From: Candidatus Bathyarchaeota archaeon
Lineage (GTDB): Archaea; Thermoproteota; Bathyarchaeia; 40CM-2-53-6; RBG-13-38-9
Direction of reading: 5' to 3'
Length of the DNA: 36,781 bases
Assembly (NCBI GenBank): GCA_026015225.1
Contig: JAOZGV010000127.1
Location: 1 to 36,781 of the forward strand
The notes under the pieces are model-generated. The model saw only the letters and a program-made list of their open reading frames with translations. It was not told the origin of the DNA and searched no databases. The position numbers were made by a program, and so were the translations under genes. Of this stretch, positions 1-36,781 are shown piece by piece. How positions within the stretch are numbered: position 1 is the stretch's first letter; each line of letters starts with the position of its first letter.

Positions 1-1337
1 GCAATGACTAGTTCCATAGCAATCCTATCTCCCATACTAACAGCTCTGTTATATTTTGCATTAGCATACTGTGAACCTAGTGCCATGTGTACATTAGTAC
101 CCCCACCATGTCTAACTGCTAAATCCTGAGTTTTGAATACAAAATCATAAAAGCTCTCACCTGGAGTGTCATAAACTCCTTGTTTTATTGCTTCAACGTA
201 AGGTTGCTCTTGGAAGGTTATCAGGGTTTGTACACAATACGGTCCTATTAGACCAGGCGGGTCTTCCACTCGCATTAATTCCAATAAAGCATCGGCAATT
301 GGGTAAATTTTTCTAAGCAATGATTCCCTTAAGCTGATCATTGAATGTGCAGTTACTTCAAAACTAATAGGATAATTTGTCTTTAACCAATCAACCTTTA
401 TTTGTTCCTTAGCTAGCATTCTTAGAACGCCATCTAATGTAGTTTCTCTTCTTTCATCTATTGAAAGAAACTCATTAGCGAGTTTCCATTTCTTGATATG
501 CTTTTCTAAATCACCCCAATTTTCACTTGCATAAATTGGCGAGTAAAAAAAGTTAAAGTTAGCAGTTACACCAGGGACATATTCTTCCACTCTTCCATCT
601 TTCAAATCTTCATGTAGAATCTGTCCAGCAGCGACCTCTTTTTTTATTTCTTCTATCAAACTATTACCATCAGAGGCAAAAATGAATCCTCTTTCAAATC
701 TTCTTGCTGCATGGGGGATCTTCATAACAACTGGTTTGTCAATATTATTTTTAAAAGATATTCCTTCATCAGTCACTTCGTAATTAAACTCCATTGGATG
801 AGGGACTTCTGCTTTCTCCAAATACCAATAGTAATTTTTTTTAACTTCCTCTCTATTTTCTATCTTGAGTAGATTTCTTGATCCGAATATCGGTACATGA
901 AAATCATTCTCGATTCTAGAACAAGCTTCTCCTCCGACATAAACAGAGAAAGCCCTATTTGGAATGTGTATCCCTTCTAATTCTAACAAAGCATCCTGTA
1001 TTTCGGGCTTCAATACATCATCATAATTCTCAACTAATAGTATTGCTTCTTTCCAATTTCTTTCTCTCTTATTAACTACTTCTTGGATATCTTCGGTAAC
1101 AAGAATGTCTTTACTTGTTTGAGTTGGTAAATCATCTATGATTTTATCTAACTCACCTACTCTCGGCTCTCTGAAGTAAATTTCAGATCTCTCTTTTGTA
1201 ACATAGACTAAACTCTTCAAACCATAGCTTCTTAAACCGGCTAAAGCATCTAAGGCTGAATGGGAGCCTAGAACAACTCCAATTGGATTGCGATATTTTC
1301 CCGCGATCTCTTGCATTTCTTCTCTATTAATCATCAT
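1..1337 (-). CDS. purP: 5-formaminoimidazole-4-carboxamide ribonucleotide (FAICAR) synthetase PurP, ATP-grasp; C-terminus runs off the left edge
   Basis: This minus-strand frame is open from ATG-ATG at 1337/1334 to position 1. It is absent from the ORF track because no stop lies in the window. The hand translation MMINREEMQEIAGKYRNPIGVVLGSHSALDAL...AVRHGGGTNVHMALGSQ...SMGDRIAMELVIA matches remembered archaeal PurP features (GSHS N-terminus, GGTN and SMGxRIA near the C-terminus). It is the last gene of the pur string. Confidence 0.85.
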   Translation of the reverse strand, partial: MMINREEMQEIAGKYRNPIGVVLGSHSALDALAGLRSYGLKSLVYVTKERSEIYFREPRVGELDKIIDDLPTQTSKDILVTEDIQEVVNKRERNWKEAILLVENYDDVLKPEIQDALLELEGIHIPNRAFSVYVGGEACSRIENDFHVPIFGSRNLLKIENREEVKKNYYWYLEKAEVPHPMEFNYEVTDEGISFKNNIDKPVVMKIPHAARRFERGFIFASDGNSLIEEIKKEVAAGQILHEDLKDGRVEEYVPGVTANFNFFYSPIYASENWGDLEKHIKKWKLANEFLSIDERRETTLDGVLRMLAKEQIKVDWLKTNYPISFEVTAHSMISLRESLLRKIYPIADALLELMRVEDPPGLIGPYCVQTLITFQEQPYVEAIKQGVYDTPGESFYDFVFKTQDLAVRHGGGTNVHMALGSQYANAKYNRAVSMGDRIAMELVI

Positions 1338-1411
1338 TTATACTCCTGGCTTGTTGTCCCACAATTAGATATATTTGTATATTTATCCTTTTTGCATACT
1401 ACATCCATTAA

Positions 1412-2476
1412 TTATATTTTCAGAGTTCTATTTTCAATCTCAATTCTTACACCTGATTCCTGAGTAATTTCGCCTATCAGAAAAGATCTAGTTCCAATTT
1501 TTTCACAATGAGATATAATATCTTCATAACAGTCTTTTGGGGCAATAATACAAATTCCAACGCCCATATTGAAAGTTTTAAACATTTCTTCATCACTAAT
1601 TTTACCCTTCTCTTGGATCAATCTAAATATTGGCTTTGGTGGAGGCAATTCTTCTAATAGGAATCCTACCTCTGAATAGTCTTTAAAACGCTTTAACTTA
1701 CTGAATGCACCGCCTGTAATATGAGCAATTCCATGTACTTCATAATTAGATACAACTGAAAGAATTTCTTGAACATAAATCTTAGTGGGAGTCAGGAGTT
1801 CCTCGCCTAAGGTTTTATCTAATTCGTCAATGAATTTATATATTTTCAGACCGGCTGCTTCCAACAATACTTTTCTTGCCAAAGTAAAACCGTTACTATG
1901 AATGCCACTACTCTCAAGTCCAATGATTGCATCACCGACACTTATTTTGCTTCCATCAATTATTTTATCAATATTTACCATCCCAGCACCTAACGCTGCA
2001 AGGTCGAATCCCAGACCAGGTACCGCTCCTTTTATGACATCGGGCATAACTGCGGTCTCACCACCCAATATGGCTACGCGAGCTTCTTCAGCTCCTTTTG
2101 CTAGACCTTTCATAATTTCAGTTATTATTTTTTCATCTGATCTTTCAATCGCAAGATAATCAAGTAAAACCATAGGCTCAACGCCCATACATAAAAGGTC
2201 ATTGACACACATAGCAACGCAGTCTATTCCAATAGTGTCGAATTTTCTCATCAGTTGTGATATTAAGACTTTCGTTCCACAGCCATCACTGTGAAAAGCT
2301 AAAGCTTTTCCATTTCCAATATCAATTAGTGAGGCATAATGCCCAAATTTTCCGAAGACCCTGCCAAGTTTATTATTTCCATAATTTCTCGTCTTTTCAA
2401 TTATAGCACCTATCTTATTCTGAGCTCTTTTGATCTTTTTTATATCTACCCCTGTTCTTGCATATGTCCAACTCAA
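1412..2476 (-). CDS. purM: Phosphoribosylformylglycinamidine cyclo-ligase (AIR synthetase)
   Basis: 354-aa ORF with PurM-like blocks (HSDGCGTK, GIDCVAMCVNDL, GGETA). It lies inside the pur operon. Confidence 0.92.
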   Translation of the reverse strand: MSWTYARTGVDIKKIKRAQNKIGAIIEKTRNYGNNKLGRVFGKFGHYASLIDIGNGKALAFHSDGCGTKVLISQLMRKFDTIGIDCVAMCVNDLLCMGVEPMVLLDYLAIERSDEKIITEIMKGLAKGAEEARVAILGGETAVMPDVIKGAVPGLGFDLAALGAGMVNIDKIIDGSKISVGDAIIGLESSGIHSNGFTLARKVLLEAAGLKIYKFIDELDKTLGEELLTPTKIYVQEILSVVSNYEVHGIAHITGGAFSKLKRFKDYSEVGFLLEELPPPKPIFRLIQEKGKISDEEMFKTFNMGVGICIIAPKDCYEDIISHCEKIGTRSFLIGEITQESGVRIEIENRTLKI

Positions 2477-2524
2477 AGTAATATTTCCTTCTTTTCTGGT
2501 CGCTATAATTCATTTAGTTTTATT

Positions 2525-3940
2525 CTATTCTTCTTCCCAATATCTTGTTTTTTTCCGATTAGTCCTGTACTTTAGTTTATCAGATAGTTCCTGAGCTAGA
2601 GGTGTGGGATATTCCCCAGTTAAACAACCTAAACACAGATCTTCTTTTGGCATACCAATAGCATCCACCAATCCATCAATTTTTTGATAGCCTAATGTAT
2701 CTGCATTAAACGATTTTCTTATCTCTTCTATTTTTTTATCGCAAGCTACTAGTTCATTATGAATTGCAATATCTATTCCATAAAAGCATGGGGAAATTAT
2801 TGGTGGACAGGTTACTCTAACATGCACTTCTTTAGCACCAGATTTTCTGACCATGCTAATAATATTTCTTAAAGTAGTACCACGAACGATGCTATCATCT
2901 ACTAATAGTACCCTCTTATCACTCAACACAGTTTTTAATGGATTTAATTTGATCCTTACTGCACCATCCCTCTCCTTTTGTCTCGGCATTATGAAAGTTC
3001 TTTGAACATATCGATTTTTAATTAGCCCCTCAGCTACAGGAATTCCACTTTCGTGAGATAGTCCCTCGGCTGCAGTTCTTGAAGTGTCCGGAACCGGTAT
3101 GATAATGTCTGCATCATTTTTGTATGTTTTTGCTAGATTTATACCGAGCTTGTACCTCACGCTGTAAACACTCCTCCCATCCAATATTGAGTCGGGTCTA
3201 CTGAAGTAAACATATTCAAACATGCAATGTGATCTTCTATTATAGGAGGCGTATCGCTTCCTCTGAACCCCATTTTCATCAGCTATCGCCATTTCTCCGG
3301 GTTGGATATCTCTGGATAGATTTATATGATTAATATCCAGAGCTATACTTTCAGATGAAAAAGCAACAATACCTTCAGCCTCTCCTTCACAAAGTGGTCT
3401 AAAACCGTATGGATCTCTTATAGCGATAACTTTTCCATCATTAGTTAACAAAGCTAATGAAAAAGCTCCTTCTAGCTTTTCAACGGAATTCTTAATTGCT
3501 TCGAATATATCCCCTGTCTGTTCTTTTTCCCTCATCAACAAAGATAAAATTATTTCAGAATCATTTCGGGTCCTGAGCTTGATCCCATCTTTTTTTAATT
3601 GATTCCTCAGTATCATATTATTAACTAAATTACCATTATGCGCAATTGATAATGTCTTTTTAGATATTGGCTGCGCATCCACAAGCGTAGATCTACCAGC
3701 CGTTGAGTATCTGACATGCCCAATCCCTATTTTACTGTTAAACTTCTTCATTTTTTCGAGGATTTTTTCATTAACTAACCCATAGGCTTTAATGGTTTTA
3801 ATTTGTGATCTACGACATAATGATATACCTGCTGATTCTTGACCACGATGATGCAAAGCCATTAATCCAAGATATATGTCATAGACGACATTCTTATTGT
3901 TGTAATCATATATTCCGAATACTCCACAACTTTCTCGCAT
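2525..3940 (-). CDS. purF: Amidophosphoribosyltransferase
   Basis: 471-aa ORF with an N-terminal nucleophile context (MRESCGVFGI). It has the PRTase loop VLLVDDSIVRGTT and C-terminal Cys residues typical of the Fe-S type PurF. Confidence 0.93.
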   Translation of the reverse strand: MRESCGVFGIYDYNNKNVVYDIYLGLMALHHRGQESAGISLCRRSQIKTIKAYGLVNEKILEKMKKFNSKIGIGHVRYSTAGRSTLVDAQPISKKTLSIAHNGNLVNNMILRNQLKKDGIKLRTRNDSEIILSLLMREKEQTGDIFEAIKNSVEKLEGAFSLALLTNDGKVIAIRDPYGFRPLCEGEAEGIVAFSSESIALDINHINLSRDIQPGEMAIADENGVQRKRYASYNRRSHCMFEYVYFSRPDSILDGRSVYSVRYKLGINLAKTYKNDADIIIPVPDTSRTAAEGLSHESGIPVAEGLIKNRYVQRTFIMPRQKERDGAVRIKLNPLKTVLSDKRVLLVDDSIVRGTTLRNIISMVRKSGAKEVHVRVTCPPIISPCFYGIDIAIHNELVACDKKIEEIRKSFNADTLGYQKIDGLVDAIGMPKEDLCLGCLTGEYPTPLAQELSDKLKYRTNRKKTRYWEEE

Positions 3941-3964
3941 TAAATTTTTACCTCAGGCGAAAAT

Positions 3965-6160
3965 CTAATTTATGTACTTTTGAATTCCATTTTTCCAACA
4001 TTTTCTCATCTTTTTTATTTCACAATTTGCTATAGTCTCTTTTCCAATTGAGAATTTTATTGTTCCTTCATCATTAGTTTTCCCAATTAATGATACTGAA
4101 GCGTTATTATCCTTACATATTTTCAAAATCTTACCTACGTCTTCTATTCTTGAGGAAACTATAAACCTGCCATGGGATTCTGAAAATAGTAATTCGTATG
4201 GATTCATGCTCGTCTTAGGAATCTTTTTTATATCTACGATTGCTCCGAATCCACCATTAATTGCCATTTTTGCTAATGCTATTGCCAAACCCCCTTTTGA
4301 ACAGTCATGCGAAGCTGTTATGTAACCTTTTCTAATGGAGGATAAGACAGCATTCATAGAAGCTTTTTCTCTATCGTGTTTAGCGTTGGCTACTTTCCCA
4401 CCTATTCCATTAAAGCGAATACTAAATTGACTGCCTCCAATCTCATTATATGTCTTTCCGATAATAATGATTGCTTGATTACTTTCCTTTAAGCCTAGTG
4501 TCGTTATATGATTTAAATCGTCTATTAAACCGAGTGCGGCTATAACTATAGTTGGCTTAACAGCGGTACTAGTTCTTTCATCTTCATTATAAAAACTTAC
4601 ATTTCCTCCGATGCAGGGAATATCCAACCCATTTAACATATAAGATAGCCCATCTATAGATCTTTTAAATTGCCAGAATACTTCTGGATTCTCAGGGTTC
4701 CCAAAATTGCAACAATCAGCTATTGCAATTGGCTCTGCGCCTGTAACAACGATATTTCTAATTGATTCTGCCACAGCCCCAGCATGACCATAATAAGGAT
4801 CGAGATAAGTATGAAAGCTATTACAATCAGTTTTCATTGCTATTGCTTTATTTTTCCCTAAAATCCTAAGAACCGCGGCATCAGCTTCTCCAGGCCTTAT
4901 AACAGTTCTGATTCCGACTTCATGATCGTACTGCTGGTAGATATATTGTTTGCTTGCTATTGTGGGCATCATCAATAATTCATAAATAGCTTGAGAAAGA
5001 TTCTTTGGTTTTTGTTTTAATTCAAATTTTTTAGGAAATTTTTTCAAATAGTTAGGTTTTCTACTTTTTCTTCTAATTGGAGGCACTTCGGTTAAAATTT
5101 TAGGGGGGAGAGAAGCAATTATTTGCTTATCCTTTTTAACAACAACTTTTTTAGTATTTGTGACCTTACCAATTATTGAGTATTTAATTTCCCATTTATC
5201 GAAAATCTTTAGTATTTTATTTAATCCTTCAGGCTTTATAACAAATAACATTCTTTCTTGAGATTCAGAAATCATTAATTCAAAAGGAGCCATATCAGCT
5301 TCCCTTATATGTATTTTATCAATATTTATTTCTGCACCGACTCCCCCTTTGTCGGACATTTCCGAAAGAGCACATGTCAATCCCCCTCCGCCGAGATCCT
5401 TAAGACCTCTGACATATCTCGTAGAAAGTGCCTCTAGAGTGGCTTCAATGACAATTTTCTTCATAAATGGATCTCCAACTTGTACGGAAGGTCTGTCTTC
5501 TTCTGATCTTTCATCTATGGTTTTTGATGCAAAAGTAACGCCATGTATACCATCTCTACCAGTTGATCCCCCCAATAGAACCAAAATATCTCCGGGATTC
5601 TCCATTTTGCCAAGGACGATATTTTCCTTTTTTCCAATACCAGAGCAAGCTACATTAACAAGACAGTTTCTTTCGAAACTAGGATCGAATTCAATCTCGC
5701 CTGCTACAGTAGGTATACCACAACAATTACCATAATCTGCTATTCCCCTAATTACATTCTGAAATAACCATCTGTTATGACCTTTTTCTAGTTTACCGAA
5801 TCTCAAAGAATCTAAAAGAGCTATGGGTCTGCAATTCGTACACAGGATATCCCTTATAATTCCGCCAATACCTGTTGCGGCTCCATTATATGGATCGATC
5901 GCTGATGGGTGGTTATGACTTTCTATTTTGAAAGCTACAACATCTCCATCCCCGAGATCCACTATTCCCGAATCAAATCCAGGCCCAACAATTACCCTCC
6001 TTCCTTTAGTTGGAATTTTCTTTAACTCAAGTTTACTACTTTTATAGGAGCAATGTTCTGACCACATCACATCTATCATTCCAAGTTCAACAATGTTTGG
6101 TTCTCTACCTAGAAGTATTTTCACCTGATTAAGTTCATTGGAGGTGAGATTTATTTTCAA
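3965..6160 (-). CDS. purL: Phosphoribosylformylglycinamidine synthase subunit II (small PurL)
   Basis: 731-aa ORF with SEHCSYKSS and duplicated PurM-like domains. It is adjacent to purQ and purS, as in three-subunit FGAM synthases. Confidence 0.93.
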
Positions 6161-6189
6161 TTCGTTTATCGTTGGCAGATTTTTCCCCT

Positions 6190-6882
6190 CTATTTTTTAG
6201 AGTATTCAATCATGGATTCAAAGATCATCAATCCATCATTGCTACACTGGGGGCTAATAGCAGATTCTGAAGCTCTTTCTGGATGCGGCATGAGACCGAC
6301 TACATTTCTTTCAAGATTGCATATTCCAGCGATATTCTCCATTGAACCATTTGGATTGAAATCATCTGTGGAATTGCAAACATACTTGAATATTATCTGT
6401 TCATTTTCATAAAGTTCTTTAATTCCATGTTTTTCGTTTACATATCTTCCTTCTGAATGAGCTACTGGCATCCGTAGAATCTTATCTTTTTGAATTAATG
6501 TAGTGGCAGAAGACTTGTTAGAACTAACTTGGAGTGTAACCCATTTACAAACAAAAGTTAAGCAATCATTCATTAGAAGGGCGCCTGGCAATATTCCAGA
6601 TTCTACTAATATTTGAAAACCATTGCAAATACCTAATACAGCCTTACCCTCATTGACCATTTCCTTTAGTTCTCTCATCGCTGGACTTTGGGCTGCAATC
6701 GCTCCTGCGCGAAGATAATCACCATATGAAAAACCTCCAGGAAGAATGGCAAAATCATAATTGTTATGTCTGAAATATCGATGCCAAACTAAATCGGCTT
6801 TTATTCCGAGTTGTTTATTTAATACATATAGTACATCATAATCGCAGTTAGAACCAGGAAATTGAATGACTGCGGCCCTCAT
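6190..6882 (-). CDS. purQ: Phosphoribosylformylglycinamidine synthase glutaminase subunit
   Basis: 230-aa class I GATase with FPGSNCDYD, catalytic GICNGFQ and a C-terminal MPHPE. Confidence 0.92.
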
Positions 6883-7145
6883 TCTATATTACCTTTAGCC
6901 ACAATTTTGCACGAATGGACTACAGGATTATATATCCTAAGATCATTGCACATTTTATATACAATTTTTTCTGCATCATTTTTAGATTGAGCATTTACAT
7001 TAAGACGCAAATATTTTCCTGATCTAACACTCAGAATCTCATCATATCCGCTTTTGTTAATTAACTCTCTGTAAATTGTCTCACCTTCTGGATCTTTTGC
7101 TAATTTTTTATTTTCAATGATTACCTCGACAAGATAATTCGGCAT
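6879..7145 (-). CDS. purS: FGAM synthase subunit PurS
   Basis: 88-aa ORF whose stop overlaps the purQ start by 4 nt. Size and position are typical of PurS. Confidence 0.85.
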   Translation of the reverse strand: MPNYLVEVIIENKKLAKDPEGETIYRELINKSGYDEILSVRSGKYLRLNVNAQSKNDAEKIVYKMCNDLRIYNPVVHSCKIVAKGNIE

Positions 7146-7511
7146 CTTTTATCTAAACCGCCCTTACTGGATAGTTAAAACTAGTCATTTTTTATTCTTT
7201 CCTAAGAAAGTAGTATTTTACATAAATTTCCGGTAAAATCGATAATCGCAAAAAAATTTTTAGGGGCAGATTCGGCATTTATCCTCTTCCTTTAAAGAAA
7301 CTGGGTTGTTGTATATTTCTGAATTCGGTTATATTAGAATTTCTTTAAATATTTTTGTTATTCTAATACCCTTTTTTTAACATATTTAGATCGATATCTA
7401 TGTAGCCAATATTGATATGCCCCGGGATGTAATGATCGTCGTGATATGGGGTAAAATACTTAAGATTTAGGTCTTCTAAAGATTATAAAAAAGAGTTAAT
7501 CGGGACGTCAA

Positions 7512-9110
7512 ATGGCAAATATTATTGTTAGTCCAGATAATAAGATTGCTAAACTCAAAGAAGGCAAGACTCTTCTCTCTTATTTGCAGGAGCTTGAGAC
7601 AAATATACATGCTCGCTGTGGCGGACGGGGCACTTGTAAAGGATGCATTGTAAAAGTTAGTGCTAATAAAAATTTGAGTTCATTAACTGAGATAGAAAAA
7701 AAAGCTATTCAAAGAAAAGGATTTAGACTTGCTTGCCAAGCGAAGATAACTAAGGAAGATGAGGATATATTTATAGAAATTCCATTATATACGAAATTCA
7801 AAATTCTAGAAAGAGGAAAGGTAAAAAGAATACCTCTTAATCCGTTTATTAAAAAAATGCCCACTTCCTTAGGTGAGAGAATCTTCTGGGAGAAAAGAGA
7901 GATTGGGGCTTATGATGGTGAGATTTATGGATTGGCTTTAGATATCGGAACTACGACCCTCTCTATGGTTTGGATAGATTTAGAGAAAGGCAATGAACTT
8001 TTTGTTTCGTCGATGCTTAATCCTCAGTTTAGATATGGCGATAATATCATCGATAGGATAAATTATGCAAAGATCGGTAGACAAAAGCATCTTGAGAGGG
8101 CAATAAGGGAAGGAGTGAATGAAATGATTAAAGAGGTGCCTTTGGATAGCGAAAAAATCTATGAATTGGTTATAGTCGGGAATACAGCAATGAGAGATAT
8201 ATTTGTTGGCAACTCAGTTGAAAAGCTCGGGGAATCGCCTTTTGAACCAATTACTCTAAAACCAGTAAATAAAATTGCTAATGAATTGAATTTAGTACTC
8301 AATCCAAAAGCTAATGTTTATGCATTTCCATTAATTGGTCATTTTGTAGGCGCTGATGCTTTAGGAGCAATCCTAGCAACTGAAATTCATACGAAAACTG
8401 AAATTTCAATGATGATAGACATTGGAACTAATACTGAGATCGCTTTAGGAAATAAAGACGGCATAGTTGTAACTTCTTGTGCTTCTGGACCAGCATTTGA
8501 GGGATCAGGTATAAAGTGTGGAATTGGAGCGGTTGAAGGAGCAATACAAATGATAGATATAACGGAAAATTTAGAGATTAATTATAATACCATCAATAAT
8601 GCTCCACCAATTGGAATATGTGGTTCAGGATTGATAGATATTCTTGCAAATATGCTCGAGAGAAAAATAATAGACTGGACTGGGAAGTTCATAAAAGATA
8701 ATAAAAAATTTGTTATTTCTGAAAAGAATAAAATATTCCTTGATGGTGAAGATATCGACAATTTAAAACTTGCTAAAGCAGCAATATCGGTTGGAGCAAA
8801 GTTTGTATCAAGAGATCTAAATATCGAAATCGATGATATAAAGAAATTATATTTAGCTGGGGCTTTTGGAACATACATAAACCGTGAGAATGCTTTAAAG
8901 ATCGGCTTGTTGCCAAATATTCCACTGGAAAGAATTGAAAAAGTAGGAAATGCTGCTATGGAGGGGGCAAGACAGGCGCTTATATCCAAAGAGAAAAGAA
9001 GAGAAGCTGAAGAGATTCCAAAAAAAATAAGACATATCAGACTAGAGATGGAGAAAGATTTTCATGATAGATTTGTTGAAGAACTGTGCTTTGAAAAATA
9101 CAGACCATAA
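7512..9110 (+). CDS. Corrinoid reductive activase, RACo/COG3894-like (N-terminal plant-type 2Fe-2S ferredoxin domain plus ASKHA ATPase domain)
   Basis: 532-aa ORF. The N-terminus carries CGGRGTCKGC...LACQ (a 2Fe-2S Cys pattern). ASKHA phosphate motifs follow (ALDIGTTT, MIDIGTNTE, GSGLID). It sits next to corrinoid and CODH/ACS genes. Confidence 0.8.
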   Translation: MANIIVSPDNKIAKLKEGKTLLSYLQELETNIHARCGGRGTCKGCIVKVSANKNLSSLTEIEKKAIQRKGFRLACQAKITKEDEDIFIEIPLYTKFKILERGKVKRIPLNPFIKKMPTSLGERIFWEKREIGAYDGEIYGLALDIGTTTLSMVWIDLEKGNELFVSSMLNPQFRYGDNIIDRINYAKIGRQKHLERAIREGVNEMIKEVPLDSEKIYELVIVGNTAMRDIFVGNSVEKLGESPFEPITLKPVNKIANELNLVLNPKANVYAFPLIGHFVGADALGAILATEIHTKTEISMMIDIGTNTEIALGNKDGIVVTSCASGPAFEGSGIKCGIGAVEGAIQMIDITENLEINYNTINNAPPIGICGSGLIDILANMLERKIIDWTGKFIKDNKKFVISEKNKIFLDGEDIDNLKLAKAAISVGAKFVSRDLNIEIDDIKKLYLAGAFGTYINRENALKIGLLPNIPLERIEKVGNAAMEGARQALISKEKRREAEEIPKKIRHIRLEMEKDFHDRFVEELCFEKYRP

Positions 9111-9114
9111 TTTT

Positions 9115-10059
9115 CTAAATTTTACCTAATTTTAATCTGTCATTTATCTTAATGATTTTCCCTTCTTCAGTCAATTCCTTTATGTAAAGATTAAGAGCTT
9201 TGGTAGAATCACAAGCCTTTGCTGAATTATTCCAATTCCCTGGTCCATTGACAATTATTTCCTCTAATTTCTTAATTTTAATTTCTTTAGTATCTGAAAT
9301 TATTTTTAGAATGGCCTTTTTTGTGGTAATGAAACCACATGCTTCAAAAATAGCATCTTTTAGCAGATCGGCGGCCTCTTGCATTAAAGGACAGAGGGGG
9401 TCCATTTCTGCTTTACAACAGTTTCCTTCTCCTTCATTACTATGTTCATCATAGATCTTTTTAATGAGGGACTCTCTATTGCCGTAAGGAAAATTTATTA
9501 ATTTTTTACCTACACTATTTGCAGTACCGCCCGGGCTATCTCTTATTACTTTTACATCTTTTATTATTTTTTTATCTTTATCTAATTTTATCTCAAATTT
9601 CGGCCTGCCAAATTTTTTAGCAAATTCATTAATTAACTCATTATCACTCTGGTTTAGGGTACAGAATGGTTCAGGGAATTCTACATATATTCCTCTTTTT
9701 TCTAAATCATCCTGTACTGTTTTTTTGGCTTCGGGTGCCATTTTTCGATCATCTATAGGATATAAAACTGCTTTTACTCCAAGTCTTTCTGCTATTGGAG
9801 GAATTAGATCCCCTAGTTTTGAATGTATGCCCAATACTAGTAATAGATCGCATTTTTCTATCGGCAAATCTTTTGGGATATATTTCTCTGGTTCTTCCCA
9901 AATTTTTTCCCAGATGTTTTCTTGGTTATTGTGTTCGTCCTCTATAGTCTCGGGTTTGAGTTCATATAAATTGATTATATTATCTCCAAAGCCCTTCAGG
10001 GCAATATTATTTATCATCTGCTCTCCGAATGGTCCGCGATAAATTATGTATATTTTCAT
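9115..10059 (-). CDS. DUF166/COG1810-like protein, paralog A, with a C-terminal extension of about 75 aa
   Basis: 314-aa ORF, clearly paralogous to ORF 10761-11492. Shared blocks are LVLG..LIP, AVLYPIDD, FPEPFCTL, FAKKFGRP and VIRDSP. Its ATG overlaps the stop of the corrinoid gene (ATGA at 10056-10059). The family name is recalled from memory and is not verified. Confidence 0.65.
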   Translation of the reverse strand: MKIYIIYRGPFGEQMINNIALKGFGDNIINLYELKPETIEDEHNNQENIWEKIWEEPEKYIPKDLPIEKCDLLLVLGIHSKLGDLIPPIAERLGVKAVLYPIDDRKMAPEAKKTVQDDLEKRGIYVEFPEPFCTLNQSDNELINEFAKKFGRPKFEIKLDKDKKIIKDVKVIRDSPGGTANSVGKKLINFPYGNRESLIKKIYDEHSNEGEGNCCKAEMDPLCPLMQEAADLLKDAIFEACGFITTKKAILKIISDTKEIKIKKLEEIIVNGPGNWNNSAKACDSTKALNLYIKELTEEGKIIKINDRLKLGKI

Positions 10060-10736
10060 TTTTGCGCCTCAATGAATTTTTCGCATTTTCTTAATCCATC
10101 TATACTATCTTTGCCAAATGCATCAGCACCAATTTTCATTGCAAAGTCTTCGGTCAATGCTTTCCCACCAACTATCACTTTTACCTTTTCTCTCAAATTT
10201 TCCTTTTCTAGCTGATCAATTACTTCACCCATATGAGAGATGGTTGATGTTAAAAGCGCAGACATACCTAGAATGTTAGGGTTTTCTTCCTTTACCTTTT
10301 CAATAAATAATTCTTTTCCTACATCCACTCCTAAATCTGTAACTTTGAAACCATTAGATTCGAGTGTTATTGTAAATATCATCTTACCTATATCGTGAAC
10401 GTCACCTTTTACAGTTCCAATCACTACTGAACCTCTAGTTTTGATAGTTTTTTTGAAATATTTCTTTAGTATTTCGACTGCCTTTTTCATATTTTTTCCT
10501 GATACGATTAAGTCTGATGTAAAGTATCTCTGGAATTTTTGATCTTCGAAGCCTTTACCTATCTCGTCTAATCCTAAAGACAGTTCGTTGAAAATATCGT
10601 AAGGATCCATGCCTTGATCCAATTTATTTTGGCAATATTCTTTTATTTTATCCCCTTTGAAATCAAGTAGTACTTCTATGAGTCTTCTTATTTCATTTTT
10701 TTTGGACATTCTTTTAAGCACCAGGAAATTCGACAA
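10056..10736 (-). CDS. Cobalamin-binding corrinoid protein (B12-binding cap plus Rossmann domain; MtaC/MtbC-like architecture)
   Basis: 226-aa ORF with GDVHDIGK (DxHxxG), SALLTST and VGGKAL, preceded by a helical cap region. The track start is TTG at 10736. An in-frame ATG at 10709 (MSKKNE...), with GGTG about 10 nt upstream, is an equally plausible start. Confidence 0.85.
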   Translation of the reverse strand: MSNFLVLKRMSKKNEIRRLIEVLLDFKGDKIKEYCQNKLDQGMDPYDIFNELSLGLDEIGKGFEDQKFQRYFTSDLIVSGKNMKKAVEILKKYFKKTIKTRGSVVIGTVKGDVHDIGKMIFTITLESNGFKVTDLGVDVGKELFIEKVKEENPNILGMSALLTSTISHMGEVIDQLEKENLREKVKVIVGGKALTEDFAMKIGADAFGKDSIDGLRKCEKFIEAQK

Positions 10737-10760
10737 TTATTTGATGTTTTTCTTAAATTA

Positions 10761-11492
10761 TTATTTGACCTCAGATAAAGATTTGAGAATAATACCTTTT
10801 GTGATATAAGCAGCTAAATGGATTAATGATTTTCCTAATTCTGGATCTTTCATTCTAGAAGCCAGACAAGGGTATGTTTGAACAAAAAGGCTTGCTTTTG
10901 TTGGAGCCTCCAATATGCCAACGCCCAATAACTTTTCAGCAACAAAATGGGTCGCTCCACAAGGTGACCCTCTTATTACATCTATTTTCTCTATAATTCC
11001 GTTTTTTAATTTCATTCTTAACTCTGGTTTTCCTACTTTTTTTGCAAAATCATCTATCAATCTATTTTTTGAACCTATTTCCATAGAACAGAACGGTTTT
11101 GGAAATGCAAAAGCAACATCCATTTTTTCGAGTTCTTCAGAGATTTGCTTTTTAATTCCTGGTGGGACCCAATCAGAATTATCAATAGGAACTAGGGCTG
11201 CTTTCGCACCAGAAATCTTCACCAGATCTGGTATCAATGTCACTATAACCGGATTTTCACCTAATGAGAGAACCAAGTCGAATTTTGAAATGTCTTTAGG
11301 TAAAAGTTTCTTTGGTTCGTCAACAAAAATTGGTAGCCCTTGTTGAAATTCATACACATGAATTGCCCAATCTTCTGGAATTCTCTTCCTTATATTTGCT
11401 ATCATTCTATGGCCATACCAACCTTGAACTAGCGCGCAGATAGATATTTTCGATTTCTTTTCAAGTGTTGGTTTAGAAAAATTTGATTTCAT
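10761..11492 (-). CDS. DUF166/COG1810-like protein, paralog B
   Basis: 243-aa ORF with LVLSLG..LIPD, ALVPIDN, FPKPFCSM, FAKKVGKP, VIRGSPCGATHFVAEKL and YPCLASRM. These match my recollection of DUF166 consensus blocks. Confidence 0.65.
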   Translation of the reverse strand: MKSNFSKPTLEKKSKISICALVQGWYGHRMIANIRKRIPEDWAIHVYEFQQGLPIFVDEPKKLLPKDISKFDLVLSLGENPVIVTLIPDLVKISGAKAALVPIDNSDWVPPGIKKQISEELEKMDVAFAFPKPFCSMEIGSKNRLIDDFAKKVGKPELRMKLKNGIIEKIDVIRGSPCGATHFVAEKLLGVGILEAPTKASLFVQTYPCLASRMKDPELGKSLIHLAAYITKGIILKSLSEVK

Positions 11493-11568
11493 AACTATCT
11501 TTTACCCTTAATCTAAATCCTGATTTTTGATAAGGAATATTTCCATATTTCAATATCCTTTTGTAGGG

Positions 11569-12345
11569 CTATCGATGCATCATTTTTAGATTTTCTTTAA
11601 GCCCTTCTATTGCTTTTACAGCAGGTGAGTTTGGTGAAAGATCTAAAGGTGCTATAGCCTGACTGTCGGCCTTGATTATGTTTTGGTCGAAGGGTATAGT
11701 ATGTATAAGTTCCAAACCAACCTCATTAAGTGATTTTTTTAGAAAATCTATATCCTCTTTTTGCATAATTTTATTTCCTACAGCCATCACTTTTTGTATG
11801 CCTATATCATTCGACAAATTCTTTATTTTCTTTGCAGTTTCTATCGACTGCGTCCCCGGTTCTACAACGCATAATAAAATATCAAATCCCTTTATCGTTG
11901 CTCGTCCTAAATGTTCTAAGCCCGCTTCCATATCCATAATGACCATATCTTTTCTTTCAAGTGTTATATGACGTATTAGAGCCCTGATCAACGAGTTGGC
12001 TGGACACATGCATCCAGAACCACCAGTTCGAATAGTTCCCATAATCAGAAGCATAACACCTTCAGGACCAACTATTCCAAAATTTTCGGTAATGTCGTTT
12101 ACAGTAGGAGCAATGTTATAGATTGGCCCTTTTCCAACTCTCCGCTCAATTAATTCTTTATTCTCAGCGATAGGTTTAACTTTAGATGATATATCTGAGG
12201 CAATCCCTAAAGCGTAAGAAAGATTCATCGCTGGATCAGCATCAATAGCAAGAACCTTGAAGCCGTCATTAGCAAATAAACGCGATAATGTCCCAGAAAT
12301 AAAGGTTTTTCCTACGCCGCCTTTCCCAGCAATAGCTATCTTCAT
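11569..12345 (-). CDS. cooC: CooC/AcsF-type Ni-insertion ATPase (MinD/ParA-like)
   Basis: 258-aa ORF with Walker A GKGGVGKT and a CxC Ni motif (GSGCMCPAN). It lies directly downstream of cdhE. Confidence 0.88.
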   Translation of the reverse strand: MKIAIAGKGGVGKTFISGTLSRLFANDGFKVLAIDADPAMNLSYALGIASDISSKVKPIAENKELIERRVGKGPIYNIAPTVNDITENFGIVGPEGVMLLIMGTIRTGGSGCMCPANSLIRALIRHITLERKDMVIMDMEAGLEHLGRATIKGFDILLCVVEPGTQSIETAKKIKNLSNDIGIQKVMAVGNKIMQKEDIDFLKKSLNEVGLELIHTIPFDQNIIKADSQAIAPLDLSPNSPAVKAIEGLKENLKMMHR

Positions 12346-12377
12346 AATTTAGCCTCAGAGATAAAAAAATTCGAGAA

Positions 12378-13820
12378 CTATTTGGAGGCTATTTCTCCCA
12401 CTTTCCATTTCTCATTTAGGAATTTTATTATACCAGAGGAGTCCAATGGCCCTACCAAAACGTCCCATCCTGTCACTTCCTCAATCTCACCACTTAGTCT
12501 AGCAGCTCTTCCTGGAATTATTAATTTTTTATGCTTTACTTTTTTTTCAATTTCAAACTCCTTAATTGCTTCGCCTACTTTATCAGCAGTTAACTTTCGT
12601 CCTGCTACAGCACTTTCTACTGATAGACCTTCGGTATCGATCACAATCAAATAACAATCAATTTTTTCGATATCAGAAGCAACAGTGTAATACGTGAGAG
12701 CAAAGTTCGTCGTAAACAATACTGGGGAATTTTCATTTGGTTTCCCAATAACTTTCAACTCTGCATCTACTGCGACTGGTTTTCTTGGATCCGTATAAAG
12801 ATTTTCTCGTAAGATCACTAATGGTAATAGAACCCATCCATCGAGACTATGTAAAACAATAATATCAGAATATCGAGTTATTAACATTGAGGCCAAATAT
12901 GCCTCTTTCCACTTTACATCCTCTATAGATTTTGTATTTTCAAACCATACAACCATCGGATTTCCCATCAATGGAAAACCTAGAAGCTCATCATATTTTT
13001 TGCAGGACGCGCGTCTAAGCATCGTTAGATTATTTATATTCTTACCCAATCCTTCATTCGGGAAAGTTCCTGAATCAAGGACAATATCTTCAATACCATA
13101 TTCCAAAATTGTATTTGAAAGTGAGCGCAGAAGATCGAGATCATTTGGGGCAGATACAACAAGAGGGGAGTTGTAAGTTGATGCTAATTCGGTCATTTCT
13201 AACCAGTTATCCTTGGTTGCAGCATAAATTAAAGGCCTTTTACCTTCACTTGCTTTAAGTCCTGCCTTTACAACTTCGGGATTATGTGAACATAAAATCA
13301 ATGGAAGATTGGTATTTTTAATGACCTCTTTTACCGCGATTGAAAATTTTTCTGGAACACTAGAAGTTGATCTTACTGCGATTAAATCAAGTCGAAGATT
13401 TTGGCCTATATAATGATATTCAAAATTTTGGATTAGTTTAGATCTATTTCCTATCTCTTCTTTTGTCATCTCATCGGAAATGTCAATTGCAATAGCAGTT
13501 GGATTATAGTAAGTGAACTCATGACGGTACATAACAAACTCCCCACCGATAGTAACTGCATTTTCTCCTGTCCCAATGGTAACGCTTCTGACCGGGGGTT
13601 TGACCATATCCCAAATTTTTTGATAATTTTTTTTGTACTTGCCCTCTTCAAGCAGTGGTGTACAGCTTTCAAGAAGAATTTCTTGATTTACTAATTTTGT
13701 GGCAAAGGCCATACAGTTTTCTTCACCACACACCTTGCAATTTGTCCTTGGTAAAAGCTTGTAAACGTCTAAAGGACTTATTTCTTTTATACTGCTTTTT
13801 TTAGTTTCTCTCTCTGACAT
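12378..13820 (-). CDS. cdhE: Acetyl-CoA decarbonylase/synthase gamma subunit (large corrinoid Fe-S subunit)
   Basis: 480-aa ORF with an N-terminal 4Fe-4S motif (CKVCGEENCMAFA). Its position after cdhD and its length are typical. Confidence 0.9.
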   Translation of the reverse strand: MSERETKKSSIKEISPLDVYKLLPRTNCKVCGEENCMAFATKLVNQEILLESCTPLLEEGKYKKNYQKIWDMVKPPVRSVTIGTGENAVTIGGEFVMYRHEFTYYNPTAIAIDISDEMTKEEIGNRSKLIQNFEYHYIGQNLRLDLIAVRSTSSVPEKFSIAVKEVIKNTNLPLILCSHNPEVVKAGLKASEGKRPLIYAATKDNWLEMTELASTYNSPLVVSAPNDLDLLRSLSNTILEYGIEDIVLDSGTFPNEGLGKNINNLTMLRRASCKKYDELLGFPLMGNPMVVWFENTKSIEDVKWKEAYLASMLITRYSDIIVLHSLDGWVLLPLVILRENLYTDPRKPVAVDAELKVIGKPNENSPVLFTTNFALTYYTVASDIEKIDCYLIVIDTEGLSVESAVAGRKLTADKVGEAIKEFEIEKKVKHKKLIIPGRAARLSGEIEEVTGWDVLVGPLDSSGIIKFLNEKWKVGEIASK

Positions 13821-13830
13821 TGTGAAACCC

Positions 13831-15036
13831 TCAAATTTTCATTTTAATCCATTCTGCATACTTTTCCGGTTTTGATATTTTTGATTTCATCAAATTACCA
13901 ATGACATCCTTTACAGTTCTTACTGCGCTCGGATGCATCATCATAAAATAGTCAACTCCTGCTAAAAGTAGAGTGAGTGCCGTAACTGTTTCCCAGATGG
14001 GACCTCGTTGCTCTCTAGTACCCCACTCTGGCTCCATTTTCATCCAAGCCTCTCTTGCCGCCCATGCATTCGTAGTTCCAGAGGACATTGGATTTTGCAA
14101 CTGATCATCACCCATTAATCCCGATATTCTAGTTCGCTCCATTACGGTAAAAGCGTAATCCAGTCCATATCCCAAGGCAGCCGTTGTTGTATCTATCACT
14201 ATCCTTTCTCTTGGCATAAATTCGAAAAGCTTGCGGTTGAGTTCCTTTGCATCATCTAGATTCATTGAAGTGAAAGCAATAACAATATGTCCATATTTGT
14301 TCATTAAATTTGCCATCTTTTCGATATCCATATCGAGTGTTACTGAATTGAACAGAAGTCTCTCTCCTTCTGAGACTTCAGCAACTTTCTCAAAAACTTT
14401 CATGTCCTTGGACGGATCACCACAACCACCAATAGCTATTGGAACATCTACAGCTTGAAGTACATTCTCTACTGTCTTAGCCGCTTCTTTTGGAGATGTA
14501 TCTTTTATAAGAGGATCAATACTGATGAGGTGTAAATTAACCATTTCAGCTCCAAATTTATCGACTGATAATTTTGCCCAAGCAGGTGGATCCTCCAAAA
14601 CCTCCTCAACTTGTGCTCTTACAGGCTTTGCTAGCGGTATCTTTGTGTCAAAAACATCAAAAGAGATGACGGGGGGATTTGGCATATTTGATTCAAAACT
14701 ATAGTAAGGTAGAGTTCTCTCTCCTCCAATAGTGAAAGTCTTAGATCGGCTACCTCCTTCACCCTTTGTAGCACCCAATATAACTTCTAAAACTTGCCCT
14801 GGATATTCCATTATTGGAGGTTCAAATTTCGTTTCAACAATCTGGGATGGTTTTGACTTCTTCTCAGTAGATTGGATAGCAACTGCTCCTGTACCAGGTT
14901 GTATCCAGAGTTCAAGTTCACCGATTTCTAACTCTACATCCTCTAATTCCAATTCTTGGAATTTCCCTAAAGTATCAATAAAATTGTTTTCTGAACCTAT
15001 CTTAAGCTGACCTTCTTCTCTTTTCTTTTCAGCCAA
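13831..15036 (-). CDS. cdhD: Acetyl-CoA decarbonylase/synthase delta subunit (small corrinoid subunit)
   Basis: 401-aa ORF lying between cdhC and cdhE. It has a CdhD-like TIM-barrel sequence character. Confidence 0.88.
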   Translation of the reverse strand: MAEKKREEGQLKIGSENNFIDTLGKFQELELEDVELEIGELELWIQPGTGAVAIQSTEKKSKPSQIVETKFEPPIMEYPGQVLEVILGATKGEGGSRSKTFTIGGERTLPYYSFESNMPNPPVISFDVFDTKIPLAKPVRAQVEEVLEDPPAWAKLSVDKFGAEMVNLHLISIDPLIKDTSPKEAAKTVENVLQAVDVPIAIGGCGDPSKDMKVFEKVAEVSEGERLLFNSVTLDMDIEKMANLMNKYGHIVIAFTSMNLDDAKELNRKLFEFMPRERIVIDTTTAALGYGLDYAFTVMERTRISGLMGDDQLQNPMSSGTTNAWAAREAWMKMEPEWGTREQRGPIWETVTALTLLLAGVDYFMMMHPSAVRTVKDVIGNLMKSKISKPEKYAEWIKMKI

Positions 15037-15047
15037 TTTAATATCAA

Positions 15048-16427
15048 CTACTTCTTCTTTGGAGTACGAATAATAATCTTTTTTGCATGAATCTTCGCAT
15101 CTTTTAAAATAATCTTAAATCCACCACCGGCCACAGGCATACCCATGGCAGGAGAAGTTGTTTCTATTGAAATTTCTTCTTCGGGAACTTTTTCCTCAAA
15201 AGCCAACTCCTTCCAGCCTTCAACGACAGGATGATCCTTAGATTTTAGAAAATCTTTTAATTCATCTATTGAACTAACATCATCTTCAATTGCGATTTTA
15301 TCGATAATGTCTTTTGGAATATAATCAGCCAAACGTTCTTTCATAACTTTAGGCATCCATACTATCTTATTCCATCCACCATCTACTTGAAGAAGTTTTG
15401 GGGATCTCATATATTCAATTGAAAGGCCGTGGAATCCATCAATTTGTCTTCCTCCTGCCGTAGAGTCAGCCATAGTAGAAAATGGCAATGCATTCACTGT
15501 TTTTCCTTGGAAATCCCTATGAACTATTCCTAAGCCGTCAACCTCAGGAATATAAAAGGCTATTGCCTCGAAGCAACCGCATGAGGTGTGTGGATATCCA
15601 AAAGCTGAGTAGAGCCACACGCGATTGATTTCTCCTAATGATTTCTTTTTTGCATTATCATTTATACCGGAATATTCACCTTTAACAGGATCTATGCATT
15701 CACCTTTCTCTATCGTATATATTGGACCCTTTGGATCTATACGAGCGGCTGCTCTGCCATCGAACCAACTTATAGCACCACAATTTGCGTATCTTTGCGG
15801 GGTTATAGTGCATACGTGTGTTGGAGCAAAAGACTGACATAGATCACAACCATAGAATTCATTTACATCGTCGTCTATCAATTTCCTAGCTCTTGCATCT
15901 CTCGCCTCGTATATCTTCATAGCTTCTTTTGACATTTCTTCCACTTTCTTAGGATCTGTGATAAAGGTAACCTGCATTGATTCTATAAATGGCAACTCGC
16001 TTTTAAAAAGACGAAATAGTACTTCTCCAATTATCTTGAATGAATTCAAGCCTTTCTTATAGGATCTTTTTCCCAATCGCATCCATATATCATATCTTTG
16101 ATTGAGGTGCATAAATCCCTCAATATAATTGCCGTATTCATGGATTCGACGTTCTATTACGCCTTCAAGTTCTTCCTCTAGTTGTTTTCCCGCAGCTTCT
16201 ATTAAGATACCTATAGGAATGCTACTTCCTTCTTCGAATTCTGATATGTCTTTCCCAATGATCTTGATCTGCCCGTCTTTTACCTCATTAGGTTTTTTCA
16301 CTCTTACCAATTCAAACTTGTTCTCTACTTTTGGTCCCCCAAGTTCTATAAACAAATCTGATTTCCTAATTCTTTCTCCTTCATATACAATTCCTATGTC
16401 AACAGGTATATCTTCAAACATTGACAA
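15048..16427 (-). CDS. cdhC: Acetyl-CoA decarbonylase/synthase beta subunit (A-cluster, acetyl-CoA synthase)
   Basis: 459-aa ORF with the Cys-Gly-Cys A-cluster motif (HTSCGCFEA) and an upstream CDLCQSFAPTHVC. Confidence 0.92.
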   Translation of the reverse strand: MSMFEDIPVDIGIVYEGERIRKSDLFIELGGPKVENKFELVRVKKPNEVKDGQIKIIGKDISEFEEGSSIPIGILIEAAGKQLEEELEGVIERRIHEYGNYIEGFMHLNQRYDIWMRLGKRSYKKGLNSFKIIGEVLFRLFKSELPFIESMQVTFITDPKKVEEMSKEAMKIYEARDARARKLIDDDVNEFYGCDLCQSFAPTHVCTITPQRYANCGAISWFDGRAAARIDPKGPIYTIEKGECIDPVKGEYSGINDNAKKKSLGEINRVWLYSAFGYPHTSCGCFEAIAFYIPEVDGLGIVHRDFQGKTVNALPFSTMADSTAGGRQIDGFHGLSIEYMRSPKLLQVDGGWNKIVWMPKVMKERLADYIPKDIIDKIAIEDDVSSIDELKDFLKSKDHPVVEGWKELAFEEKVPEEEISIETTSPAMGMPVAGGGFKIILKDAKIHAKKIIIRTPKKK

Positions 16428-16428
16428 A

Positions 16429-16968
16429 TTATTGGCCTCCCAATTTCAATATTAGCGCCTCAAAGAATTCTCTCAACTCTTTTGATGAAATATTTGGAAT
16501 GGACCATGTTGCATTAGGCTGGTAAAAACCATCTAAACTTATAGTCTGGAGATTTCCTGAGAAATTCTTTAATCCTGAGAGGATTAGCCATTCCATATAA
16601 TATGGTAACCCAATAAAAAAAGCTAGATCGTAGGTCCCTTTTCCATCTAATCCCTTCCATTCCGGATCAGTTAATCTATTCGCCACATCCATGACAGGCA
16701 TGGATGCAACTGATTGAAATTCTCTATTAAGAAATTCCTTTACAGAGTGGGCTGTTGCAACAATAGGAATTTCTCCAGCTTTTGCAATATCAATTACAAA
16801 GTCTATTAACTTTTTCCCATCCAAATCTATCTCAACAATTTTATGACCAACAACTAGAATTGGATGCTTTGATCTCTTCAACATGGCCAGTACTACTTCT
16901 GGTTTTACTAAAGGCAGGGCTCTCTTGGTTCCTGCAACTTCTGCTTTCTGCCAGGGCGCATCACTCAT
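16429..16968 (-). CDS. cdhB: Acetyl-CoA decarbonylase/synthase epsilon subunit
   Basis: 179-aa ORF with a 4-nt overlap with the cdhA stop. Size and position are typical of the archaeal epsilon subunit. Confidence 0.88.
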   Translation of the reverse strand: MSDAPWQKAEVAGTKRALPLVKPEVVLAMLKRSKHPILVVGHKIVEIDLDGKKLIDFVIDIAKAGEIPIVATAHSVKEFLNREFQSVASMPVMDVANRLTDPEWKGLDGKGTYDLAFFIGLPYYMEWLILSGLKNFSGNLQTISLDGFYQPNATWSIPNISSKELREFFEALILKLGGQ

Positions 16969-19319
16969 TTTTTATTTGCCTTCTTCCTAACCATTCTTGG
17001 TAAGAGAGTGGGATCTGGTATTATTCTTTCTTTCCAGCCTTTCTCATCAAGTATTCTTACAATCTCATCCTTCATAGTTATTGGAATATCTGATAGGCGT
17101 CTAACAAATAGATGAATATCATCAGGCATAGTACCGTAGAAACGTTTGTGAAGATCGATATAATGGGAGAGCTTGATCGCTCTTCCTTTTGTATTATCAT
17201 TTGGACGCATGCATAATTTTGCAATCATAACCATAGCTTCCTCTTTAGTTTCTGCAGCATAGAATAGATGCTCGGGTGCAGGGCCTCCATATACTCGTTC
17301 GCCAGTTCGCGAATCATAAACATACCAATCTTCTTTACGATCTTTTCTACCAAGTAGCATACGTCTATATTTTGAACCATGTGGGCCTACTATAACCGGT
17401 ATTCCCAATCGCCAAAATCCACTCGCTATTGATGCGGCCTTCTGAGACATAGCTCCCCAAGCAATGCCTACTGCACCGACTCTATTGTGAACGTAATCTG
17501 CGATCTCCTCATAATTTCCTCGAAGATTTCGCTTAGCAAAAATACTAGCAATTTTTATTGCAGCACCCGCTATATGAGGGTTGGATACACAGGAACCTAC
17601 ATTCACTAGTCCTCCTGCATCAAAATTTCCAGGATACTTTTCATAAGGCGATTTTCCATCTTCGTCCTTTACCATTCCCGCAGACATGGCAGCACAGCCG
17701 GATGTAACCACTATAAATCGTCTTTTTGCGAATTCCTCTATCATCTCTGCGACTTCTTCTCCACCCTTAGGATAATTAGCACATCCTACAAATGCGACAA
17801 CACCTGGTATCTCTCCGAAGATTATGGGTTGCCCTACTCTTCTTATCTCCACATCCTGAATTGCGCCTCTTCCTGCACGAATTTTATATTGCTCTTGTTT
17901 CATCTTCTTCTCCCCAGCCTTGACAATGAAGCTATGAATTGGGAATTCGTTAGGACAGACGTATTCGCAACGGCCACATCCTATACATTCTTCATAAATT
18001 TTTTCTAATTTAGTTAAATCGCCTTTTCCTGCACTTACCATGGCTTTAGGAATTTCTTGATCATTAGGACATGCCCTTCTGCATTCATTACACAAATTAC
18101 ATTTCTTCGCAATTTCAATGAGGTCTTTTATCTCTGGAATAATCTTGAACTTCTTTCTTTTTGGAGCAACTTCCATTGCAGTTCTTACTGCTACTTCCCC
18201 GACCTTTTCAGGATCAAGAATAAGCACGCCATCAACTTGACCGCTAACTAAGTCATTAACAATTTCGTCAACTGGGTCTTTTGTCCTATCCTCTAAACCA
18301 AGGCAATTTTTTGAACTAGATGCAATTAATGGTGCCTTTATCTTTTTTGCCTCTTCTAACGAGTCTGCACGAATACATTGCTCATCAACAACTAAAATAT
18401 CTGGGAGCCCACTCCTAATAAATCGGAGCTGCCATGATATAGGTCCAACAATTTTTGCTTTAGAGCTATATCTTGTAATATCATGCGCAGTACAGCATAA
18501 ACCACAAACGTCAATTTTTCCATATAATCCTTTTTCATTAAGATAGTCCATAATTCCAATAGCTGGGGGGACATTATGACCTACAACCATAATAGTGGGC
18601 TTTGTAGGATCGACTGCACCAAAACCAAGATCCACAAGAGGAGCGTTTGGGTCAGCTTTAGGAAAACCAAAACATGAGACTTGCGCCATATCAGCAATTT
18701 CCATCCCCACCTGGTCAACCATACCTGCTTGTAAAACCTTAGATTCAAAGTCTAAATTATTTCCTTCTTGACCCGTATGAGTTGCTGAAAGCAAATGGTT
18801 TATCTGGGTTTCTAAATAGTCTAGAATAGTATCCAAGTCACCCAGTGTCTTTGGTCTGATACCTGTCACTAATCTAGTAACAGGAGCTTCAACTTCAACA
18901 TTGGTGCCTCCTACATCTAAAGGATAATTTCTTCCAAATTTTTCTATTAACTCATCAACGAGATGTCTTGCATGAGCTGTATGGGTAGCAGCGCCTATAC
19001 ATGCAGCAAGAAGTACTATCCTTGATTGTTGAGCTTCCATATTTAGCCCACAAGCGCCTCTTTTATTATTACTCAAATCGCATTTGCCATAAGTACAGAG
19101 ACAACAAAGGTCGCAAAAAGGCATATAGAATGGTTTGTATTTTTGAAGTATTTTCATATCCCAATTTCTTAAATCAGTAATTGATGGGTAAGGTGTGGGG
19201 CCAATAGTTTCTTCCCAAGAGTCATCTATCACTTTTCCAACTGATAGTCTGAGATCTTTCATTATACCAAGATTTGACTTTAACTCTTTGATCTTCAAAT
19301 CCACATTCTTTCTAGTCAT
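16965..19319 (-). CDS. cdhA: Acetyl-CoA decarbonylase/synthase alpha subunit (Ni-CODH)
   Basis: 784-aa ORF with a Cys-rich N-terminus (CDLCCLCTYGKCDL). It carries an inserted pair of ferredoxin motifs, CNLCNECRRACPN and CIGCGRCEYVCPN, typical of archaeal CdhA. A strong SD-like GGTGGGGGG (complement of 19325-19333) lies just upstream of the ATG. Confidence 0.93.
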   Translation of the reverse strand: MTRKNVDLKIKELKSNLGIMKDLRLSVGKVIDDSWEETIGPTPYPSITDLRNWDMKILQKYKPFYMPFCDLCCLCTYGKCDLSNNKRGACGLNMEAQQSRIVLLAACIGAATHTAHARHLVDELIEKFGRNYPLDVGGTNVEVEAPVTRLVTGIRPKTLGDLDTILDYLETQINHLLSATHTGQEGNNLDFESKVLQAGMVDQVGMEIADMAQVSCFGFPKADPNAPLVDLGFGAVDPTKPTIMVVGHNVPPAIGIMDYLNEKGLYGKIDVCGLCCTAHDITRYSSKAKIVGPISWQLRFIRSGLPDILVVDEQCIRADSLEEAKKIKAPLIASSSKNCLGLEDRTKDPVDEIVNDLVSGQVDGVLILDPEKVGEVAVRTAMEVAPKRKKFKIIPEIKDLIEIAKKCNLCNECRRACPNDQEIPKAMVSAGKGDLTKLEKIYEECIGCGRCEYVCPNEFPIHSFIVKAGEKKMKQEQYKIRAGRGAIQDVEIRRVGQPIIFGEIPGVVAFVGCANYPKGGEEVAEMIEEFAKRRFIVVTSGCAAMSAGMVKDEDGKSPYEKYPGNFDAGGLVNVGSCVSNPHIAGAAIKIASIFAKRNLRGNYEEIADYVHNRVGAVGIAWGAMSQKAASIASGFWRLGIPVIVGPHGSKYRRMLLGRKDRKEDWYVYDSRTGERVYGGPAPEHLFYAAETKEEAMVMIAKLCMRPNDNTKGRAIKLSHYIDLHKRFYGTMPDDIHLFVRRLSDIPITMKDEIVRILDEKGWKERIIPDPTLLPRMVRKKANKK

Positions 19320-19341
19320 TTTTGCCCCCCACCAATCTTAA

Positions 19342-19370
19342 GCGAAATGTTAACATTTTTTTAATTTCGC
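19342..19370 (-). promoter_or_regulatory. Nested dyad symmetry in the cdhA leader (possible operator or 5'-UTR hairpin)
   Basis: GCGAAAT (19342-19348) and ATTTCGC (19364-19370) form a perfect 7-bp inverted repeat. Overlapping it is a perfect 14-nt palindrome, AAATGTTAACATTT (19345-19358). The element lies 23-51 nt upstream of the cdhA ATG. Confidence 0.35.
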
Positions 19371-19466
19371 ATTCATTAAAAAACATTTTATACCGTGATA
19401 AAAATACTATAACACAGTTATAAATATTATTTGTGGGTTGTTATAGCTAATGTTGTTTTTTAAAAG

Positions 19467-20207
19467 TCATAATATATTTTCCATAATGCTTTTAATGGAT
19501 AAATAAGCCGGCGATGTTTGTGGCAATTTTAGTAATGATTTGCCCTCAATAACGTAAGATTCAACATTCTCATCATAATTGATTTTTCCAAGATATTTCA
19601 TTCCCATATCTTCTGCTCTCTTGGTTAAGTTATCAGGAAAACGATTCCCCCCAATAAGAAATATTTCTTTGAATTTTATTTTAACTTCTTTAATTATTCG
19701 ATAAGCCCTCTTGAAATGTTCAAATGATTTTTTCGACGAATCTAATATATCTATAATATAATCAACGTCGGAGGTTATCCTTCTATTTAGGTGTTCTAAT
19801 CCAGCCGGGGAATCGATTAGAACGTATTTGTAATTGTTAGCTAGAGTCGGGATTACTTTCTTTAAAATGTTATTTGGCATGCAATAGCATCCTTCCTTCC
19901 ATTTAGCTCCGATGACTATTAAATCAAAGAGATCTCCTTCGAATATCTTTTCAAGTATCTTTGGCTCTAATCTTTCCAGTGGCGAGGCGCCTGTAACACT
20001 ACCGCCTTCATCCATGAATTCGTAGAGAACATCAGATATAGTCTTCTCTACATCTGCTCCGACTAGGTCACCTAAATTTTGATCTGGATCTGCATCTATC
20101 AAGAGTATTGGGGTTTCACCGATTTCAATAAAATATTTAGCCATCAATGCTACTGAGCTTGTTTTTCCTGTTCCGCCTCTTCCCATAACAACTATTTTTT
20201 TCATCAT
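19467..20207 (-). CDS. CooC/AcsF-like P-loop ATPase (second paralog)
   Basis: 246-aa ORF with Walker A GRGGTGKT and a CxC motif (GCYCMPN). It lies immediately upstream of cdhA on the same strand. Confidence 0.8.
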   Translation of the reverse strand: MMKKIVVMGRGGTGKTSSVALMAKYFIEIGETPILLIDADPDQNLGDLVGADVEKTISDVLYEFMDEGGSVTGASPLERLEPKILEKIFEGDLFDLIVIGAKWKEGCYCMPNNILKKVIPTLANNYKYVLIDSPAGLEHLNRRITSDVDYIIDILDSSKKSFEHFKRAYRIIKEVKIKFKEIFLIGGNRFPDNLTKRAEDMGMKYLGKINYDENVESYVIEGKSLLKLPQTSPAYLSIKSIMENIL

Positions 20208-20359
20208 AAAAAAACTCCATAAGATTATCTAGAGAAAATGGATTAAAATCCTGTCTGAATAAAGTTCTGATATTTCATTTTTATTTAAAATGTTTTTTGT
20301 TTAACTAATTTAGGACAATAATATTGATTGGGTTAAAACCAGAAATTTGCAAGTAACAA

Positions 20360-21244
20360 TCAACGCTTTACTTGTTGTATCACATAATCAATAATTTTGC
20401 CTGCAATATCTATATCAGTTGTAGATTGGAGACCAGACCAACCTGGTTGAGAATTTATTTCAATAATTATTGGACCTTTTTCTGTTTCAATAAGATCAAC
20501 ACCAGCAACTTCGCATCCAATAGCTTGGGCAGCTTTTATGCTCAAATCTTCTATATCTGCCCTGCTATCCATCTTAATCGGTTTAGCGCCCTTACTAACA
20601 TTAGTTTTCCATGAGTTTGCAATTCTCTGCATGCAGGCTATAACCTCATCTCCGATAACAAAAGCCCTTACATCTTTGTTTTGATGGGGAATGAATTCTT
20701 GAATATAAATCACATTTCGATAGAATTTTAAAGTTCTAAAAGTTCTTTCCGCTACATCCATATCTGAAATTCTAGCTGTACCTATACCTTTAGAGCCGAA
20801 TAGCGGTTTGATAATAGCCTCCCCACCAAAATCTCTAAACGCCTTTAAACCTTCTTCTATATTTCTTGTTGCGATAGTTTTAGGGACTGGCAAACCCGAT
20901 TCTTCGAAAATTGATAAAGTATAATACTTATCAGCTGCTTTTTCTATCGCCGATGGTTGATTAATGACTTTTAACCCATTCTTATATAGCTTATGAAGCA
21001 GATCCAGTTGAAATATGATCTCTTCTAATGAACACCGCCCTATAGGCCTCACGATCATAGCAGAAAGGTCCTTCAGTAAATCTAAGTTTTCAAAAGAGAC
21101 GTATGGTTTATCGTTGACTCTTGCTACTAAATCTGTAAAATTAAAACAGATAGCCTCAATATTCCGATCATCTAAAGCTCCCCTAAGCTGAGAAGAACAC
21201 CATGATTTTTTATTTCTTGTGAGAATTCCAATTCTTGTTTTCAT
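20360..21244 (-). CDS. RimK-family ATP-grasp alpha-L-glutamate ligase (MptN/CofF/RimK-like)
   Basis: 294-aa ORF with ATP-grasp blocks (IIKPLFGSKGIG, IQEFI, DVRAFVIGDEVIA, GVDLIE, IIEINSQPGW). The specific substrate cannot be read from the sequence. Confidence 0.75.
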   Translation of the reverse strand: MKTRIGILTRNKKSWCSSQLRGALDDRNIEAICFNFTDLVARVNDKPYVSFENLDLLKDLSAMIVRPIGRCSLEEIIFQLDLLHKLYKNGLKVINQPSAIEKAADKYYTLSIFEESGLPVPKTIATRNIEEGLKAFRDFGGEAIIKPLFGSKGIGTARISDMDVAERTFRTLKFYRNVIYIQEFIPHQNKDVRAFVIGDEVIACMQRIANSWKTNVSKGAKPIKMDSRADIEDLSIKAAQAIGCEVAGVDLIETEKGPIIIEINSQPGWSGLQSTTDIDIAGKIIDYVIQQVKR

Positions 21245-21377
21245 TTAATTTCAAATACAGTAAAAGCAACTAATCTAAAAAAGATTGAGATGTTTTTAAT
21301 AACCACCAATTTAGGAATTATGAATGATTTAAATTGGTTTAGCAGAATATTGAATTTTTATTCAAAAGGTTTTCATA

Positions 21378-21992
21378 TTGATAAAAAGAGCGATAATCTC
21401 AGTTTTTGATAAAAAAGGGCTTAACAAATTAGTAAATGAGTTAGTGAAATGGAATGTTGAACTAATCTCAACTAGCGGGACTGCAGATATTATCAAGAAG
21501 ATGGGGCATAAAGTCATTAACATCTCAAATTATACAAATATGCATGAGGGGCCAGACGGACTTTTTAAAACATTGCATCCTATGATTCACGTTGGTATCA
21601 TCGGGAATCCTAGAAATCTCGAACATAAGGAATATATGGAAAAACATAAGATAAAAAAAATTGATTTGGTTGTGATTAATTTCTACCCATTTGAAGAAAT
21701 GGTCCAAAGAGGTAAATATAATTTATCAAAAGCAGCAAGCCATATAGACTTGGGAGGAGTTGCCCTTGCTAGAACCGCAGCTAAAGCCTCATTTCTTTAT
21801 GGTAGAGTTACTGTTCTCACATCTCCTAATCAATATGATTTGTTTTTGGAAGAGATAAAAAAAGTAGGTGGGGACGTCTCCGATGAGTTAAAATTATCAA
21901 TGGCTACTCAAGCTTTTGCACTCACTGCGTTTTATGACAAGGATATAAAAGATCATTTTTCAGATAAAGCAGAAGATAATCCACTTAAATAG
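21378..21992 (+). CDS. purH: Stand-alone IMP cyclohydrolase domain (N-terminal MGS-like domain of PurH; no AICAR transformylase domain)
   Basis: 204-aa ORF with a TTG start. AIISVFDKKGL, LISTSGTA, FKTLHPMIH and IDLVVINFYPF match PurH residues ~1-200. The ORF ends with a clean stop followed by a hairpin and T-tract. Confidence 0.8.
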   Translation: MIKRAIISVFDKKGLNKLVNELVKWNVELISTSGTADIIKKMGHKVINISNYTNMHEGPDGLFKTLHPMIHVGIIGNPRNLEHKEYMEKHKIKKIDLVVINFYPFEEMVQRGKYNLSKAASHIDLGGVALARTAAKASFLYGRVTVLTSPNQYDLFLEEIKKVGGDVSDELKLSMATQAFALTAFYDKDIKDHFSDKAEDNPLK

Positions 21993-22009
21993 CATTCTAT
22001 AAGGTTAGA

Positions 22010-22053
22010 GCGTGCTTTATTGATCGGGTTTTTAACCAGCACGCACTTTTTTT
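22010..22053 (+). terminator. Hairpin plus T7 tract downstream of the purH-like gene
   Basis: The stem is GCGTGCT (22010-22016) paired with AGCACGC (22038-22044), with a 21-nt loop. It is followed by ACTTTTTTT (T-run 22047-22053). The stem arms are copies of the GC-rich intergenic motif. Confidence 0.5.
22038..22046 (-). repeat. GC-rich intergenic motif GTGCGYGCT, exact copy
   Basis: The plus strand reads AGCACGCAC. It lies between the purH-like gene and trpB2. A near-copy, GAGCGTGCT, sits at 22008-22016 on the plus strand. Confidence 0.6.
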
Positions 22054-22173
22054 ATGTTTTTTTCAATTATTATAGGGAATTATATGAGTACTTAATGGTA
22101 CAAATAAGACTTAATAAGTTCTTAAAATAAGAAATGGTCTAATAAAATCCTAAAAGTTACGGAGAAGACCAGA

Positions 22174-23562
22174 TTGGTTGATAAAAAGAGAAAAATATTG
22201 TTGGATGAAGAAGATATACCCAAGCAATGGTACTGTATTCTCCCTGACCTGCCTAAACCGATGCCACCATTGATAGATCCAGCGACGAAAGAGCCTGGAC
22301 CAGGGATCGTCCCCCAAATATTTCCAAAGGAGATCCTCGCTCAAGAGATGAGTCAGGAAAGGTGGATAGACATTCCAGAAGAAGTGAGAGAAGTCTACCG
22401 TCTCTGGAGACCTACCCCCCTTATCAGAGCCTTTGGGCTGGAGAAAGCTTTGAAGACCCCCGCCAAGATTTATTACAAAAACGAAGGCGTCAGCCCTCCA
22501 GGAAGTCACAAACCCAATACTGCGGTTGCCCAAGCTTACTACAATATGAAGGAGGGAAAAGAACGTCTAGCCACGGAAACGGGAGCTGGCCAGTGGGGTT
22601 CAGCGTTATCCTTTGGTTGCATGACTTTTGATGTAGAATGTACCGTTTACATGGTTAGAGTTAGCTACGATCAGAAGCCCTACAGAAGGATTATGATGGA
22701 ACTCTGGAATGCCGAGGTGCATGCAAGCCCAAGTAATAAAACAGACGCAGGTAGAAAGATTCTAGAAGAAGATCCCAATAATTCTGGGAGCTTAGGAATC
22801 GCTATCAGCGAAGCTGTAGAAGATGCTCTAAATCATGAAGAAGCTAATTATTCTATAGGCAGCGTTTTCAATCATGTCCTCACGCATCAAACAGTGATTG
22901 GACAGGAGACCAAAAAACAGCTTGAATTGGTAGACGACTATCCCGACGTAATCATCGGGTGCATAGGTGGAGGCAGTAGCTTCTCAGGTCTCATGTGGCC
23001 ATTCTATTATGATAAAGTCTCAGGAAAAGCACCAAAGGACATAAAGTTTATAGCTACAGAGGCTACAGCTTGCCCCTCTATTACAAGAGGAGAATACGCT
23101 TACGATCATGGTGACACTGCGAGACTTACCCCTCTAGTAAAGATGCATACCTTAGGACATGATTTTATACCACCACCGATACATTCTGGAGGCCTGCGCT
23201 ACCACGGCATAGCCCCTACGCTAAGCGTCTTGAATCAAGCGAAGATCTTGGAGACACGAGCTTATAATCAGGTGGAAGTCTTCGACGCCGCAAGACTCTT
23301 CATCAAAAGCGAGGGTGAAATACCTGCTCCAGAACCAACTCATGCCATTAAAGGTGTTATTGATGAAGCATTGAAATGCAAGAAGACTGGAGAGGAGAAG
23401 ACATTGCTCTTCCTGCTTTGTGGTCATGGTCACTTTGATATGAAAGCTTATGACGACTATCTTCAAGGTAATCTGCAACCCTACGAGTACCCGAAGGAAG
23501 AAGTAGCGAAGGCTATGAAGAAACTAAAAGATCTATATCCTTGGTTGGGAACCGTGTCTTAA
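22174..23562 (+). CDS. trpB2: TrpB2-type tryptophan synthase beta-like PLP enzyme
   Basis: 462-aa ORF with a TTG start preceded by GGAGAAG. It has the long TrpB2-style N-terminus ([13 protein letters not shown]...), GSHKPN and GCIGGGSSF. It is markedly more GC-rich than its neighbours. Confidence 0.88.
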
Positions 23563-23574
23563 TTTTCCCTACCC

Positions 23575-23582
23575 TTTTTTTT
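23575..23582 (+). terminator. Oligo-T tract (archaeal-type terminator candidate) after trpB2
   Basis: A run of 8 T starts 13 nt after the trpB2 stop. Confidence 0.35.
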
Positions 23583-23631
23583 CAGTCCAAATATATCTTA
23601 AGATAATTAATATTAAAGAGGTGCAAGCTAG

Positions 23632-24270
23632 GATCAGATAGTCAATTCGACTAGACTGTTTCCAATACAATTTCTATAAGAACATGAAAAGATCAATCCC
23701 TCCAATTTCTATAAGCTAAGATCCAAACTAATTAGAGATGGATTTCAAAAAGACCCTATAATAATCGAAAATAAATACAATATTATTTTGGATGGTCACC
23801 ATAGAGTAAATATTCTGAAATCTTTAGGATGTTCACAAATTGCTGCATATTCAGTGGATTATCTAGATAATGAAGAAGTTCAAATTGAAACATGGTATCC
23901 AATAATCATACATTCTGTAATCGATCCACTTCGGTTATATAAGAAATATTTTTTTGATATCGATGAGAAAAAAAATAGCTATTCAAAGTTACTTTATAAA
24001 GAAAGAGTATTCAAATTGAATCTTACAAGAGAAAAAGCAATGCGGCTCATAAAAAGTCGGGCCAAAATTGCATATTTTTATTCAGAAGAATCAGCAAAGA
24101 ATATGGTCAAAAAAAGAAGAGCGATAGCAGCTCTCTCATTTGGTTCAATTTCAAAAGAAGAAGTCATAAACTATGCGCTTTTAGGAAATAAATTTCCTCC
24201 AAAAACGACAAGACATATAATACCAAATAGACCTAAAAATTGTTACGTGCCACTTGAAAAGTTGAAATAA
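23632..24270 (+). pseudogene. ParB/Srx-fold (DGHHR) protein, apparently disrupted by an in-frame TAA; the only intact ORF is 23788-24270 (TTG start)
   Basis: Frame-1 translation upstream of the track ORF reads ...TRLFPIQFL*EHEKINPSNFYKLRSKLIRDGFQKDPIIIENKYNIILDGHHRVNILK. This conserved-looking ParB-like N-terminal half (HE...DG.HR) continues upstream of the TTG. It is cut by TAA at 23677-23679. There is no ATG, GTG or TTG between that stop and 23788. Confidence 0.5.
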
Positions 24271-24367
24271 CTTAGTTCTATCACATAAAATTTAATTTAT
24301 ATCATGGTAATATTTTAAATAAAAAATAAGAAATAATTGAGAATCTAATTTTTTAGGTGATTTATAA

Positions 24368-24961
24368 TTGGCATGGGATGATTTTCCTGATTGGTTCAGA
24401 CGAAAGCGAAGATCCCCATTTTTTTCAGGAGGTTTTTTTGAAGATATCGATCAGATGATGGAAGATATGCTCAGAGAAATGGGGGAGTCGATTCCTAAAG
24501 AGCTTATAAGAGATGAAAAACTTCCCGATGGAAGTACAGTAAAAAGAATGGGTCCTTTCGTGTATGGTTATTCAATGACTATGGGACCTGATGGTAAACC
24601 AGTGATAAGGGAGTTTGGAAATATAAAGCAAACAAGGACTTCGGCCTTTGGGATGCCAAAACGCGGATTAGAGGTAAAGGCTGAACGCGAACCATTAGTT
24701 GATACATTCGATGAGAATGGCACTGTAAAAATTGTAGCTGAAGTCCCAGGTGTTGAAAAAAAAGATATTAACCTAGAATTGACTGAGAATTCTTTAATTA
24801 TCTCTGTAGACACTCAGAAGAGGAAATACTTCAAGGAAGTTGAATTGCCCACACAGATTGAGCCTGATAGCACAAAAGCACTTTATGTGAATGGTGTTCT
24901 AGAGGTAACTCTAGAAAAAAGAAGTAAAAAGGCAAGTAGCCACAAAATAGACGTCAAGTAA
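24368..24961 (+). CDS. Small heat-shock protein, Hsp20/alpha-crystallin family
   Basis: 197-aa ORF with a TTG start 7 nt after AGGTGA. The alpha-crystallin domain reads VDTFDENGTVKIVAEVPGVEKKDINLEL...NGVLEVTLEK. Confidence 0.88.
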   Translation: MAWDDFPDWFRRKRRSPFFSGGFFEDIDQMMEDMLREMGESIPKELIRDEKLPDGSTVKRMGPFVYGYSMTMGPDGKPVIREFGNIKQTRTSAFGMPKRGLEVKAEREPLVDTFDENGTVKIVAEVPGVEKKDINLELTENSLIISVDTQKRKYFKEVELPTQIEPDSTKALYVNGVLEVTLEKRSKKASSHKIDVK

Positions 24962-25097
24962 TATGCATAGTTATATAAATTGAACATAGAAACGCTCTAA
25001 AATTAGAATCGCATTTATCAAAAGTCTGATTGAGTTCTCTATTTATTGCAAAATTTTTCTTTTTTCATATCAGTATCAGTCAGGTTAATTGATAAGA

Positions 25098-25146
25098 GCA
25101 TCACACATTCGGAGTCATAGCAATGGGCTAATCTGAATGTGTGTGC
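25098..25146. other. Strong imperfect hairpin in the largest intergenic spacer (24962-25400)
   Basis: The arms are GCATCACACATTCGGA (25098-25113) and TCTGAATGTGTGTGC (25132-25146). They share a perfect 9-bp core, CACACATTC/GAATGTGTG, around an 18-nt loop. No ORF spans it. Confidence 0.4.
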
Positions 25147-25400
25147 AATTTAATGGATAGTTTCCTTACTAGCTCTTTTTAATACCGCTTTTTTTGTCTT
25201 TTAAACCGAAAAAATAGGTTTAAATCTGGCAACAGAGCGCTAGCTGCGGAGTATTTGTAGAACTATTAATATTCACAGAGTGAAAATCGATTAATATAAT
25301 AAAGATTTATAATAAGTAATTCCATTGTTTGATTTGCGCTTTAATATTTTTTCCTTTATTAGTACAAACTAGACATCAGAAATATTTTAAAGGAGTTGTG

Positions 25401-25718
25401 ATGACAATAGCCGAACCCTCTTGGGTTTCAACAATTGATGCAGATAAATTACTAGAAAACAAAAAAGCTGCCATATATCCTAAAGGATTACCTGTCCTTC
25501 TTATCAAGCAGGGGGGACGAATTCATGCTATTTCAAATAAATGCGCACATATGGCATGTCCATTGGCTGGAGGCGTATTAGAAGATTGTATAATAAGATG
25601 CCCGTGTCATAATTGGGGTTTCGATATTAAAACAGGCGAATTCTTAGACGCAAAAGAGATCAAAATACAAGTTTATCAGACTAAATTACTAGAAGGAAAA
25701 ATATATGTAAAAATTTAG
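25401..25718 (+). CDS. Small soluble Rieske [2Fe-2S] domain protein
   Basis: The motif is CAH-x16-CPCH (CAHMACPLAGGVLEDCIIRCPCH). I prefer the ATG at 25401, preceded by AGGAG at 25391-25395, over the track's TTG at 25329. Confidence 0.85.
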   Translation: MTIAEPSWVSTIDADKLLENKKAAIYPKGLPVLLIKQGGRIHAISNKCAHMACPLAGGVLEDCIIRCPCHNWGFDIKTGEFLDAKEIKIQVYQTKLLEGKIYVKI

Positions 25719-25729
25719 GAGGAAAAGTC

Positions 25730-25987
25730 TTGGAAAAAATATTTATGTATACTTTGAGCACTTGTCCTTGGTGCAGGAAGACGAAACAATTCTTCAAAGA
25801 GAAAAATATCGAATTTAATTTTGTCGATTACGATCTAGCTGGCGAGGAAGAACAAGACAAAATTCGTGATGAAATGAGTAAATATGGCAATGTAGCTTTT
25901 CCATTTGTAAAAATTGGCGAAGAAGTGGTTATAGGATATGATCCGGACAAGTATTCGAAGTTATGTGGGCTAACAGAAGGAAAATAA
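25730..25987 (+). CDS. Glutaredoxin-like / NrdH-like small redoxin (CPWC)
   Basis: 85-aa ORF with MYTLSTCPWCRKTKQFF and FPFVKIGEEVVIGYD, indicating a thioredoxin fold. The TTG at 25730 lies 7 nt after AGGAGG. An alternative ATG is at 25745. Confidence 0.85.
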   Translation: MEKIFMYTLSTCPWCRKTKQFFKEKNIEFNFVDYDLAGEEEQDKIRDEMSKYGNVAFPFVKIGEEVVIGYDPDKYSKLCGLTEGK

Positions 25988-25989
25988 GG

Positions 25990-26322
25990 ATGAATATAGA
26001 ATCCAGAAAAAAAGCTTTAAAATTTCTTTATCAAAGAGTTGTTGACCCCTTAGGGTATAAATTCAGTCCAGATAAAGACCTAGTTGATTTCTTATTGGAG
26101 CAAGAGGTAAAATTGAAACAAAAACATGGAATTCCTTTTTGCCCTTGTCAAGGACTTTCAAAAGATAGAGAAGAGAACATGAGAATTGTCTGTCCATGTA
26201 TACCTTTTCATAGAGAACATTTTGATGCGATGAAAAGATGTTGGTGTGGACTTTTTGTCCATAAGGATGTAACAAATTCCGATGAACTTAAACAGATCCC
26301 TGTTCATGAAATAAAAAAGTGA
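25990..26322 (+). CDS. Ferredoxin:thioredoxin reductase catalytic-subunit-like protein (FTRc/FDR-like)
   Basis: Three Cys pairs are present: FCPCQ, VCPCI and RCWCGLF. This is the CPC...CPC...C(H)C pattern of FTR catalytic chains. I prefer the ATG at 25990 (after AAGGA) over the track start at 25963, which would overlap the previous gene. Confidence 0.8.
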   Translation: MNIESRKKALKFLYQRVVDPLGYKFSPDKDLVDFLLEQEVKLKQKHGIPFCPCQGLSKDREENMRIVCPCIPFHREHFDAMKRCWCGLFVHKDVTNSDELKQIPVHEIKK

Positions 26323-26690
26323 ATAAGATGCAAGTTGAAGTTGGAAAAATAAACGAGTTGCCTCCTGGCGGTATGAAAGCGATCGAGGTAAGTGGTAAAG
26401 AGATCGTTCTTTGCAACTATGAGGGAAAAATATTTGCGATTGATAGGAGATGTGGACATATGAATGCGCCCTTAGACAAGGGTACATCAGAAGGATATAT
26501 AGTAACTTGTCCAATGCATAATGCTCAATTTGATTTGACTACAGGTGAGATTCTGAGTGATCCAATTCCTCGACCTCGCCCCTCAGATTTTATGCATTGG
26601 TTTGGAATGTTAATGTCTAATATTAAGACTCATAACATCAAGACTTATCCCGTTAAAATAGATGGTGAAACCATAAAGATAGAGATCTGA
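26319..26690 (+). CDS. Small soluble Rieske [2Fe-2S] domain protein (second copy)
   Basis: The motif is CGH-x16-CPMH (CGHMNAPLDKGTSEGYIVTCPMH). The GTG at 26319 overlaps the FTR-like stop. An alternative ATG is at 26328. Confidence 0.85.
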   Translation: MNKMQVEVGKINELPPGGMKAIEVSGKEIVLCNYEGKIFAIDRRCGHMNAPLDKGTSEGYIVTCPMHNAQFDLTTGEILSDPIPRPRPSDFMHWFGMLMSNIKTHNIKTYPVKIDGETIKIEI

Positions 26691-26740
26691 AAAAAATAAT
26701 TCTATTTGAAAACGAGCGTACACATCTTTAATAAATAAAA

Positions 26741-26748
26741 GCGCGCGC
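26741..26748. repeat. Degenerate relative of the GC-rich motif (GCGCGCGC)
   Basis: AAAAGCGCGCGCCTGAAA lies in the spacer between Rieske-2 and the MFS gene. GAGCGTACA at 26714-26722 is nearby. Confidence 0.35.
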
Positions 26749-26860
26749 CTGAAATAATTTTACAACATCATCTTAATTGTCTCTTAAATTCTGAATATTT
26801 ATGAAAATTTTACAAGTTTTATATTCTTATCCAGTCTATTAGAGCGATGTGTTGGACTAA

Positions 26861-28066
26861 TTGATCAGTAGATATCGATGGGTTATTCTATCCTTGGCAT
26901 TTTTAGCATTTGCAACCACCTATATGGCTAGAATGGCATATCCTCCCCTTATTCCAGAGATGAGTATTGAATTAAATCTGACTCATGCTGAAGCTGGAAT
27001 GCTTATGTCGGGTTTTTTTATGGGCTATTTGGCTATACAGTTGCCAATCGGATTCGTTTCGGATAAAGTTGGGGTTAAGCGAATTTTTACTATCTCCTTG
27101 GTCCTGACAGGGATCTTATGCATACTTACTGGCTTTGCCGGATCTTTTTCAGAGGTTCTTATCTATAGATTTTCAAAAGGTCTAGCCGCTGGGTGCATTT
27201 TTGCTCCAGGTTCAGCATTGATATTAAGATGGTTTCCTCCAAAGGATAGGGCCATATCAATAAGTTTCTTCCAAATTTCGGTTTCATTTGGAACTTTTAT
27301 TGCCCTTTCATCTTCTGCTGCCATATCTTCATTTTTTGGTGGTTGGAGTTGGTCTTTCTGGATATTAGGGATTCCATCCATAATTATTGCCATACCTTCA
27401 TTATTTCTTCTAAGAGAAAAACCTGATGAGACTTTTGAAGGCGAAGTGGTTGACGGGGGAAGAGAAGTTGGATCATATTATGGCTTTGTGCTGAGAGATC
27501 TACGCATGTGGCTAGTTTGTATAGCTACAGTAGGAGGTGGCGCTGCATTTATAGGGTCTCTTACTTGGATTCCAACATACCTTGTAAGGATAGTGAATTT
27601 ATCCGAAGTTTATGCAGGCTCAATATCCTCTTTACTGGCGCTTGCTGGAATTTTTGGAACGCCCATTGGCGGATTTATTGCCGATAGAATTCTCCATAAG
27701 AGAAGTCCCATAGTTTTTTTAGGAATATTTGGTTCAGGATTAGCTTGCATATTTTTTTCGATCGTTGTGCCATCTGATCTTTATTCAGCTATAGCTTTGT
27801 TTATTCCCATCCCATTCTTTTCTGCGGTGTGGTGGATTGGCCCATCGCTTTTATCAGAGTGGTTCCCCTTAAAAGTTCTAGGAACCGCTACAGGCATTCT
27901 AAACTTTATGACGATTTCTGGATGTGTATTAGGTCCATTTATCTTTGGTCTTATACTAGATCTAACTAATTCATTCTCTCATGGATGGTTTGCTTTAGGA
28001 GCGATTGCCTCTCTTTCTGCATTGTTAATGATACCAATAATGTTGCAGGATTCGAAGAATGTATGA
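26861..28066 (+). CDS. MFS transporter
   Basis: 401-aa ORF that is very hydrophobic, with about 12 predicted helices by eye. An MFS-like loop (SDKVGVKR) follows TM2. The substrate is unknown. Confidence 0.8.
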   Translation: MISRYRWVILSLAFLAFATTYMARMAYPPLIPEMSIELNLTHAEAGMLMSGFFMGYLAIQLPIGFVSDKVGVKRIFTISLVLTGILCILTGFAGSFSEVLIYRFSKGLAAGCIFAPGSALILRWFPPKDRAISISFFQISVSFGTFIALSSSAAISSFFGGWSWSFWILGIPSIIIAIPSLFLLREKPDETFEGEVVDGGREVGSYYGFVLRDLRMWLVCIATVGGGAAFIGSLTWIPTYLVRIVNLSEVYAGSISSLLALAGIFGTPIGGFIADRILHKRSPIVFLGIFGSGLACIFFSIVVPSDLYSAIALFIPIPFFSAVWWIGPSLLSEWFPLKVLGTATGILNFMTISGCVLGPFIFGLILDLTNSFSHGWFALGAIASLSALLMIPIMLQDSKNV

Positions 28067-28129
28067 TGCGAATTTATATTAATCCAAATTCTAAAAAGTT
28101 AATTAAATTGCGTATTTTCAATTAGATAA

Positions 28130-28324
28130 TTATTTCTTTGTCCGATCTATAATTTGAGCCATCAGAGCATTAGTTCTCACTGATTCTATTCCTTTCATGC
28201 AGGCACCTTTGCTTTTATATGCCTCCCCCACTGCAATAATTTCGTTATTTGGAGCCATCAATCTAAAGCGGAATTGTCCTCCAGCGCGCGCGCTAAAGCC
28301 TAATACAGAACTGAGCATCTTCAT
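28130..28324 (-). CDS. DUF1508 (YegP-like) single-domain protein
   Basis: 64-aa ORF. GGQFRFRLMAPNNEIIAVGEAYKSKGACMKGIESVRTNA matches the remembered YegP repeat pattern (yrFrLka.NgeiI..seaY.sk....gIesVk.na). Confidence 0.65.
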   Translation of the reverse strand: MKMLSSVLGFSARAGGQFRFRLMAPNNEIIAVGEAYKSKGACMKGIESVRTNALMAQIIDRTKK

Positions 28325-28652
28325 GGAAGTACGTCTGGTAATTCTTCTGACACCAATTACAACTTCTCTAAAGTTACTTTAAATAATAATCCCAGTCTCA
28401 ACAACTCTTTTCGTATCCTTTTCAATATCATCAAAAGCCTTAGCCAAAGGATCGACTACATCATAAAATTCAGAAGTGATCTTCTTTTTAACTGGCATTC
28501 AAAACTACCTAAGTATATATAGATATATCAGATTTTTTTCTACTTGCTTAAGAATTATCTAAATAGATGATGCTAATAATGAGTGTTTTGATTTAAGGAT
28601 GCATATTCAATAATTTTAAGGCTAACAAAAGAACAATATATTTAGTATTAAA

Positions 28653-30191
28653 GTGATCAGAATGATAAGAAAGATTTCAATTCTATTTATAATAATCCTA
28701 CTTTCAATAATTCCAATTTGCATTCAAGATACTATATCACTTGAAGCCCCACATATTGAGGGAACAAAAACTATTTCACCAACGCGTGTTCTTAAAGAAC
28801 AAAAAATAACTGTCACAATCAAACTTACTGGTGAAGGGGACATAACCTTAGCCCCTATCGATGTAGTTTTAATCCTTGATAAATCCGGTAGCATGCGCGG
28901 CGATAAGATTATAGATGCAAAAGAAGCAGCAAAGTCATTCTTAGATTATACCTTTGATGTTGATAAGGTCAGTCTAGTAACATTTAGCAACGATCCAAAA
29001 ATAAATTTTGACTTACAATTCATGAATTCTGCAAATGAGGATCTTTTAAAAGTTGAAATAGATGATATAATAGCATCGGGATCTACGAATATTTATGATG
29101 CTATCGTAACAGCTAATGAAATTCTGACTGATTCTCCAAGAGCGGGTGTACCTTTAGTAGAAATTCTTCTAACAGACGGAGCACACAATTATCCATCTTT
29201 TCTTTCAGACAGTGATTTCGAATCTTTAGCCGATCAAACCAAAAACAAAGGCATCATCATTTATACTATAGGGTTGGGAGAAGATGTAAACGAAAAAAGA
29301 CTTGAGTTGATCGCAAACACCACAGGAGGTAAATACTACTTTGCTCCAAACTCAGAAGATCTTGGAGATATTTTTGAAGATATTGCGAGCTTTTTAAATA
29401 TTGCCGGCACAAATATCGTTGTTTCTGAGACCATACCTTCTTATCTATCTTATAACGGAGACGCTTCAAAAAATCCTGATGAAACAATCACAAATAATGG
29501 GATAACTCTCAAATGGAATATTGGTACGCTTTCAATAGGAAGAGAGTGGAATGTTACTTATACAGCCCAAACAAAAGAAGCGGTAGAATCTAGCGATCTT
29601 GTTTCACAAACACGTATAGATTATATAAAAACAGATTCAGCCTCAACCACCATAAACCTAGAACCAGGCTTAATTTATAATGATATTGCACTGACATATC
29701 TAGCAGCTGAGCATGAAAGAGTGACTCAAGGGGACATAAATGAAATTACAACCACAGTAGAGAGTCAAGGATCTGTCCAAAGAACCTTTGATCTAGAAAT
29801 TAGGTACGATAGTACCTTAATCAATAGTCAATCCTTAACATTGAATCCCGGTCAGACAAAAAATGTAACTTACTCATGGAATACCTCAAGTGCAGAAGTA
29901 GGGAGATACACCATCACTGCAACCATTGATCCTGATCAACAAATTTGGGAGCAAGACAGAACAGATAATACAGCTACTACTGAAGTTGAAATATCATCTG
30001 CAAGTCAATATCCATTCATTCCAATATTTATTGCAGTCTTAATATTGCTAACTGTACCCATAGTTGCGGCGGCTATGTATTCAAGACCAAGAGGAGGCCC
30101 TCCCAGATGCGAGGAATGTAAAGAATTCTTGTTCTATGATAAACGAACAAGGAGATGGTACTGCCAGCGATGCAGACGCTATGTTTTATAA
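28653..30191 (+). CDS. Membrane-anchored vWA (MIDAS) plus CARDB-like domain protein with a C-terminal TM helix and cytoplasmic Zn-ribbon
   Basis: 512-aa ORF. It has an N-terminal signal/anchor (ISILFIIILLSIIPI), the MIDAS motif VLILDKSGSM...GSTNIYDAI...LTDG, and a CARDB-like block (NDIALTY...NPGQTKNVTYSWN...GRYTITATIDPD...E.DRTDN). A TM helix (PIFIAVLILLTVPIVAAAMY) precedes CEEC...CQRC. Confidence 0.8.
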   Translation: MIRMIRKISILFIIILLSIIPICIQDTISLEAPHIEGTKTISPTRVLKEQKITVTIKLTGEGDITLAPIDVVLILDKSGSMRGDKIIDAKEAAKSFLDYTFDVDKVSLVTFSNDPKINFDLQFMNSANEDLLKVEIDDIIASGSTNIYDAIVTANEILTDSPRAGVPLVEILLTDGAHNYPSFLSDSDFESLADQTKNKGIIIYTIGLGEDVNEKRLELIANTTGGKYYFAPNSEDLGDIFEDIASFLNIAGTNIVVSETIPSYLSYNGDASKNPDETITNNGITLKWNIGTLSIGREWNVTYTAQTKEAVESSDLVSQTRIDYIKTDSASTTINLEPGLIYNDIALTYLAAEHERVTQGDINEITTTVESQGSVQRTFDLEIRYDSTLINSQSLTLNPGQTKNVTYSWNTSSAEVGRYTITATIDPDQQIWEQDRTDNTATTEVEISSASQYPFIPIFIAVLILLTVPIVAAAMYSRPRGGPPRCEECKEFLFYDKRTRRWYCQRCRRYVL

Positions 30192-30268
30192 TACTAGAAC
30201 CTATCAATATTTTTTTTATAAGTATCTAACTTCATTGGACAATGAGTGGGGAAGTTTTTTAATAAAGT

Positions 30269-30277
30269 GTGCGTGCT
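30269..30277 (+). repeat. GC-rich intergenic motif GTGCGYGCT, exact copy
   Basis: GTGCGTGCT lies in the convergent spacer between the vWA gene and the radical SAM gene. Confidence 0.6.
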
Positions 30278-30379
30278 TGTATTTGTTTACGCCGTCATTT
30301 TCATTCTCGAATTGCCTCGTATTTTAAATATCTGAATGCCAACTATTACAAATTTTTATCTTCATTCTCCAGAGCTTTT

Positions 30380-31303
30380 TTACCATAATCGGAGAGAGTG
30401 TCTAAAAGTTTCTCCTCTTTCTAAACCAAATTTTTTTGCTAATTCAACAACAGCTTTATATTCCTTTAAATTTGGTCTTCTTCTCAACTTTTCATATTCA
30501 TGTGCTTTGTAAGCAGGCCTATATTGATCCATTATGTTGGTGTAGGTATTTTTTGATATCTTTTCTGCAATGAATTTCAAGATTTGTTCACTTCCAGCTT
30601 CATTGTTTGGCAAAACTAGATGTCGAATAAGGAGTCCTCTTTTTGCAATTCCATCTTCGATTATCAAGTCACCTACTTGTCTATGCATCTCAATAACTGC
30701 TTCCTCGCATCGTTCAGCATAATCAGGAGCATCTGAATATTTTTTTGCAGAATCTGAGGAACCATATTTCATATCGGGCATATATATATCAACGATACCT
30801 TCTAGAAACTTAATAATCTCAGCACTTTCATATCCACCACAGTTCCAAACTATTGGTAAATGTAAGCCTTTTTTTATTGCAAAATCAATCGCATTAACAA
30901 GTTGAGGTGTGAAGTGTGTTGGAGTTACAAGATTAATATTATGACAACCTTGTTCTTGAAGATAGATCATGTAATCAGCCGCTTTCTCTTCACCAACGGC
31001 GTTACCATAACCAAGATGACTAATATCATAATTCTGACAATAAATGCATAGCAGGTTACAATTTGTTAGAAATATTGTTCCGGAACCGCTAGAACCGACA
31101 AGAGGTTCTTCCTCACCGAAATGGGCATTAAAACTCGAGATCATCAAATCCTTGCCGGATTTGCAATAGCCCTTTTCCCCCTTTAATCGATTCACTCTAC
31201 ACTTTCTGGGGCATATCTCACAACTTTCGAGTATGCGATATAGTCTATCAATCTTCTCTTTTAATTTACCTTTCTTACGCGAGTTTAGATAAACTGGTTC
31301 CAT
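30380..31303 (-). CDS. Radical SAM protein, PflX/COG1313-like
   Basis: 307-aa ORF with N-terminal CEICPRKCRVNRLKGEKGYC and the radical SAM CxxxCxxC motif (CNLLCIYC). Confidence 0.82.
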   Translation of the reverse strand: MEPVYLNSRKKGKLKEKIDRLYRILESCEICPRKCRVNRLKGEKGYCKSGKDLMISSFNAHFGEEEPLVGSSGSGTIFLTNCNLLCIYCQNYDISHLGYGNAVGEEKAADYMIYLQEQGCHNINLVTPTHFTPQLVNAIDFAIKKGLHLPIVWNCGGYESAEIIKFLEGIVDIYMPDMKYGSSDSAKKYSDAPDYAERCEEAVIEMHRQVGDLIIEDGIAKRGLLIRHLVLPNNEAGSEQILKFIAEKISKNTYTNIMDQYRPAYKAHEYEKLRRRPNLKEYKAVVELAKKFGLERGETFRHSLRLW

Positions 31304-31361
31304 CTGGCATCAATAAAATTATTTTCATCCTATATAATTTACAAATGAAAAAGGAATATTT

Positions 31362-31370
31362 GTGCGTGCT
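31362..31370 (+). repeat. GC-rich intergenic motif GTGCGYGCT, exact copy
   Basis: GTGCGTGCT lies 9 nt beyond the stop of ORF 31379-32347 and about 60 nt upstream of the radical SAM start. Confidence 0.6.
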
Positions 31371-31378
31371 CAAAATAA

Positions 31379-32347
31379 TCATTTAGACACTTGACTATCT
31401 CTAAGGATGGTGCTAGCCACTTCAAGATCTTCTTCAAGTTCTTCTATAGATCCAGTTCCGATCATGCACATATCAACTCCTATTTCATTATAAACATACT
31501 CTAAAGCTTCCTTTGGTTTTATTCTTCCCCCAGCAAATGGTTTAACGCCAACTATTATTTTTTCTTCTTTTCTAGCATTTTTTATACACTTTTCAACTTC
31601 TTTTTTTGTTGGAAACATCATTATTCCAGATTTATTGACAGGGGCAACATACCCATCATGCTTCTTCACTCGCTCCTCACTTAATAATTGAAAAGTAATT
31701 CCTAAATGATGGGAGCCTAGCAGAACCCTGTATCCAAACTCATGAGTTCTATCCAGAAGTTCTTCAAGTAGGTCCATTCTACACAATGCTAGAAAATCGG
31801 ATTCTGATCCAGGCTCAATCCAAGCAATCTTATGAGTTGAGAACCTAATCATCTCATCCTCCCATTTACTCCAATCAATCTTCAGTCCTCTATCCAGCTC
31901 TTTTAAGTCATAAGGTTTGGCAGTGCTAAAATTTTCTCTCCAATCATCTCGACAATTCAATATTGGATCCTCATAATAATTCGCTCTGATGTTTTTTCCA
32001 AAATATTTTAACTCATAGGCCAGATGGGTAGCCCATCTTCTGTAATCGGTTATTCTTTCTCCACTTAGTGTCATCGGAATACCTGCACATGCCATTAATG
32101 GGATCCTTATATCTTGTTCATCCTCTAATTCCTTTAACGATTGTAGGTGGATGGGAGAAAGTTCATTAAAATCTTGAGAGGAACAAGCAAAATATCTAAT
32201 ACCATTCTTAAGTGCAATTTTCATTATTTTCTTGATTTCCTCTTTGTCTGAGAATTTTTCTTTGTATTCCCTATCTTTATCTTTGCCCTGATAACTTATA
32301 CCGAGTAAAGGCAGATTGCCAAAAATTACTTTTTCTAGTTTAAACAT
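31379..32347 (-). CDS. Hypothetical protein (faint aldo/keto-reductase-like TIM-barrel flavour; family not recognised)
   Basis: 322-aa ORF, co-directional with the radical SAM gene and 75 nt upstream of it. Coding is supported by length and composition. Only a weak resemblance to AKR N- and C-terminal blocks was seen. Confidence 0.6.
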   Translation of the reverse strand: MFKLEKVIFGNLPLLGISYQGKDKDREYKEKFSDKEEIKKIMKIALKNGIRYFACSSQDFNELSPIHLQSLKELEDEQDIRIPLMACAGIPMTLSGERITDYRRWATHLAYELKYFGKNIRANYYEDPILNCRDDWRENFSTAKPYDLKELDRGLKIDWSKWEDEMIRFSTHKIAWIEPGSESDFLALCRMDLLEELLDRTHEFGYRVLLGSHHLGITFQLLSEERVKKHDGYVAPVNKSGIMMFPTKKEVEKCIKNARKEEKIIVGVKPFAGGRIKPKEALEYVYNEIGVDMCMIGTGSIEELEEDLEVASTILRDSQVSK

Positions 32348-32387
32348 ATGCTTAGAATAGTTTCGCCAGTAATTAAAAGACTTGTTG

Positions 32388-32396
32388 AGCGCGCAC
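32388..32396 (-). repeat. GC-rich intergenic motif GTGCGYGCT, exact copy
   Basis: The plus strand reads AGCGCGCAC. It lies about 40 nt upstream of the start of ORF 31379-32347, in the spacer after tdh. Confidence 0.6.
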
Positions 32397-32477
32397 TAAA
32401 AATAATTAAAAGGTCAATTCAGATGAGGTTTATTTTCAGGAAATGCACCTAAACTTGAATGTACGATTTTGCAACTC

Positions 32478-33515
32478 CTAAGGAGTTAATATGACTTTTG
32501 ATGCTTCGCCTTTCATGATTAACTGAAAACCTTCCTCTGCCTTTTCTAATGGGAAACTATGGGTAATCACAGAAGTTAGGTCAATTTTCTTATCAGAAAC
32601 TAGTCTTTGAACTCTATACCATGTATCGAACATATATCTTCCAAACACACCTAGAAGGTCTATCTCCTTGTAAACAATAAATGAGGTGGTATCCAAGGTT
32701 GGATTTTCAGGACAAACTCCAAAGAGAACTACTTTACCGCATTTGGCAACGATTTCCAATGATTGCTTAATAGTATTAATAGAACCGGCCGCTTCAAAGA
32801 CAATATCGGGTCCTCGTTTCCCTAATATTGATTTTACTCTTTCTTCTACATCTTCTTCAGCTGCATTAATAACGTCTCTAGCAGCACCAATCTTCTTTGC
32901 GATCTCAATTCTATACGGCTTTATGTCCGTTGCCACTACTTTTGATCCCAGCGCATTCATGATTTGCTGGATAAATATGCCAATTGGACCGCATCCCAAT
33001 ACAACAGCAGAATCTCCCGGTTCAGGATATGTTCTTTGAACTGCATGCATGGCCACTCCACAAGGTTCGTAAAGTACTCCCTCCTCATGGGATGTACCTT
33101 CGGGTAATTTATAGGCGATAATTTCGGGTATTACTGCATATTCTGCGAAAGACCCTTCATAAGTGTGGACGCCAAACACCTTCAGATTTTCACATATATG
33201 CATTCTTCCAGTTTTACAAAAATAGCACTGCTCACAAGGAATGTGAGTTTCACCCGCAATAATATCTCCAGGTTTAAGCCTCTTTACCTTCTCCCCGATT
33301 TCAACAACATCTCCACAAAATTCATGCCCTATGATAGTAGGGAGCGCCCAATTTCCCTTGATAGCCTGCTCATCCCATTTATATTGATGAATGTCAGAAC
33401 CGCAATATGCTGCTGCCTTGATGTTAACTAAGACATCTCTAGACCCTACTTTTGGATCCTCAACATCAGTAATTTCAATTCCTGATTTTGGTACTCTCTT
33501 TACAACAGCTTTCAT
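32478..33515 (-). CDS. tdh: Zn-dependent medium-chain dehydrogenase, L-threonine 3-dehydrogenase-like
   Basis: 345-aa ORF with catalytic Zn ligands (CGSDIH, GHEFCG), a structural Zn loop (CEQCYFCKTGRMHIC) and a Tdh-like YKWDEQA. The Rossmann motif is GCGPIG. Confidence 0.8.
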   Translation of the reverse strand: MKAVVKRVPKSGIEITDVEDPKVGSRDVLVNIKAAAYCGSDIHQYKWDEQAIKGNWALPTIIGHEFCGDVVEIGEKVKRLKPGDIIAGETHIPCEQCYFCKTGRMHICENLKVFGVHTYEGSFAEYAVIPEIIAYKLPEGTSHEEGVLYEPCGVAMHAVQRTYPEPGDSAVVLGCGPIGIFIQQIMNALGSKVVATDIKPYRIEIAKKIGAARDVINAAEEDVEERVKSILGKRGPDIVFEAAGSINTIKQSLEIVAKCGKVVLFGVCPENPTLDTTSFIVYKEIDLLGVFGRYMFDTWYRVQRLVSDKKIDLTSVITHSFPLEKAEEGFQLIMKGEASKVILTP

Positions 33516-33601
33516 TTTCCTAATCCACTATCTTGTTCATTATCATTGATATTTAAAGATAAATGCTAATACTATTAGAATGTTCAAATTTACTATAAAA
33601 G

Positions 33602-33613
33602 TGAGCGCGCTCA
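33602..33613. repeat. Perfect 12-nt palindrome TGAGCGCGCTCA (motif relative)
   Basis: It lies in the divergent spacer between tdh (start 33515) and the hisI-like gene. Confidence 0.55.
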
Positions 33614-33764
33614 TGTCACTACTAAGAATTGATGCGATGAGTGGGATTCGGAGTCACGGAATAATGCCGGCTGGATCTATTAGAAATTGAATAGTTATTC
33701 AATTTTGTTTGCTCAAGAAAAGAATAATAGAACGCACACTAAATTTTTCTATGATGATAAAAAT

Positions 33765-34094
33765 ATGAGTGAACTCGAGCCAAAAAGCGTGAAATATATA
33801 TTTAATGATAAGGGAGAAGATTTAATTCCTGCTATTATTCAAGATTTTGATTCTAAAAAGGTCTTATGCGTATATTATATGAATGAAGAAGCTCTAATGA
33901 GAAGTCTGAGATCAAGAAAGATATGGCGATATAGTAGAAGGCAAGAAAGAATTATGATGAAAGGAGCCAGATCTGGCCACCCAATGGAAATAATAGAAAT
34001 ATTGCCAGACTGCACAAGCCAATCACTTCTAGTCAAAGTTAAAACAGAAGGCCCAACTTGCCTTACTGGCAAAGAAAGCTGTTTTGATGTATAA
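33765..34094 (+). CDS. hisI: Phosphoribosyl-AMP cyclohydrolase (HisI)-fold protein with degenerate metal motifs
   Basis: The sequence aligns end to end with remembered HisI: GEDLIPAIIQD...VLCVYYMNEEAL...KGARSGH...DCTSQS...CLTG..SCF. I prefer the ATG at 33765 (MSELEP...) over the TTG at 33687. Confidence 0.65.
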   Translation: MSELEPKSVKYIFNDKGEDLIPAIIQDFDSKKVLCVYYMNEEALMRSLRSRKIWRYSRRQERIMMKGARSGHPMEIIEILPDCTSQSLLVKVKTEGPTCLTGKESCFDV

Positions 34095-34131
34095 TTTTCT
34101 TCTAACGAGGTTTAGAAGAACTTCGGAGTCA

Positions 34132-34181
34132 AGCGCGTGCTAATGATTAGTGTGCACTAAAATAATATCGATAGCGCACGC
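34132..34181. repeat. Inverted pair of motif relatives (AGCGCGTGCT ... AGCGCACGC)
   Basis: The copies are at 34132-34141 and 34173-34181 and can pair at 8 of 9 positions. GTGCAC at 34152-34157 lies in the loop, and a T8 run follows. The pair is in the convergent spacer between the hisI-like gene and the amidinotransferase gene. Confidence 0.55.
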
Positions 34182-34221
34182 ATATTTTTTTTAAAAATAA
34201 AAAGATACGATTTACACCAGT

Positions 34222-35265
34222 TCATCCACTAAGCCTTCTCACCAACGGATGAGTTGAGCACCTAATAGCGCCGCCGTCTTCAGTATGGTTACCAAAGAAA
34301 ATGCGGTACACGTTAATGCCTTCCGCTTCTAGTTCATTCTGGACGTGTTTGCCATCGTATTGTTCGTTGTATGGAAGGATATAGTGATTGGGATCAATGG
34401 GCAATCCATTAGTTGCCAGCCGCTGGGCATCATTTTCAGAGACTTCAATCAACTTCCAATCATTAAAGTATGATGGTATTCCGTTTACAAAAGCATCTGG
34501 ACAAATGATAGCCAGATTAGGACGCACTATCGAAAGAACCACGTCCAAATGCAAGAACTTCTCTCTAATTAGCACCCGCTCTACATCATATCCCTGCGGT
34601 TCTAAGATGGATTTAAGCCAAGTACAACCCAACTCACTTGAGCCCACAGTGGTGTTAACGGAGGTACCCACTAAAATCTTCTTTCCAAGTATATGTATGT
34701 CTCCACCTTCCAGTAGTGGAAATGTATTTTTGTTATAACTACCGCTTTCGAACATCTTGCTATAGTCCAATTTGGGCATGGCAAACCACTTAGCGTTTGA
34801 ACCCAATACTCGATCCATAAACAGTTGTCGATATGCTAGCAGATCGGCTATACGTGTAAGAGTAGCGAGATTCAGTTCGATCACATTGTCTCCGATAACT
34901 GCTATCGGGTCGCGAGAGTATTGGAGTACGACTCCGCAGTATCGGATGGCATCTTCCCCTAGGTTGATAACTAGCTGTTCACGTGTGAGAACCTCGGGTC
35001 GCCACACTCTGATGCTATGTTTTTGAAAAATGGCGATAAGCTCTTGATTTTCCTTCTCCATGGCATCGTATTTTCCAATCTCCATGGAGGATTTGCCTGA
35101 TCTTTCGATCATTTTTTCACGTTCACTCTCTGGCAGTATTTTAAGTGCCTCCTGTGCCCAATCAGCCACTTCCAAGTCGGGATAAATCATTAACGGCACA
35201 CCGACGATAACCTCTTTTAGATCGCCATATTCATAATCTACATATATTTCAGATTTCATAATCAT
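34222..35265 (-). CDS. Amidinotransferase / guanidino-group-modifying enzyme superfamily protein
   Basis: It has a C-terminal catalytic-Cys context (GGAIRCSTHPL), FLHLDVV and LLEGGD. I prefer the ATG at 35265 (MIMKSE...) over the track's TTG at 35283. It is GC-rich relative to its neighbours. Confidence 0.75.
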   Translation of the reverse strand: MIMKSEIYVDYEYGDLKEVIVGVPLMIYPDLEVADWAQEALKILPESEREKMIERSGKSSMEIGKYDAMEKENQELIAIFQKHSIRVWRPEVLTREQLVINLGEDAIRYCGVVLQYSRDPIAVIGDNVIELNLATLTRIADLLAYRQLFMDRVLGSNAKWFAMPKLDYSKMFESGSYNKNTFPLLEGGDIHILGKKILVGTSVNTTVGSSELGCTWLKSILEPQGYDVERVLIREKFLHLDVVLSIVRPNLAIICPDAFVNGIPSYFNDWKLIEVSENDAQRLATNGLPIDPNHYILPYNEQYDGKHVQNELEAEGINVYRIFFGNHTEDGGAIRCSTHPLVRRLSG

Positions 35266-35318
35266 GGAGCCCTTCTTTCTCAATTGAATAATAGTAATGA
35301 CATATTAATGCGCGTTTA

Positions 35319-35338
35319 TAGCGCGCACGATTGAAAAA
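35319..35338. repeat. Motif copy (plus strand AGCGCGCAC, 35330-35338) forming a 6-bp GC hairpin with TGCGCG (35319-35324)
   Basis: The hairpin is TGCGCG-tttatag-CGCGCA. It lies in the divergent spacer between the amidinotransferase gene and the CofE-like gene. Confidence 0.6.
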
Positions 35339-35470
35339 TATTAGAATGGGAAATATCGGAGTGTTTGCTAAAACAGAGGCCGGTTATGAAATTTTGAATG
35401 CTATACAAAAAAATTAAAGGCTTGAAGAAACCATCCTTATCAAAATTAGAAAACTGGGAAAAATAATCCA

Positions 35471-36307
35471 ATGAGGTATATTACAAAAACATTAAGGACT
35501 AAATATTGGTTACCCGGTACGAATTTTTTTGAAATTTTACTTGAATTTTCAATTTCCAATGCAAAAGATAATGATTTTATCGTAATTTCAGAGAAGGCTC
35601 TCTCTACATCGTTAGGTAGATTGATCGATGAAGGAAAAATAGTTCCGAGTTTTTCTGCAAAATGTTTAGCTAAATTTTGGATGAGGAAAATTTGGGGTTA
35701 TTTGATTACTGTGATTGCTAGAATTAACAGATTAAATACAGAAAGAATAAGAAGATATCCTTTGAAAGATGGTTCTGCGCACAAACAAACCGTATTAACT
35801 TACTGCGGGCCGATTTATTCTTTAAAAAATTTTTCCGAGGGAGGAATTGACGTAAGTAATTTACCCTATAAATATGCATGCCTGCCCCTTACAGATGCGC
35901 AAGAAATAGCTGAGAAAATATCATCGCTGATTTTCGAAAAAGCAAGAATAAATTTGATTGTAATGATAACAGATAGCGATAAAACATTCAGCTTAAAAAA
36001 CATACATTTTTCTTCAAGACCCACTTTTGTGAAGGAAATATACAATATTGGTCCAATTGCATATATAATCGGGAGATTTTTTAAAATGAGAGCGAGATCC
36101 ACGCCTATTGCTCTTTCAAAGAATATTGAAGTTGAGGATGCATTAAGAATATCTGCAATATCCAATAAAGCAAGAAAATTTGGAGCTGGAAGAACCGTAT
36201 GGGATGTGGCCACACGATTTGGTGCAAAAATGACTGAAATCTCTTGGGATATGCTGAATAATTGCGAACATAGACCAGTTGTTATCGTAAGAAAATTGGA
36301 CGAATAA
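35471..36307 (+). CDS. CofE-like (F420-0:gamma-glutamyl ligase family) protein, divergent
   Basis: 278-aa ORF. The blocks NDFIVISEKALSTSLGR, EGGIDVSNL, LIVMITDSD and RPVVIVRKL parallel remembered CofE blocks (vvv.SkivSKaEGR, NAGIDaSN, viItDt.GR, iPavvVRG). The substrate-loop residues differ. Confidence 0.6.
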   Translation: MRYITKTLRTKYWLPGTNFFEILLEFSISNAKDNDFIVISEKALSTSLGRLIDEGKIVPSFSAKCLAKFWMRKIWGYLITVIARINRLNTERIRRYPLKDGSAHKQTVLTYCGPIYSLKNFSEGGIDVSNLPYKYACLPLTDAQEIAEKISSLIFEKARINLIVMITDSDKTFSLKNIHFSSRPTFVKEIYNIGPIAYIIGRFFKMRARSTPIALSKNIEVEDALRISAISNKARKFGAGRTVWDVATRFGAKMTEISWDMLNNCEHRPVVIVRKLDE

Positions 36308-36310
36308 AGA

Positions 36311-36781
36311 TTACGGTCTATATCCATTCAATATCGATATAGCAAGAGTCGAGGCTGTCAAATCTGCGGTTGTACCCGGATTGATCTTATTTTTATTATT
36401 TCTCAGACGCCTATCAAACAGAATTAACTCCTTTTTTCCTCGTTCTGTAATAATTCCGCCCTTCTCGAGTATCTTTTTGGCTCGAAAAGATATCTCTTCG
36501 GCTTTGGATAAGCCAAATTTCCTTAAAATCAGGCTATCAGGAACCGTAGAAAGAATTTTCAAAAAAGTCTGTACAGTAGCTTCATTTATGCTTAAATTTT
36601 CATTAATACAATCATCAAAATACGGATAGCCTATATCAAAGGTAATTGAATAATTTTTCACCCATTCTCTAGCTACAGAGTCATAAGAGGAAGAAATCTT
36701 AAAAACATCAAATAGAGAAAGATTATCCTTACGTATTTCATTAGAAATACTTTCTATTTTTAGATCATATTTTTTGACTTT
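36311..36781 (-). CDS. CitG/MdcB-like triphosphoribosyl-dephospho-CoA synthase family protein; N-terminus outside the window
   Basis: The track ORF starts at GTG 36661, but I checked that the frame stays open to 36781 (...KVKKYDLKIESISNEIRKDNLSLFDVFKISSSYDSVAREW-). The C-terminal INPGTTADLTASTLAISIL is the CitG-family signature. Confidence 0.7.
   Translation of the reverse strand, partial: KVKKYDLKIESISNEIRKDNLSLFDVFKISSSYDSVAREWVKNYSITFDIGYPYFDDCINENLSINEATVQTFLKILSTVPDSLILRKFGLSKAEEISFRAKKILEKGGIITERGKKELILFDRRLRNNKNKINPGTTADLTASTLAISILNGYRP

Follow-up and report, generated by a model that had tools for sequence, protein, structure and literature searches.

A corrinoid protein, a DUF166 protein and a RACo-type activase form a conserved module attached to the archaeal CODH/ACS operon

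The methyl carrier of acetyl-CoA synthase is a cobamide-binding Rossmann domain, that of the corrinoid iron-sulfur protein (CFeSP) AcsC/AcsD or of CdhE/CdhD, and the same operon also contains the gene for an activase of the RACo type ([2Fe-2S]/ASKHA). In the methanogen MtaBC, MtmBC, MtbBC and MttBC systems with RamA, and in the bacterial O-demethylases (MT1, corrinoid protein, MT2 and activating enzyme), the canonical layout is a corrinoid protein, in which a helical cap precedes or accompanies a Rossmann fold, plus a translationally coupled partner and an ATP-dependent reductive activase. HgcAB, which methylates mercury, combines a corrinoid protein that derives from the acetyl-CoA pathway or is related to it with an adjacent Cys-rich redox partner. 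DUF166 proteins have been linked to this pathway genetically. Specifically, a 2024 preprint reports that the DUF166 gene of Methanococcus maripaludis is essential for autotrophy, that its deletion abolishes CO2 fixation and is complemented in trans, and that it forms one operon with cooC2 (MMP_RS05060/MMP_RS05055; cofitness r = 0.94-0.99) that is needed for CODH/ACS-dependent CO2 fixation (bioRxiv 10.1101/2024.03.05.583561). Thus, the statement in an earlier, sequence-only reading of the locus described here that DUF166 has no experimentally established function had been overtaken by published work. Selenocysteine-containing DUF166 members also exist (PMC1976440) and correspond to the NCBIfam family DfsP.

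The locus analyzed here lies in a window of 36,781 nucleotides, the whole stretch studied, from Candidatus Bathyarchaeota archaeon (contig JAOZGV010000127.1). Similar to the CFeSP systems, it encodes a cobamide Rossmann domain, here proposed to act as a methyl carrier to acetyl-CoA synthase, together with a RACo-type activase. However, its corrinoid protein (CP) is small, His-on and MtaC-type with a helical cap, whereas the CFeSP large subunit is His-off; CP has neither a [4Fe-4S] domain nor a TIM-barrel partner, its partner being a cysteine-rich DUF166 protein of no known fold; and the locus keeps a complete CdhD and CdhE besides CP. With the methanogen methyltransferase and O-demethylase systems the locus shares the architecture and translational coupling of the corrinoid protein, the ATP-dependent activase and structural relatives of CP (the closest PDB entries are 1y80, 4jgi and 7xcn), but the conserved partner is DUF166, no known MT1 or MT2 was detected in the window or beside the pair in related loci, and the module is tied to cdh rather than to methylotrophy genes. 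As in the M. maripaludis cooC2-DUF166 operon, a DUF166 gene adjoins a cooC gene and a cdh operon in the window, where DUF166-A directly follows cooC; in M. maripaludis, in contrast, no extra corrinoid protein, second DUF166 or RACo is reported (bioRxiv 10.1101/2024.03.05.583561). HgcAB is similar by analogy only, as HgcA is CFeSP-like, Cys-on and membrane-anchored and HgcB, an ordinary 2[4Fe-4S] ferredoxin, has no homology to DUF166.

Gene organization at the 3′ end of the cdh operon

The minus strand carries, in order, cdhABCDE, cooC, DUF166-A, CP and DUF166-B, with the RACo-type activase gene convergent on DUF166-B. The gene for the CODH alpha subunit, cdhA (16965..19319), contains Pfam Prismane and Fer4 domains and matches PF03063-called genes of syntenic loci. 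The epsilon subunit gene cdhB (16429..16968) was assigned from its operon position and from phmmer matches to genes called as PF02552 (CO_dh) in L001, in L003 and in other loci, and cdhC (acetyl-CoA synthase, A-cluster subunit; 15048..16427) from phmmer matches to PF03598 CdhC genes in syntenic loci. The CdhD and CdhE subunits of the complex are present and complete alongside the extra CP: cdhD (delta subunit, corrinoid Fe-S component; 13831..15036) was identified by Pfam CdhD (E = 9e-63) and NCBIfam TIGR00381 (455.7 bits, above the cut-off), and the full-length cdhE (gamma subunit, the corrinoid/[4Fe-4S] protein of the complex; 12378..13820) by Pfam FeS and CdhD and by PRK04165 (601.5 bits, residues 12-473). 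A cooC-type Ni-insertion ATPase gene follows (11569..12345; Pfam CbiA, AAA_31 and ParA; same place in L001 and L014), and a second CooC-like ATPase is encoded upstream of cdhA, also on the minus strand (19467..20207; Pfam AAA_31 and CbiA; same place in L001).

Downstream of cooC lie DUF166-A (10761..11492, minus strand, 243 aa; PF02593, E = 3e-55), CP (10056..10709, minus strand, 217 aa) and the long-form paralogue DUF166-B (9115..10059, minus strand, 314 aa; PF02593, E = 5e-30). All ORFs were found where the sequence-only reading had placed them, as were the 76 nt between cooC and DUF166-A, the ATGA overlap of CP and DUF166-B (10059-10056) and the 4 nt that separate the convergent stop codons of RACo and DUF166-B. 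The 24 nt that it gave between DUF166-A and CP become 51 nt when CP starts at ATG 10709; this start, rather than TTG 10736, to which the ORF reaches, is the most likely one because CP homologues are 213-217 aa long. The two DUF166 proteins proved to be true paralogues, as suggested (36% identity, 191 aa, E = 1e-23).

Pfam returned the anticipated domains, DUF166 in both flanking proteins and B12-binding (E = 5e-23) plus B12-binding_2 (E = 2e-9) in CP. The base-off/His-on cobalamin signature described for CP (GDVHDIGK, SALLTST, VGG) is present in full, within a helical cap plus Rossmann architecture that carries DxHxxG, SxL and GG. Together with its match to NCBIfam TIGR02370 (E = 2e-49), this identifies CP, at the sequence level, as a methyltransferase-type corrinoid protein. 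The activase ([2Fe-2S] domain plus ASKHA ATPase; 7512..9110, plus strand) combines Pfam Fer2, Raco_middle and RACo_C_ter (E = 1e-78), and its best PDB match is Carboxydothermus hydrogenoformans RACo (3zyy, E = 2e-86).

Conservation of the CP/DUF166-B/RACo module

We surveyed the module in 79 metagenome loci, scoring each feature over the loci in which it was assessable. CP immediately precedes DUF166-B in 55 of 58 loci, the two genes share an ATGA stop/start overlap in 52 of 68, RACo is convergent on DUF166-B in 41 of 48, and cdh is present at 33 of 38 DUF166-B loci. The same arrangement was found in one MAG each of the Methanomicrobiales and the Hadarchaeales and in additional archaeal contigs that carry cdh, and at least 19 contigs are common to the best 120 homologues of DUF166-B and the best 120 of CP. 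The synteny of CP with DUF166-B, RACo and cdh is thus strongly conserved, and its repeated occurrence, on dozens of independent contigs, is far beyond chance. Indeed, CP, DUF166-B and RACo form a separate module that is conserved in Bathyarchaeia, Methanomicrobiales and Hadarchaeales. The gene upstream of CP varies (DUF166-A, an ORF "X" or cdhE): Methanomicrobiales have CP-DUF166-B with no adjacent A copy, and in the Hadarchaeales locus and related metagenome loci the unrelated ORF X takes the place of DUF166-A. Because A-type DUF166 also occurs without CP, the "DUF166 pair" that had been treated as one unit is not an obligate pair, and only DUF166-B is tied to CP. The three ORFs therefore belong to two juxtaposed units, one made up of cooC and DUF166-A and the other of CP, DUF166-B and RACo, which meet where the archaeal cdhABCDE operon has its 3′ end.

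The occurrence of RACo follows that of CP rather than that of cdh. RACo is missing from all three DUF166-B loci in which CP is absent, and Bathyarchaeial cdh operons with a single DUF166 (cdh-cooC-cooC-DUF166) have no RACo within the locus DNA examined. These absences fit an activase that serves the extra corrinoid. On the other side, some loci have CP-DUF166-B and no RACo in the locus DNA examined (L090, L114, L122, L129 and L140). Of that earlier proposal, the association of RACo with the small CP stands as observed, and the re-reduction of Co(II) is what we infer from it. The reported lack of MT1 and MT2 also held, in that none of the scanned window ORFs matched a known family of either, and MtaB, MttB, MtaA/UroD-like and pterin-binding families were found neither in the window nor beside CP/DUF166-B in related loci. 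As far as the searchable literature goes, the module is an undescribed add-on to the archaeal CODH/ACS operon, in agreement with the sequence-only reading.

The DUF166 family and its cysteine site

Archaea and bacteria widely carry a single-copy DUF166 in their cdh/acs/C1 clusters, as seen at 48 of 80 genome loci, and most cdh/acs clusters have DUF166 with no extra corrinoid protein. DUF166-A clusters with these proteins and, judged by this grouping, is a member of the general CODH/ACS-linked DUF166. In most loci acsCDE or cdhDE adjoin DUF166, A-type genes frequently adjoin CooC, and in bacterial clusters AcsE is a neighbor and RACo and DUF166 are both present. Other neighbors are a B12-binding radical SAM gene overlapped by DUF166 (six Dehalococcoidia loci), a CbiF gene (L071) and a Flavoprotein+Fer4 gene (L076, L079). 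Fusions also occur: P0301 joins DUF166 to a ferredoxin-type 4Fe-4S domain, and P0348 and P0423 join it to a CooS-type CODH. JGI still labels some members "thymidylate synthase," an old annotation that names a C1 transferase.

These neighborhoods bear on a reading that we consider unlikely, in which the DUF166 family acts in maturation or cofactor handling (corrinoid loading or processing, metal delivery) for CdhE/AcsC, CP and B12-radical-SAM enzymes. CP would then have DUF166-B as its dedicated chaperone, and CODH/ACS would have DUF166-A. The proximity of DUF166 to three unrelated classes of B12 protein and, at one locus, to a cobamide-biosynthesis gene would suit such a role, as would the frequent adjacency of CooC, the shared operon, cofitness and CO2-fixation defect in M. 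maripaludis, the nonredundant coexistence with RACo in bacteria, and the Rossmann-like N-terminal half of DUF166 with its conserved G-x-[YF]-G loop. However, the tracking of CP by RACo suggests that CP turns over catalytically rather than storing cofactor, stoichiometric translational coupling is unusual in chaperones, the ferredoxin-domain fusion is left unexplained, and DUF166 resembles none of the known cobalamin or nickel chaperones (CblC/D, CobW, HypA/B, CooJ/T) in domain and fold searches.

The flanking ORFs matched no characterized enzyme family: Pfam found DUF166 only, sequence and profile searches of the PDB gave no match, and Foldseek with the AF2 models of DUF166-A (pLDDT 91.6) and DUF166-B (pLDDT 91.7) gave no PDB fold match, with nothing better than E = 5e-3. 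In the DUF166-B model, the C terminus forms a winged-helix-like domain (H-beta-H...H-beta-beta) with an invariant C283, and a related protein has a weak DprA_WH hit. This domain, and the cap plus Rossmann architecture that CP has in common with CarH-type sensors (E = 3e-4, a weak match), could suggest a B12-binding sensor with a winged-helix partner that sets cdh expression by corrinoid or redox state. We regard this as very improbable, as the score of CP against methyltransferase corrinoid proteins is ∼45 orders of magnitude better than that against CarH, a sensor would not be expected to come with its own ATP-dependent Co(II) reductase, and short DUF166 forms lack the winged-helix domain yet keep the Cys site.

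That site comprises C135, C178, C209 and H225 in DUF166-A, conserved in 101, 101, 100 and 86 of 101 DUF166 representatives, respectively, with H, Q, N or D at the fourth place, and C133, C215, C223 and C241 in DUF166-B. In the B clade, C177 is missing from 28 of 116 sequences, 25 of which have a Cys at 223 compared to 2 of the 88 that keep C177 (Fisher p = 7e-20, a value that ignores phylogeny, so that a single event may explain the swap). Such a swap is the behavior expected of a ligand set. The invariant cysteines may bind a metal center, most likely an Fe-S cluster, but three Cys with an exchangeable fourth ligand would suit the Zn site of a thiol transferase or methyltransferase equally well.

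Three invariant Cys with a variable fourth residue resemble the Zn sites of MetH, MtaA and MtaB, which raises a further reading, somewhat unlikely but worth weighing: DUF166-B might be a new corrinoid-dependent methyltransferase that uses Zn(Cys)3 and an exchangeable fourth ligand to place a methyl group on CP or remove it, while the other half-reaction would fall to CdhD/CdhC or to the gene in the variable slot before CP (DUF166-A, or ORF X in the Hadarchaeales-like loci). In that case, methyl groups would reach or leave acetyl-CoA synthase through the module, by a methylotrophic side route. Its layout is that of MtaBC/RamA and the O-demethylases, CP is nearest to corrinoid proteins of acetogens and O-demethylation (1y80, 4jgi), the gene upstream of CP varies as MT1 components do, and the JGI label names a C1 transferase. 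Against this, the same invariant residues occur in the essential single-copy DUF166 of H2/CO2 growers, which have no extra methyl donor; AcsE already adjoins DUF166 in bacterial clusters; the ferredoxin and CODH fusions suggest redox chemistry over methyl transfer; and Foldseek found no resemblance of DUF166 to an MT1 or MT2 fold. The selenocysteine-containing members also speak against Zn ligation, as, to our knowledge, no methyltransferase is known to bind Zn through selenocysteine.

Proposed role of the module

The reading that we favor, though tentatively, is that CP is a second methyl-carrying corrinoid maintained by RACo and that DUF166-B carries a thiolate-bound metal or Fe-S center. 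The conserved synteny, the link of RACo with CP, the methyltransferase-type sequence of CP, the Cys site, the corrinoid-related neighbors of DUF166 and the M. maripaludis genetics all speak for it. In this scheme, cooC and DUF166-A would be a general accessory set of CODH/ACS, and CP, DUF166-B and RACo a self-contained second corrinoid module. CP, base-off/His-on, would carry methyl groups next to CdhDE, alternating between the Co(I) and CH3-Co(III) states, the convergent RACo would reduce Co(II) to Co(I) at the expense of ATP, and the ATGA overlap would ensure that DUF166-B and CP are made 1:1. DUF166-B would dock on CP and add a metal center, most likely Fe-S, on its invariant Cys set. Since CP has no such center and DUF166-B would contribute one, the two would constitute a split, two-subunit analogue of the corrinoid iron-sulfur protein. 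Gene content, paralogy, synteny, coupling, conserved residues, fusions and the lack of a known fold are observed, whereas we infer that a complex forms, what its metal center is, which way and between which partners methyl groups move, and that electrons are relayed. The module points to an unrecognized step in the Wood-Ljungdahl pathway, which ranks among the most ancient routes of carbon fixation.

More broadly, the DUF166 family as a whole may consist of thiolate-metal redox partners that service the corrinoid cobalt of the acetyl-CoA pathway, a redox role hinted at by the ferredoxin and CODH fusions, the Flavoprotein+Fer4 neighbor and the selenocysteine-containing members. However, an electron relay by the general DUF166 is not obviously needed, because bacteria have RACo as well as DUF166 and CdhE has its own [4Fe-4S] cluster. 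The position of A-type DUF166 beside CooC also fits maturation of a nickel cluster, which counts against the redox reading.

The cdh operon and its additional corrinoid protein

The minus strand of the window, read from 19319 to 9115, encodes in order cdhA, cdhB, cdhC, cdhD, cdhE, a CooC-type ATPase, a first DUF166 protein (DUF166-A; 10761-11492, 243 aa), a stand-alone corrinoid protein (CP) and a second, long-form DUF166 paralogue (DUF166-B; 9115-10059, 314 aa). The two DUF166 proteins are 36% identical over 191 aa (E = 1e-23). The stop codon of CP overlaps the start codon of DUF166-B as ATGA, and the gene for a reductive activase of the RACo type on the plus strand (7512-9110) converges on DUF166-B, with 4 nt between the two stop codons. 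The sequence-only reading had described this arrangement, and we confirmed its positions, paralogy, cobalamin motifs, overlap and convergent activase in every detail. Its identification of CP also held, but not the start it gave: the longest ORF begins at a TTG (10736), whereas the length of close homologues (213-217 aa) implies that translation probably begins at the ATG at 10709, which yields a protein of 217 aa. The separate cdhE gene (12378-13820, minus strand) is full length and includes an Fe-S domain and a corrinoid domain of its own. Thus, CP is truly an additional corrinoid protein.

As expected from that reading, profile searches detected both Pfam domains of such a protein in CP, a B12-binding Rossmann domain and an N-terminal helical cap (B12-binding_2), and DUF166 (PF02593/COG1810) in its two neighbors. 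CP carries the motifs GDVHDIGK, SALLTST and VGG (DxHxxG...SxL...GG). Unlike the large subunit of the corrinoid iron-sulfur protein (CdhE/AcsC), which joins an N-terminal [4Fe-4S] domain, a TIM barrel and a His-off B12 domain, CP consists of the cap and the Rossmann domain alone and carries a His-on motif. It scored below the cut-offs of NCBIfam models TIGR02370 (167.7 versus 215.3 bits), MtgC (159.1 versus 370), MtbC (153.9 versus 350) and MtaC (113.9 versus 420). Judged by these profiles, CP is of the methyltransferase-cognate type (MtaC/MtbC/MttC/MtgC) and lies outside all named substrate-specific families. No recognized MT1 or MT2 methyltransferase was found beside it among the window ORFs scanned, in line with the earlier claim; its conserved neighbors are DUF166-B, RACo and the cdh genes. 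Counting from the probable start codon at 10709, two cysteines of CP are invariant, C26 and C209; they were considered as clade-specific features and rejected, as C209 is common to 1y80 and 4jgi and C26 is common to MtmC.

The activase shows the full domain set of its predicted type, consisting of an N-terminal [2Fe-2S] ferredoxin domain (Fer2, E = 7.5e-9), a RACo middle domain (Raco_middle, E = 1.6e-44) and a C-terminal ASKHA ATPase domain (RACo_C_ter, E = 1.2e-78), and its best PDB match is 3zyy (E = 2e-86). It reached neither the AcsV equivalog (342.7 bits, cut-off 800) nor that of RamA (166.4 bits, cut-off 500). By its sequence, the window activase is therefore RACo-type and distinct from the curated bacterial AcsV.

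A purine-biosynthesis block (purS, purQ, purL, purF and a purM-like gene; 1412-7145) flanks RACo and is syntenic with one of the compared loci, L001, indicating that RACo is the final gene of the CODH/ACS neighborhood on that side. Directly 5′ of cdhA lie a second CooC-like ATPase gene and a RimK-like ATP-grasp gene (19467-21244), and a corresponding pair precedes cdhA in L001. A tRNA scan of the window found none, and promoter and terminator scans, which used bacterial models, performed no better than on shuffled sequence.

Fold and cysteine site of DUF166

Both window proteins are members of PF02593, scoring 187.5 (DUF166-A) and 105.1 bits (DUF166-B) against a gathering threshold of 24.4 bits. 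The family is small, with 526 clusters at 50% identity among 1.84 billion representatives (E ≤ 0.001). Searches of all PDB chains by phmmer and by profile returned nothing significant. AlphaFold2 models of DUF166-A and DUF166-B were obtained with pLDDT values of 91.6 and 91.7, respectively, and Foldseek comparison of these models to the PDB gave nothing below E = 5e-3, with a best TM-score of 0.34. The sole likeness was generic and confined to the Rossmann-like N-terminal half. The model of DUF166-B predicts an extra C-terminal winged-helix-like domain. Thus the proteins that flank CP match no characterized enzyme family by sequence, profile or fold, as the sequence-only reading had supposed. 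Three homologues carry a JGI label of thymidylate synthase, an identity that we rejected because no ThyA or ThyX emerged from sequence, profile or fold searches of the PDB; the label derives from an old annotation of Methanocaldococcus jannaschii MJ0757.

The family has a conserved cysteine triad, located in FPxPFC, SPCG and YPC motifs and usually accompanied by a histidine. Among the full-length representatives, C135 and C178 are present in 101 of 101 and C209 in 100 of 101, while H225 is found in 86 and replaced by Q, N, D, R, Y or V in the remainder, such that 86/101 display the CCCH pattern. DUF166-A carries all four residues. Within the clade of DUF166-B, the equivalent C133 and C215 are invariant, C283 is present in 115/116 sequences, C241 in 91% and C177 in 76%. 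The 28 of 116 sequences that lack C177 reveal a positional swap: 25 of them have a cysteine at position 223, compared to 2 of the 88 in which C177 is retained (Fisher p = 7e-20, computed ignoring phylogeny). The window DUF166-B retains C133, C215 and C241 and has G177 together with the covarying C223. Its lack of the SPCG cysteine raised the possibility of a degenerate, inactive copy, which we rejected: most B-clade sequences have a cysteine at position 177, and C223 compensates where it is lost; the window protein is of this G177/C223 kind.

DUF166 is named among selenoprotein families in two selenoprotein reviews, and appears as COG1810 in the original survey (PMC1976440). Family representatives that end at a conserved cysteine were inspected for a selenocysteine site; these fragments proved to be contig ends or frameshifts.

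The CP/DUF166-B/RACo module

The B form constitutes a compact, separate clade. Clustering at 90% identity gives at least 131 groups, each with 43% identity or more to the DUF166-B of the window. We surveyed 79 metagenome loci of this type, using assessable loci as denominators. A CP gene lies immediately upstream of DUF166-B in 55/58 loci, the ATGA overlap at the CP stop codon recurs in 52/68, RACo converges directly downstream of DUF166-B in 41/48, and cdh genes are present in 33/38. Look-ups begun from CP or from DUF166-B gave the same picture. CP and DUF166-B are thus translationally coupled genes of a conserved module. A Methanomicrobiales MAG (L089) and two further loci (L091 and L092) have the order cdhABCDE-CP-B followed by a convergent RACo, with no adjoining A copy; the same CP/B/RACo module was found in a Hadarchaeales MAG and one more contig, and a further contig places CP-B between two cooC genes, convergent on cdh. 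The full A-CP-B trio is confined to about ten contigs, those named being Bathyarchaeia MAGs or a "Nitrososphaeria archaeon" record, with B copies at least about 59% identical to that of the window. Hence, the earlier view of the two DUF166 proteins as one paired unit did not stand, as A and B are two different things, while the proposed synteny of CP, DUF166-B, RACo and cdh was borne out by the census.

RACo is coinherited with CP rather than with cdh. Four loci have the order cooC-A-B with no corrinoid gene between (L106, L107, L110 and L134), and the first three of these, in which downstream sequence is covered, also lack RACo; in addition, RACo was not seen within the sequence covered at Bathyarchaeial cdh-cooC-cooC-DUF166 loci. 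The genes downstream in the cooC-A-B variant are unrelated (topoisomerase IB, M48 peptidase and peroxiredoxin).

The gene 5′ of CP varies. In the slot held by DUF166-A in the window, some loci carry a conserved cysteine-containing ORF of ~190-220 aa directly 5′ of CP (L093:8401-8973 and L094:8343-8996, and also L118, L137, L139, L141, L142 and L146). The L093 and L094 proteins are 54% identical. That they are divergent DUF166 proteins was rejected (hhalign probability 0.3%), and no Pfam, NCBIfam or PDB match was found for their family.

We judge the module to be a corrinoid protein and activase set with a novel partner family; it is real and not ordinary. CP would act as a methyl carrier that turns over, since a dedicated Co(II) reductase would otherwise make little sense, and DUF166-B would be its obligate partner and hold a thiolate-bound metal centre. 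We tentatively favor a role for DUF166-B as an Fe-S relay, such that CP and DUF166-B together may resemble a split corrinoid iron-sulfur protein. An alternative, which we consider rather unlikely, is that DUF166-B is a Zn-dependent methyltransferase; the layout, which is like that of methyltransferase/corrinoid protein/activase systems, and the variable gene 5′ of CP both speak for it. The module provides a biochemical handle on the function of DUF166, namely a predicted 1:1 partner whose cobalt centre should be visible by spectroscopy.

Searches of the literature for a CP-DUF166 pairing or for RACo in archaeal cdh operons (topics: DUF166, COG1810, PF02593, MJ0757, archaeal RACo and Methanomicrobiales corrinoid proteins) found none. 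The module therefore appears to be undescribed in the searchable literature, as the hedged and largely correct sequence-only reading had suggested; the general DUF166-CODH/ACS link is already published. Specifically, the Methanococcus maripaludis DUF166 gene MMP_RS05055 forms an operon with cooC2 beside the cdh operon and shows cofitness with all of the cdh genes (r = 0.94-0.99), and its clean deletion abolishes CO2 fixation, a defect complemented in trans; the authors assign it only "an accessory role" (bioRxiv 10.1101/2024.03.05.583561).

DUF166 in other acetyl-CoA pathway neighborhoods

CODH/ACS is among the best-studied and oldest carbon-fixing machines, and the inventory of its components tends to be regarded as closed. 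Yet in both archaea and bacteria its gene clusters (cdh/acs) contain a small family without a solved relative. A DUF166 gene is genetically essential for autotrophy in the sole organism tested, and one clade of the family, found in uncultured Bathyarchaeia as well as in Methanomicrobiales and in Hadarchaeales, is firmly associated with a second corrinoid protein and with an activase that depends on ATP. Our scan of one genome per species, queried with A-type sequences only (the B clade being sampled by the metagenome survey), yielded 268 relatives. The best 80 loci were kept and annotated by phmmer, for which the queries were the proteins of the window together with Wood-Ljungdahl proteins from bacteria. 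Genes for cdh, acs or the C1 pathway were present within the covered sequence at 48/80 loci, many of the others being on short contigs. Single-copy DUF166 typically lies 3′ of cdhE and/or beside one or two cooC genes in Bathyarchaeia and other archaea (Geothermarchaeales, Baldrarchaeota and Odinarchaeota), 3′ of acsE in Armatimonadota, Hebobacteria and Bacillota, between fhs and the bacterial CODH gene in Chloroflexota, and in the order fhs-DUF166-fchA on Clostridia-like contigs. The window DUF166-A clusters with this general group, and most A-type loci lack the extra corrinoid protein.

DUF166 also occurs in redox-type fusions. Two proteins of a Bacillota-like cluster, P0348 and P0423 (878 and 897 aa, on two contigs), join it to a full CooS-type CODH, and P0301 adds a C-terminal ferredoxin-type 4Fe-4S domain. 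Other representatives bear an uncharacterized 120-155-aa N-terminal domain (P0280 and P0282, the former in Thermoplasmata with 17 cluster members) or a weak receiver-like N-terminal domain (P0305).

The neighborhood of corrinoid proteins is recurrent. At six Dehalococcoidia/Chloroflexota loci (L015, L017, L022, L028, L038 and L046; e.g., L028:753-4347), DUF166 overlaps a downstream gene for a 482-aa B12-binding radical SAM protein, which brings the kinds of B12 protein associated with the family to three; where upstream sequence is present (L022, L028 and L038), DUF166 comes after a gene for ADP-forming acetyl-CoA synthetase. On a Methanobacteriaceae contig (L071:233-2013), it is directly followed by the cobalt-precorrin-4 methyltransferase CbiF/CobM (358 bits, cut-off 260), the only instance of a connection with cobamide biosynthesis. 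A role in maturation or cofactor loading would suit the CooC neighborhood, the M. maripaludis phenotype and the association of DUF166 with cbiF and with B12 enzymes of three classes; we nevertheless regard it as unlikely. A regulatory role seems highly improbable.

A bolder proposal, and a doubtful one, is that DUF166 represents a new thiolate-metal class, the universal factor so far missing by which corrinoid cobalt centres of the acetyl-CoA pathway are made or kept competent. In this view the specialized paralogue of Bathyarchaeia, Methanomicrobiales and Hadarchaeales, acting with RACo and a corrinoid protein dedicated to it, would open a second, CdhDE-independent methyl route into or out of acetyl-CoA synthase. 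If this route were true, methylotrophic acetyl-CoA synthesis without tetrahydromethanopterin would be possible. The module may explain corrinoid activation or supply in archaea without known activators, and may reveal an unrecognized methyl entry to acetyl-CoA synthesis, with a bearing on sediment carbon cycling.

Several further settings were observed. Four loci (L061, L064, L073 and L083) show a cluster linked to acetate formation. In two Bathyarchaeial loci (L076:9833-11405 and L079:9854-11402), DUF166 lies away from cdh and is followed by a gene for a 246-aa Flavoprotein (PF02441) and Fer4 protein. The window itself contains three adjoining small redox genes (25329-26690). Two of them encode Rieske proteins, the first being annotated as [2Fe-2S]; the other encodes the catalytic chain of ferredoxin:thioredoxin reductase (FeThRed_B) and is overlapped by the second Rieske gene.

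Follow-up and report, generated by a model that had tools for sequence, protein, structure and literature searches.

Short palindromic sequences that recur between genes have been described in several settings. Bacterial REP/BIME elements are extragenic, palindromic and lineage-specific; they occur in hundreds of copies, preferentially after stop codons and between convergent genes, and REPs are imperfect hairpins of 20-40 nt mobilised by RAYT transposases. In integrons, the single-gene units of a variable array have palindromic attC sites (57-141 bp, with a defined structure and a requirement for the IntI integrase) shortly after their stop codons. The GC clusters of yeast mitochondria are organellar elements of tens of base pairs, grouped into classes by sequence, with defined target sites, and the cyanobacterial palindrome HIP1 is abundant inside genes. 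GC clusters are G+C-rich palindromic insertions dispersed in very A+T-rich intergenic DNA; they vary between strains and are considered mobile (PMC4478555). HIP1, GCGATCGC, is a lineage-specific octamer, 15- to 300-fold over-represented, whose function has long been debated and for which a link to recombination is suspected (PMC5861425, PMC4390886); it has been linked to orphan methyltransferases (PMC4390886). Finally, end joining can leave short untemplated or locally templated filler at deletion joints, and in archaea microhomology-mediated end joining by the replicative primase PriSL(X) has been reported (PMC12019639; PMC3333859). In the account of Saccharolobus islandicus, PriSL is described as a terminal transferase that promotes annealing of strands sharing microhomology (PMC12019639).

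The tracts analysed here, in a 36,781-nt stretch of Candidatus Bathyarchaeota DNA (hereafter the window) and across the 1.55-Mb, 35% G+C genome of this uncultured Bathyarchaeia archaeon, recall each of these kinds and differ from all of them. Each is a purely alternating GC stretch of 8-10 bp and lies in an archaeal chromosome, whereas GC clusters are several-fold longer. Unlike HIP1, they lie almost wholly in spacers, change rapidly and are found in genomes lacking a detectable C5-methylase: PF00145 was missing from G000 and, among the 10 tract-rich family genomes searched, from 8, being clear in G002 only, with a marginal fragment in G011. A HIP1-like palindrome linked to a C5-methylase was rejected for this reason. 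The REP-like element proposed in the original prediction holds by analogy only (extragenic, palindromic, lineage-specific), since there is no hairpin unit of 20-40 nt; the shared part is 8-12 bp, without conservation beyond 2-5 nt on either side of the core, and most copies cannot fold alone. Palindromes just past the stops of single-gene units, one of which is present or absent between strains, resemble integron cassettes. However, the 8-12-bp site is not an attC with R and L boxes, neither the window nor contig C179 showed an integrase, the genes concerned face both ways and half of the indels have no tract. Known filler DNA has no fixed recurring word, whereas here many joints share the palindrome A(GC)4-5T.

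The recurrent unit and its decay

Five exact copies of GTGCGYGCT are present in the window, at 22038-22046(-), 30269-30277(+), 31362-31370(+), 32388-32396(-) and 35320-35328(-). All five had been recognised in the original prediction, with the last one displaced by 10 nt (35330-35338). Shuffled sequences give 0.06 copies and reached at least five in 0 of 100 cases. Every copy lies between ORFs, as first read. Relatives were correctly placed at 22008 (GAGCGTGCT), 26741 (GCGCGCGC), 33602 (TGAGCGCGCTCA), 34132 (AGCGCGTGCT) and 34173 (AGCGCACGC), and the possible one near 33731 is AACGCACAC, at about 33731; a TGCGCG assigned to 35319 is in fact at about 35307-35312, and 35319 is the first position of TAGCGCGCAC. 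The GCGCGC core is found at six places (1.2 expected), of which 11432 is the sole one within an intact gene. It corresponds to one of three coding hits given earlier (11433); another, 28293, belongs to a gene-remnant joint at 28284-28293, and no GCGCGC was found at the third, 13005. GYGYGYGY matches 16 times against 1.6 expected, each time right of 22 kb.

Genome-wide, 20 of the 24 GTGCGYGCT occurrences are intergenic, and intergenic DNA makes up 13% of the genome. A lack of intergenic enrichment, or a motif restricted to the window, had been named as contrary outcomes; instead the enrichment is strong and the motif occurs elsewhere in the genome. The 9-mer is nevertheless not the motif itself. 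The words with the highest intergenic enrichment are alternating GC tracts: GCGCGC has 375 intergenic and 97 coding occurrences, a 26-fold higher per-base density between genes, and for GCGCGCTA the ratio is 48-fold. Pure GC-alternation runs of 6 to 12 nt number 44, 29, 64, 17, 35, 7 and 3, a bimodal distribution with peaks at 8 and 10 nt, unlike AT, AC, GT, AG and CT repeats, whose run lengths fall monotonically. Nearly all start with G and end with C (62/64 8-mers and 33/35 10-mers, 95/99 together). The flanks are symmetric, with A at -1 in 83%, T at +1 in 70%, and TA on either side. The real unit is the palindrome (T)A-(GC)4-5-T(A) with the core GCGCGCGC, and the window's 9-mers are one- or two-transition derivatives of it. 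The size peaks and the G-first, C-last phase rule out a neutral dinucleotide microsatellite, although slippage itself does occur.

Variants at internal positions of AGCGCGCGCT comprise 32 transitions and 4 transversions. In tract columns aligned to relatives (n=222), 20 transitions, 8 transversions and 17 gap columns were counted; the tracts change faster than their flanks, and gain or loss of GC units by slippage is seen. GTGCGTGC and GTGCGCGC appear to be products of tract decay by transitions. In the window, the five 9-mer copies correspond to tracts at 22039-22046, 30267-30276, 31361-31369, 32389-32396 and 35321-35328. Comparison with the close-relative contig L058 illustrates such changes in the window. 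The perfect (GC)4 at 26741-26748, in the spacer after a Rieske/glutaredoxin operon, is (GC)5 in L058, a one-unit slippage. In the convergent spacer at 30267-30276, GTGTGCGTGC corresponds to a perfect GCGCGCGCGC, with three C-to-T differences in 10 nt between flanks that are about 95% identical. At 31361-31369, 9 nt past the stop of the 31379-32347 gene and about 59 nt ahead of the start at 31303, TGTGCGTGC faces TGTGCGTGCGTA; at 32389-32396, 41 nt upstream of the start at 32347, GCGCGCAC faces a perfect GCGCGCGC. The palindrome GAGCGCGCTC (33603-33612, divergent spacer), with its short (GC)3 core, is altered with an indel in L058.

Tracts at DNA joints

The close relatives available for alignment form a small sample of about 85 kb on five contigs, at 88-97% identity. 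Independent length differences of 14 nt or more number 14, and 7-8 of them have a tract within 6 nt of a joint (null probability per event at most 0.14; P = 1.3e-3). Six are tract-free, two of them beside a tRNA gene, so tracts are not the sole DNA-joining route here.

Two of the tract-bearing events are deletions inside genes. At 28284-28293, the window carries a perfect A-(GC)5-TA at the joint of a 603-nt deletion in a DUF1508 gene, whose N-terminal remnant carries a TAA stop. The window reads CCAGCG|CGCGCGCTA|AAGCC where L058 reads CCAGCG|..603 nt..|AAGCC, within an intact 320-aa ORF that has no tract at this position. On contig C75, exactly GCGCGCGC stands in place of about 1640 nt of a Pyr_redox_2/rhodanese gene. 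In both cases the tract is present at the joint and absent from the unrearranged allele, as expected of end-joining filler. Since neither end point bears a tract in the intact relative, these tracts must have been made at the joint. The filler of the 603-nt deletion includes TA, which a pure GC tail leaves unexplained.

A gain or loss of DNA between tracts is also observed. A 1.16-kb segment (34174-35329) that carries an amidinotransferase-fold gene (34222-35283, minus strand, weak ADI/DDAH hits) is missing in L058 and L065-L068, and has a tract at each end: GCGCACGC at 34174-34181 on the left, and GCGCGCAC at 35321-35328 on the right, the latter able to form a 7-bp hairpin with the TGCGCG just upstream. 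The neighbouring tract GCGCGTGC (34133-34140) is itself missing from L058 and from four further contigs of its population, as a 7-8-nt tract indel, and pure tract indels of 6-8 nt with nothing else changed are seen between close relatives. Where dispersed copies share homology, it ended at a tract in 71 instances and continued across one in 16, as compared with 119 and 90 for control anchors (Fisher P = 5.6e-5), and mosaic spacers of the forms X-tract-Y, X-tract-Z and V-tract-Y occur in C179, C24 and C27.

Being unusually frequent where DNA was deleted, inserted or swapped, the palindrome resembles a joining scar, not a control signal. The best explanation, with in our judgement about an even chance of being right, is that tracts are scars written or copied into DNA joints and later decaying. 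Of the options first raised, a scar marking cassette boundaries is the one favoured, because tracts mark about half of the indel joints, homology tends to stop there and tracts cluster in the non-syntenic right half of the window. On the other hand, most tracts in aligned spacers stay in place at 88-97% identity; a functional site would behave likewise, which counts against scars. Nor was any enrichment seen near contig ends.

Competing explanations and placement among genes

Tracts could instead cause the rearrangements, as fragile or recombinogenic sites that may adopt Z-DNA, slipped or cruciform forms and break, and that, as near-identical palindromes, offer 8-10 bp of microhomology usable in either orientation. 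Deletion, inversion or exchange of segments between tracts would then turn these into passive cassette boundaries. The tract-bounded 1.16-kb segment, the mosaic spacers, the accumulation of homology ends at tract edges, and the slippage and faster change within tracts would all fit. So would clustering in variable regions such as the right half of the window: between 26.7 and 35.5 kb, 9 of the 10 spacers of at least 75 nt hold a tract, as compared with 25% across the genome and with no such spacer in the conserved left half, and neighbouring spacers both bear tracts 81 times (50.1 +/- 5.5 expected). However, both gene-internal deletions lack a tract at either end point in the intact relative, and fragility leaves the origin of the tracts, their G-first phase, their 8 and 10 bp sizes and their TA flanks unaccounted for. 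Most variants are transitions, which keep the purine-pyrimidine alternation of a Z-DNA-forming element, but mutational bias would fit as well, and AG..CT at the flanks interrupts the alternation instead of extending it. Tract density is lowest in divergent spacers, the very places in which negative supercoiling should favour Z-DNA. We consider this causal role unlikely.

We also doubt strongly that the tracts are gene-boundary signals, that is, bidirectional palindromic DNA or RNA elements that help to delimit transcription units, by ending or insulating them; they might act as a GC block behind a U-rich stretch, as the site of a roadblock protein or, where two copies pair, as a terminator stem. 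Such signals would explain why density peaks in convergent spacers (2.7 per kb), is mildly raised 10-30 nt past stop codons (3.2 versus about 2 per kb) and is depleted in the last 40-60 nt ahead of start codons. They would also fit the T-rich 5' flank on both strands, the largely retained positions in relatives, and two paired copies in the window that form hairpins followed by a T run. These are 22010-22053, where the decayed tract GCACGCAC (22039-22046) forms a 7-bp stem with GCGTGC at 22010-22017 across a large loop, followed by T7 (MFE -13.1 kcal/mol, z -1.9), and 34133-34193, where 34133-34140 pairs with 34174-34181, followed by T8. Yet tracts are present in only about 25% of the spacers that reach 30 nt, density is nearly flat along spacers outside the promoter-proximal gap, about 85% of tracts have no partner and solitary tracts do not fold, and the flanks have no asymmetry relative to transcription. 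The core is variable in length and changes faster than its flanks, GCGCGCGC has 44 copies inside ORFs or gene wrecks (about 1 expected), and sister genera have none.

More specific signals were rejected. With symmetric flanks, few partners and a hairpin plus T run in only 2 of 9 window spacers, the tracts are not intrinsic or archaeal oligo-T terminators; a terminator scan gave 13 hits against 9.7 expected, no excess. A core promoter element linked to BRE/TATA is at odds with the broad, peakless distribution of distances to start codons and with the abundance of tracts in promoter-less convergent spacers. The binding site for a global factor, as first suggested, fits poorly with a core of 8 or 10 bp, fast transitions, copies inside gene wrecks and absence from sister genera.

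An ultra-short selfish insertion, akin to the GC clusters of yeast mitochondria, that spreads in trans by an insertion mechanism of its own into TA-containing A+T-rich DNA, with rearrangements as side effects, would account for the tract-only insertions of 6-8 nt, TA on both sides, discrete sizes, confinement to harmless places and a patchy spread suggestive of a transferable agent, but it is improbable given a unit of 8-10 bp, far smaller than any known transposable unit, flanks that are a palindromic extension (TTA...TAA) instead of a clear direct duplication, no transposase or integrase near tract-rich stretches (contig C179), and no longer parent element with GC termini, the dispersed repeats beside tracts being ordinary gene flanks.

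A putative joining system and its lineages

Among 201 genomes, those from five genera in the archaeon's family, and from a single further family in its class, hold 5-39 copies of TAGCGCGCGCTA each, as against 0-4 in the others; the reversed control has 0-3. The distribution is patchy, as sister genera of tract-bearing genera are tract-free. We infer that a lineage-specific agent lies behind the tracts. PriSL is universal in archaea, whereas the tract trait is confined to a few genera, and among the genes for C5-methylase, PolX, Ku, reverse transcriptase and PrimPol, none tracks tract presence across genomes.

If the tracts are joining scars, a broken DNA under repair, or a segment being lost, gained or moved, would have its ends joined through a short self-complementary GC stretch. 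Each 3' end, usually terminating in A, would receive or copy a G-first alternating GC tail. Two such tails could then anneal, and fill-in and ligation would yield an even-length tract starting with G and ending with C. The reported transferase and annealing activities of PriSL are the chemistry that this tail-and-anneal model needs. As a variant, an end may prime by microhomology on one of the roughly 300 existing tracts and copy it. Once inserted, the tract would be apparently neutral, surviving only where harmless, in gene wrecks and in those parts of spacers that are neither promoter nor 5'UTR, and would later change by gain or loss of GC and by C>T/G>A transitions.

A more specific proposal, which we regard as speculative and rather unlikely, is that a few Bathyarchaeia lineages carry a transferable, putative end-healing and joining system that writes (T)A(GC)nT(A) on broken or incoming ends. 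If so, any two ends bearing this fixed self-complementary word would become cohesive, and the system would be the equivalent, in a prokaryote, of de novo telomere addition, with joining as its use. Single genes would turn into exchangeable cassettes, and the occurrence of tracts in two separate families with tract-free sister genera would mark the spread and loss of the system.

A palindromic GC tract in the intergenic spacers

Five exact copies of GTGCGYGCT are found in the window, against 0.06 expected from dinucleotide shuffles. Four of them are at 22038-22046 (-), 30269-30277 (+), 31362-31370 (+) and 32388-32396 (-), as the original prediction had placed them; the fifth is at 35320-35328, not 35330-35338. 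The related motifs listed with them are also present in the window, some at slightly different coordinates, and all copies and relatives do lie between ORFs. The genome-wide count that had been called for gave 24 copies of the 9-mer, 20 of which fall in the intergenic 13% of the genome, a fraction defined by crude ORF-based gene calls on the assembly (1.55 Mb, 190 contigs, 35% G+C).

In an unbiased comparison of intergenic and coding k-mers, alternating GC words rank top. GCGCGC occurs 375 times in intergenic and 97 times in coding sequence, a 26-fold enrichment per base, and GCGCGCTA and AGCGCGCG are enriched 48-fold and 33-fold, respectively. The tracts listed genome-wide share the consensus WWA-(GC)4-5-TWW, and nothing is conserved further out. 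The real unit is this palindrome rather than GTGCGYGCT, and two of the sequences first noticed, GTGCGTGC and GTGCGCGC, are transition variants of it. Internal single-base variants of AGCGCGCGCT comprise 32 transitions versus 4 transversions.

Runs of pure GC alternation in spacers have a bimodal length distribution, with 44, 29, 64, 17, 35, 7 and 3 runs at lengths 6-12; AT, AC, GT, AG and CT runs decay monotonically with length. Among the pure GC runs, 62 of 64 8-mers and 33 of 35 10-mers start with G and end with C. The GC tract is a discrete element and not a plain microsatellite. Overall, alternating GC runs are more than 100-fold enriched here, an unusual excess since GC6, GC8 and RY12 patterns are generally suppressed across the prokaryotes surveyed (PMC4060949). 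The tracts seem to come in a second type, made of longer, GT-rich alternating runs. A repeated module of ~70-130 nt (..CATGAGATGAG..CGTTATT) lies directly next to mixed (GT)n(GC)n tracts 3' of paralogous ~280-aa genes on three other contigs of the assembly (C97 1890-2210; C105 14503-14780; C179 12547-12858 and 10220).

Tracts at the joints of rearranged DNA

Among the three interpretations initially offered (binding site of a global factor, REP-like element, recombination or insertion scar), the scar is the best supported. The proposed check of orthologous spacers was not feasible with other genera: the right half of the window has no synteny with them, and the surroundings of the window's ADH gene, whose protein found no match in an exact-protein look-up, are non-syntenic there. 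The check succeeded with L058, a metagenome contig of a close relative (same record as GenBank LFWY01000023), which is collinear with the window at 22-36.8 kb with 92-94% identity and carries tracts at the same places. The places are kept, yet the tracts are hot spots of change. At 30267-30276 the window has GTGTGCGTGC and L058 GCGCGCGCGC, and at 32389-32396 the window has GCGCGCAC and L058 GCGCGCGC. The tract at 26741 is (GC)4 in the window and (GC)5 in L058, the one at 33603 is altered in L058 and accompanied by an indel, and the one at 34133-34140 is missing in L058. The tracts could be fragile or microhomology sites that cause rearrangements, a reading that we regard as unlikely.

Tracts are involved in both large indels between the window and L058. 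At 28284-28293, the window carries CGCGCGCTA between CCAGCG and AAGCC, where L058 has 603 nt that belong to an intact ORF of 320 aa with a DUF1508 domain. Because this ORF is intact in L058 and the N-terminal remnant of the gene in the window has a stop, the window represents the derived state, and the perfect A(GC)5TA was made at the deletion joint. In the segment 34174-35329 (1.16 kb), a tract is found at either end and the cargo is an amidinotransferase-fold gene; a few tens of tract-free nucleotides stand in its place in L058.

The truncated DUF1508 gene (28130-28498 (-); L058 11338-12300) retains the first 69 and the last 51 codons of the 320-aa protein, in which DUF1508 is C-terminal, and the deletion is in frame (603 - 9 = 594 nt). 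A 64-aa ORF from 28324 is predicted to be still able to express the DUF1508 domain alone; in other genera this domain is a stand-alone protein of 63-87 aa. Further differences are observed at the left of the collinear region. A stand-alone TrpB2-like PALP gene (22174-23562, and 22984-23655) has ~68% DNA identity to its L058 counterpart, with flanks at 92-94%, and its 3' side (~670 nt) cannot be aligned to L058. The alignment suggests that a divergent allele has replaced the gene; near 23656, at the right-hand boundary, there is no tract. The gene at 23632-24270 (L058 16160-16792) has an open frame of 160 aa in the window and of 210 aa in L058, suggesting that a nonsense change arose recently in the window copy; no Pfam family matched the L058 protein.

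Five further contigs of relatives, retrieved via cluster members and exact-protein look-ups, are 88-97% identical to four other contigs of the assembly. With L058, they provide 14 independent differences in length (14 nt or more), and a tract lies within 6 nt of the joint in 7-8 of these 14. With 3.6% of intergenic bases that near a tract, an event has a probability of 0.14 or less of showing one by chance; for at least 7 in 14 the probability is 1.3e-3. A second clean case is on contig C75, where ~1640 nt of a Pyr_redox_2/rhodanese gene are swapped for exactly GCGCGCGC, flanked by native A and T. The 16 nt beside this filler were considered as a foreign insert and proved to be diverged native sequence. 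Indels consisting of a tract alone (6-8 nt) were also seen, as was an insertion of 15 nt bearing a second tract. Six of the 14 indels are tract-free, two of them beside a tRNA gene. At one tRNA gene (..GCGGCCGTGGTCTAGTCTGG.. / ..TCCCGGTGGCCGCACCA), C75 ~17.7-20.3 kb and the relative contig L075 14.9-19.8 kb differ by a 922-nt indel and a replacement of 2.5 versus 3.8 kb. No GC tracts are found at these joints, and the locus resembles a typical integration hot spot at a tRNA gene. Contig ends served as a proxy for strain-variable joints; tracts are not enriched near them, although uncalled end fragments inflate the null used here.

Where dispersed copies within the genome are compared by BLAST, their homology ends at tracts in 71 cases and crosses them in 16, compared with 119 and 90 at random intergenic anchors (P = 5.6e-5). 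Shared modules recur in spacers of contigs C179, C24 and C27, in the arrangements X-tract-Y, X-tract-Z and V-tract-Y. The tract-rich C179 holds ordinary genes, one of them Rad50-like: 4167-10105 comprises four large ORFs, the last of which, 8084-10105, encodes a Rad50/SbcC-like ATPase according to a Pfam check of that ORF only. The following 380-nt spacer (10106-10485) contains three RY/GC tracts and modules in common with the C24 and C27 spacers.

We consider it about an even chance that the tracts are scars that are written into DNA joints, or copied there, and drift afterwards. There are caveats: the sample is small, six indels lack a tract, many tracts persist in place, and no enzyme was found. 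Because the effects are moderate in size (about 3-fold for the ends of homology, and half of the indels), the bolder reading of a dedicated DNA-joining system is held to be improbable. Two G-first self-complementary tails could anneal head to head, which would account for the even length and the G-first/C-last phase. The TA within the filler of the 603-nt deletion suggests either the making of a (T)A-GC... unit or the copying of a tract already present. Among known chemistries, the closest is the microhomology-mediated end joining with terminal transfer described for the archaeal primase PriSL in PMC12019639; PriSL is universal and does not leave a fixed word.

Position of the tracts in spacers and along the genome

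Convergent spacers hold the most tracts (2.7 per kb of spacer), followed by tandem (1.7) and divergent ones (1.5), and tract density rises mildly 10-30 nt after stops. The tracts might thus act as a gene-end signal, a possibility that we find more doubtful than that of fragile sites: along spacers, their density is near-flat (~2-3 per kb), and their flanks are symmetric and independent of the direction of neighbouring genes. The association with T runs is weak, T5+ runs being only mildly enriched 5-40 nt after stops. A promoter element is ruled out by position relative to starts, the last 40-60 nt before start codons being almost empty of tracts. Promoter and terminator scans found no excess of such sites, and the window gave no match to Rfam.

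A strong complementary partner within 64 nt is found for ~15% of tracts, versus 2% with shuffled flanks; at this frequency, a two-tract hairpin is not the general form. In the window, three paired sites fold, followed in two by T7 or T8, and four solitary sites do not. Genome-wide, starts after long spacers are preceded by a purine/G-rich SD-like block at -14 to -8 before ATG (G up to 0.35 at -11), and leaders therefore differ in length. From this block, most such mRNAs seem to be leadered rather than leaderless. Overall, the tract pattern fits something tolerated wherever harmless, and fits a positioned signal less well.

Tract-bearing spacers are clustered, with 81 adjacent pairs versus 50.1 +/- 5.5 expected. 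Of the 10 larger spacers at 26.7-35.5 kb of the window, 9 have a tract; none is found in the conserved CODH/ACS half.

Lineage distribution, candidate agents and significance

Five genera of the window's family (g1, g2, g3, g6 and g7) have 16-119 copies of AGCGCGCGCT per genome. Genera g4, g5 and g8 and the order's other nine families have 0-5, apart from a single genome with 10; the reversed sequence, used as a control, occurs 0-5 times. A survey of the class (201 genomes) with the 12-mer TAGCGCGCGCTA found 5-39 copies only in those five genera and in a second, separate family, which likewise includes tract-free genera. Tract-rich genomes span 35 to 51% G+C, and base composition is therefore not the cause. 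Two of them, from different families, are nearly closed: G107 (one contig, 2.0 Mb; 39 copies of TAGCGCGCGCTA) and G011 (five contigs, 2.7 Mb; 25 copies). Among tract-rich genomes, G011 alone has a Ku gene.

Such a patchy distribution could reflect a selfish mini-insertion, like the GC clusters of yeast mitochondria (PMC4478555), which we hold to be improbable. No parent transposon with GC termini or MITE family was found, repeats abutting tracts being flanks of paralogous genes, and tract-rich stretches showed no transposase or integrase nearby. In presence/absence comparisons across 32-41 genomes, C5-methylase (PF00145), PolX palm (PF14792), Ku (PF02735), RVT_1 (PF00078) and Prim-Pol (PF09250) did not correlate with the trait. 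Filler DNA, GC clusters, HIP1 and REP are the closest known kinds, and the tract family is a member of none; the literature searched contained no description of tracts of this kind in Bathyarchaeia.

Returning to tracts as scars, the questions touched are how archaea rejoin broken DNA without Ku and how their flexible set of genes comes together. A practical use of the tracts in these MAGs is to point out gene wrecks and genes of recent acquisition. A repair or insertion process with a fixed signature would explain the enrichment of alternating GC runs, otherwise suppressed in prokaryotes (PMC4060949), and would point to an enzyme activity, either alternating-GC end tailing or tract copying. 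It would also provide a sequence tag with which past rearrangements could be dated and mapped in uncultured archaea.
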